Below, in pieces: positions 1-64,000 of a stretch of 64,000 nucleotides of DNA. Every line of letters begins with the position of its first letter. The first letter of the stretch is position 1. The stretch is taken from the NCBI GenBank assembly GCA_976551045.1, contig CDPCPM010000213.1, positions 5,580,001 to 5,644,000 of the forward strand, read 5' to 3'. The stretch is from Glaucostegus cemiculus (lineage: Eukaryota). Both the position numbers and the translations under genes were made by a program. The notes under the pieces were generated by a model. It saw only the letters and a list, made by a program, of their open reading frames with translations. It made no database searches and was not told where the DNA came from.

Positions 1-761
1 GCTGATCAGGACACATTCCAGACAACCGCCACTCCTTCTGCTTCTGCAGTGACCCGAGCAGTAGCAGGAATCAAAATATTTCCCAATTTTCTGCAACTGG
101 CAAGCTTTAAACAAATGAAGTCAAGGGCTCAAAATGGCAAAGGCTGCCTGTGTCATTTTTAACTTGGCATTTGCAGCTGACAACAGGATATTTCCCAGTG
201 AATCATTTGTTAAGCTCACAACGCTGGGGTAATGAGAACTATAAATTCCATCAAACTCCGAAGATTCCTGCTGTTGACAGAATGCCTCGGAGTCAGTTGC
301 TGTCCCATACGCCACCTCAGTGTTCACAGGTTGAACGAAGACAAGCATCTCTGACAGACAAATCAGGAGAACAATAACTAATTCAAAGCATATTTTCTGA
401 GAAATCAGTTTACATTTTGAACATATGCGAAACAAACTGGGTGAAATTCCTTTCATTAGTATGCTACCCAGAATGATGATCTTTTAAAAGGAATGTCTTG
501 TGCTCAAAGTAAGTTGATTTTTATAAAACTACTGACAGTAGGTATTTTATTCCAATGTAATCTTTTAAAATAACCCAGAGATAGAATATGGATCTATTCA
601 TTTCAAAACTGTGAACACACAGGAAAATTGTTCTATATAGAAATAACCTCTCTCAGCAAATCAGTGTTGGTCATTACTTGGATCAAAGAATTATAGGAGA
701 CAACCACTGACAGGGTCTCGATTCACTGCCATTATACATCCAGATAGATGTTGGTTAATAT

Positions 762-790
762 ATTGGATTGGATTGGATTGGATTGGATTG
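762..790. repeat. (ATTGG)n pentanucleotide microsatellite
   Basis: attggattggattggattggattggattg. Confidence 0.9.
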
Positions 791-1661
791 TGTTACTTGC
801 CAGTTGGCAGTAATAGAGGGAGGCCGTTTCTGACCGCTGCACCTGCATTTTACAATGCAGAAGTCAGGAACAAGCTGTAAGTCAGATGTCAGTGCCTCTG
901 GCCTTTCAGTTCCACAGCAGCCATGAAAGCATGGCCCATTGATTTGAATGAGATCAATGACCTTCGTTAAAAAGGGAAATGGAGGTAAATGGTTCATTTT
1001 TTACATTAATTATATGTTTTAATTGATTTCTATCACCTAAATGTATGTTAATTAAAATATTACTTCTATTTTTTAAAATACTTTATCATTTACAATGTTT
1101 GATTTAATTATTTAAACTTTTTTAAAACTGTTTTTAACTGTGATGGCCTTTATTAGCAGCAAACTGTCACTGCTGCCTGGAGTTGGTGCTTCACCTGAGG
1201 ACTATTCACTAGTCATACACCACTCCACTTCATGAGTTGTCTCTGGCAGTAGGCCATAGGGTGTTTGAACTTTAGGGCTGCATAAAGTAAGTGCTGCCAT
1301 AGGAGTAGCACGTAGTGGGTGTTGGAGGGGTTGCTGGTGTGAGATAGACCATGGTGACTATTCAGAAAGGCAATGGTAAAGTTTACAGGTTTTTTAATGA
1401 AATTCTTTGGTTTGATGTCTTAATGAAGGGGTTAACTTATCTGAAGTAAGTAAGTAATTGACTGAGCAATGTTTCCCTTTCCTTTGCAATGAATGTACAA
1501 CGTTCCCATTGGAATGGATACCAAAGGAGCATTAACTTATTTGTTTTCTTGTATTTTTTTTGTGTAAAGAAAGAACTTGTATTTATAAATGGATTACACT
1601 CTCAGGAAATCTCTAAGTACTTCACACTCAGTGAATTACATTTTTTTGAGCAACACGTATA

Positions 1662-1876
1662 AAGCTGGAGAAACTCAGCAGGTCAGGCAGCATCTATGGA
1701 GGGAAATGGACAGTAGACATTTCAGGTCAAGACCCTCCCTTCATCTGGACCAGATGAATCCAGATGAAGAGTCTCAACCCGAAATGCTAACTGCCCATTT
1801 CCCTCCATAGATGCTGCCTGACCCGCTGAGTTCCTCCAGCATCTTGTGTGTTGCTCCAGAATCCAGCATCTGCAGT
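1662..1876. repeat. Palindromic elasmobranch repeat (inverted arms), probably Penelope-derived
   Basis: gctggagaaactcagcaggtcaggcagcatctatggaggg ... ccctccatagatgctgcctgacccgctgagttcctccagc form long inverted arms. Confidence 0.85.
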
Positions 1877-2023
1877 TTCTCATAGTTATTTATTTTGAAG
1901 TTTGCTGTACTATTTTTTGTAGGCATACCCTGCAACTAAATTTTATGCAGCCCATAAAGAAAATACATTACTTCTTTATAGCATTGACCAAGGCCAAGTT
2001 CCACTCTTCTTCCAATCATATCG

Positions 2024-2278
2024 TGGGGCGGCACGATAGCATAGGGGGCAGCACGATAGCGTAGCGGTTAGCGTGACGCTGTCACAGTGCCAGCAGTCGG
2101 GGTTCAATTCCCGTCGCTGTCTGTAACGAGTTTGTACGTTCTCCCGTGTCTGCATGGGTTTCCTCCGGGTGCTCCGGTTTCCTCCCACATTCTGAAAGAT
2201 GTACAGGTAGGTTAATTTGGGGGTTTAAAATGGGTGGTGCGGACTCGTTGGGCCAAAAGGCTGTAAATAAAAAAAATT
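2024..2278 (+). mobile_element. tRNA-derived V-SINE (HE1-like)
   Basis: A box (TAGCGTAGCGG), B box (GGTTCAATTCC), V-domain-like GTTCTCCCGTGTCTGCATGGGTTTCCTCCGGGTGCTCCGGTTTCCTCCCACA and an A-rich tail. The 5' ~20 nt is tandemly duplicated. Confidence 0.85.
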
Positions 2279-3354
2279 AATATTGAGGAGCTTTTTCTGC
2301 TTATTTTAACAAGTGGCCAGAGCCCACCATCCTTTCATCCAACAAGTGGCATCTCTGAGAACACAATCTTGCTTTGAACTGAAGGATCTACTTAGGTAAA
2401 GTACTCAGCTTCTAAAGAGTGCCCCAAAACCATAAATACCTTGACCCTGACCTTAACGCATATAAATATTTGACCAACAAAGCCACGCCTGAAATAGGGT
2501 GGCTAGACGCTGAACTAGAACTGCCATTGTGACAAATCATGTGGGATTTTGTAACTAAATGTCAGATTTTGTACATTGGGCAACTTGCTCTTTTTAACAC
2601 GTAACTTCTTTATCAATGCTTAAAAGAAATGAAACATTAATAGATTTTTAAAAAACATTAATGCCAACAGAATAAAGCTAGGGTCATCATGAAAGTAAAC
2701 TCATCTTCAACATGTTACATTGCCTTTCAGCTATTGTCATCATTTTGGAGGCATTGCTTAGTAAACATGTAATACTGTGATAAAACTTTGAGATTATGAA
2801 CTGAAGAGTGATTTAGTAGATATGAATTTAAGAATTTAATCTCATTAGGATAGTTAGTTCACTGGTAAGATCGAAAAATGTTAAAATTAGGCTTCTGCAT
2901 TTGCTTTGTTCCCGAGTTTAATTATATTGCAGCAAGGCAAAATTTAATCAGTATACTACTGTCTTGGTGAAGGTCTTAAAGCCCGCATTTCAGTGTATTT
3001 TGTAACTTTGTACCCAAATCACATAATCCCATGTGTGTGTCATTCAAGATTGAAACTGCTCAACTTCAGCTTAAGATATTTAGTGTAAATGTTCCAACTG
3101 CATTTTTAACTATATAAAACAGAACAATTTCTCCATAGCAACAGGAAACTTGAATTTCAGGAGTCTGAAATACCATTAAAAAAGTTGAGAAATGTTCTGC
3201 GAGCCAGTCAGTAGCTGTATTATTCAGTAGCTGAATGACAATTCTAACAATAGTGCCGACATTTCAACTATATATTTTCAGCATTTTCTGTTCATTATTT
3301 CAACAGTTGCAATGTTGCCTTCATTCAGTGAAATGTATTAACTCTGGTCTAATA

Positions 3355-3770
3355 ACTGAAATAAAAACAGAAAATGCCAAAGTAACTCAACCAGTTATCA
3401 AGTGTCAATGGAGAAAAAAACAATGCTTATGGTCCAAGTTTTCTACAAATTAGGGCAGCAATTCTACAATTCCAAAACTATGCAGAAGCTCATAAACATT
3501 CAAGCTCTCTGACGGCTGGTTCAGCCCAGAGATGTGGTTTAACGGGCTGTCAAAGAATTTCTGTGGAATTGGCCCGGTGCTGCTTAGCTCCATGTCAGCT
3601 TCCAGTCAGAGTACCACACCAGGTAACAGTAGACTTAGAAGGTGGGCATACAGCAGTGAACAGCTGTCAAAATTCTGGGCCAACATCTGAGCTGATTACC
3701 TTAATTTTTCTCTCCATAGATGCTGTCTGCCCTGTTGAGTATTTCCAGCACTTTCTGTTCCAGTATCCAC
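3355..3770. repeat. Same palindromic family, diverged arms separated by a ~270 bp spacer
   Basis: Left arm tgaaataaaaacagaaaatgc (3357-3420); right arm ctctccatagatgctgtctgccctgttgagtatttccagc (3710-3760). Confidence 0.6.
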
Positions 3771-4097
3771 AATATTTTGCTTTTGAATCAATAGCTTATT
3801 TGTTTTGATAGCAGTGAAGGTGTTTGTGAAAAACCCATGAAAAGCTATTTAAATAACCCTTTTCTCTAAAAATGAAATACATAAAACAGATATTGGGAAA
3901 CCATTGTTTGTGAATATTTATTGATTATATCACAATGTTTGCCAACACATACCAAATTTGTTAGCACTACTAAAACTATGTTCTGTACCTTTCTTGTATG
4001 ATGAATAATATTACTTAGTAGGTGTGTCCTTCTTACACACACCTTACATCTTAAGCCCAGCATGTACTAACATATTGCCACACACCCACACTATTAA

Positions 4098-4330
4098 AGC
4101 ATAGCGGTTAGCACGACGCTATTACAGCACCAGTGATCAGGGTTTGGTTCCCGTCGCTGTCTGTAAGGAGTTTGTATGTTCTCCCGTGTCTGCCTGGGTT
4201 TCCTCCAGGTGCTCTGGTTTCCTCCCACATTTCAAAAAGACGTACGGGTAGGTTAATTTGGGTTTAAAATGTGTGGTGCAGACTTGTTGGGCCAGAAGGG
4301 CCTGTTACCACGCTGTAAATATTCTTTTTT
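4098..4330 (+). mobile_element. V-SINE (HE1-like), second copy
   Basis: Highly similar to 2040-2270 across the tRNA head, V domain and tail. Confidence 0.85.
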
Positions 4331-4699
4331 AATTTAAGTAACAAACACATACATGTGACATGTCCAATATGTATGCCATTCCGCATACAATCTTTCCTTG
4401 TTCTGACAGGATCTTAAGCAGTTATACAAAAGGTCCTTTTGCAACTCATTTGTGGGATATGCTTTCTACTGTATCAAACTGAATACTCAGTGATAAAAAA
4501 AATGCAATTATTTTAAGATTCCCATTTTTAAACATCATAAATTATATTATAATAGGTTTATTTAATTAATGATCAAATCACTTTAGATATTTTGGTTATG
4601 TTTGCATTATCTCTGCTGGCTAATAATGAAATACTGGTGGCAAGGTTACTTAAAATAGAATTTTATTTCTGAAAGATTATTCACAAGTAAGAAGTTAAA

Positions 4700-4800
4700 A
4701 AAACTGCAGATTCTGGAAATCTGAAATAAAAACAGAAAATGCTGCAAACACTCAGCAGGTCAAGTGGTAACTGTGGAAGGAGAGGCAGTTAATGTCAGCA
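4700..4800 (+). repeat. Single arm of the palindromic family, abutting CR1
   Basis: actgcagattctggaaatctgaaataaaaacagaaaatgctgcaaacactcagcaggtc. Confidence 0.75.
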
Positions 4801-4809
4801 GCTAAGTCA

Positions 4810-5180
4810 AACTTGGATTGTTTTCTCTGGAGAATCGGAGGCTGAGGGGAGACCTGATAGAAGTTTCTAAAATTATGAGAGGCATAGATCGAGTAGACAG
4901 CCAGGATCTTTCTCCCAGGATAGAAATGTGGAATACTGGAGGACCTAGCTTTAAGGTGAGAGGGGGAAAGTTTAAAGGGGATGTGCAGGGCAAATTTTTA
5001 CAAAAAGTGGTAGGTGTTTGGAACGCACTTGGAGGGATGACAGTGGAAACAGATACCAAAGTGGCGTTCAAGAAGCTTTTAGATAGGCAAATGAATAAGC
5101 AGGAAATGGTCGAATTCGTTTAATTTGGCCTCATGCTCGGCATAGATATCATAGGCCGAAGGGACTGTTCCTGTGCCGTG
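4810..5180 (+). mobile_element. CR1 LINE 3' fragment
   Basis: ORF 4818-5123 FSLENRRLRGDLIEVSKIMRG...TGGPSFKVRGGKF...WNAL is a CR1 ORF2 C-terminus. It ends in the typical ggccgaagggactgttcctgtgc tail. Confidence 0.9.
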
Positions 5181-5694
5181 TAGAACTGGCCAAGAACTGC
5201 CAAGTTCACCTTTATTCACAAGAAGAGTTGGACTTGACAATTCTACACTGAAGAAACACTAGGTGGCACCATTGTACATTGAATAATTGCTTCTCAGACA
5301 GCAGACTGGTTAAAAATGTGGTTGCGTTGTGTCTGACTCCATCGATTGGTAAAACAGTTCCTCATTTGAAAAATGATCTGTGCGTGATGTCTCCTCACAC
5401 GTACGGCAAAAGTGTATTATTGAAATAAAAGTAGTGTCGATCATTTGAGAATTCAATATGCCCTCTGCTTATTTTCCATTAGTTTCAACAATCAACATGA
5501 GAGCAATGTAACTGTGTCCTGGAACAACTTGTAACCAAATTTGTTATCGTGGCTTCCATAACAAGTATATCGATTGTATCCCATTGAGTTCCCACCACAC
5601 AGAAGCAAAGCAAATTCAGTTCGTTTCCCCTTGTTTTAAACATCATAAAGTATATTATAATAGAAGTTTATTTAATTAATGATCAAATTAATTG

Positions 5695-6250
5695 CACTCC
5701 TTGCCTATGCCAGAAAGATGGGAGTTCAAGTACCATTCCAGATATTGGACCAGAAAGATCCAGACTGGTGCTACGGAGAGAGTGCTGTAATGTTCGAGAT
5801 GCTCTCGGGTGAGACGTGACATAGAAATTCATCGCTCCTTAGCAGCCTTAAAGGAGCCGTATTTTAGCGACTGTGTGTTCTAATTATTGTTGGCTGCTTT
5901 GAACACTCGGCTGCCAATATATAACATGTTCAGCGTTATAACCGAGAATGAATTTCAAGGTATTTAAATTGAGGTCACACCAGCCCTTTCGGGAATCCGA
6001 CGGGCACTATTTATGAGAAGGTTTGGAAAGTTAACCTCGTCATCCTGGCCATTATTCATGAATAAATTAGCGTGATCTTTTATTATTATATTTTAATGAT
6101 GGAGTTTGTCTTATCATGTCGCCATTTGCAGGAGCTAACTGTGTGCATATTGGCTGTGGTATTTTGCATTTTCAATTCAGAAACTGCTTCATTAGCTGTA
6201 AAGCACTTTGCAACGTCCCGTGGTGGTAAAGGACACGATGTAAAGTCAGG
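5695..6250 (+). mobile_element. Old Deu-domain SINE (SacSINE1/AmnSINE1-like), degenerate and interrupted
   Basis: B-box-like GAGTTCAAGTACC followed by GAGAGTGCTG...GAGACGT, and a 3' block GGAGCTAACTGTGTGCATATTGGCTG...CTTCATTAGCTGTAAAGCACTTTG...ACGTCC matching the DeuSINE consensus as recalled. Confidence 0.55.
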
Positions 6251-7769
6251 GTTTTGTCTGTTCCTGGCGCAACTATTAAATAATGCCATAGAAACAGACA
6301 ACAGATGATAGCTAGTTTGGAGGAAGGATGCACCGAAGAGTCGCTGGTGCGAATTGTGTCCATACATTTTGTTTGCACACCTTATTTAGCAAACCTGGGA
6401 GGCATAAAAGTAACAGACACACGTTGGCAGTCAACGTGCCCCTTCCGAAGTATTTTCGGGTGGAATTACCCATTCGAGATATTGCCCCTAATGAAGTAAA
6501 GTTTTGCTTAAAATATTCCAGGATTACTTAAATATGATGTGATGTGTGGGGTCTGTTGGTTCGCGTGAACACACAACTTAAAACACGTATTAGTGAATCT
6601 AATGGACCAGTTAAAATACTTTCTAAGGTTGGGGGGGGGGGGGTGCTACTTGGAATCAATCAAAGTTGTACAGTTTTTAAACATATTCATCTACTTGCAC
6701 TAAAGCTACGTTTTCTCGACCCTCTTGAAAGAGAGCAGGTTTCTAAACAGCGAGATTAATTCTGTCGACAGCCTATATTCTCTTCTTTTCCGAGTGTGTC
6801 AGGTAAACAATTAGTCATCCTGACGGCGAGGCAACAGTAACTCGGCGCCTCTCGGTGGTGTAATTCTGCGGGGGTAAATTTGTGGAGAGCACCTTTGGCG
6901 GGCGGCTACCTGTGACTCACACACAAACCTCTCCAGTTTCCAGCCTCTGGGAGCGCAGTGGCGGGTGTTTCGCAAAAGGTGGAGACAGCATTTTTGTGTG
7001 TGTGTGTGTGTGAGGCGTCTGAAACCATGGGGAAACTTGCTGCACAGGTTAGACCACACCTAGCTCCCAGCAACCAAAACAGTCTACCGTCGATTTAAAG
7101 TCGTTTGGCACTTTTTACATTTGTTGTTGCATTTTGCATTTGTTATCTTGCATGAAACAGAATTAAAGTGCGTGTATAAAATAAGACTGATTACAGATTG
7201 AATGGGTATACATATCACTGCCCCTCATAAACTGTACTAACTCTAAATGAAAACAATATTACAACAGTAAACAACAGAATTTATTAGATTCAAAACAGCG
7301 CTCAGTTCTAACCCCATCTGAACTATTCGACCAGGAATGCAGCGCGAAGTTTGAGTTGACTTCAACCACTGCAAATATTATGCTGCTTTAGCGAATTCCA
7401 AGTAAGGGTTAAACATAGAGACTTTGTCATAAGTCTCCAAGGATCTTTTGTCATATATCTATGTCTGTGATTCCTTTGCAATCTTTTTTGTATATGCGAG
7501 TTACAAAAAAAGTAGCCGGGTTAACTTACTTTTTTTAAAAAAAAGAAATAAACTGAGTTGTCGAGCTGAGGGGTTAAAAAAACGCGCCGGAACTTGTTCC
7601 GAATTCTGTTTAAATTCTTCAAACCCCTGAAAATGTATGTTTGGAGGGAGCATCCACCAACAGGCAGACACTTTTAATAGTTGAGGAAGAGTGATAATAG
7701 ACTTGGCTCCAAAAACATGAGCGTGGGAAGTCTGAAAAACTTGGGCTGGTTCTGCCGGCGACATCTCTG

Positions 7770-7826
7770 CAACCAATAGGCTTCCTGCATCCACCCTTCT
7801 GTTCCTTATAATTAGGGGTTTAAGCA
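7770..7826 (+). promoter_or_regulatory. Putative Dlx3 proximal promoter (CCAAT box, TAATTA site, TATA-like element)
   Basis: AACCAATAGG (CCAAT at 7773-7777), TTATAATTA at 7806-7814 and TTTAAG at ~7819-7824, 150-200 nt upstream of the ATG. The mammalian Dlx3 promoter is CCAAT/NF-Y dependent. Confidence 0.6.
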
Positions 7827-7976
7827 CGCTGGGCTTGTTGGGTTACATCAGTTTGCTTTGAGTTGCAATTGCTATAAGGATCTCGTCTCTACGGAGCAGG
7901 GTGATGTGTGTATAGTTTGAGCTTTGCATTTTAAAGATTAAATCGTCTTTTTTGAGTTAAATATATTTTTGGAAGA

Positions 7977-8310
7977 ATGAGTGGGACCTATGAGAAAAAG
8001 CTGCCCGGTCTTCTTACAGACATCCAGGGTTCGATGGGATGTCATCCTGCGAAAGATTCTCCAACTCTTCCAGAGTCTACGGCGACAGATGTTGGTTACT
8101 ATAACCCACAGTCCTGTCATCCTCCGCACGACTATTACCCAACTTCAGCCTATTCGCAACCAGTGAACCATTATCCGTACCATCAGTTTAATCTGAACAA
8201 TCTTCCAGGGCCTGGCTCCTATTCAGAGAAGCCCGACTATGCTTACAATAACTCGTACCGTCAGTATGGCCACTTCCACCGGGATCATCAAGTTTCGGCG
8301 GCTGAGAGAG
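7977..8310 (+). CDS. dlx3: Dlx3 homeobox gene, coding exon 1
   Basis: [45 protein letters not shown]... has the Dlx2/3/5 N-terminal SPTLPES motif. It ends at a strong donor GAG|GTAAGG (GT at 8311), phase 1. Confidence 0.95.
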
Positions 8311-9845
8311 GTAAGGGCTCGTGAAATTCCCAATCGGTATCTGAAGCTAGAAGCAGTTTTGGAAGACTGTCAAACAGACTGCTGTTTTCAAACTAATGCA
8401 TTCACCGGCCGAGTAATGGAGGGGCCCCGTCGGTCGAATGGCTGGCTGGTGACATGCGTCCGAACACACCCTAACTGAGTTGTTAACTAATATATATACA
8501 CTGACCCGAACCAGCCGAAACGCTGTACGATGAGTGCACTTACTAGAAGAGGGGCTAATCGGTTGAATATACACAGTACAATGGTGCAGTCTCTGGAGGT
8601 GAAGCATTCGATAGCCTGGCGCTATTAATGCACCAAAGCACCGTGGCTCCACAAATGTGCGGTACTTTGTAGAGGGATTCCGCTGTAATTTCTGACACGG
8701 TAGAAGTAACCAGGACGTTCTCGGGTACAGAATACTATGTGAAATAGGAAATGATGTGCGTGTTTCACAAGGGCACCGTCCAAGGCAGGGAAACCGAGTG
8801 TTCGATGTTCCGTGTGAAAGCAGAATCCCAGGCACAAATGTGAAAGCCGCGCCGTGTGTTTAGTTGGGACGGTGTTTTGAAAATGTGGGGTTTGCAGCAG
8901 TCAGAAGCTGCAGGGAAGTTTAGAAGTGGTCATCAGTGCGTGTACTGTAAGTTGCATAAGCACGCTGTTTAAAATAGTTACTCCAAATCCTTACCGACGT
9001 ACAAAGATCGGTTTTGTTGCTGAACTGGAATGGGACGGCCCCAGTTTCTAGTTATAGAGGCGCTTGAACCCGACCAGCGTGGCGGGTTCGGGAAGTGGAT
9101 CGGGTATTGGGTTAAGACCAAAACCAAATTTCAGCTCCCGGTCTGAACGAACTCCCTCTGGCCAAAACGCGGCACCAGCAAGCGAGGAAGCCGGCATCAA
9201 TGCTGCAAACATGCACTGGTGATGATGAATTCTCTAATTCCCAGCAATTGATGGGCCGTTCTAAAGGGAAAAATCGCAGATGAGAACCACAAAATAGTCT
9301 CACGAGTCCGAGTGCTCCCTGTCGTGGGGTTAGTGACCTCTCTGTAGTGCATTTTCACTCTGTCAGGATGCCTTGCTTAAGTACCCCATGGGCACACTAC
9401 ATGAGTAAATATGTAAAGTCATAAATAAATAAACATGATTATACTGGGTATGCATGCAACAGAACAGGAAACCTGAAAAGAGATTCTACTATTAGACAAT
9501 ACCTCTCTCGTACCTTGCAATAATAATTATCAATGATAATAATTATCAGTTCCCTCCCTCTTTCTGTAATTTCTGCAATGAAAATAAACATTGACCTTAG
9601 TAGCTGTATGAAAATGGCACGGAGTTTTGAGACAGTATGTTTTTGCAATTAGATTAGTCATCGTGACATCCTTGTACCCTGAAGGAATTCACCATCGGAT
9701 TTTAATTCTGTTTTCTGTTTGATTTATTTTGCATTTACACCGTGAAATGGAATCCCCTGGTTAAGGGAAAATATTTGCCGACTGCAGTGTTGTGAAACTT
9801 CGGCCATTCAGAGAATCTCTGTTTATGTGTTGTTTTGTGCTGAAG

Positions 9846-10036
9846 TTTCAGTGAAAGAAGAACCGGACCCCGAAGTGAGGATTGTGAACGGGAAACCCAA
9901 AAAGATCCGTAAACCGCGAACAATCTACTCTAGCTTCCAGCTGGCGGCTCTGCAGAAACGTTTCCAAAAGGCGCAGTATCTGGCTTTACCTGAGAGAGCG
10001 GAGCTTGCAGCTTCTCTGGGACTTACGCAAACACAG
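9846..10036 (+). CDS. dlx3: Dlx3 coding exon 2 (homeodomain N-terminal part)
   Basis: Translates as (V)[63 protein letters not shown]; FQKAQ is Dlx3-type. Acceptor AAG at 9843-9845, with an alternative in-frame CAG acceptor giving a start at 9852. Donor CAG|GTACAC at 10037, phase 0. Confidence 0.95.
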
Positions 10037-11258
10037 GTACACTCTAATCTCCACGGTGTAGGTGCGCCCACTGCTTTAGCATTGCACCCTGTACCCCCAG
10101 GCTAAGGCTTGCCTTGAGAAGATGAAGTTAGTATCAGTGTAGATTTAGGCTCCACACCCGTTTGGTTGTCGGAAAGGCCTTGTCTTTCTTTTCTAACCCG
10201 GTTCGCCGGCCGAGGTAATGGTTTCTCTTAAATGCCTTAAATGTCCTTCTCTGGACGTGTTTCCCAAACATTCCACATAACCTTGTAATGGCACATTACC
10301 TGCACTTTCCCATCTTTTTTTTTAAGTAAATTCACTTCGTAGTCTAAATAGAAAATATTTCCCCTTAAATATTTTACTCCTGGTCACTGCGTCGTTCTTT
10401 GTGTATTGGCAACCCTTATCCCTTATCATTAGACTATAAAACTTTACCAAACAAGCACCAATTAAATTTGGATAGTGAAACGTGGAGTGTGGGGCAAATT
10501 CATGGCCAGGGGAATGGAGAACAGTATTAATGTGTATTCATATTGATGGATTAATTACAAAAATTGGATTCAGCAAATATTTACACCCACTGGGTTTATG
10601 TCCACTTGTAATTGTCTATGAATAGATCAAACTCAGTGCAATGTCCCTTCCTCCATCTGAGCCAGAGTGCTTATACTACATTTGCAAGTGGCTAGATAGA
10701 AATAGGAATATATTAACATTTTTGAGGCTCAATTCTTTGGAGAAATATACCCTTCAGTTCTCACTTTATTGTTAAAATGCAGCCATTGCCTATGACCTCT
10801 TTGGCAGAGAAGTTGTTACTTAAAGACCAATAAACAGTCGTCTCTGTTGGGAAACATTAGAAATTACAGGTATCATTAGAACAAACTATTTCAACCCAAA
10901 TTATTTCAAAGGCCTCAGAAGGATTGTTTTCTATGTTGTTTTAAGATGAATTACTTAAAGGGCATCCATGAAGTATAAAGCGACCCAATTCAATATTATT
11001 TCTGGTAATTTACAAGTTTGCATCTGTTAAATAGAAAATACTAGGGAATGACCAACAAAATGAAATTAGATTTCCATCATAACAGAACTATGGTAAAATA
11101 GTTTCTACAATAATTGGTCTGTGTATATAATTCCAGGTGATGAATTTTATAATGGTATCTTTTGCTAATTATTTACATATTCTCTTTCATGTTCTCAGTA
11201 CTTGATTACAATATATTTCTTGCCAATTTTAATTATTTTTTCTTTCCTATCTGTCTAG

Positions 11259-11564
11259 GTGAAAATCTGGTTTCAGAACAGAAGATCCAAGTTTAAGAAG
11301 TTATATAAAAATGGGGAACTCACAATGGAGCACAGTCCCAACAATAGTGACTCAATGGCGTGCAATTCACCTCCCTCTCCAGCTATTTGGGAGAGTCACA
11401 GTTCGACTAGGAATCCCCTCCAGCATCAGACCCCACATAATTCTTCTCAAAACTACCTGGAAGACTTCAATCACTGGTACCCAACACACCCCTCCGGCTC
11501 TCACTTATCAGCAACAAATTCATTGCACCAGCCCCCGCCTCACAGTACTGGAGCAGTCTATTAA
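11259..11564 (+). CDS. dlx3: Dlx3 coding exon 3 (helix 3 and C-terminus)
   Basis: A polypyrimidine tract and TAG acceptor end at 11258. Translates as [20 protein letters not shown]...[17 protein letters not shown]...GAVY*. LYKNGE and the terminal GAVY match vertebrate Dlx3. The spliced CDS is 831 nt, in frame. Confidence 0.96.
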
Positions 11565-12423
11565 AACTTTTATTTTTACTTCAAAACTTTGAACTTTTTG
11601 TCTTTTACTGTTTTGGAAAACAACAACATCAACTGTACATGTATCTAGCGCCTTTTAACACTGGGGGTGAAAGCTCTTTAAAGAATGAATAAGTAAAATG
11701 CAACACCCACACTTCATGAAGACCCAGGGTAGAAATGAATTAGTCATCAGAACAACCAAGTAACTTCAAGAATCCCCATACCCCCTTCCTTTTCTATGTG
11801 TTGTACTACACATCAGTTGTAAATAATAACAAAAACTGTATATCAGGAAGAAAAATCAGAGCATTTTGTAACTCTGTCAGTTGTCAGGTTGTCACTGAAC
11901 ACTGAACTGATAATTGTCCCAATTTCAGTAACAAACAATATTCTGCATTCTTTGCCTATGTTTTATTATGTTATTTAAGTTTTTTTTGGTTTATTGGAGT
12001 GGTTAAATTATTACTGCCTGTATATTATTAGATTAGCAGCCAGTTTGTTTGATGTAGCAGATATAATGTATCCATTGAATTATGTCCAATGCAGTATGAT
12101 AAAAAATACATGGAACTTACTGTAAAATAGAAACTCAACTCGCAATAGACAATATGATGGAGCACAAATTTTCTGACAAGTAACAGGAACTGTATTTATG
12201 AAATTCTGTCTGAAATTATCATTTTTTTCTAAAAATTGTACATAAAATTTTACACATCAATTGTAGAATAATAATTAAGAAACATCCTTGCGGGTAATCT
12301 TCAAGAACATGTGTGACACTGGGAGGAATTCCTCAAAGAGATCAACATTTCATTATAATAATTTGGCTTGTAAAGGACACTCAATAGACACTAACCTCTG
12401 TTGTAACTTATGGTCTGTTTTGT

Positions 12424-12478
12424 AATAAAATCTTTTAAATGTTTGTTTGATGATATCCTTGAGAAAAATGTTAATAAA
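12424..12478 (+). terminator. Candidate Dlx3 polyadenylation signals
   Basis: AATAAA at 12424-12429 and 12473-12478, the latter followed by a T/GT-rich tract. This implies a 3' UTR of about 0.9 kb. Confidence 0.5.
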
Positions 12479-15400
12479 ACTCAACATTCCACTGGGACTT
12501 GTTTTACTTGCCTTATTTTGGAAAAAGAACTGATTGTGCCATGAAACATATTGACAAGAGCAGTTGTGACTTAGTGTGAACAGTTGTGAATAGTTTAAAC
12601 TGTGACTTGAACCCCAGTATTTACATCAATACCTCATTAAGTCATAAAAGTCGCAATAAATAATTAAATATTCATACTTAAACATGAAGTTGCAGTTTAT
12701 TGGGAGTGCCATTTTTGGCAGTGTTTATTTCCATCCTAGTTATAATAAAGAGCCTAGTAACCCAAAGTTACACCTGCATTTCCTTGAGGACAAAGGCATT
12801 CTCGCTATATAAAAAAAGATGCTCGGATAGTTCGCCGATTTACATTCTAGTCCACTTCCTGGATCGTGCTTAGGTACAAACACAGCGGGAGCCGAAAAAT
12901 ACAGCAAAAAAGTATAGCTAAATGAAAAATATAAGAACTCCGCAAAAAGCCAGCATGTGGATAGTAAATAGTTAAAAGTACACCCATCTCCTGCTATTAA
13001 AGGCAGTTTGGTTTGAGGGCTGCGTGCAAAAGCTCTATAGGCGACAGCGAGGCAGACATTCTGGAGACACTGAGTTGTGTGGAGCAGGATTTTATTAGGC
13101 ACGACTGCCAGAAAAAAAACTGCTCCATCGCCTGGGGTTAATATCGTGCTAGAACTCACATACCAGCAAGTGCATCAAAGCTGTTGCAATTGCCAGGCTG
13201 ACTGCAACAGGAGCTGCCTGATTTAACCCCATTCTTACCAAACTCAGTCTCCAAATATCATACCGATCCGCATTTACAAGGCAGGGGACCTGTACACCGT
13301 TTGACAGAAGTGGGGCTGGAGTGGAGGGGGAGGGAGTGACGGGAGAGCAGAGGAATGGATTGTAATTTGATCCAAATGAGAAAAGTTTTCGAGCTTTCCT
13401 GCCCCCGCCCTGTTAGATCTAATGCATCAGATGAATGTTTAGGATGGGAATCCATTTTCATTTTCCTCAGGTAATAAATGAAGTTTAGAGATCCAAAATA
13501 ATTAATTCAGAATCCATTCAGACTTTGAGATTTAGCAGCATTAACTGCGAACACATTTACACTTCGGACATGACAGCTTTTACATAATTGTGATACTTCA
13601 TCGTTCAGACTCACATAAAAATCTAGAAATATAATTCATAACCAGAACAATGAATATAGCCACTTTAATCAACAAGACGTTATATATATTAAAATGTAAA
13701 GACGTGCCCAATACAAGCTTTCACTGTTGTATTTACACACTCCCATCTGTGTATAAACAGATCCGCGGGTGGTCCATTTTATAAGCTTTCTGGATATGTT
13801 TGTACTGGTTTGCACATCTATGCATATAGGTGAGTTGGTAACAATTCCCTCCTCGGATTGTGAGTACGCGTGAAGCTTCTCCAGCGTTCAAGAACACAAG
13901 CGCGGCGCCCTAACAACTGATCGCAGTATAAATCCTCACGTTTTACATCAACGGGGAAGTTTGTGAGTCAGTTATGTTTCTCCACTTGTGTACATCGTGG
14001 TGCTAGCGATAAATAAGTCTGCGTAACAGACATGCTACATTAGGAAATACCGTAGGTGGTAATTAAAATGACATAACGGAATCCTAACAACAGTCTCTTC
14101 ATTGCAGTTGAAAGGAATTTGTATGTCTATAGCAAAGGATACGCCGCAGCCTAGAATCATGAGAACGGGATAAAAAGAACTAAAGCCCACAAGGAATGAG
14201 AGGCCGAGAACTTTTAGAAGTGCAGTGCTCTGCAGGATGCTTGTGAGGTGTCACATATATATATATATATATAAATTTAAAAAAAACTAAGATTGATTTC
14301 CATGTTAGCAGAGGATGTGGTCAGTCTCTGTAATGATAATTTTAATAACTCCAATAACTCAAATTAATCTAAAAGGAATAATTGAAAAAATAATGTGCAA
14401 CTCGATGAATAGTTTTGGGTACAATGGATAGTGACACCTGCACACAATCATTTGGAAAGAAGAGCTCCTGGATATATGTCTAAATAATTAAATTATATCC
14501 CAGATAACAAACAAGAGCGGTGATTTCATAGAAACCTTAAAATATAAATTAAAAGCGGCAGTTAAAACTGACTTACCATTTATCCGTCATTATTAAACAT
14601 GCAGACATGATGTTTGCATTGTTTCACTTACATTATCTGTTAGTATATCGTTCCACTATGCCAGCAACTACACTGTAGGCTTAGTAATGGGTGATTTACA
14701 AATAACTTTCCCATTTGTACATAGATGTTCCTCTAAGATATAGAATACATGCGTCGGAATGGTTAAAATTAAAGGCAAAAATGTTATGATCGTATTGTAT
14801 CAATGTCTAATGGACGGGTTCCACTAAAAAAATTGTGTGTGTGTGTATATTAAGTAATATTTATTGCAGTGTGGATTTAATATGCGGGAAACGGGCGAAC
14901 GACGCATTGTGGTTGGTTGGTGATACAATCATTCGATTTGTCCTAACCATGAATACAAGTATCATATTAGGAAGACTGCAGTGTTAACAAATGTCCAATG
15001 TTGTGTCAAATGCATTGTAGTCGCCACAGCAATAGTCGTACAATAGGCTTCCAATAATCATAAAAGGAGCCATACTTCTGCAAAAGGTACACGTGAAAAT
15101 GTTAAACATCTTGAGTTTTTGTTGTAAGAAATCAGTAGAACAAAGGCATCAGAAGCCTCCCATTATAATCCCTTATACTTCCTCCGAAATATAATCACCC
15201 AAAATTAACCTAAAAGACAGGCATAGCGGCAAAGATGTGCAGAGCTTGGCATTCATTCTCACTTAATGGTGTGTGAATTAGTCTGAAGAAAAGCGGCGGC
15301 GTTGAGCAGGTGTACAGTATATCTCTACCAAATCGCGAAAAGGCCGTTGTTTTATTAATTCAGTTCAATTTTTCGAAAAAAAAACTATCGTGATCGTTAT

Positions 15401-16180
15401 TGTCATAGCAGACTCGGCGACAAAATTTGCACCTATAATTGATGTTTGCGGTACAAGGAAGAGATTATATTTCTGAATTTAAGCTTCATCTAGTTTTGTC
15501 TGCACAGGTGAACACAACCTACACACTTTTATTAGGTATTTTCCGGTGGAATTACTTTACTTTCTTTTTTAAGTATTTGTACTTTCCATTTTGCAGTTGA
15601 AAGGAATTATAAGGAATAAACAATTCCAAACCCAATATTCGGAACAGTTATAACAGATATGTTGAACTTTAGAAATATTGAAAAAACACTGGTTCCAATT
15701 ATACACTGGAACGGGTATGTAAATATATAGTACTTGATAGTGCATTGAGGTTTAACATAATTATACACGGTGTTTAATGGCTGGAACCAATAGCAATGTG
15801 TACGAAATGAAAAAAAAGTTTAAAAAATCGAAGCCAGCTTTCCGAATGCTGGAATATATTACGTGACACAGGTAGAGGGAGCAGTGGACTGCAATCATTT
15901 AAGATGGTAGAGATAATGCTGTTTTTAACTGAGGACTCTTCGCAATACAAAGAACAGCTCGTAAAGACTTACGCTAAAACCATGTTTTTAAAACAGCCCG
16001 CCCATTAAGAGATTGAAAGTGAAAGTGTTGTGCAGGGTAGGGGGAAGTGGCGAAGGGCAAGAGGTGAAGATGGTGGTGGGAGGTGGGGGTTAGTTGGTGG
16101 TGAGGTAGGGGTTATAATTAGAAATTGGTTAAAGCTCCAGTTTCATTGTTCACGAGCCTTCGTGTCTTCAGATGGTGTGT

Positions 16181-16183
<3 letters not shown>

Positions 16184-16230
<47 letters not shown>
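16184..16230. repeat. (CA)n microsatellite
   Basis: Uninterrupted CA run of about 23 units. Confidence 0.95.
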
Positions 16231-16234
<4 letters not shown>

Positions 16235-16879
16235 AAATGAATCTTCGCACCACGGGATGTGAAAGGGAACGAGCAGTGTATCGAATTTCGGTGCATATGT
16301 TAAACACGAAATACATGGCACATCACAGCGCGATGAAATCATGACATGGCATTTAGAATGTAGGAATTATCCTCAATACAATCTTTCAAGTGCAACCCAT
16401 TGCAGACTGATAGACATGTGTTGCATTCAACTATATCCATAAAACAAGGATGGGTCTTCTCGTAGTCCCACATCGTGCCTTAAAGAAAACAAAACACTCA
16501 GCATCTGGTACATTATGGCAGGAAACTGTGCAAACCAGCCCGCCGCTGCCCGTGCGCGGTTAAAACGGATGCCCTTCCAGTAATTCTTGTCAGATGAAAT
16601 GCTGTACCATTCGAGCAGGGAGCTGCAACTTCACTTTCACTCGGTTCAAACCGAAAACGAGCCCGAAGCAGGGGATGCGGATTATAATTTTATTCACGAC
16701 ATTTAAAGACCCTGACCGTTAGACATCAAAGCGAACAGCAGAACTTCATTTACATTTTAGGAGCCCAATCTGACCTCAAAAACATTTTTTAACGATTACA
16801 ATGGAAAGTATTTCAAGTATGTCCATGGCAATTCCCTCACCTCACCTTAAAGGGCCACTTTCCCAACCTCTCTCCATGT

Positions 16880-17490
16880 ATACAGAGAAATAAAAGACAA
16901 AATAAAACGCAACTGATCTCGACTGCTCGCTCTGGACATGCGGCATCCTTTCCGGGATTTACTGGAGAATATGTCCCAGAGGCTCATAATCATAAAAAAA
17001 ATAATCCGAACTGTAATTATATCAGTACGATTTGTATTCATCAAACAGCCCCAAGTTCGTCAAAGAGAAGAGTAAATAATGAATTCAGTACTCTGGAGTT
17101 CCTAAACCTTTCCAGTAATTATGCTGTTTGGAAGACTATACGTAGGCTGTCCAGATTGGACTGCTATTATTATAATCTCAAGCTTTAAAATTACCTATAA
17201 TTTGCAAAGATGAGCAATTTCTCTATTCAACACATTTTATCCCATCTCTCGATGAGTAAACATGGCCAGTAATAAAGGCTAATTGAGCTGAGAATATAAA
17301 GAGGACGCTGATAGCAGAATTAATTCACACTTGGAGCTTTAACCAGAGCTAGCTGCACCGCCGCTGTTAGCTCCATTCCCTACACTTTTACTGAATGTAT
17401 TTCAGGGAGAGGGGGGGAAGCTGACAAATTGTCATTCTGTCCAGGCTTCAAAATAATTTCTGTGTAAATACCAGCCATAGCAGGTAAGCC
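16880..17490. promoter_or_regulatory. Intergenic conserved non-coding element candidate (I12a/I37-type position)
   Basis: Non-repetitive block dense in TAAT/ATTA motifs, including AAAATTACCTATAATTT at 17187-17203, located mid-intergenic. Confidence 0.5.
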
Positions 17491-18764
17491 AAACCCTTCG
17501 CTTATCCTTCTCGTATGCTCTGAAACAGATATTTTCTCGACTAGAGTTAAGAGATATAATTATCCTATGTATTCAGTGCATTGGTTAATGAGAGGGAGAA
17601 ACGCGGGGATGTCCAGCAATATTGCAAATCAACATGTTAAGTTTCAGTTTGTGAGTAGACTGTGTGTTCTGCTCACCCCTGTGGTAGTATGTGGTATGTT
17701 TTTCTTTGCCTCGAAGGCATTCTTAACGTTTGGCAACCTGATTCGGCTTGTGATCTTTGTTAATCCCACAACTTTTCTGCATCGATGGTCGATCCGTTAG
17801 GGCGCGCCTGGGATAGTTTTCTGAAAACTACGGACAGGAATACGGACTAATTGTTCAAATCCCATAACCGCAGTCCGCTGGGGTCAATGGAGGGGGGTGG
17901 GGGGGGGTCTAATGAGCTGCCTTGATTAGATCATTCAAAATGCATGTATTTTTAAAAAGAAAGGTCTACACCCAGTTATGATTTCCTGGTGTACTCTGTT
18001 CCCCTCATACCCCCAAAGGTATACCGAGTACATTGCATTATTTGTCCCCTCTTATCAGGCAGGTTTGTTGATACATTATTTGCTGATTATTCAAGTGCAT
18101 GAAAATTACTTACAGGCCTGATGCTGTAAATGCGGAGACTGAACTGAACTCAATAGGCAGGTCATCTGAAAATATGCTAACGTTTAAGAGGGGAACTCTT
18201 AAGGCTAAAGTATTTTGAGATCAAATGTGTCATAATAGAAGGTATTTCAGGTGGCATTTTAAACACAACGGTGTAAAGAGATCTATCTTTAAAATAAAAC
18301 TGGTTCGAAACTAGACAGGAATGGTTAAGGAACAAATTTCTCTTGGGATCACCGCTCGCTTTCTTTCTCAACAATCGTTTCAGATCTACTGGCACCATTC
18401 TTTCTTTCTGCCATTTACTGGGGGTGAGAGGGTGAGGGACAGATCGGAGAGGGTTGGAGGCGGAAGGCCACAGGGAAGAGGCGTCTTGTATTTTTTTTCT
18501 CCAAAAGAAAACGTTATGGAATGTGAGGAGTTAACATTTCATTGCAATATTCAGCCGTTTTCTATTCAGTTCTCGACACTAGGTTGTCTGTAGGTACAGT
18601 AGCTGCCTATTACCAGGAAACAGACAAATGTATATTCCGTTCAGTAATACATATAGAATGTTACTGCCACAGCATAAATACCTTTCTAATGCAGATTTCT
18701 TGGTTTGCTCTCTATATCGATCCAAAGCATGTTTCTTTTCCTTTTATCAGTATTTTGTTGATTA

Positions 18765-18980
18765 CAATATACACCTGCAAGTAATTTAGGTAATAACAAC
18801 TCAAATCTGTGCAACAAAACTGCAGCCGGAGCATCTGCCTGATTTCGCGTTTTTTTTCCACTCGGAATTGTTACATATTAAGCAGCGCATTTAGGCGACC
18901 GAAAATTGCCGGTAATTATCTTGATGGAAAGCGCTTTATTCAGGGAGCTACAGTCAAAATTGCTCTAATTACAGCCCCTT
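18765..18980 (+). promoter_or_regulatory. Intergenic enhancer candidate, I56i/I12b-like
   Basis: GAAAATTGCCGGTAATTATCTTGATGG...GCTACAGTCAAAATTGCTCTAATTA (18901-18971) has two paired AATT/TAATTA homeodomain modules. An upstream E-box lies in ATACACCTGCAAGTAATTT (18769-18787). Both resemble Dlx forebrain enhancers as I recall them. Confidence 0.7.
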
Positions 18981-21900
18981 TCACACAAGCATAAAAAAAT
19001 CTTAAAATAGCAGAGAAGTGGGCTTTGCACACGGTTTCCAGAGCAGATGTTACGGGGGGAGGCTTGACATGGGAGCTTTTATGCATTAAAATCTGTAAAT
19101 ACCACTATCTTGTCTTGTAGACTGACTTTGACAAAAAATTGGGAGAGCTAACGTGGATTTCAATACGTGTTGTAGTTTGCGAGGCATGACAGGTAGAGAT
19201 CAGAGACACGTGGTAAGTAATACGTTTCTTAATTGGGAATGTTAGACACAGGTGTATCTGTCAGACCTTTGAACAAGGAATATAGATTTATCCGCTTTCA
19301 GGTTTTTTAAAAACACGTCGACCATATTGTTCCATGCCTAAAGGCTTAAAGGCCGTTAGTTCCGACTGACAATCAGTATATATTATTACTTAATCAATCA
19401 CTTTTGGCACAGCGGATTTATGTTTACTTGGCTAACCACAGGCTTACTGTAGTGGATTCTTAGTATTCATTAATATTCAGTAAAAAAAGCATGTAAAAAT
19501 GATGACATATGTTTAGTGGCATGTGGTGGTGGTGGGGCGGGGGGAGTGTTTAAAACGTGCTGTTTCTCATTGATAGTTTATATAGAACACAACGTGTACA
19601 CCCTTAATATTGACCTTCAAATAGCAGAATTCATACAGAATGCTGAACAAAATAACTTTCACCATCTGGGCGTGCATAAGGAAAGATTGAATTTGGACTA
19701 AAAGGCAAAAGGAATATTGATTTCAAAAATGGAATTAATTATACACTTTGGGTCGTCATGATGTGGAACTGTTCGCTGGTGACAAAATCGATTGGCAAAG
19801 TGGGTAGGGTAAAGTACATCAGCCGGAAGTTTAAACAGACAATACACGCACTGAACATTGGAAAGACAGGTTATTACCTGCAATTATTCTATGTGTGACA
19901 AGTACTAACTTCCATTTTTTTTCTCAATTACATTTTAGGGTCTTAAGATGGCATGCGTCACTTTAACGCTTGTTCTTAAATAGAAAATATACCACAATAA
20001 ACATGCCCCAGCGCCCACCCCACCTCACACACGCCGCCAAAAAAAAAATGTTTCTTTGAATTTTTATTTAGTAAGCTGCATCGGCTTCAAGTAATGTCGT
20101 CAGTTTTTGCTTCATCAAAAAAATAGAAATGCAACAATCAAGAGAAATTTGCCATCCAACAATTGTTCTAACTGAACTAACGCTCCCGCAACATCAGTGT
20201 AAAACCAGGTCAAGGGGGCTTGGCCCTCGGTTACCACACTCCAAACAACAGCTGAATTTTAAAAGTCCAAGGCCTTTTTAATCAGAAAGACAAATAACAA
20301 CATTTCCAGAAATGCACCAATTCTTCTCGGCAAATTAATATGTGGTCATGCAAAAATAAAATCACGTTTCCTCCACTTTTTAACGTGACCGCAGACATTT
20401 TATATAATTTTAAAAATCTAGTAAGCTTCACGTCTATGTTTGACCTCGGGGAAACGTAAGTAAGAAATGGTGTAGGGATGTAGAATGAATGGAATAGTTT
20501 GATCAATTACATGCAATCATCCTGCCTTTCCTTTACACATAATTACAGTTAAGTCCACAGTAAGTCGGCATTGCTTTTTTTTCTTTAAAAAAATGCGAAC
20601 ACGCTCCTGCTTCTATTATCCTGAGAAACGTACTATTAAATCGAGTAGCCACGTTTATCCGAACCGGGTGTATATAGGATGCTTTGAACGCGTATCACTG
20701 ATTTACTTAGAATAATGACATAATACATATGCACTATTTACAACTAATTTAACAATATATACACACACGTACTGTGTTCTACCGTTCTGTTCTCCAAGAC
20801 ATCGTTTGCCTTCATATTGCTTGGATGAGCTAAACATATCCCTTTTATTTCCCTACATAGGCTGTATTTCAAATGGGAGCCACCTCCAGCTGGTTGTTTC
20901 ATTTCCGATAACACATCACATTTCATCATTAATTATATAGTTTATTGTAGGGGGGTATGGGGTGGGGTGGTTCTGGAGGGAAGAAGCAGGAATAGTGGTT
21001 GAGTGGGCATACCTTCTTTACAGTCATTGGATTGGTTTGACCCAAAGTAGGCCTTCTGCCTTCAGTTATTTTAAACAGTTGCGGTCTTGATTAGCGATCA
21101 TTTAAACTTAAACATAACAGATTACAATGGATGAAACTACTGTGCGGAGTAATGGTACGACCTACTCGTGCTAGTTGAGCTGTTAATAGACTAACATCGG
21201 GAAGGGTATTTTAAAGTTTCCTTCCATCTCTGAGAAAGTTCTAAAACATAGGCCAAATATGAAAGTGCAGACAATTGTTTTTTTTTTAATGCTGAAAACA
21301 GTGGAAATGCGCTATATTTCCCTGGCATCTGTAAACAGACAGCTAAATGTTTGACTTAATGACTTCATTTTTCCTCAGAATTTTAAGGAATTTTTTTGGA
21401 TCGAGGATCAAAGCCCAAAACTTTGGTCTGTCTTTTCCTCTTTGTAGATGCTGGGAAAATAGCTTCGTATTTCCAACAATTATTTCCAACTGTACACATC
21501 TTGGCAACTGTATGTGTTTGAATGTATCATATTCATTTCACCCTGACATAAAACTGTTGCATAAAAAGGACCCCTGAAAATTCCAGTATGATACTTTGCA
21601 ACTAAACAGGTGTTTGCTGTTTTATCTCAAACCACATAATGCTTCAAAGTGGAGTTATGATCATTAAATAAAACATAGTTGAAATGGCCTTTCTCCTCAG
21701 CAGAGATTGGGGCCTGTCTGTGAACACTCTGAAATACAGCCTTTGCATTTTAACCAGCTAAGAAGGATCTGCATCTTGAAGTAAAAGTGTGTTTTTTAAA
21801 CAACATTAAAATTGAGCTTAATAGAAGAGCTATAAAATCAGTCCATTTTTTTTTTTGCAATTCACAACGTAGATTATAGATGTATCAAACTTCTCCAATA

Positions 21901-22124
21901 GAATTCCAAACATCTTACAAGGATTGCATTGCACTCATTAGAGGAGCTTGACTCTATATACTCATTGCATTTCTAGAACAAACCTGTTTGGACATGACTG
22001 AAAGCACATAGCCTTTGCTATCCCAAATCAGTCATCTTTTCTGGTCCATAAGACTACCTCAAATCATGTAACATCTTTGTTTAAATGATAGAAAGTCTGT
22101 GGGATAGATTGTACTCCTGGTCAA

Positions 22125-22376
22125 TCACATCATCTGGGGTCTTGGCATGGTGTCCTGGTGGGGTGGTGGGTACCATGACCCAAAACTGTTAATGTAGCTG
22201 TTTGGTGGCATAGTGGCACCTTTGTTTGCCATGGCAACGTCCCAGACTGGTGGGATATTAGGTGAACATGGAGACAAAGCAGCAGAGGTGGGCAGATGGT
22301 CACCTTCTTGCACACTGGAGCCGTGTTTCATCAGCTTCTTGTACTTGGAGCGCTTGTTCTGAAACCAGATTTTCAC
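22125..22376 (-). CDS. dlx4: Dlx4 coding exon 3
   Basis: Acceptor ttttgtttcag. Translates as [20 protein letters not shown]...[17 protein letters not shown] (Y rather than F) and convergent linkage to Dlx3 identify it as Dlx4 rather than Dlx6. The spliced CDS is 747 nt, in frame. Confidence 0.93.
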
Positions 22377-25352
22377 CTGAAACAAAATAAGAGTATAGGC
22401 ATCATATTTTCTTCACTGTTTAAGTTCAAGTCGATACTCAGATCACTTGATCCAAATTGGTATACAGAATACACTGAGGGATTATTCATGGGTCTAAATT
22501 CATAAGTGATCCAATGAAAAAGGCCAATATTTCAACATATTTGAAATTACTTTGTAAAAGAATACGACATCCGCATTTCTAATGTGGATGAAGGACTGGT
22601 GTGGAATATAGAGAGGATTTCAACATATTGTAACCCTTTTCCAACAGTCTTGTCAAACCAATGATGCTTGAATATTCAAGCGGATCTACAAAGCGGCCCA
22701 TCAGCAAATAATTGCAGCAATCACATTTTGAACCTTCGAGAGGAAAATGAAACACGTTGCATATAAAGGAATTAAAGACTTTAAGTGTTGATATGAACAT
22801 ACAAGGAGAGGACACATAACACTGACGGCTTTAATTCGGGTCCATGTTCGCTAACCTACATGAGAAGCAGACTCCTTAGGAAAACAACAAGGAGTTTGAT
22901 ATAAATTGTCATATGCTCGTCAGTAGAAGCAAAAAAAACTATTTATTTTTCCAATAGCCTACAGACTTAGTGATCTTAACCAAACCGTAATTCCCTATTA
23001 AAATAAAAGTGTGGATAGTTTCGTATAGGTGATATTTCGTATAAAAGGTGACATTATTTTTAGAAAGCTCTGTTTTGCCCCCGAATTGATAAGGTCTAGC
23101 CTGAAATTAAGGTTACCTTTGTAGCCAAAGAGACCAGTAATAAATGGGAGATATAGTAAAAATAGCCAGTTATTTTGCAATCAGAATTGAAAATATTTCC
23201 CTTCCTCATCTGTAATAAAGACCTTTACAATGTGTGTTTTGAGGCGAGTTTAAACTCACCTCCTATGTTTTAGATTGAAATATAATGCTAAAATGGATTG
23301 TGTCATTCACTCCCGGATCCCATATACATATGAAAAATATGGAACGCTCAGGTAGATTGTATAACTTATCTCCGAATTATCTCCGAAAGAAACAAGAAGA
23401 AACCCAGTGAAATGCACTAGATATTGAAATAGCATCACACATTCAGAAATTTTCACTCAGTATATGCCAGCAGTACAGTTTTAGATTGTTTTTTGCCGGT
23501 GTGTTGAAGGGCCTCGGTCGTGGAGAACTCACTTATTCCCTGTGAGAACTCTATGTTTGTAAATGATCTGTGAGATTAGACGTGAGCTTTCAAACCCGTT
23601 TCTCTCTGAAGCATGTTCCTCATTTGTCCTTTATGTATGTCTGCATAAAGTTTATTTTATATTTAAGCGTATTAATCAACCTCAACATTTCTTTCTGATG
23701 GAGAAGCAGTGAATACTTCTGGTTCGCACACAATGCCAATGTCAACGTGCGTTCGGTTGCACAACATTCCCAATATATTTGAGCATATCGGTTGAAACGC
23801 GAACGGTTGTTGGGATTTGATAGATTACAGTGTCTTTTATTAGTATTTGTATAGTGTAACTATTGTTTTCAATAAAGTTTTCTGTTGACGTTCTAAAGAC
23901 TCCGAAATTAGTTAGAAAATGTAATATTTAAGACAAATATGTCCTTATTTATATAATGGTTCAACAACTTTAATTGGGATTAATAGGCACATTTTAATTA
24001 AACAGAAAGGTGTTACGGTACTAAATTATGATCAATTCTAAATGTATCTTTTTAAATTAATTTTCGAATCGGGACACTTTTTCCTCGGAAAGAGCATCAA
24101 ACTTCCTTTGTAGAGGTTTCCATTTTTAGAAACAGGCGCTTTGGATCTTTTCTTGAGTAACACGTATTCAGGGTGATTATTAACATTCACACGAACTTGA
24201 AATCCTAGTATGGTCAACTTACTTTTATTGTGCGGATTTCGGGGAACCCTTTTCAAAAGAAAATGCCAAAAAGAGTAGATCATAAAAAGGAAGAAAACCT
24301 CGTGTAGTTTGAGCTGCGCAAGTGGGCAGCAAGTTATACTTCTTACTGTTCTCTCAGAATACTGAATTAATACGACCATAAAATAATTCAATAACATGAA
24401 AATAGACAAATGCATAAAATTTTGGCCATTGCTCAGATATTGCTGGTACTTGAATTACATTTTTTGAGAGCTTGCAGAACTTGCAAACGGGTAAAACGTG
24501 CTTGACGATAATGGATTGCCTGACTCTGCAGCGTTGAAAAGTGCTTTCTACTGTGTGATCCAGCTACCTGTGACCTCCAGGCGGGTTTGCTTCATGGACT
24601 GCACTACGAGAAGTTCTGAAATATTGGAGGGTTTATTTTTCATTACCAGCGGCCACTTTGAATTTAGTATATTTGGCGATTTAAAATTGCGGACATTGAA
24701 AGGAAATGGCTAAGTTAATGTGTCCCTACTTGGGAAATGAAAAGGCATTGTTCTCATCGTCAAGTGAGTGTTTCATGCAACATGGTTGTACTACTATTTT
24801 GTTTTAAACAATTAATTTATAAGATTAAAACATAAGGAATTACCGATTTATTTGGCCCCTTAATTCCTGTATTTTAACGGATTAGTAGTGGCAGATCAAA
24901 TAAAAAGATGCCATAAGGAAACGGCAAGAAGTGGCGCCACGCGAAATCATATAATTGGCCTCTGCCATTTTGTTGGACAGTGGTAGGATGCTTTGGTAAA
25001 CACATTCAACTTGCATCTGTAAAGACACACTGAGATTTAAATAACCCGAGAAGGGAGATTCTGTTTGCATTGGTGTGATCACACACGAATACCAAGGGTC
25101 CCACGCCTGTTGCTGGAAGTTCTAAGTCATTGTTTATGGTGATAGTTTTACAAATCCAATGCCTTTTAGTAAAGTGCCCAGTTCAACGACACCAAGGTGT
25201 TGAAGTTTAAAAATGAGAACTGACCTGGGTACATATGGATACGTTTTCAATCGCGCGTGTGCGCTTTCTTACAAGAACAAAGAGATTGCGTTTTTTTTAC
25301 GTGGACCCCCATACTTTCAAGAGGGCAGAATTTGTTCTGGCCGGCACCCTAC

Positions 25353-25546
25353 CTGTGTCTGGGTGAGTCCGAGAGAGGCTGCCAATTCTGCTCTCTCTGG
25401 TAAAGCCAAATACTGCGTCTGCTGGAAGCGGTGGTTCAGAGCTTGCAGCTGTAAGCTCGAATAAATGGTCCGCGGTTTTCGGATCTTTTTCCCTTTCCCG
25501 TTCAATCGGATTTCTCCATTTTCGATTACAGTCGACTTCTCGTGTT
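25353..25546 (-). CDS. dlx4: Dlx4 coding exon 2 (homeodomain N-terminal part)
   Basis: Translates as (E)[64 protein letters not shown]. Acceptor ttccttccaag; donor CAG|GTAGGG, phase 0. Confidence 0.94.
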
Positions 25547-26223
25547 CTTGGAAGGAAATTGGAAACACTAAACCTTAGGTCCATCACGGCTTTGACTGAC
25601 GACCACCCCTCCTTTACTTCCCCCGTCCCAACAGGTTGAATCAAACTACCTTGAAATGGTGATTCCCCATAAATAAAAGCCAGCGCAACTATGCGAAATT
25701 TTATAGGGAGAAAAGTAACGTTTAAATCAGTTAAATACTGGACGCGTTGCAGGAGCTCGATTATAGACCACACTCCGATATGGCTTACTACACAAATATA
25801 CACAAAAGGGTCACATTTCAAAATTCTTCACGCCACTAACAGTTTGCTCGAGAGCAATGCAACAATCCACCGCAATCGGTCAGGTAATTTAATTTGCCAG
25901 TTTCCCCCCAACAAAGTGGACCTCTCGGCAAACAATAGATTATTTCGCCGTAGCGCCAGTCAATTGGCAGGAGACGGAATTGTGCACGAACAAACTGCTG
26001 ATTTTTTTTCAGCATTAAATTTGCCTAATTGCGCGTGTCTATTTAAGGAACGCAATTAAAGTCCTTTTTTTATGAATATACAAATAATGTCATCATAGAG
26101 GCCTCTCAAATCCCGGCATCGCGACTCTAAAAAGGGAGCTGACTCAGTAGTAGAATGGCGATGGAAGTCACAGTGTAAACCGATGTATATTACAACGGGG
26201 ACTGGTGTCCGAACGGCTCTTAC

Positions 26224-26524
26224 CTGTGTCCTCTAACCTGGTGTGACCCAAAGTGCTGCTGTTCTGGTATGGCATATACGGGTTAGGTGCATGATTGCTA
26301 ACTGGGCTTGGGTACGGGTAACCCAGCGATCTGCCATAGGAAGAGGCGCCTGAGTAGGAACCATCGTGCTGAGAATGTCCGCTCGAGTGCAAGCCGTGCA
26401 CCGGATAGTGTCCATGGGACATGCCAGGGGATGACTGCTGAGCTGGATGTCCAAACTCCAGAAAGGCCGACTTGGATGAGTCTGGTGCTAACAGACCGTC
26501 AGCCATCGCGGTCATAGTCATCAT
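26224..26524 (-). CDS. dlx4: Dlx4 homeobox gene, coding exon 1
   Basis: Translates as MMTMTAMADGLLAPDSSKSAFLEFGH...TRLEDT, with the Dlx1/4/6 SKSAF motif. Donor CAG|GTAAGA (plus-strand cttac at 26219-26223), phase 1. Confidence 0.93.
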
Positions 26525-26744
26525 TAACGAGGAAGTGCACGGGACTGACTAGGAATTACCAGCCTGCAGGAAATTGACATGGAATTGACGCGCAACATGA
26601 AACTGACACAGAGGCCGAATCGCCAACCAAATCCAAGCGTCTTCTCCTCAATTTTCCAAGTAGAGGTGATTTCCCCACTTGTACGCTGAGTAAAAAAAGA
26701 GGGTTAAGTTGAGAGAATTCCCCGTGAAATTCAGGAAAACTTCT

Positions 26745-26880
26745 GGATTTGCATGGCTGCTTCATGCATATGGATCTGATATGCAAACGTATCCAATTGG
26801 CTGTCTTCTGCCTTGTGATTGGACGAAGGGCGTATTACATCACTTGCCCGGCGGCGATCCTAATTAACTTTAATTAGAAT
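26745..26880 (-). promoter_or_regulatory. Putative Dlx4 proximal promoter
   Basis: Two minus-strand CCAAT boxes (ATTGG at 26796-26800 and 26818-26822), an octamer ATTTGCAT at 26747-26754, and paired TAATTA sites at 26861-26876, in CpG-rich DNA 220-350 nt upstream of the ATG. Confidence 0.55.
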
Positions 26881-29800
26881 CAGTTAATGAAAGCTGCATT
26901 TCCATCAGCGAACAACCCATCCGAAATAATCAGCAGACAATTTCATAAACACGTTTTAACATGCTATGAAACTGTTTTATACGTACAACGATGGCGTGTC
27001 CCGAAAAACTAGTAAACAAATATTAAATGAATATAAGAACTGTAGCAATCATCCGAACGCAGCTCTGCAACCGCAAGTGGACGTCCTTCTTTTTCTTAAA
27101 AAAAGAAAAGGATAGTAAACGATTAAAAATACGTCTACAGGAGGAACACTGAGTGGCCGCTTTAGCGACCTCTCGTGTGTTTAAAATACCGCCTGGGTTC
27201 GATCGACAACACTCTGGAGACAAAAGTTCACTCAGCACTGTTTATAATGGAATCTAAAATGGCTACATAGAAACTGCACGCGTTATATAACGCAATATTC
27301 AGAACAAGAGGCTTTAACATTGTATTTCGTTCGGCCAGAGTTGTATCTGTCACTCCATATTGTTTAAACTGGGGACTGGATTTCATACAATAAACAAACT
27401 AACAGGCGCAAAGAACGTCGTATTTTTAAAGTGTGATTTGGGACATTTACCTTCTACTTTATCCCTTAATTATACCTGGTCTCTTCCGCTATCTGCTAAT
27501 CAATGCGGCGATTTAAATGACATTCTCATGTGATACCCACTTCAACTATAAATGTCTTTAGTCCTGTCACAAACGGCGAGTTGTCTGGCGCTGTCACTGC
27601 TGTCTTTCGAGTTTGGTGTGGGAAATCTCAATGGCTCGGTGCATCAGGTATTTGTCACGTTAGGAAGACGCTTGTATTGATCATTTTACTGAACATTAAC
27701 TGAATCTTGAATGGATTGGTACCAGGAATTGTTAAAGTCAAGGTCATTTACTAATTTCTGTGCATTTTTTTTCTCTCGCTGTTTGTAATGTTCATACCGC
27801 GTTGGGCGTGTCATTAAATTACCGAATGATTCGCGAATCTGTACTAAGAGGAAAGGCTACTGAACAAAAAAAAACGTTCAATCTGATTATAACAGGCTGA
27901 TAATATTGTCAAGGTGACGGGGGTGGGGATTATACACAAATGAAAATGATATTTGCACAAAGGATGAACGAAATGTCAATGCGTTGTTTAAAAACATAAA
28001 GTACATTTTATTTTACATACACGCGTCAGTGAAAGATGATGGATAGGGGACGGTTGTGACAGCAGTGGGTGACGGCTGGGAATGAATGAAGGAACTACCT
28101 TGCCTCCGTACATCTAAGGAGGAGGTTCAAAGGTGTTGGGAAGCATGTGGAAAGCCTGAGATTTTCTTTGTTTTGCTCTGCATGTTAACCTTGGAGTGGA
28201 ACACGCGAGAAAGAAATCCGATCCGATCCTTTCTCTTGACAGTCTGGGAAATGTATAATATGAAATACTCAAACGATCTTTACAATTCATTAACAATACA
28301 AAAAGGCGGCAATTGCATTTATTTTTAACGTTTTTTTTAAATTTGCTTAAATCGCCAGTCTAAACACCAGTGAGACATCTAGTGATCCTCAAAAATTCTC
28401 AAAAATAAAATTACGTGATACTAAATCAAGTTGCAGCCTGACAATCACGGATACCGGGAGTATTCTTTATAATTTGCTGGCTGTGAAAGCTGGCATTGCC
28501 GATCTGAACACTTAACTCTTTCACTTTCTTGGCAGAGAATAAAACAGTCAAAGGCGATATAAGGGCTGTAACCACCTTCGCTTTTGCATTTTATTTTTTG
28601 TTGACCTGAGATTTTCCATCTCATAAACAGATTCAAACTATTGAGAAAGTATCACAAATGGAGCCTTCTGTTTTGCTTAACATTGGCAGATATTTTCTGG
28701 AATCTCAAAATACATTAAACGCGGAACAAGCGCACGCCCAGCAAGGACAGGTGAATAAACTCGAGTTTTAACGCGAAAACCGAAACCACCTTTTTTTTAC
28801 TCCTGTATTGAAGCCAGTTCTCTTATATCTCTACTTTATCGAGATTTTCAGCGCTGTTTTTTTTAAAATTGGTTTGTAAAATAAAAGAACGCTGCGGGAT
28901 GTAGTCAGTATTTAATAATTTTTGCCTTCCAGCGGTCCGTAATTATTTGTGCGCTGAGCAGTATGAATAACCCTCTCATTGTGAGGAGCTCGTTCCGTTC
29001 CGTACGTTTGTTTTCTCCTGCTGGGAAGATGATTTGCAGCCTTCCACAATGTAACAGGCCATTCAAAGCTCCGGAAAAGAAAGGGGTTTCATCCAGAAAA
29101 GAGAGGAGTGAGCTATTAAATAGTTAATTACATAACAGGTGCAGCTAGCTTACGAACATTGGGGACAATTTTCTCGATTTTGTTGCCTTTCAATTTTTAT
29201 CTAAAATATAAAGCACTCAGCTCAAGGCGAATTGGAAATCTGAAACATTGCTCATCTCAAATCTAAAGCCTAATGACTGGGAAGCACGCTTGAATAAGAG
29301 CACAGGATTATTAACATGAAGACTAGCGTTTAAAAAAAACACAGAATAAGCAGGATATAATGCAGGATATTTGCATTGATGGGGTGTGTTAACCAAAATA
29401 TAGCAATTAATGTGCATTCAGAAGCAACGCCAGCTTCCTGTTTACATAAGTGTACTCTGTTGACCATTCTCTGATTTGCAGTTTAGCGTTGTGCTGCTTG
29501 CTGACAATGAAAGCTCTCTTTGGACCATTTCTATGTTATATAAGCCACGTGTCACCTTTTTTAAATAGTTTTTTTGCAAAGGTTTTGTACGAGTCTGAGT
29601 TAAATGTTAACAAGCACTTTGCAGATATTACTACCCCATGCTTCATTTTGCACTCACCTCTGCAGATGTGTGCATTTAATCTGCGTTTATAGATATTTAA
29701 CCCCGGGATGCATATGTTTAATCTTGGTGTAAAGCGAACTGTTTGGCAGTTTAGTCGCTTAGATGCGTTAAACTGAACAACATCTGCCAAAGAAAGTCAC

Positions 29801-32800
29801 CATTCTCTCCGGCGTAATCTTATTATTGCTTCTCTGATATGAAAGGTGTATTTGGTTAAACTAAAACATAAATGCATATACCTGTTAATGTTTTCAATTT
29901 CCCCCGACCTTCATAAAACACATTTATATGATGCGAGGCATGTGGAATTGTGATTTCCACCGTGTTCATACCCGTATTTCATTTTGTACTGGGTGCCTGC
30001 CGCTGCTTGTGTTTTCATCTTTAGTAACTATCCACTGAGTCTTGTGTCGTGGATTGATACCGATCACAATTACTGTATCTCTCCTTGTGCCCAGATGTTG
30101 TTTGTGGTATGCGATGAAGAATAATGTCACTTTGCCAAATAACCGCTGCTCTGTTATGTAAACAAATCATCAGAAGGTTGTGAAAGTTAAGGCTTGAGAG
30201 TTGGGTGAGTTTGCAGGTATTGGAATTCTGGATAAGCGTTCAACATCGGTACAGTTTGATTCAAAACTCGTAATTTACTTTCCATTTTCGGCCAGAAATC
30301 ATTTCTACAAAATAAGTTAAACCATTGAGTATGGATTGCAAATCACCTCCTTGGCCAGTCCCTCTGCGTCGCAAATGACCTAAATCTCCGTTACATCATT
30401 CTTTAGAACTTCACTCCAAACTGAGCACTTCCTCTTGCTGAAGAAACTTTCGATGCCTATTCATGCAGAACAGTTATCACGTTCTTTGCATCGAGCATAT
30501 ATGGATTGAGATCAATAGATTAAACCAGCCAACACGGAATTGTCGCGTTATATAATGAATTTTGCGTTGTCCAAAGACCTAAACGCAGCAGCAAATACTA
30601 AGATTAAATACTTTCCTTAAGTGTTTCCTTTAAAACTTATTTAATTAATAACTATACAATTGAGAGGCAACAGTTGTGTTGATTCTAGATATACTTTTGA
30701 CACATTAAGAATACAATTTGCAAGATGTAAGCTTGATATAGCAATGCAGCTCAGTTTTGAACTGTTGAGAAATGATAACACTTCAGCAACATCATTATGC
30801 CACTTCGTCCTCAGCTTCAAAGTTCTAGGGATGAAATTTTTTTTTGGTGAACGTTTTCTTCATGGTCATTGAATAACCTGAAAGAGTCTGATTTGTGCTG
30901 TTCCTTGGTCCATATGCAATTTTATAGTCAGTATGTGAACGCACATTTTATTGTAAAACAGCGAACGACCGACACAGGAGATATAGAAATCAATTAACGA
31001 CAGTTTAGTAGGATGCAAAAAATGAATTATTTTATTAAGAACGAGACGATAAATTCAGTCTGTGAATAGAATGGAAGATAAACTTTGAGGTGAAAAGGCG
31101 TGGCGGATAAAATTAAGGTACACATAAAACGGCGACCATAAAGAAAGGTTCAAATGTACTTCATGAAAATTCCTATGGGACAAACAAACTTTAAGGATTT
31201 TTAATGATTTTTAAAGTTAATGTGCCCCAGTTAATTTAGTGATTTTGTTTTAAATAATTGGTATAAGTCTATTAGCATAAATATAAGAAATCGTAACCGC
31301 ACATCAATTGCATACCCGAGCTTGGCGTTATATTTAAATACATTATATGTGCAGTTGCTCCCCAACTTTATTTTTAGTTGTAACATTAAAATCAGACTTC
31401 TTACAGTGAAATTTCAATTGTTACTCCAAGCAGACTAGTTTTACCAAGTCTTCAAGATGTGCCAATTTAATTTTAACACACCCTAAAGTTATAGTCCTGC
31501 ACAAACACTCAACCAAATTAGGTAACGGCTCAAAATAACTTCATTGAAGTGCGAGACCTGCATGGATACACTAGGATTTCGCTGTAAATTTCTCCCCTCC
31601 CACCAAACATCGGTGTATGTATTAAATTTTAGCAAGTTGACATTGAAATCTAAAAGCAAAGATAGGTGGCATTGGTTCGTTATTGGAAGTTAAAGCATCA
31701 TATTTTTCTCTTGTTATTTTACAATTTTATTTTAGACTTTCTTAGATTCAGAAAACATACATTTAACATCCTGGATTAGCAAATCGTGCAGTGCAGGACG
31801 TAAATCATTTGGTGACAATTCAAAGTGGTTGTCATAACACGGAGAAGAACCGAGAAAAGGAAAGGTACCCTCTTTTAAAAGCTATAATTATGGATATAGG
31901 AAGAACAAAGGCGAGCCCTGGAGCAATGCATTGGAGGCTGAGGCTTCAGTGTGGAGTAATAGAAGGAGAGGAGCTCTAATAACTAGACATGGGAACGTCA
32001 GAGCAGACATTCAGGCGTCTCAACACCCCCACTGCACGATTTAGAAACGAATTAATACGTTTTAAAAACTAGACCAACTACCATGGTGTAAGATAGGCAT
32101 AAATAATAAATGCCCTATTTAGATCCACTAGAGGAACTGGACTATTTGATTGGATAGAGAGGTTTCCCTTAATTCACAAAACCAGATACTACTCTTTAAT
32201 CAAGATAAATATGGTTTATATTGCCGGAGTCAAGTTAAAGTGGGTAACCTTGGCTTAAGGAAAATTACGGAGTTTAACTATGATGACACGGTGAAATGCA
32301 AAGCAGCCGCTTTGTTCCAACTATAAGCCATTCTTCTCTTTTTGGCTTTGCTTATTGCACTCATTGGGTTGTGTGGGCTAATCTGGAGGGTTGCATTAAA
32401 CTCTAGGCTAAGTAGCCAAAACGCACTCATTTTTCACGTCCATCCCATAGATAAATACACACATTCCCCGCGAATCATTTCAATTGCCTTAAGTTTGATA
32501 ATGTGTAAATAATATTAATTTTTAGAGATATGGTCTGGAAAAAAACTTTGTCAATTAAATATTCGTTTCAACGCCTGCTTAGCTCTAATGCAAAGTACTT
32601 TGCCATTCTTACTAATCTAAAGTACTTCGTGCATTGATAAAACTTTATTGATATGCTGCGTTTTAAGATAAATTTTGCCTGTGTTAAGTTAAAACCGCAA
32701 TCATTCTATGGTTACTGCAGTTTTTGAAACATAATCTTTGCATTAACACATATGAGGAACTGATAATTAGTTTAAAAGGTGTGGTGGTCTCTCCCCCATC

Positions 32801-35800
32801 TCCCCCCCCCCCCCCATGACGACTCGGTGGTATCAACGTAATTTTTCTGAAACGCAGATCCTCCACTGTGAAGCAACTGGGGTGAGCTGGGAAGGTGGCT
32901 GTTTTAGTTCAGTGCAGAACTACGATTTAAAGCATTGGGGAATTTCCCCCAAGATAGCGGAAAATTGAAATTGGACTTTAATAAATCGAATGTAATTGTT
33001 TCGACCCATTAAATAAATATTTGCTGTAAATGAGAGAAAAAAAACAATTAGCACTTAATTTTTAAACTGGCGATTTATTGTCAACCTTCTACTGATATCG
33101 TTTTTGGGCACTGCATTTTATTAACTTTTTTTAAGATTACAGACTAGAATATGACCGTTCCAAAACAAATAGTGGCTGTTAGACCAGTCTTATTGTGGAC
33201 TTTTTTATGCGGGCGGGGGAGGACGGGTAGACATTCGCATTATTCGCCATTAATGCTATGGCTCCGATACTTCAGATTTCGCCAGTGTTACTCAGCAGTA
33301 ATTATCATTTTCTGATGGCATAGAAATGACTATAATCGTGACCTGATTGGTTTGAACTATTTATCAGCAATAGGCAAAGTGCAGCTGTGTTCCGCAGCGA
33401 TTAAAACATTTGAAAGGCTCTTCATATTCAATGGGCATTATCGTTCCCCATCGTGTGAGGCAGCTTTGGTTTTGCATTGGTTCGTAATTCATTCAGAAAG
33501 ACCCGTTCAAGGTCCACAGACAGGGTTTCGTTGCACCTCCACACAGTACCTATATTCAGGGAAACTCAAACAGCAGTTGAACTGTTTACCATATTGCACC
33601 GTGCTGCTGTGACACATCGAATTTTAAAATCTTAATTTGTATTTTTAATAACACCAAACACGAGCCGTAAACCAAAGACCACAAGCTTAGCAGATCATAT
33701 TATTATTTAATGTTTAATTTTCTACTTCAAATAATGGAGCGTTCACAATGGTTTTGTTAACCTTAACGTATTATTAACATTAATGTATTGTTCACCTCCT
33801 AATCAGCACTTTTGATCTGTAGTTTACAAATAACAGCCCATAAGCAAACATATAATCAAAACTGAGTTTGAATTCGTGCAAAAGAATCTAAATACGACAC
33901 AAACGTCCTCTTCTAATGCGCGCGTACTGGAGCTATTTGCAAATAAAAACATTCTTTTTGCTGTTAGGTTTGGAAAGTCAGTGTTGTTTCTATTACATTT
34001 GTGGTACTGGATAGTAGCCAACTATCACATAACCACTGGATGTGTTTAATCTTGCAGGTTTTGGAAAGCATTTGTGGAGAGTGACAACTGGAAGGGTACT
34101 AATCCTGCGGTTCTCGGGCCCGTGCGTCCGTCATTTTAGAACCACTTTGTTCCCGCCACCTATCTCCTGATGGGGCGAAATTGCTCTGTTGCCTTGGCTG
34201 CTGCCTTGGCGAATGACAGACGCTGAGAAGCAGAGCGATTCGGTCGAAATAACGGGGAATCCCTGAGAAACACAACCGTTTCTGTTCCCAATGCAACTTG
34301 GTTTCCCAGCCAACAATACAATTTAGCATTACTGCCATTGGAGGTTACTTTCAACTTTTGACGTGATTTCTTACACGAATATTTTTACCCCGAGTGCAAT
34401 CTGTTCACAAATACCTCGGGCAACCGAGTTTCTGATGATTTCACGGAAGTTTACGCTGAAAGAGGCCAATCAATTCATTGCTCATCGAAGGCGCCTCTTG
34501 TTGAGCACCTTCCTCGTTCGAAACCGTCAGTCGTTTTGACCCGATAATGATTTTTGAATCAAGATTTTTTAAAAAGAAAGTTACATCCAAAGTACATTTT
34601 TTATTGATGTTCGTTTTTAGGTAACGTTCATTTTACTGCTATTTTAAGGTTAGTTCAAATAACGATTCAAAATGGATTAAATGGGCTAAACGTTGAGAAA
34701 ATTGACTTAAATATAAGAGTACTTGGCTCATTGAGTCTTCACTTTGTAAAGTCAACATCTACTTTTGTTTCGCTGAAGATTTGTTTGTTTTAATTAAATT
34801 AATTAATGCAATTGTTCTTCAACCTGGATTATGTTTTCCTGCTTGGGAGTGGGGTTAACGCAAAAATTGCAAATAAGCACATCAAAATGTCTCTTCAAAA
34901 ACAGGGGAAAACCAAACATATGAGAGGCCATGTGGATAACAACATCCAGGGGGGAGAAGAGCTTTGATCAATATAATAAAGCACTATATCGGAGAAAAAG
35001 CGTCGAGAGCCAAAAGCGCAATTAAGGGTCAAAATGGGCACTCCTTTCAATGTTTTTTTGTCCTGCCATGCAACTCTGTGAATACAGGAAAAGCAAATGA
35101 CACACCACTTATGGGGGGAAGATCTGGATGTTCTGTGTATTTCATCTTGGATGAAATGAATGCTTTTCCATCGATATACGGTGTCGCGGGGTGGGGGTGG
35201 GAGCTGAATTTAATTCAAGGTTCCTGCCACTAAGAATCAAGCCAAATTCGCACGAAACTTAAATTTACTGTGTGAAATGTGGGATGATTGATGAGCAACG
35301 CTGCACCGCGGGCGTGCTTATTTTTGTAGTATAACGTTTGGGCCTCTATTAATAGTCAAAGGCACATCGGTCCATTTCAATGCAATGTTTCTGAAAATGG
35401 CATAATTAAACAGTGAGCCTTAGCTTTTCAGCACAGAACGGTGCAGATAATCTCCTCGTGATTTAATTCCACCTGCTCAAAATTCGAGTTTGTGGCCTTC
35501 TTGTTTTTGAATACAGGCGGTCTCCAGCACGATTATTCCCTGTTCTGTTGGAACCTAGAATAGGTAATAGGTTTCATGTGAATTACCGATTGGGGGTCAG
35601 CAGTCAATAAAAGTAGGAACTGGGATTTCTACCTTAATTTGCACATTCGGTTTTGGATAGTGAATGATCCTATCCCACTTTAGAATGACCCTACAATGCA
35701 CAAGCTATTCAATATACTACAAATGAAAATATGCTGATGCGGAAGTATATGATCAATGGTAACTTTTTGATAAAATTGTAGACAATATTAGAAAGAGATA

Positions 35801-38539
35801 GTACAGAGTAAATGTTTTAAGGTCACAATAATGAAAAGCACGACAACAAACAAAATAAGCTAATTCCTTTCTAGAAAATACTTAATAGTGGTTTGCTACC
35901 TTACACATCATTCATTATGCAATTAGTTTGGTGTATTTCAACTTCTGAAGTAAAAATGAGCTATCTCACCTATGTGGATAGTAATCAATGGAGATCTCTA
36001 TCTCTCTCCATTTGCTTTGGGTTGGTCTTGAAGTTATCTGGACATACATTTCCTGCAAATCAAGTAGGGCCTCTTCAAGTTGCTATTACATCCAATCTGG
36101 TAAGATCTTACATGTTCCTATGAACAATGTGTTCAGGACAGTGGGCAATAGAAAGACATTAGTTGCAAATAGAGACTCTGAGCCATTAAAGTAGGAGACT
36201 ACCATTCACAGCTATTTTTGCTTATGAGTTTCAACCACACTCTAGTCTTGATTCTAAACTATTTAATATACATTATTTCAATTATTAAATATTAACTAAA
36301 CCATAGAGAGTTATCATTTGAATCTGCAAATGAATTCTCCTTGTATCAATCCAGGCTTTATTGCAGATAATGGTTCAATTTAATTCATTTCCTTAATTAA
36401 TTCTCAGAATAAAAGAGGGTCCAAGAAAATGTTCACACAGAAGACTTAAGGATATTTTGGATATGACTGATAAATTATCAAATACTATTAGAAGTTCTGT
36501 TTTTCTGTGTTGAATATAGTTAACAGAAGACACAGTTTAGAGTCAGGAATATTAATAAGAGTGATATTCCATCAAGTATTTTGAAGATTTTTGTTAGTTA
36601 AATAAATGCTAATTTAAAATTGATTCAGTATTTCTACAGTAATGGATACATTTAGAATTGTACTTAAACAGGTTCTTGGGGATTTAAAGTCAGATGGGAT
36701 TGTAATAATTGGATAAGAATATATGCAACATAACTTAGGTAATACATAATTCGATACATGGAGAGTGACATATATATTGTGTTACAAGAGAGAAAAGTGA
36801 TTCAGCAATCAGATGACAAAAGCAGAAATCTGAAACTTAAGAACTTTATCATTTAAACCCTCAGACTAGCCTTAAGGTCACTTAAGGCAATTTCATTATC
36901 CTCTTAAAATATTAGACAATTTGTTAGTGATTTTGTTCAGCATTGAGTCCTTTTTGCTTCGTGGCTTTATGATAAGATTTGTGTTGACAATGACATAATC
37001 ATTACAAACCTATTGTGGAATTTGCATTTAATTACTGGGAAAATGGACAGCATGAATAAATGCATATTTGAATTAATACTCGTCTTTATTAAAAACGTAA
37101 GATGTTATTCACTGAAATCAAAAGATATGGTATCATCAGTTGACTCAATGACATTTAGATTTTTATTATATAGTTGTATTTGTGCCTTTCTTCAGTCAGG
37201 TTATGTTCTGATAGGAATGCGGTGATCTGCAACCACTGAACCAGGGTCAATTCACACACAATACATGAGCTGGAGTCATCCAGTGGAATGCCAAGTTGTG
37301 CTTCAAAAATGATCAGCAGTTCATTGAATGTCCTAATCACTATTTCAGCTGAAAGTGCTGTATGAATGTGGTTCCATGATCTTCTCCACAGCAGGTTTCT
37401 ACTCCTCTAAACATACCATCTCAAACAGAATTAGGAGAAAAAAAATGTGTTATTTGGTCAGAGTTTGTTTAAAGCAGATTTGGTGGCAGGGAATTTGAAC
37501 TCAAATGATGCCTGTGACAAAGATGCATGTGATAAAACATGTTTTTTTAAATCAGGGATTAAGAATCTGGCAAAAAGGATAGAGGCCATGCATAAAGCAG
37601 GAGTTAATTGATTCATAGTGAATCTTGATTGTGATTTAATAAATGACAACCTTTAGATAGAATTTCAATAACTTAGCAGGTTAAGCCTTATGCAAGGGAT
37701 TCTCTCATTTTTGGTGTGATATATTTTTACATCTTATACAACTGAGCCAATATCACGTGAATGAAAAATCATGGGACTTCTTTTTATGGTCTGTTTTTGA
37801 TCAGATAACAAACCTTAGAATTGTAAGTTAAGAATGAATGTAAAGAAAGAAGGCAGTACTATTTGTTGATTTTAATATAAAGCCTAGCGTCTAATAATGA
37901 GCAGTGGGAGAGATAGCAAATGTATTTCCGATTTTTTTTGTAGCATCACGCCAGTGATTGAGGACCCAGCTTCTCTGTAGGAGATCCTCTGTGCCTGTTT
38001 TGTATATTAGGATAACAAGCAAATACTTGGTAGTACCATCTGAGATATTTGGTGCATGTTGAAAATGAAACAGGTCAACTCCTAATGTTGATCCATCAAA
38101 CCATCATTTAAGCTAAGTGAGACAGAAATTCAATACAAACAAAATAAAAATCTGCAAGATTTTATTTTATAAACCATGCAAATTTGCTTCATTGCACACT
38201 AATACATCTATAACTTGTCCAGAGAAGCGCAACTAGAATTGTTTTGGTCATCATTTATCAGCCAGTTTTTGTTTTCTGATGGCTTCCTCCAAGTTCCTTC
38301 TGAAAGGCTATAGATTTGACTTTCAATATTTTTCTCCCCATCCTGTGAAATCATCATGACCATTCATCATCGTCAGGGCAGTCAGGAAGTAAAGCTCAAT
38401 TGAAAGGACATAGCTGCTTGTGCAATTCTATTTCTAATGAGGATGTTACAGAAGTTTCTAGTTTCTCCACTCCTCCCAAATATGAGTGATTAAAATTAAC
38501 TGCTTCTTCATATTTGCAACCGTGGGAACTTGGCATTGA

Positions 38540-39060
38540 AGTCATAGAGACAGACTGCACAGAAACAGGCTCTTGGGCCCACCTTGTACGTACCAACTAT
38601 CAAGTATCCCTGATGCAGGGTCTCAAGGTCTCAACCTGAAATCTCAGATATCCCTCTGTCGCCTTGGAGACACGGGATCGCAGATGCTGCTTGACTTGCT
38701 GAGTTCTTTCAGAAGTTTGATTTTTGTTTCAGATTTCAGCATCTGCAGTTTCTTGCATCTCCAAATATCCCATCTATACCAATCCCATTTCCCAACACTT
38801 GGTCTGTAGACTTCTTTGCCTTAGCAATTCAAATGCTCATCTGGATACTTCTTAAAGGTCATGAGAGTTTTGTTGTCACCACCCCTGAGGCAGTGCATTC
38901 CAAATTCCAAAACCATCTGCTGTGTGAAAAAAATTCTTCCTTATATCTCCTCTGAACCTTTTACTCCTTACCCTAAACTTACATCGTCTGGTTATAGAAA
39001 CTTCTGCTATGGAGGAAAGTTTACTCCTGCCAATATATGTATACCACTCAATTCTGTGCC
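38540..39060 (-). mobile_element. CR1 3' fragment interrupted by a Penelope-type arm (38608-38762)
   Basis: ORF 38876-39082 TRRCKFRVRSKRFRGDIRKNFF...IWNALP; CR1 tail at 38540-38605. Confidence 0.85.
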
Positions 39061-41849
39061 TCTCTACTTGGTACCCATCCAAGGACTTGTTACAAATACA
39101 ATATGAACAATTATGAACTTCATTATCTTAAACATTCATCCAATAGAAAGCTGTTGCTATGCATACCTTGCCTTCAAATTTCATCCATTGATTCTCGGAA
39201 GTTCAACTCATGCTACTCCATTATTTCATATGAGGTAAGCAGAGGACTGGAAAGTGACAGCTACTGTCCTGTGCAGTTGTGATGTGGAGAAGCTATTGGA
39301 GGGGAAACAACTCGCACTTCTTACTTATCTTAGAAACCTACATTTGTTTCATTTATTTAATACCAATATAGTTTGAAAATACTGACCAGTGAGCTACATG
39401 ATTCCAGGCCAGCCAAAATCTTGCATTTCTTGAGTGCACCATTTCTCTACTGACAGAATGATAGTTTGTTGTTTTACCTAAATGTAATTACATTTTTAAT
39501 GTATTTACACACTGGCCATTTTCACACTTCATTGACAGAAACATTATATTACAGCATTGATAATATGGGTAAATGGCGCAGTTGATAATTTTCATAATTT
39601 TCATTTATATCATAATACAATCCTGAAATTGCCAAGAACATTAAACATGATAAAAAGACAATTATTAAAGGGATGAACACCCAGTAAAACAGTAACAAAT
39701 GACAGGAAATCTGTAAAAATATGCGACATAGATTTGTGGAGCATTTAATGGCAGGGAGTGTTTTGTTTGTCACTTGAGTTCACTGAATGCAAAGGGTGGA
39801 TGAATTTCAGGTGGAAGAAATATTTTCAATTCTCTAATATTATTTATTAGAAATAAAGGCTACAGAAAACATGTACATCCTTTGAAAATTCCTTAGAGGA
39901 CCAAACAGTCAATTCAACATTGGACACAGATTGGTTCCATGAGGAGTTGCCTGCTCTCTGGATTTCCATGGTGCTAACTGTTTTCTGAGCATTTTTACTT
40001 TATATAACCAAGGGACTGTTTTGTCTGCATTCCCAGAACAGATCAACCCATCTAATGAACTGTGTTCACATGACATGAATGGAACTGAGCTTTCTAATCC
40101 GTCACTGACCTCAGGAGGACCATCATGGCACAGATCAGGTAATCTAACACGGTTAAGTAGGGAATTAAACTCTCTCAAAGCCAAATGCTTTCCTGGGTCC
40201 TTATATACACCAGATAAAATTTGCAATCATACTGGCTGTTGTAAAGCAACACTAGAAACCTCTCTGTGCTACTAATTCCTGGTAGTGAGCATACTAGTAC
40301 ACACCAAATGAAAGATATATGCAAAAACAAGCTGGGAAAAACAAAAACATCGATTCAAATAGGAAATAATTGAAAATCTGTCTGATCAAATTAATGGGAC
40401 TAAGAGGAAAATTAAACATAAATTCAACAAGGGCTAATATCAGAAATAACATCTTAAGTTTATTTCTTGGAAATCATATATTTCCATATCACATAGTTGT
40501 AGTATTGTGCACAGAGTTGTAGTATTGTGAACTGTGCAAGATTACAGTGCACTTTTGAAATGGCTACATGTTTTAATCTCATGGTTTCTGTCAACTACCA
40601 GCCAGCTGCAGACTTTCCAATTTCGGTACATGTGGTTACTTCACTGCCTTGGCAATTGAGACAGGTTTTGATGAATTGATTCTGCTTTGACTCAAGATTA
40701 GTGTCTGGATATTTATGTATGATCAAAATAAAGATTGTTTCACATATGTGGCTCTGAGAACGCAATCTGTCCCTTCCACAGAAAAACACTGTGGAGCACT
40801 GATGTTGAGGAATGAAATTCCTCCCGTTTCTGGCTCTGGATACCAGCATCAGATGCAATAAATGTAGATTTTTCTTTTGCTCTAACTGAGAAAAGCAACA
40901 CAGGGATATGTAGCTGCATTGTACCATATCAATAAGGCTATTATTTAGATTGCATGTGGGGAGTGAACCTTTCCATGTGTAGAAACTTCTGGAGGTAGTG
41001 CAGTGCAATAGGCAAGTACCATGGCCCAGCCTTGAGGAGCTGTTGTAAAGCAGGGCTCAGTTTTTTAAGTGAGAACAAGGAGAAGGGTTTTCTGAATGTA
41101 TTGTATTACATTTTGGGATGAGAAAGATCTGAGTTAGCCTTAGTGTGGCAAATGCCTAATAGTGATGCAGGCTCTGGAGCAGATCAGAAAAAATACTTGA
41201 AATCAAAATGCAAGAAGATCCATTTCAAGAATATTTCATTCCATTGTTTTCCAAAAGGTGTGGCAACTTAGTTAAACATTTTAAATTGTGATTTCCTTAA
41301 AATGCTTGAAGATAATAGCAGATAATGGAGAAAAGTCATCAGAAAATTGACACTGTGCCAAACTGTGCCTAACACCTTGCCAACAATGCGAGGATTTAGA
41401 AAAACAAGTCTCATCTATGTAAGGAAATGATTTCTTAAGTTTGGTTACTAGGTTGGTGGGGACTGGGGAATAAAACATGTAGCTCAGTTGGGTGACAAAA
41501 TCAGTCGAGGGATGGCTTAGTAGCCTTGATGATGTCCTTTTAATATGGGTTCATTGGGAGAAATCTTTCTCCATATTTCTGGTATATTTATGAAAAAAAA
41601 ACTTACTTTGATTCTGAAGTAAAAAAAACCAAACTGCTGGAGGAACTTAGCAGATCAGGTACCACCTGTGGAGGGAAGTACAGTTGGTATTTTGAGTCAA
41701 GACCCTTCATCTGGGCTTTACTTTGGTTCTGGCCTAACAAACCTTTAAAGTTGTTATGGGAGTGCAGCAGTGACGATCGAGAAGCCTGTACAGTTGATTC
41801 AGAGACTCAGGTTTGAATCTCATTGTGCAGGTTGGAGGCATTAAGGTAC

Positions 41850-42880
41850 AAGAACATACAAGTCAGAAGCAGGAGCATGTCACTCAGTTCTTCAACTGTG
41901 AACAAGAAGGAGAGAGTTCACAAAACTGTCTTATTGGTGAACAATGAGCTGGTTCCAGATCTTCCACATCCACTCAGTCAAGACCACTCAGAAGCTTGTA
42001 TGTTTCAATCAAGTCTTCTCTCACATTCAGAAACTCCAATGAATACAAGGCTACCCAGCCAATTCTTCCCCATAAGAATCATATATTCCAGGTATTCATC
42101 TAGTAAACCTTCTCTGCACTGCTTCCAATGCATTAACATCCTTCCGTAAATAAGAAACTGATACTGTATACAGCTTTCTAGATGCAGTCTCATCAAAATC
42201 CTAGATTAATGAAGTATAACCTTCCTGCTTATGTATTCAATACACCAAGCAATAAATGATAACATTCTTTTATCTTTTCTCATTGCTTGCTGTACCTTCA
42301 GACTAGCCTGCAAATCACACACCAGGACAACCACATCCATCATTTCAGAGCTCTATAATCTCTCACCACTTAGGTAACAGGCTTCCACTTCAGTTTTCCT
42401 TGCAAAATGGACACTTTCACATTTTCCTGCATTATACTCTATTTACCGGATCTTCACCCACTCGCTTAACTCATCTATATTCTTCTGAAGCCTCCTTATG
42501 TCCTCTGCACAGTTTACATTCCTGCCTATTTTTGCGCCATCAGCTCTACCTTCTGTGGCTTCATCCAAATCATTGATGTGAATTGTAAAATACTGAGGCC
42601 TCAGCACCAATCCTTGCAACACACCACTCATTACATCTTTCCCACCAGAAAGAAAGAGCTATTTATTCCCTGTTGACCAGCCAATCTCCTATCCACGCCA
42701 ATTTGTAACGTCCAATGAGCTTTTATTTTCTCCAATAACCTATGCTGTTACACTATATCAAATGCTTTCTGGTAATCCAGGTATTGTTTCCTTTTTATCC
42801 ATATCATTTATTCAAAAAACTCCAATAAATTGGTGAAACACAATCTTCATTTTACAAAGCTATATTGACTTTGCCTGATT
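41850..42880 (-). mobile_element. CR1 LINE fragment
   Basis: ORF 42443-42631 SGVLQGLVLRPQYFTIHINDLD...ADGAKIG...LQKNIDELSEW and ORF 42005-42196 MRLHLESCIQY resemble CR1 reverse transcriptase. Confidence 0.88.
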
Positions 42881-45800
42881 GCTTTAAATAAGTGCATTGC
42901 AATCTTCCTTAATAACATCATCTAACATTTTACTTAATTAAATAAAACAGGAAAAAAAATGTTAGTGTCAGCAACAAAGAACATGAAGTGACTAGATTGT
43001 TGCTAAAGACCTGTCTGGCATCCTTATTAAAATCTAACCAATGTGTAACTCCAGACTACCTGACTACCTTTCTGTTCCAGAGCTGTTGGACATGAGCTAT
43101 AAAACATCAGCATATATATGAAGACCTATTGGGCTGTATGCAGGCCTGATTTGTGAGCTGTTTCAGGCTTGAGAAGTGAGTTTTAGTAAGGTCTTCAAGC
43201 AAGTGCATTAAGACTAACACTGTTGCAAACATGGTCTAGCATGCTAACCTTTCTTGGATGTTGTGGTTCATAGAAAATGCCTATTTCCAGTTTATCGCTA
43301 TTTAAGAGGCCATTTAGTGCTTGACAAAATTCTAGACCTTGTTGCATGTAACTTGAATGAAATAGGTCAAATGTAAAAATGCACAATTACTTTTAGAAGA
43401 AAAGATTACATTGTCATCTGGATATTTCTGGAAGGCTGGAAGGCAATGGTTGATTCTCTTTCCTGCAGTACTAAAAATGTAAACACTGCTGAGAAATTAT
43501 TGAAATCAGTTTTGCCTTGTTCAACATCAAGAGAAGTTGGTTTCAAAGTGAAGCTAACTGTTGTAACTGCAGATACACATTCTCCCACACTCAAAAGCAA
43601 AGACACTAAAAATTCCTTCCAGAATGCAGTTATTAGAAGCCAGTTTAATTTTGATATTAATATACATTGCTTCTTGTATGCCTTTCCTCAACAAACATAT
43701 GTAACTATTCAGGCAGAAAAATTCCATACAACCAGTTGTCAGCAGAATACTGGTCTTATTTTGGCCTAAGAAATAATTTTAATGATAAGATATTAAATAT
43801 ACACACATTACAATTTGCAACATGATGCATCTAGCTCTATTACATTTCCAGCCAATGTGGGTTCTGTGCACAAATTACCCACATTCAGTTAACAGTAGCA
43901 ATTAGGAGAAGATTAAAACTAGATTGATTTTCAGTCAATGGAAAATTCACATATCAGCTATTCATTTAGCAAGAGTATTGCAGTCAAATGAGCTTAAGAC
44001 ATACTGTTACATTAGAATTTCTTCTGTATGTAATAATATATTCAGATGTCCATGACCATTATACTTATTATTCATGGGGTTTAAATCAAAGCACTATTTG
44101 GCCCAAAACCAACTAAATCAGTGAAACACAATATTAAGCAAAATCCTACCAAATAGTATATTACAACTAACTCTGAAATATTGGCTTAGTATCATTTGTC
44201 CCAATTTGGGAACTAGCTCATTGTCTGCACACCACTGGATATGCATTCGAAAATGTTCGAAGACAGATTTCTAACCCTTCTGGGTGGAGATTTTCTTTCC
44301 TGACAATATGTATGACATTTATAGCCTGAAAATCGTGCCACACTAGCTCCACACAGATGTCCATTTGAAAATTTTCTCCCTGCTTTCTTTAATTGGCAGT
44401 ACTGAATCATTTAATTTAAATGTAATAATCTTTCACTATAATATTGGAGTGGACTTTGTAATATACACTTTAAATATCATGGAAAATGGGGCTCAGAGAT
44501 TGTGCATGTTTATCTATGAAACCGTTAGCCAAGATAAAATCTTTTTTTGATATTGATGACATTTGCCAAAACAGAAATGATTGTGCTCTACTTGGATGGT
44601 CAGAAATTATGGGTCAAATTAAAGTTGGGGAATAAGAAAAAAATAAGAGTAAATGGAGCTCTTACTAAATGTGGAGCAAGTGACTGCTTTGCATGGAAGA
44701 CATGGTGTTAATTTCCTCATCTGTTGCTTCAAGTAAAGGAAAAGTATATTTGTGCACTCAACAAATCTGACCTTTGGTTTGCACCAAAATGCCAAATGAT
44801 ATACTAAAATTTGGGCAAAAGTGGAATCTATTGAAAAAATATTTCTTGGAGGAGTTTACACCAAAATTCATGAATTGTAGCCTAACTATCCATTCTGTTC
44901 TAAAATAAAGAAAAGCCATCTCCATCTACACAGGAGAATTAGGGATGAATCTGCCTCTGTCACCAGCATCTTGAGAGCAATTAATGAAAAGCTTGTCAAT
45001 CAGCATTTGTTAAGGCTGTGACAGAATGATTAGTGATCACATGATATAGGGACTATGTAATCCAATATTCAATAGAATTTAAAAGAACTTAATTGGATGT
45101 GAAACATTTTGGAATGTCCTGAGACTGTGAAAAGGATGACATAACTGTAACATAACTCCTTATTTCCCTCTTATGCTCTCTCTTTTGCTTTTCTTGTTGT
45201 CACCTTTTATGTTTTTCTCTCTTTCTATTTTCCCCCTCTATCTCTTCTAACTTCACTAGACTCAGGACTGTACCAGAACTCTGTGGTGCTCATCCATCAC
45301 TTTTGTTGGTACACACACTACTCAAAAAATTCAACCTAAAATAACTGAAAAAATATCTGACCATTAATTCCACAGTGAAAAAGTCCTTTAGCTGTCTGTG
45401 GGGTAAAACGATAAAAAGTCTGTGAATATAATTGGCAAAATTTTCTAAAAGATGATGCCACCTGTGGGACCTATGGGTGTAACCACTGAAGCTTCCATTG
45501 ACTTCATCTTCCTGCGGATGAGATTCCTTATGATTGAGTTTTGCACAACATGTTAAAACATCCCCAAGTTAAATCTATGTTTCAAACGGACAATGAGATC
45601 TTCAAGAAAAGAGAGGAAAACATTCTCTTATGATAAGGTTCCTCTCTTGTCCATTGGTCAAAAAATGATAAGTTACAATGATAGTTCTTATCCTTAGCAA
45701 TGGACTTTTTCAGTCCACCAAGAGAGTACTTAAAGAGTGTGGTGTTTTCATCTATTTTTAGTGCACTTTTCTTGATTGGAGTATGCCTTGTTGAAACATG

Positions 45801-47023
45801 CATTGAAACAATGGAGGAGAGAATTGGAATGTAACTGCAAGAATGTTGATGGATCAATTGTTAATAATAGACATGAATGGACAATGAGTAACATGCTCAA
45901 GTGTGGGTCATCCAGCTGTGAGATATATATGTTTAAGCATTGATAGAGTAGAAACTGCAAATGCTTTGCATCACTGATTAGGTCCTGTAGAATACTGCAG
46001 GTCAGGAGAGGGAAAAACATTCTCCTTTTAGGTGGAAGGGAATTCCCTGAATAACACAAGATCTGGAAATCATGAGAAGCATCAGCCTTGAGCACAGCAG
46101 CCCTAATATTTATAGGGAAGCAGGAAGGGAGAACAAGGACTGTGATGGTGGCAGAGAAATTCCGAAATTCCAGGGAAGCAGAGGTTTAGTCCAATTTAGT
46201 GACAGGACGTCATAATAATGTTTTAAAACTCAGTTTCTAACAGGGCAGCTGGCCAAATTGATAGTCTGGCCACCTGCCAGGTGGGAAAGCCAGCAACAGG
46301 ACGCTACATTTCCTTCAGACAGATGCTGGCTTGAACGTTCCCTTCCATTCAGGTGCTTTGCCAGACTGGAAATCTGACAGATTCAATCCTGCCAAGATCA
46401 CGTTGACTGAATGTAATGATTGGTACGAAGTGAGAATGTAAATGTGAGGATTGGAATTAATTTGGATTTATGCATCTAGGAAACATCAGAGCCTATTGTA
46501 CAATGGGAGCCTTGCAATTACAGGAGACTGAGGCTTACTTGTGATTGGTGGAGTGGGTTAGATAACTGGAGAGCAGAGCAGAAACTGTGATCAATAGAAG
46601 GTTTGGTTGAAAGGTCAAGGGAAACATTCCTGGTCCTTGTGGTTCACACAATCCTTATATGCCCCACCCCTGTCCCCTGCCAACTGTTCCCATCCTGCTT
46701 TAGTTTAGAAAACCGACCCCCCAAAATATTACTTTTATATCAAGCTGCCAAATACATTGTAAAGCTTGCATAATGTCCTAATTTATGATATGGAGATCTG
46801 TGTAATAGTGAAGATTTTGTAATCAGTGGCACTCATGAGGAGTTAAGTCAACTGGCCTAGTTTCACCTAATCAATTGTCCTCAAGGTTTCCCAGCTTACT
46901 CACTTAGTTGTTTATTCATTTATGGGATGTGGGTATCATGGATAGGGACAGTATTTATTTCCCATCTCTAGTAATTCTTAAGGTATTAACATTTTGAATC
47001 ACTGCATTCATATGGTGGATGCA

Positions 47024-47350
47024 CTGGAGACACAAGAGACTACAGATGCTGGAAGCTGGAGGTAAAAAACAAATGACCAGAGAAACTCAGCAGATCGGGC
47101 AGCATCTGTGGAGGCAGAGGTGTGGTCAACAATTTGGGTCAAGACCCTGCATCAAAACTTACCTTTTCATATTTACCATTCATGGGAGCCATGGGAGACA
47201 TACTGCACAGAAACAGGCCATTTGGCCCACCCTGCCGATGCCGACCATCAAGTATTCTCGATGCAGGGTCTTGACCTGAAATGTCGGCCGTCCCTCTGCC
47301 TTCACAGATGCTACCTGACCTGCTGACATCCTCCAGCATTTTGTTTTTTG
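47024..47350. repeat. Palindromic family copy enclosing a CR1 tail fragment
   Basis: Arms at 47024-47155 and 47258-47350; an internal gcacagaaacaggcc...atcaagta CR1 tail. Confidence 0.8.
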
Positions 47351-47584
47351 TTGGTGAATGTATTGTGGTTGCTTTTTGTGAACATTTTGCTCCAACAAGA
47401 AAAGATTATTTTGGAGATTCCGTGGGTTCACAAATAACCAGTTAGATTGGCTGCAGCGAGGATTTTGAATTTCTAGATACTTGAGCACTATGAGACCTAT
47501 TGTCACAGAATGCATGTCAATGCCTATGTAGTTATTGTGTACCATCGACTTCAGTGGGGAAGACCATGTCAAAGTGGTAGAAGC

Positions 47585-48685
47585 AGTAGTGCTACAGAGG
47601 GTGGTAGTGGAAGGTGTTATTCTGGCTGAAGGTCCATCACTATTGGTGTTCTGCAGGGATCAGCACTGGAACCTCTGTTCTTTATGAGATATATATGTGA
47701 CTTGGACAAAAATGTAAATTTGCAGACAACACAAAGGTTGGTAGAGTTGTGGACAATGAAGGTGCTTGTCAAAGGAATATAGATCAGTTACAGCTATGGG
47801 CGGAGGAATGGCAGATGGAGCTTAGTCTGAGCAAGTGTAAAGGAGTTACTTTGACAGTCAGATAGTCACTTTGGGAGGTCAAATGTAAGGGGAAAGTGTA
47901 CAGTTAATGGCAGGACCCTTAACAGCATTAACGTACAGAGGGGTTTTGGGGTCCAAGTCCATAGCTCCCTGAAAATGGCCAGACAAGTAGATAGGGTGGT
48001 AAACAAGGCATATGACATGCTTGCCTTCATTGGTCAGGGCATTGAGTATAAGGGTAAGGAAGTCATGTTGCAGCTATATAAAACTTAGATTAGGCTGCAC
48101 TTGAGAATATTGTGTACAATTCTGGTCACCCCATTACAGGAAGGATTTGGAAGCTTTGGAAAGGGTACAGAAGAGGTTTTCCAGGATGCTGCTGGATTAG
48201 AGGGTATGAGCTATAAGGAGAGGTTGGACCCCAAGATCCCTCTGTACATTAATGCTGTTAAAGGTCTTGCTGTTGGGTTGTTTTCTCTGGCACATTGGAG
48301 GCTAAAGAAGTTTATTACATTATGAGAAGCATAGATAGGGCAGACAGTCAGAATCTTTACCCCAGAATCGAAATGTCAAATACTAGAGGACATGCATTGA
48401 AGGTGAGAGGGGGAAAGTTTAAGGGAGATAGATTTATGGGGCAAGTTTTTTTTACAGCGAGTGGTAGGTGTATGGAATACACTGCCAGGGGCAGTGGTGG
48501 AAGCAGATACGGTAGTGGCATTTGAGAGGCTTTTAGATGGACACATAAATGTGCAGGGAATAGAGGAATATGGAATATGTGCAGGCAGAAGAGATTTAGT
48601 TTAATTTGTTATTGATTTTGGCACAGAGAGTGTGGGCCGAAGGACCTGTTCCTGTGCTGTACTGGTTTATGTTCCATGTTCTAAT
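47585..48685 (+). mobile_element. CR1 LINE fragment (RT C-terminal half plus 3' end), degenerate
   Basis: GVLQGSALEPLFF-like and FADNTK motifs, NTRGHALKVRGGKF, and the tail gggccgaaggacctgttcctgtgctgtac; frameshifted. Confidence 0.9.
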
Positions 48686-50524
48686 GTCCCTTATGAAATG
48701 GAGGATACTCCCTGAGCTTGAATCTGAGAACCAATCATATGTGTTTCCTGACAACACAATAGAAGAAAGTTGGATATTGTTCCAAATGTCATCACAAAGT
48801 TTAACAGTCATCTGGCTGGAACTGGCATGAGTTAATTCTGTCAACCTTCTGTTGAGCCGTTGAGTGAAGGACACCATTAATACCCAGCCTCCCATAAAGG
48901 CATGTAAGCCTATTGGCAGTTGCCATGTAAATGTCTTCAGATCGGGATACATACAAGACTGTCAAAGTTCCAAATTTACTGGCCGAGCTTTGTCAGCAAA
49001 TTCCCAACTGTACTATCCTGCTGGATTCCCTTTGGAACTTAACGATGGACCAGGAGCTGCTTGACATATCCTTGCCTTTTGGATTCTGCTCATAAACTGC
49101 TAAATTGCTTTGGATTATCAGGAAGATGCCATTATTATATCACGGGGGGTATTGTGGCCCCACTGAAAAATAATAATTGCATTTTACCAGTGATTATCCA
49201 TTCATAAAAACATATCTCTGTTTGAATGCCTTCATGGTCAGTGATAGGAGTAAACTGTTTATGTATGTGTGGGATAGAAAGGGAGATAATGTATCACTTC
49301 CTTTCAGCAAACTGATTTAGCAACTGTGAGGTACATAGATTAATAACATGAGCAAGCTCTCCTGGTACACAGATGGATAAAGTCAAGGCTTTACTATGTG
49401 TTCTGCCTGCAGCATGTAATATCTGACCACAGTGCTACAGTACTTGAGGGCAGAGCAAATATTTTACACCAAAAATGCTAACAGTCATTACAGATGTTGT
49501 TGCGCCAGAGGTCTATCTTTAGCATTTGTTCTTGCAAAAATTTTTAATAACTGTAGTGGATGACATAATGCATTTATCATTGCGATTAGTTTCTGTTGTA
49601 TGCCATATGGAACATATGTGCCATGATGAGACTTCAGGTCACCACTGAATGATGTGAGTGAAATCGTTCCAATTTCTCTTTCACAGAGCTGTTACATTGG
49701 CACAGCCATATTTCAATAATTTAATCTATCATCAACTAGCATACCAATAGAAGTGTAAACAGGTTGTGACATGATTATTAATTGAAATTCATGTGCTAAC
49801 AATTTGACCAATATACAGTACTACCACATAAAGCTTTGAGCTTGCGAGTGCAAAGACACTTAGTAAATTAAATCCTGGACAGACTGGACTCATTCTACCT
49901 GCTGCTCTGAACTGAGAACAGGTTCTATTTGTGGCAAGTTTCTGACTGGACTCCAACATTCCGGGTTAGCAGAAGACAACAAAGGCAGCACAGGATCTCA
50001 AACGATGCATCAAGCTTTCCAATAAAACTCCCAGCTGAGACTGAGGCTCAGGGGAAAACCTGGAGAGAAACAGGAAGGAAGAGGTCACTGTTGGGTCTAG
50101 ACTCTTCATCTGATGCATGTGCTTCCACTGCCATCACCACCTTGGACAAACCCCAGCCAGTGTCAGATTTTATACTATTGAATTATGGAGCTGAGGGAAC
50201 AGTAAAGTGGGTCAAGGATGAGCACTGTGATCGGGGCATCACAGGAATTCTCTGTTACTCAGTTTTTTCCCCTTTTCCAGCAAGGTTAACAGAGAAAATT
50301 CCTCCCCTAGGGAGTTTATGTTCTGCTTCTCTTGCAATGCTACTGAGTAGCTAAGGAGGAACGCAAAGATCAGGCTGGTGAAGTGAAACTCCATTGTAGC
50401 ACGCCATCCAAAATGTAGATCGGAAATTACAGTATAAATATCCACCTGGAATCTTTACAGATAAACGACTGGTAGAAATTACAGAGGAATGAGGTACAGA
50501 GCTACAATTTACTGTTGAAGATTT

Positions 50525-50655
50525 AAAAAACCTGCTGGAGGAACTCAGCAGGTCAGGCAGCATCTGTGGAGGGAAATGGACAGTTAACTTTACATCTGAT
50601 CTGATGAGTTCTTTTATTGCTCCAGTTTCCAGCATCTGTAGTCTCCTGTGTCTCC
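50525..50655. repeat. Palindromic family copy, internally deleted
   Basis: ctgctggaggaactcagcaggtcaggcagcatctgtggaggg ... ctccagtttccagcatctgtagtctc. Confidence 0.75.
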
Positions 50656-51049
50656 TCACTGTGGAAGATGTTTCTCCTCGTCCTTGTTCAATCTGTGGTG
50701 CAAGTTATGCTCGTGGGAGGTGAGAGCCCAGTGGCTTCAGCAATTTCAATTAAAGGTGCAGAGTCAATGGACAAGCAGAAGAATATATGACATTAAAGGT
50801 TTACTGATGAATTATCAGCTCACAATTTGTAAAAGTGATTGTGTTTCCCTACACAATAAATCAGTTAAAAAAGCACAATGAAGTCAGAAAGTCAAAAGTA
50901 TTCAACCAATAATATTTGAAAGATCAAGTCTGGCAAAGTCATCAACTTTACAGACCCAAATGAGTTGTGGAACAATTCACCCTCATTTCAGTTTGCGAAG
51001 TATGAATAGACCATAAGTGAAAGCTACAAAAAGCAAGACATTTTAGTAA

Positions 51050-51270
51050 TAACAGGGAATGCTGGAAATACTCAGCAGATCAACCAGCATACTTTGGAGA
51101 GAGAAAGAGTGTTAACATTTTGGGTCAAATGACTTCCTTCATTGGAACCAATGAAATGTCATTGACGTGAAATGCTAACTCTGTTTCTCTCCCCACAGAC
51201 TGTTGCTCTATCTGCTGAGTATTTCCTACATTTTTTGTTTTACTTCAGATTTCCATCATCTGCAGTTTGT
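51050..51270. repeat. Palindromic family copy
   Basis: gctggaaatactcagcag ... ctgctgagtatttcc inverted arms. Confidence 0.75.
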
Positions 51271-53020
51271 TATATTTCATATATGTTTCAATATTTATGT
51301 ATCTATCATCACATGCAGACCCCTTAGTATTTTTCTAATACTCCCCTTGAAAATTTGGGAAAAAGTAGCATTGCTCTGAAAACTAAGTTAAACTCTTTTG
51401 TACTGACAGTAATTTAGTTTATTGCAAGACTGTTTATCAAGTGATTATTGAATAGTAGGTTACTTCTATTGCCAGAGTATGCTTGAAAAATAATTTGGAC
51501 AAAAGAAGAACAAAAGTTTAAATATTTTTAAATTCCTTGATTATCTTTAGGGATTGGAATAATTTCAAAATACTTTCTCTCTGGACATTAAATATGGGTT
51601 TACATGTGATACCTTACATATGATCTTCAATTAACAATTGATCTTTTCTACACGTTAGTTATAGAGTCATAGAGTAGTATAGCACAGAAACAGCCCCTTC
51701 AGCCGATCAAATTCAGATTGACTATCAAGTACCCATCTATACTAAGTTCTATTATTTTATTGTTTCTAAATATTTTGTGCATTTATCACAACATATTCTG
51801 TCAGAATTACTTATTAGGTCTTTTTCTGTATGAAATTCTGTATTATTGGTTGCCCTGCATTCTTCTTCACAAATCTTATGAAATACTTTGCAAGATCCTT
51901 CACCATTCAACAGCCATTTTTGTAGAGGAGAGTTTATATTTTTATAAGACAAACCTTCATAGCAATGACTTTTAAAACAGACCATCTGCAGCATACTGAA
52001 AATATTTAAAAGAACTCATGCATGTTGTTGCAATAACATGCCAAGTTTGTTAAAGCAACTGTATATTTAGGTATCACCACAATATGTAATTTAAACAAGG
52101 CAGCAGATTTCAAATGTGAAATATATTAATGAAAATGATTCAAACCAGAAATAAAAAGGGTAACACAAGCCATTGGAGATTTGTATATAGAATACCAAGA
52201 ATTCTTATTTATCAGGAGCAAAGAACACTCATTAACTTCTGGTTACGTTTCCAAATCCCACAAAATAAATCACTCAAGGACCACACTCACAAACGCAGTG
52301 TTAGGTACCTCCTCATGATTATTTTTACCAACAACAGCATACTTGAACGGAAAATACTGATAAAATCCAAAAAGCATCAAATTGTGGTGACAGTATTTGG
52401 TTACAAGTAGAAACCAATCATTTAACCAGCGGGGCAAAATATTGGGGTAATGCTAAATTTTGTCAGCCTGAGATCAAATTTTCATAGAAAAGGACTAGAA
52501 CTAGCTGGTTGAAGGTAAATCAATGTAAGAGTAAAGGGAGACAGTTAAATGTTCACAATGAAAGTTCAGACCAAAAACATTCCCAACGAAAGAAAATGGG
52601 AGCTCACATACCTAGGTACATGTGGTTGTTGCTTAATACACAGGACAAGATAAGGCAAAAAGGTTAATTATGACAAATACCAATGATTCAGCATTACAGA
52701 AAGCAGAAACAAAATTATACAATTGAACTTTCAGGCATCTGCAGTGTAAAGAAATAGAGGGGTCTTGGAGAAAGTGTCCACGGATCCCTGACATGTAGGT
52801 AAAATGGTTATGAAAGCATACAGGTTGTTGGAATAAAAACAGAAATGTTAGACAGCCTAAATGAAAATCAAACAAAAGCCAATGTAGATATTAGAAATCT
52901 GATGTAAACACAGATGTTTCTGGAAACACTCAGCAAGTCAGACAGCACTTGTGGGAAGAGAAACAGTTAATGTTTCAGGTCCAGGATCCTCCAGTTCAGG
53001 AAATAGGTGAAATGAAATGA

Positions 53021-53320
53021 AGGGCTCTGTCAACAATGGTAGAGGAGAAGTCATAGTTAAGGACTAAGGAAGATGTCCTAGAGGCACCTGTTGAAAATCC
53101 AGTCACCAGAGCAAGCACAACAAAGACAGATAATGGAATGGAGTTATTACAGGAGACAGGATGGGAGGAAGGTTAGTTGAGATAGCTGTGAGAGCTTGTG
53201 GACATAATGGATATTGGTTGCTAACCTATCTCCAAAGATAGGTTAAGGCCAAGAAATCCAGAAACAGAAGGAAAGAATCAGAAATGGATTATGTAAAAGT
53301 GAGAGCAGGGTGGAAAATGG
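53021..53320 (-). mobile_element. Penelope-like retroelement RT fragment
   Basis: Minus strand reads FHPALTFT*SISDSFLLFLD...DRLATNIHY...SHSYL...SSHPVSCNNSIP...TIVDRAL (with frameshifts), typical of vertebrate Penelope RT C-terminal motifs. Confidence 0.75.
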
Positions 53321-53329
53321 CCTATATTG

Positions 53330-53860
53330 GCAGAGTCATCAGGTGTAAGGACAGGTTAATTATGCTGGAACCGTGTAAGGCACTTTTCTGGGTGCAGCTG
53401 GAGGATTCTACATCTTTGCTCACCATATGACCTGAAGAATGTTGTAGCATCAGGAAGGATGTCAAGGAGATGAAGAGGGTGTAACTGCCTGACCTAGAGA
53501 ACCATTGTTTTGTGGAGACACTGACTAGTTGGATTGTTTTCTTTGTAATAGGGAATATTGTGAGAAAGATTGAAAAATACAAAATCCTGAGGAGGGTGAA
53601 CAGGAAGGACCAATTTTCTCTTGGAAGTGATGTCACTAACTAGGAGACATAGAATTAAATTAATTGATAGAAGGACTTGTGGGGAGTTGAGGAACAAATG
53701 TTTCACTCACTGCCTTAAAGGACGGTAAAGGCAGAAACCCTCATTTAAAAAAATAAACACCTTGTGTCTTATAAAGCTGCAGACCAACTGCTGGGATGTG
53801 GGAGTAACAATCTTGGCTGGCATGGTCACAATGGGCTGAAAAGTCTCCCGCTGTTCCATA
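53330..53860 (+). mobile_element. CR1 3' fragment, degenerate
   Basis: Contains aggaaggatgtc..., aaaatcctgaggagg, actaggagacatagaattaaa and a tgggctgaa tail. Confidence 0.75.
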
Positions 53861-54234
53861 AATTTCTACAATTCAGTGATTTTCTTCCTAGGATTGTTGA
53901 CATTGGTTTCCAATCCAGCTGTTTAATAGTTGGAAGCAGATCTAATGCTTCAAGTTTCCCAGTCTATATCAAAGCAATTTCTTCATCTAGCATTTGAGAA
54001 TATAGGTTGGAGTTGTGTCAGCCAAAGTGGTTTCACTGACAACAGGCTGCCAAAGATTCTGGGTCACTGGGTGTCCTTTCAATATCAGTCCTAGTCACAG
54101 CAGTTAAAATGAGAACTTGGATAAGCTTTTGTGTGCTGATTATCAAAGTTTCAGAATCCTTTTGGAGACCAAGGATTAAATTTTCATCTTAGTACCATGG
54201 ATACTGATTGAGCCATTATTCAGCCAACAAAAAA

Positions 54235-54550
54235 GTATAAGAACATAAGAAGTAAGAGCAAGGGGAAGGCCATTTGGTGATTCATGCCTGCTCCACCATT
54301 CATCAAGACTTTGGCTGATCTATATCCTCAACATGATTTTCTGCATTATCTACATGTCTATTGATTCCCTGAATAACCAGAAATCTATCGATCTCTGTTT
54401 TGAATTATCCCAATGACTGTGCCTCCACCATCCTCGCACGGATAAATTTCTCCTCATTTCAGTCCTAAATGGCTTCCTTCTTATTCTAAGAACATGACCC
54501 CTTGCTCGAGGGAAGGGAAACATCCTTGCTGTATACAGCCTGTCAAATGT
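54235..54550 (-). mobile_element. CR1 3' fragment
   Basis: ORF 54350-54649 includes RMFP..RARGHVLRIRRKPFRTEMRRN; ataagaacataagaa tail at 54237-54251. Confidence 0.82.
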
Positions 54551-56603
54551 CCCATACACTGTATAAAATATATTCCAACCCAAAAAAAATGAAGATGGAT
54601 CCCTTAACAATGTTTTGGTGGCATCTACTAATTCAAGGAAAAAGTCCAACCTTTTTCCACTGTGTTAGGTAAGACTACTGTTGTCAATTCACTAACTGGC
54701 ACTGTCTAATAAAATGATGAATAAATGTTTTAAACATAGAAAATAAAGATACCTATAAGATGAGTAACATTAGAACATTAAAGTTCAATACATATATTTT
54801 ATTTGGGCTTTTATGCTTATTGGTATTTTTTACAGCCCATCAGTCTTTATCCTGCCTAATTTTCTAACTTTATCCACTTGTATATTATTAGCAAATGGAA
54901 TAACTAAGATGATAGAAGTTAGAAATTTGGAATTATTAGATATTTTCATGACCAACTTTTCTGGTTGTTTGTCTCATATTATAATTACACTTTTGATAAC
55001 TCATTTAGTCTGAATTAACAATCCATTTTTGGCCATTGTTCTTCAATGAGATAGCAGAGAGATTATGATATTCTGGATTTGAGCTATTATTTGTGCTTTT
55101 TTATTAATACCAATAACAAAATGATAAATTGTATTTCAACAAGAATAACTTTTGAAACTTTAAATTGACAGTTTCACAATGACTTTTTTTTACACAGGGA
55201 AAAGTTCCCAAAATTTCTTTTTCTTTATTTGAGAGTATATATGCTCTTCAATAAACTTTAATCATTTATTATATTTTTCTTCAGTCAGCTTATTGCCAAA
55301 TGAGTTGTATTTAATTCAATTTTAAAAACTGACAAGAATTATCCTTTGGCATGTTCCTAAAAGATCAGCTAATTTATTCATTTCTCTGGCCAAACTGATT
55401 TACCTGGTAATTAAAAAAAACCACACTGGCTCACTAGGGTATTGTTTGTGCTCTTGCTAAATACAATGAGATAATATAAATGTAACGTATTCAATTAGAA
55501 GAGTCAAGTGTAACAAAAATGTTAAAATGCAAATGGAAAAAATAATAATGAGAAATAAAGACCACTTTGTTTTACTTGATTATTGGATATTCATATCTTT
55601 GATTAATTGAAAGTATCATTGGCTGACACAAAAGAATTATATAATAAGATTTAATTGTGTGTGAGTGGCATGCTTTAGGTTATAGACTAGATTAAACACA
55701 ATCTGTGCTGTGGGAAAGTATAAATGGTTTGAAGGAATTGTATACACTTAGAAAATGAATGAGACATATTGCCCATCTTGAATACTTTTTCAAACAACAC
55801 TCTCCAGACCTGTGACATCTATCATCTAAATGAACAGAGGGAGTGCGACCATCTGCAAGTTGGCATCAATTCATGTACTGTCCTCATTTTGTAATATTTT
55901 GTTGTTCTTTCATCATTATTGGGTCTAAGTCATGGAACACCCTATCAAACAACACTGTGTAAGCGCCTTTAATAGGTCAGTTGCAGCAGTTCAAGAAGGT
56001 GGCTCATAACAACCTTCTCAATGGTATGAATCAAAACTTGATAGTTGGCATGGACATAGTAGACTGAAGGGCCTGTTTCTATGATGTATGAATTCTTGAC
56101 TTAATGAGGGGTGGACAATAAGTGTTAGCCTTACTGGCAATAACTACACCCAATAAATAAATAAAATAAATATATGTTAACATAGCAAATGAGCAATACT
56201 TGTATTCTGAGTGTTATTGCAGGAAGAGTCTTCACAATTTGACTCCATTGCAATTTCACTATAAATTGTAAACAATCCTGCAAGGACTGTGTAATTGCTA
56301 ATTATAAAGATCTGATTACTTCATCCCAGGTTTTTATACCCATGTAATATCTTTGATGCCCACAGATTTACTTAATTAAACTCAATCATTAATTATAATG
56401 GGACGATAGTTGAAATGACAGCAAGATTTTTCTTAAAGATGGATTGCTATAGAATGTTCTGTGGCATTATGTATTGATGTGGCAGCATTCTGCTTTGCAG
56501 CATTATAGGACACAGGCTTTTTCTGATCCCAGGTAAAAATGACTGACTTATCTCTCCAGTACAATGATGCAGAGGCACTAACCAAAGGTAGGGCAATGCT
56601 ACA

Positions 56604-56706
56604 CAGTGTGGGAAACATAGGATATTGGCCTGTCAAACAGCAGCTATTTTTCAAAGTGTAGAGAAGCTGCTGTTTGACAGGCCAATATCCTATGTTTCCC
56701 ACACTG
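56604..56706. repeat. Perfect 42-bp inverted repeat with 19-nt spacer
   Basis: 56604-56645 (cagtgtgggaaacataggatattggcctgtcaaacagcagct) is the exact reverse complement of 56665-56706. Confidence 0.95.
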
Positions 56707-59700
56707 CGTTATGGGAACGGTAGGGTGTTACTCGGAAGTGGGGAAGAAAAGACCATGAGGATTAATGCTTGTCAAAAAGGACATATCCAATATTTTATTC
56801 CAGTGACAAAAATGACTTGAGATTTACATCATATGACATACTTGTGTAATTAACCTTATATATTCAGTAATTCCAAAGAGTAGTAGACTTTAATGCATAT
56901 TGTATAACAACATAAGCAGCATGCATATCTTCTATATTTCAGCAGCTCTCATGTGTTGCCCTTCCTCTTTGTACTGCCTAAACCAGATCAAGTTTCCTTC
57001 CATTCAGTTATTCAGTACCACCCTCCTCCTGCCCCATCCAAAGAACAAGTGGGACTTTTATTTTTGCAAAACATTTTTTTTAAACCACCCTGATTGTTAT
57101 CCTTGGTTTCTGTCCAAGCAATCAATTCTTTATGCAAGGGTGCTTGTACTTATGCTGCTATACAAGATGTTAAATAAAACTGACTGGAAGCGAGAGGGAT
57201 TAATTTACAGATACAGTGGTTTATTTTACCACCTCTTTCATTATATTCTGAAAAGATTATGCCATGAAGCAAGCAGCATGAGATCACTTTTTATTTCCTT
57301 AAATTTGTTTTACAGTTCCTTACAGAGTCTCCAGGTTAGTGTGTAGAGTGACTTGTTAATATAATAAGTTGAGACAGCACATTAGTTCCATAAGCATAAA
57401 GGATATTCATTTGACTCTCTTTGATTAATGCCTTATATTTTGTAATCTTAACAATTACTTTAAAATGTTTAACCAATAGTCAGCATGGACAAATCTTCAT
57501 TTCATTCTGTGTTTGAATTTTGTTAATAACATATTACTACTATACAAGATCTTCATGGAGCAAACTGATGCAGTTAAATGACAGAGGAAAGCATAACTCA
57601 GATATAACACCTCAAGGTAATTTATGTGGCCTTATCTCTAGTTCATTTAGTAAAGGATTTTAATGAATGTACTGAGATTAAAATAATATTATTCTAACTC
57701 TTCAAATTTCAAACTATCAAGTTCTTTCAAAATTAAATAAATTCTGCTTTTTTCTTTTCATTTTAAAGGAACAATGATTGAGATTCTTTCAGAGGGACAT
57801 CTAATGCTGCACTCTATGGTAAATATCCCAGTGGACACTTGGACCCAGACGTTTTCTGACTGCCTAAGGCAACACTGTCACCTGAGATACCCATGCTTGT
57901 TCAAAAGGTTATTACCTGGTGGTTACACAGAAATGGGAAGTTGCTGATGGATCATTAATGGTCTACATTCAAACAATCAATTCCTCAACTTACAAATTCA
58001 AGTGAGGATTATTCCAGTCACTACATACTGAAGTGCATAAATTTGAAGTGGAGCCAATTAAACTCTCCTTCATAATACAAAAAGTGCACTGAAGCAAACA
58101 TAAGACTGCAGTTTAATGAAACCTTATTGTATTTTATGCATGCAATGTAGAGTGAAGAATGTGCCTATTCAGACTGCATGGGATGTTAATTCCGATTTCC
58201 TGACTGTAACCACATTTAGTTTGGTAGATTGAACATAAAATGATCCCACAGATATGTTTGCAACCACAAACATTGCACATTGTTAGATAGCCTGCATTTA
58301 AAAATCACAATTATATTGCTTTGCGGGAACCAAGAACTGTAATTTTAATTCAATCCATCGAATAAACTTTTTAAAGTTTCAACATGCATGTGCTTCTAAT
58401 TTTATCAACATTCTACAAACATCTAAACTCACAATGGGGCTTTGTAACTCCAGAGTAAATCCAGACCAGAGTAAATGCTACTGGAGTCTACAGGCTCTGC
58501 CCCAGAGAAAAACAGACTGTTCCTGTAATTGTTTCAGCTCTGGAGTGAATTTGGAATTGTGCAAATGGGGATTCTGGAGTGATTCCCAAACAGCCTCATT
58601 TTTTGAGTGGATGCCTCAAACAGGCAAAAGGGATGCCAATGTAATAATATTACTACAATTGAATCTCTGTTGATTATCTGTAACTGTACTTTGAAACTGC
58701 AAAATAAAACTGCCTGGCTCTGGTCTGCCTCAGAGTAAAACTACGTGGCCTTAAAGTAGGTGATCTGAGCTTTGAATTAAAAATATGAGCTCGGGGCAAT
58801 TCCCTGTGATCTCATCATTTTTTTTCTCTCTAGGACTATACATAGTATAATTGAAGAGAGTAATGATTATTGCCCACTGATGGATGGATTAATTCATGTT
58901 GTCTGAGGTTTCCCACAGTCAAGTCATCTCTGTATCCTCAACCAGACTCACGTATGAAGAATATTCAATATAAAGAGCTAAGGAAGGCCACTGGCACACA
59001 GGGCACTATATTCGATTGAGACAGATGGTTTGGGAGTGGAAACTGCAAAACAGTAGAGTGGCAGATATGCATTGCAAAATACAATCCAGTGGCTGTGTGT
59101 TCACATCCAACCACAGAATGTGATCAATAAATTTGTGGAGTAACATTGGAGGAAAGTGACCTGGAATGTACTGCAATGATTCACTCACATGCTTCAGTGA
59201 AAGGATATATCCTGACAGGTCCACACATGAATCCAGGTCCAAACTAAGAGGTTGAGTCTTAGGGCTGGCTAAAATGGCTCAGTTGCAAAAACTATGTGAA
59301 AGATCTGCTGGCAACTTTTCAGAGCAATGGTCAATTCATGCCTCTTAACTTGCACATTACAAGAAAGTCTAGGAGACTTTAAACAAAAATGAAGCTACTT
59401 GCGAAAGAATTCTCAAGATACAATGGATGAATACACATTGTAATAAAGGAAGTGTGATATTTTTGTTGCTTCTAATTAATATCCTTCAAATTCTTCTTTC
59501 CTTATATAGATTCTGAATATCATTAAAAATCTGGTCTCTTAAGTGTTGAAATAACACTATCATTTGGAATCTACTGGTCTCTTTACCAAAAAATATCTGC
59601 AGGAGAAAAATGTAATAATATTTTTCTGCATAAAGCATGATTTATGCAGAGTTGAAAACACACAAGGTACATTTTCATCAATTCATGTTTGTATCTCTTC

Positions 59701-60339
59701 ATGGAAAGCAATCATAAATCAGCATAATAAATGCACAGTAATAACACTGCACAGATTTTGATTGTTTCAACTCATTTTCAGTAGTGCCCTAGTAGCCTTG
59801 AGTTTTCTTGATGTATAGATCAATACATTTCAAAAAAAAACCACAGCCTGTCAGCTTTCACTTGCCTGCAGATAAAATTACAGAAGCTACATAACACATT
59901 CCTTGTTTCTTGGTTGCTAGACACAGCATGTAAATACTATAGAGGAAGGTGTAATGTTTTTTCTGGCAAGCCATTTTGGCTCCTGTGACAACATTAGTTA
60001 TTCCATGCTTCCATCCACTTTATATTAAATGTCATCCCAAAGAAAACTGCATAGCTTTGACTTAGATTAATACTTGTGGTTCATGCAGTTTGCCAAGATA
60101 ATTCCCTTCCTTTACATGTGCTTGGCATTGAGAACATATTTATGTTTTGCTAAAGCTTTTGGTTTCAGCATAAATGTTCACTTTCCAAGACAATGAAAAT
60201 AAAGATGTGCTATATTTCATTGAATTAGAGATAGAGGAGCTTTGTCCTGCTTTTGAAAGAAGAAACTGCAAGTTATGCTGGAATGAGTAACTGTGACCGC
60301 TCAATTAATCACTTCAGCACTCATATATTTTGGATATAC

Positions 60340-60493
60340 ATTTACACATGTGTATACTCACATGTGCACACATGCATACATGTACACATGTGCATACACA
60401 CCTGAACAAACACATGCATATATTCACATGTATGTAACCAACACATGCATATATTCATATGTATGTACACACACACACACACACACACACACA

Positions 60494-60531
<38 letters not shown>

Positions 60532-60600
60532 AATATTCATATACAAACTAATTTACACATGCATATAGATAATTAAATATACACATAATATACACATACA
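60340..60600. repeat. Degenerate CA/TA-rich simple repeat
   Basis: Alternating purine-pyrimidine tract with pure CA runs at ~60467-60523. Confidence 0.9.
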
Positions 60601-60759
60601 TTTCTGGGAGTTTCTTGATGTATTTAGAATTGTGAACGACTGAGTTTCAGTGTTAAGATGATACATCTCCAATCATTGCATTAATTATTCTTTGGCTTCC
60701 TAACCATTTTTATTGAAAACTAATCATGCTGGCACATTAGTATGGCTGTAGGCAAAATA

Positions 60760-60965
60760 GTGCAGATACTGGAAATTTGAAATAAAAAATTCTGGAAATA
60801 CTCAACAGGTCAGGTATTATCTATTAAAAGCAAGATAGCATTAATTTTTCAAGCACATGACTTTTCCTTAGAACTCAGTCTGAAGCAACCTGCCATATCG
60901 ATGCTGGTTCTCTCTTCATAGATGCTGTCTGACCTGCTGAGTATTTCCAACATTATCTGAATTTA
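60760..60965. repeat. Palindromic family copy
   Basis: tggaaatactcaacaggtcagg ... ctgacctgctgagtatttcca inverted arms. Confidence 0.75.
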
Positions 60966-63544
60966 AATTAATGTGGTTGCTCTGTTCACTTGACTTTGGA
61001 TTCTATCTCAGCTACTCTTCATGAGATGGGATTTATCTCTGCATAGTCCATATAGTGGAATGAAACTTGTTCCCCTCATTTCAGCCTCTGTAATTTTATT
61101 ATTAAGAAACAACACAGGAAGACATACCCATCTCATTGATCCATTTGCTCAATGGAAGCCGTATTTATTTGCTACCTGTCCGTATTCTGGCAAAAACCTA
61201 AAACAACTAGAAAATGCAAAATCCACCTAAAAAGATCAGATTTGGTAAACCAACACTATTATTAAAGGAAAGCAGTGAATCCAAGCATCTTTCCCTTTTT
61301 TTAATTGATTGCTCATGTTTGTCCAAACAAAGAAGGGAAAGATAGTAAATTGAATATTACAATATTTGCAATATTTGCATATTATAAACAACCAAATACT
61401 TACACATCTCATGGGACTGAATAGACAAATATGGGAGTGCAAGATAAAACTTCATATGGACTTCAACAGCAAGTATTTATTTTTTGTTCTGTTGCATAAA
61501 GGGTTACATTGCCTAAACTGTGAGGTGCAAAGGAAATATGTTAATTTTCTTTTTTGAAAAAGAAATCTAGGTAAATGACCAAGAACTTCTGTGAAGTCAT
61601 AGCAGAATATAGGAAGCTTAAAACTTGAGTAAATATAGAATTAAAAGGGTGAATTATAACCAAAATCTCGAGGTAAAAGCTTGTAGATTATAGGTGAGAA
61701 GGAAAAGTAAGGAGTTTCATCGTTTATAAATCACTTCAACCAGTACCTACGGTAGTTGTTAATATAGTGTGAAAGCGAAACTAACTGCAGCAATCCATAC
61801 TCCAAATAACATGTTCCCTAGATTACTACAGCAGCTTGAAAGTACTTTACTCACTTTGATGCCCTTTGAGTCAACTCAAGATTGTGAAAGTTATTACCTA
61901 AATGCAAGTTTTTTAATGTGTTTTTGCCCATGAAAACACAGACATTAAGACACTCATTGGTGTTTGTTGGAATTGGGTTCATGTAGTGTAATTCTCATGT
62001 AGGAAGCCTTGGAATATTAATACAGGCATTCCAATAATATATATTTCTATAATACATCATTCTGCAACATCTGCAGCCTTGAGAGTGATGATACAACTCA
62101 GCTTGACATTGAAAGATATATACAAACACTGGCAAGTCAAATATATTTATAATATAAGTTATATTTTCCCATGTAACAAATAACTAGAGAGTGAATCCTT
62201 GTTCTGTATGTCTGAATAGTGACCAAAGGGATTGAAAATTTACTTGAATGTAGCCACAGGCCATCCTTTAACAATATGGGTAGGGTTTGCAGTCTTGTTC
62301 TATCTGAGAAATTGCCCACTTACAAAATGTCAATTTATTTAACAGATATTTGCAATTTTCAGGTCTAATATTGGCTATTTGCTGATTATTAATTTTTGTC
62401 ATCACTGGAGAAAACACTGACCATCTTTGATATTATCCTTAACTAAACCTATTTGTGCCTTTCTTCCAGACTGACATGATAAGGTATATATAAATCAAGA
62501 AAAATATTAAAACACAGCACAGTGAAGTACACCATATTGACTATTTAATTATGAATTCCCATTAGAGCTGTAACAGTTAAGTTCTGAGTTTGGGCACCCA
62601 CATTTAACGCTACTGACTGAGGCTGAAATCCCAGGCAATGTTCCCTTTCCAAATGAATGATAACAGGATGCTTACTTGCAGAGATAAAGGGACAGTTTCA
62701 ATGACCATTCCCAGGCTTGCCTTCAGTAGTTGCAGGATAACACGGGGGGAAATCTGTAAAAAATCATTTTCCTTCATCTTCACTGGAGATGTGTTCACCA
62801 TGGGAGAAAATTACAAAGGGAAGGATATTGTACAAGTGAAAAAGCGAACCGTGTGTGGGCCATAAGCCCCCCTGGGTCTGTCTTACTATTCAATGAGATT
62901 ATAGCTGATCCTGTACTTCATATCCATCTTCCTGCCTGGTTTCCATATCCACAAAAATCTAATGATCACAGCATTAGGCGTATTCATCAACTGTGCATGC
63001 ACAGTCCTCTGAAATAGAGAACTCCTTATTATCACAATGGTTTGAGTATAGAATTATATTGTTTACTCAATTTTATATGATCAGGTCTATATCCCAAGAT
63101 CATGGCTTAATTTAAACTAAAAATTAAATCTACATTTTTTTTTTGTTGTAACGATTCGAGTTTTTGAACTTTTTGTGCAATTAGTAGTTTAACTATCAAA
63201 CTAATGCAGAACATGTGCCTGACAAACTACTTGCGAGAAATACATGTTTTAAAAATAGTAGCTTAAGTTGTTAGATTGCACAGTGTGGCTGATGGAAGAT
63301 GCTCATTAGTTTGTTTGTCATAAGATTCATTAAGATTATAGTTGATCTTTTGTCTCAATCTCCTTTTCTTGCGCTGTCCCCATATCCCTTGAACTCTTTA
63401 ATATTCCGAAAATCAATCAGTATTTTAAATTAACTCAGTGACTGAGCCTCCACAGTCCTTTAGGATAGAGAATTCCAATGATTTGCCACTCAGTAATTGA
63501 AGGAATTCTCATCTATATGACTAATAAAGATATCTTATCTTATA

Positions 63545-63828
63545 TCTTATGTCACATATACATTGAAACACACAGTGAAATACACCTTTGTGTAGAGTGT
63601 TCTGGGGACAGCCAATGAGTGTTGCCATGCTGCTGGTGCTAACATAGCATGCCTATAACTTCCTAATTTGTACATCTTTGGAATGTGGGAGGAAACCAGA
63701 GAACACAGAGAAAACCCACACAGACACAGGGACAACATACAAACTTCTTACAGACAGTGGCCGGAATTGAACCTGGGTCGCTGGTGTTGTAATAGTGTTA
63801 CACTAACCGCTACATTACTATGCCTGCC
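63545..63828 (-). mobile_element. V-SINE inserted within a CR1 fragment
   Basis: Reverse complement of the V domain (tgtgggaggaaaccagag...) and of the A/B boxes (gaattgaacc, ctaaccgcta). It is flanked on both sides by CR1-like sequence (63325-63530 and 63830-64000). Confidence 0.8.
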
Positions 63829-64000
63829 TTATGTTTAATTCCGAGAATGTGACCCCCTAGTTCTAGACCCCTCAGGCAGGGGAAACAACCTCTCTACATC
63901 CAATCTTTCAAGCCCTTGTGAGTTTCAATGACATCTTCTCTCACTTTTACACTCTAGAGAATGTAGACCAAGTCTACTCAATATCTCCTTCAATATCTGC

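What the first reader, a model, noticed from the sequence alone, without database searches (positions are those of the whole stretch)
18765..18980. Apparent paralogue of the I56i and I12b forebrain enhancers retained in a Dlx3-Dlx4 cluster
Seen: 18901-18971 reads GAAAATTGCCGGTAATTATCTTGATGGAAAGCGCTTTATTCAGGGAGCTACAGTCAAAATTGCTCTAATTA, and 18769-18787 reads ATACACCTGCAAGTAATTT. Recalled, not aligned: the Dlx5/6 I56i core is approximately GAAAATTACAGGTAATTATCTTTGACGG...CGCTGTAATCAGCGGGCTACATGAAAAATTACTCTAATTA. That is colinear with the first block, including the spacer between the two Dlx-binding modules. The Dlx1/2 I12b enhancer contains approximately ATACACCTGCAAGCAATTT (an E-box; I12b is Ascl1-responsive) and GGCGA..AAAATTGC. 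Established: I56i and I12b drive subpallial GABAergic expression, whereas mammalian Dlx3/4 lack forebrain expression. Inference: this element is a mosaic of both, which points to one pre-duplication ancestral enhancer whose third copy survives in cartilaginous fish.
Basis: partly seen in the sequence, partly recalled or inferred. Interest (0 to 1): 0.88.

Follow-up and report, generated by a model that had tools for sequence, protein, structure and literature searches.

The report
Ray Dlx3/4 copy of I56i enhancer
Between the Dlx3 and Dlx4 genes of a ray lies a short stretch about 80% identical to the core of the well-known mammalian interneuron enhancer I56i, probably a third copy left by the early vertebrate genome duplications in a gene pair thought to have lost it.

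Summary
The window holds an intact, convergent Dlx3-Dlx4 pair of a cartilaginous fish, probably a ray. Bases 18901-18971 match the printed mouse and human I56i core at 59 of 74 columns. I aligned them by eye. Both paired homeodomain-site modules, their 5- and 4-base inner spacing and the spacer are kept (E about 3e-11; spacer alone beats 200,000 of 200,000 shuffles). That is homology, not scattered TAAT motifs.

The I12b link rests on less: a 13-base exact match, E-box included, to a mouse I12b primer. I could not obtain full I12b. 'Mosaic' is better read as a slowly evolving third paralogue. Function is untested. Catshark Dlx3/4 were not seen in forebrain up to stage 25 but were in arches and placodes, so arch or placode feedback is at least as likely as forebrain activity. 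Ten literature searches found no description, and papers state that I12b and I56i are dissimilar and that shark Dlx3/4 has no conserved intergenic element. Key older papers were not readable, and conservation in other species was not testable.

The parts
18901..18918 (+). Module 1: AAAATT-N5-TAATTA paired homeodomain (Dlx-type) sites
   Evidence: 16 of 18 identical to the I56i core, by eye; one of only 2 such modules in the window
18919..18955 (+). Spacer, 37 nt (40 in I56i), colinear with I56i; an inner TAAT of I56i is altered here
   Evidence: 28 of 40 columns identical (by eye); 0 of 200,000 shuffles reach the score
18956..18971 (+). Module 2: AAAATT-N4-TAATTA paired homeodomain sites
   Evidence: 15 of 16 identical to I56i (by eye); single match in the window, 5 of 100 shuffles give one
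18769..18787 (+). E-box block (CACCTG at 18772-18777) followed by TAATT; I12b-like
   Evidence: 18769-18781 identical to 13 bases of a mouse I12b primer; chance estimates
18781..18827 (+). Weak upstream likeness to I56i: a 14-column block (18781-18794) and an exact octamer (18820-18827) in the same order, 39 versus 43 nt apart
   Evidence: By eye against (11 of 14 to human, 10 of 14 to mouse); 38 of 3,000 random sequences give such a chain; suggestive only, chosen after the fact
18832..18837 (+). Second E-box (CATCTG)
   Evidence: no functional evidence
7977..11564 (+). Dlx3, three exons 7977-8310, 9846-10036, 11259-11564; 276 aa, open frame, GT-AG introns
   Evidence: 257 of 276 residues identical to Mustelus Dlx3; catshark Dlx3 primer matches 11323-11349
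22125..26524 (-). Dlx4, three exons 26524-26224, 25546-25353, 22376-22125; 248 aa, open frame, GT-AG introns
   Evidence: groups with Dlx4 (99/98) apart from Dlx6; catshark Dlx4 primer matches 22273-22298
11565..22124 (.). Intergenic region, 10,560 bp; the core lies about 3.2 kb from the Dlx4 stop and 7.3 kb from the Dlx3 stop
   Evidence: about 10 kb in catshark

Best explanation
The element is the Dlx3/4-cluster paralogue (ohnologue) of I56i, and probably of I12b. All would descend from one intergenic enhancer of the ancestral Dlx bigene that was copied by the early vertebrate genome duplications. It most likely still works as a Dlx-feedback enhancer shared by Dlx3 and Dlx4: Dlx proteins bind the two paired TAAT modules, a bHLH factor binds the upstream E-box, and together they sustain Dlx3/4 where Dlx proteins are already present. 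Its most likely native output is in tissues where shark Dlx3/4 are known to be on, pharyngeal-arch mesenchyme and the olfactory placode, with forebrain activity latent or minor. Shown: sequence, cluster identity, significant colinearity with I56i, 13-base match to I12b. Inferred: common descent by genome duplication, binding, enhancer activity, tissue.
For: Alignment and nulls. The cluster is Dlx3/4. None of the 12 mismatches falls in the four hexamer cores (p 0.004; p 0.047 when only the two inner cores are counted), which suggests selection. The element is single-copy in the window. I56i holds DLX-binding sites and mediates auto- and cross-regulation (PMC8520905) and is active in both forebrain and arches of mouse (PMC3695995). 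Catshark Dlx3/4 are positive in arches and olfactory placode (Table 2). The element lies near the Dlx1/4/6-class gene. The CNE numbering in PMC3024246 fits I12b near Dlx1 and I56i near Dlx6 if numbers run from the first-named gene (direction recalled). Dlx4 and Dlx6 are sisters in my tree (96/100, rooted only by Dlx3), which fits the closer likeness to I56i.
Against: There are no functional or cross-species data. Strong likeness covers 74 columns, whereas the catshark I56i orthologue aligns to mouse over 338 bp at 76%. Slow substitution in cartilaginous fish (recalled) could preserve a decaying relic. Full I12b was not seen. The orientation statements in PMC6509701 are ambiguous: read one way they put I12b and I56i in the same orientation as this element, read the other way I12b is inverted. 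Zebrafish and catshark I56i drove only brain expression in zebrafish, which favours forebrain over arch. The exon-2 homeodomain piece scores DLX5 (78 bits) above DLX3 (71 bits), and no Dlx5, Dlx2 or elasmobranch Dlx6 was in the tree.
Confidence: 0.5

Rival explanations
1. Same ancestry, but the native role is the ancestral one: a subpallial/diencephalic enhancer reading Ascl1 and Dlx1/2, so ray Dlx3/4 are expressed in GABAergic progenitors at stages not yet examined.
For: It combines the I56i Dlx modules with an I12b-type E-box block. Catshark I56i and I12b both drive telencephalic GFP in zebrafish. The catshark negative covers only stages to 25, when subpallial Dlx1/2/5 had just begun and Dlx6 was also negative. 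[quoted passage not shown]
Against: Catshark Dlx3/4 are negative in ventral telencephalon and diencephalon at stage 25. Cichlid dlx3b/4a/4b were not seen in diencephalon. Which I12b E-box binds Ascl1 was not verified. CACCTG is also a Snail/ZEB site (recalled).
Confidence: 0.28
2. A true paralogue that no longer works: a relic decaying slowly in a slowly evolving genome.
For: The likeness is short. Flanking I56i sequence aligns only weakly (chain p about 0.013). An inner TAAT of I56i is altered. No counterpart was found in mouse or zebrafish Dlx3/4 by VISTA at 70% over 100 bp.
Against: All four hexamer cores are intact and the mismatches lie outside them. Only 3 gap bases have accumulated since a duplication older than jawed vertebrates.
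Confidence: 0.14
3. A literal mosaic or a misplaced piece: gene conversion or transfer from the Dlx5/6 and Dlx1/2 clusters, a mis-assembly, or a mislabelled Dlx5/6 cluster.
For: The 3' part looks like I56i and the 5' part like I12b. The automatic name of the closest protein is 'DLX-6-like'. The exon-2 piece scores DLX5 first.
Against: 44 of 50 hits of gene A exon 1 are named Dlx3, 6 carry no paralogue name, and none is Dlx5. Gene B groups with Dlx4 at 99/98. Both catshark Dlx3/Dlx4 long-PCR primers match the third exons. The 5' part also keeps weak I56i-like order, as expected of a paralogue. A recent copy would align far beyond 74 columns.
Confidence: 0.05
4. Convergence: independent gain of Dlx-binding modules in a Dlx-regulated locus.
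For: Paired AATT/TAATT sites are enriched across the window (11 matches versus 3.3 expected), and TAAT motifs are low in information.
Against: The spacer, which holds no such module, is significant alone (0 of 200,000), and the 5-then-4 inner spacing and the module distance are kept.
Confidence: 0.03

Closest known systems
I56i (mDlx/hDlx; Dlx5/Dlx6 intergenic enhancer)
   Same: Two paired homeodomain modules with 5- and 4-base inner spacing, colinear spacer, 59 of 74 columns (by eye); intergenic place in a convergent Dlx pair.
   Different: Lies in Dlx3/4. Strong likeness is limited to about 74 columns of a 338-bp shark-mouse CNE. The E-box found here is missing at the matching place in I56i (by eye). 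Activity untested.
I12b (Dlx1/Dlx2 intergenic enhancer, MASH1/Ascl1-responsive by title)
   Same: 13 identical bases with the CACCTG E-box. From recall only, not verified: I12b also has two Dlx-site modules downstream of that E-box.
   Different: Full sequence not obtained, so extent and orientation are unverified; described in print as not similar to I56i overall.
I37-2 (mammalian Dlx3/4 intergenic arch enhancer)
   Same: Same cluster and interval; arch activity would fit the best explanation (described).
   Different: Reported as conserved between mouse and human only; sequence not obtained; relation to this element unknown.
Duplicated or paralogous conserved non-coding elements from the vertebrate genome duplications (PMC3595034; McEwen 2006, recalled)
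   Same: A short conserved block shared by paralogous developmental loci.
   Different: No Dlx pair is named in the text or in 4 of 5 supplementary files of PMC3595034 (the lists may use coordinates). That survey would not see a copy retained only in non-mammals.

Membership tests
Dlx3-Dlx4 bigene cluster | Convergent pair of three-exon Distal-less genes | tested here: met
   both frames open, GT-AG introns, 10,560 bp apart
Dlx3-Dlx4 bigene cluster | Genes are Dlx3 and Dlx4, not Dlx5 and Dlx6 | tested here: met
   against: (exon-2 piece nearer DLX5); no Dlx5 in the tree
I56i paralogue | Significant colinear sequence likeness beyond TAAT motifs | tested here: met
   by-eye alignment; nulls
I56i paralogue | Equivalent position and orientation in the cluster | tested here: inconclusive
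   near the Dlx1/4/6-class gene (direction recalled); orientation text ambiguous
I12b paralogue | Colinear likeness over the enhancer | tested here: inconclusive
   13-base primer match only; full sequence not found
Conserved non-coding element | Conserved across species at the orthologous site | not testable with these tools
   no vertebrate DNA collection; plasmid search empty; Rfam no match
Dlx forebrain enhancer (I56i/I12b type) | Binds Dlx proteins at the TAAT sites | not testable with these tools
   sites intact in sequence only
Dlx forebrain enhancer (I56i/I12b type) | Drives subpallial reporter expression; flanking genes expressed there | not testable with these tools
   catshark Dlx3/4 negative to stage 25

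The most novel reading that the evidence does not exclude
The ray element is a working third copy that bridges I56i and I12b. It would show that the two classic GABAergic-interneuron enhancers, described as dissimilar, are ohnologues of one Ascl1-plus-Dlx feedback enhancer older than the vertebrate genome duplications. It would also show that Dlx3/4 kept forebrain competence in cartilaginous fish (and perhaps birds), losing it separately in mammals and teleosts.
Probability: 0.27. Interest if true: 0.85.

Novelty: new member of a known kind. Interest (0 to 1): 0.62.

Why it matters
The literature I could read says that I12b and I56i have near-identical activity without overall sequence likeness (PMC8520905; PMC8232755), that shark Dlx3/4 has no conserved intergenic element, and that Dlx3/4 lost forebrain expression once and early (PMC3695995). 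A third copy that aligns to the I56i core and carries an I12b-type E-box block makes a standing question directly testable: did the forebrain interneuron enhancers arise once before the genome duplications, or separately after? It gives a bridge sequence for searching lamprey and hagfish, where gnathostome CNE queries failed. It also marks which bases of the widely used Dlx AAV enhancer core have been kept since before jawed vertebrates diverged.

Tried and rejected
Rfam: no family at gathering score in the whole window, and only sub-threshold chance hits in the intergenic region and the element, so no RNA-family alignment to the Dlx5/6 antisense RNA.

Plasmid records: no match. The element is not a repeat: single copy, no tandem array, no notable direct or inverted repeat.

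Full I12b sequence: not in any main text by motif search (2 papers listed, 1 relevant, primers only) nor in the supplements of PMC7768279, PMC12807873 file 3 or PMC8577842. I56i was not in the supplements of PMC8521139 (none held), PMC7885384 or PMC8163032. One search returned only unrelated papers. Ghanem 2003 and Sumiyama and Tanave 2020 are not held.

The I56i alignment is by eye, not computed; only its match, mismatch and gap counts entered the null tests. A further T-rich block (18843-18859) resembles I56i by eye at nearly the same offset from the core (58 versus 59 nt), but it was not tested and is low in complexity, so it is not counted. The species list of the protein clusters was not obtained. 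The Dlx5/6 reading of the cluster was rejected.

Full report
OBSERVATION. They lie in non-coding, single-copy DNA with no Rfam family.

THE LOCUS. The window holds two convergent Distal-less genes. Gene A (+ strand, exons 7977-8310, 9846-10036, 11259-11564; 276 aa) is Dlx3. Of 50 hits of its first exon, 44 are named Dlx3, 6 have no paralogue name and none is Dlx5, and it shares 257 of 276 residues with Mustelus Dlx3. Gene B (- strand, exons 26524-26224, 25546-25353, 22376-22125; 248 aa) is identical at 246 of 248 residues to a Hypanus protein auto-named 'DLX-6-like'. In a tree of 23 named proteins that I chose from the 250 retrieved, plus the two window proteins, it falls with Dlx4 (99/98), apart from Dlx6 (98/99). 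The two primers used to amplify the catshark Dlx3-Dlx4 intergenic region each match once, with 3 mismatches, in the third exons (0 of 100 shuffles). Against this: the exon-2 piece scores DLX5 above human DLX3, and the tree holds no Dlx5, Dlx2 or elasmobranch Dlx6. The source is a cartilaginous fish, most likely a ray (inference). The core of the element is about 3.2 kb from the Dlx4 stop.

LIKENESS TO I56i. Supplementary file 3 of PMC12807873 prints mouse mDLX and hDLXI56i. Aligned by eye, window 18901-18971 matches their shared core at 59 of 74 columns, with 12 mismatches and gaps of 1 and 2 bases. The layout is AAAATT-N5-TAATTA, a spacer of 37 versus 40 bases, then AAAATT-N4-TAATTA. The raw score of 66 gives E 3e-11 against the window. 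0 of 150 Markov 530-mers reach it. 1 of 83 real window fragments does, the one with an AC microsatellite, and the next best is 37. The spacer alone (28 of 40) exceeds all 200,000 composition-matched shuffles, which rules out mere motif convergence. The window has only 2 such modules, both here. No mismatch falls in the four hexamer cores (p 0.004, or 0.047 for the two inner cores, which are free of end bias). Upstream, two short blocks recur in I56i in the same order (38 of 3,000 by chance; chosen after the fact, suggestive only).

LIKENESS TO I12b. A motif search of the library found one relevant paper, in which a mouse I12b ChIP primer contains window 18769-18781 exactly, E-box included (bioRxiv 10.1101/463398). 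The chance within 200 nt of the core is about 4e-5, and 0.002 for the whole intergenic region. The full I12b sequence was not found. My recall is that it also has two Dlx-site modules downstream of this E-box, but that is unverified. Position fits: I12b near Dlx1, I56i near Dlx6, this element near Dlx4 (numbering; direction recalled). Orientation cannot be settled from PMC6509701.

HOW IT MOST LIKELY WORKS. Shown: sequence, cluster, colinearity. Inferred: the ancestral Dlx bigene had an intergenic feedback enhancer with an E-box and two paired homeodomain modules, and genome duplication left copies in all three clusters. I56i kept the modules and spacer and lacks the E-box at that place, I12b kept the E-box block, and the ray Dlx3/4 copy kept both. 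That is differential loss, not a mosaic. By analogy with I56i, which holds DLX sites and mediates cross-regulation, Dlx proteins would bind the modules and sustain Dlx3 and Dlx4 together. The tissue is open. Catshark Dlx3/4 are on in arches, placodes and fins but were not seen in forebrain at stage 25, and mouse I56i works in arches as well as forebrain, so I put arch or placode output first (0.5). Native forebrain use is a serious rival (0.28): the catshark negative stops when subpallial Dlx expression begins and Dlx6 was negative too, shark I56i and I12b drive only brain expression in zebrafish, and chick Dlx3 is reported in ventral forebrain (title only). A decaying relic (0.14), conversion or mis-assembly (0.05) and convergence (0.03) follow.

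PRIOR KNOWLEDGE. Debiais-Thibaud 2013 sequenced most of this interval in catshark but aligned it only to the orthologous mouse and zebrafish intervals at 70% over 100 bp and reported no conserved region. No cross-cluster comparison appears in the sections I read. The Ekker lab wrote in 2021 that I12b and I56i show no overall similarity. Ten searches found no description of this element: Dlx3+Dlx4+I56i+enhancer (9 listed); paralogous/conserved noncoding/Dlx/I12b; two motif searches; I56i+AAV+core; I37-2+Dlx3; hI56i/DLX2.0/mDlx; Dlx3+Dlx4+subpallium+shark+GABAergic; the chick Dlx3 title; dlx3+dlx4+CNE+shark+paralog (of which 2 were seen as listings only). The library lacks most subscription papers. 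Ghanem 2003 and Sumiyama and Tanave 2020 were not held. From recall, the first reports limited similarity among the four CNEs and the second discusses motifs shared among clusters, so a partial prior description is a real risk (about one in four, my estimate).

WHAT I SAW OF EACH PAPER. PMC3695995: abstract, passages, sections 8, 12, 13, 15, 21, 29; Figure S1 is an image and was not seen. PMC3595034: one passage, and a search of 4 of 5 supplementary files. bioRxiv 463398: passages; supplements closed. PMC8520905: abstract, passages, section 6. PMC8521139, PMC2891724, PMC3024246, PMC6509701, PMC8232755: passages. PMC8163032: passages and supplement search. PMC12807873: supplement rows only (file 1 unreadable). 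PMC7885384, PMC7768279, PMC8577842: supplement searches only. PMC2779492: one reference entry. Zerucha 2000, Poitras 2007, Sumiyama 2003/2012, McEwen 2006 and Zhu and Bendall 2006: titles, second-hand statements or recall only. Unseen supplements could hold I12b or a prior alignment.

VERDICT. A real and statistically strong paralogue of the I56i core in a Dlx3/4 cluster, with a probable but unproven link to I12b. It is a new member of a known kind (duplicated conserved non-coding element) that contradicts what I could read about Dlx3/4 and makes the origin of the interneuron enhancers testable. Interest 0.62.

Noticed in passing
window 22125-26524 (-): Chondrichthyan Dlx4 is auto-annotated as DLX-6 or DLX-6-like in Hypanus and Callorhinchus. 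The tree places these proteins with Dlx4 on very short branches, so Dlx4 has evolved slowly in this lineage.
   Followed up: yes
window about 5700-38500: No interspersed repeat pair was found in this span by self-comparison apart from the two homeobox exons. Intergenic CpG observed/expected is 0.63 against 0.33 outside the cluster, and 0.99 in the element: a repeat-poor, probably unmethylated developmental locus.
   Followed up: partly
window 4813-5115 and 48273-48569; also 38876-39127 and 54350-54664: Fragments whose translations look like the 3' end of CR1-type LINEs (recalled likeness). The first two match each other at 72%; no Pfam family above cut-off.
   Followed up: partly
window 18843-18859: A T-rich block resembling I56i by eye at nearly the same offset from the core (58 versus 59 nt); low complexity, not tested.
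   Followed up: no
window 19870-19896 (-) versus 18771-18797: An inverted partial copy (70% over 27 nt) of the E-box/TAATT block about 1.1 kb downstream; the E-box is not intact there; may be chance.
   Followed up: no
window 17260-17450 and 13340-13510: Intergenic stretches with clustered TAAT motifs that could be counterparts of other Dlx CNEs (I56ii, I12a, I37-2); seen by eye only.
   Followed up: no
window 14102-14119 and 15591-15608: An exact 18-base direct repeat 1,489 bp apart in the intergenic region; unexplained.
   Followed up: no
window 17895-17908 and 16071-16114: G-rich runs in the middle of the intergenic region; the catshark study reported poly-G blocking sequencing at a central position.
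   Followed up: no
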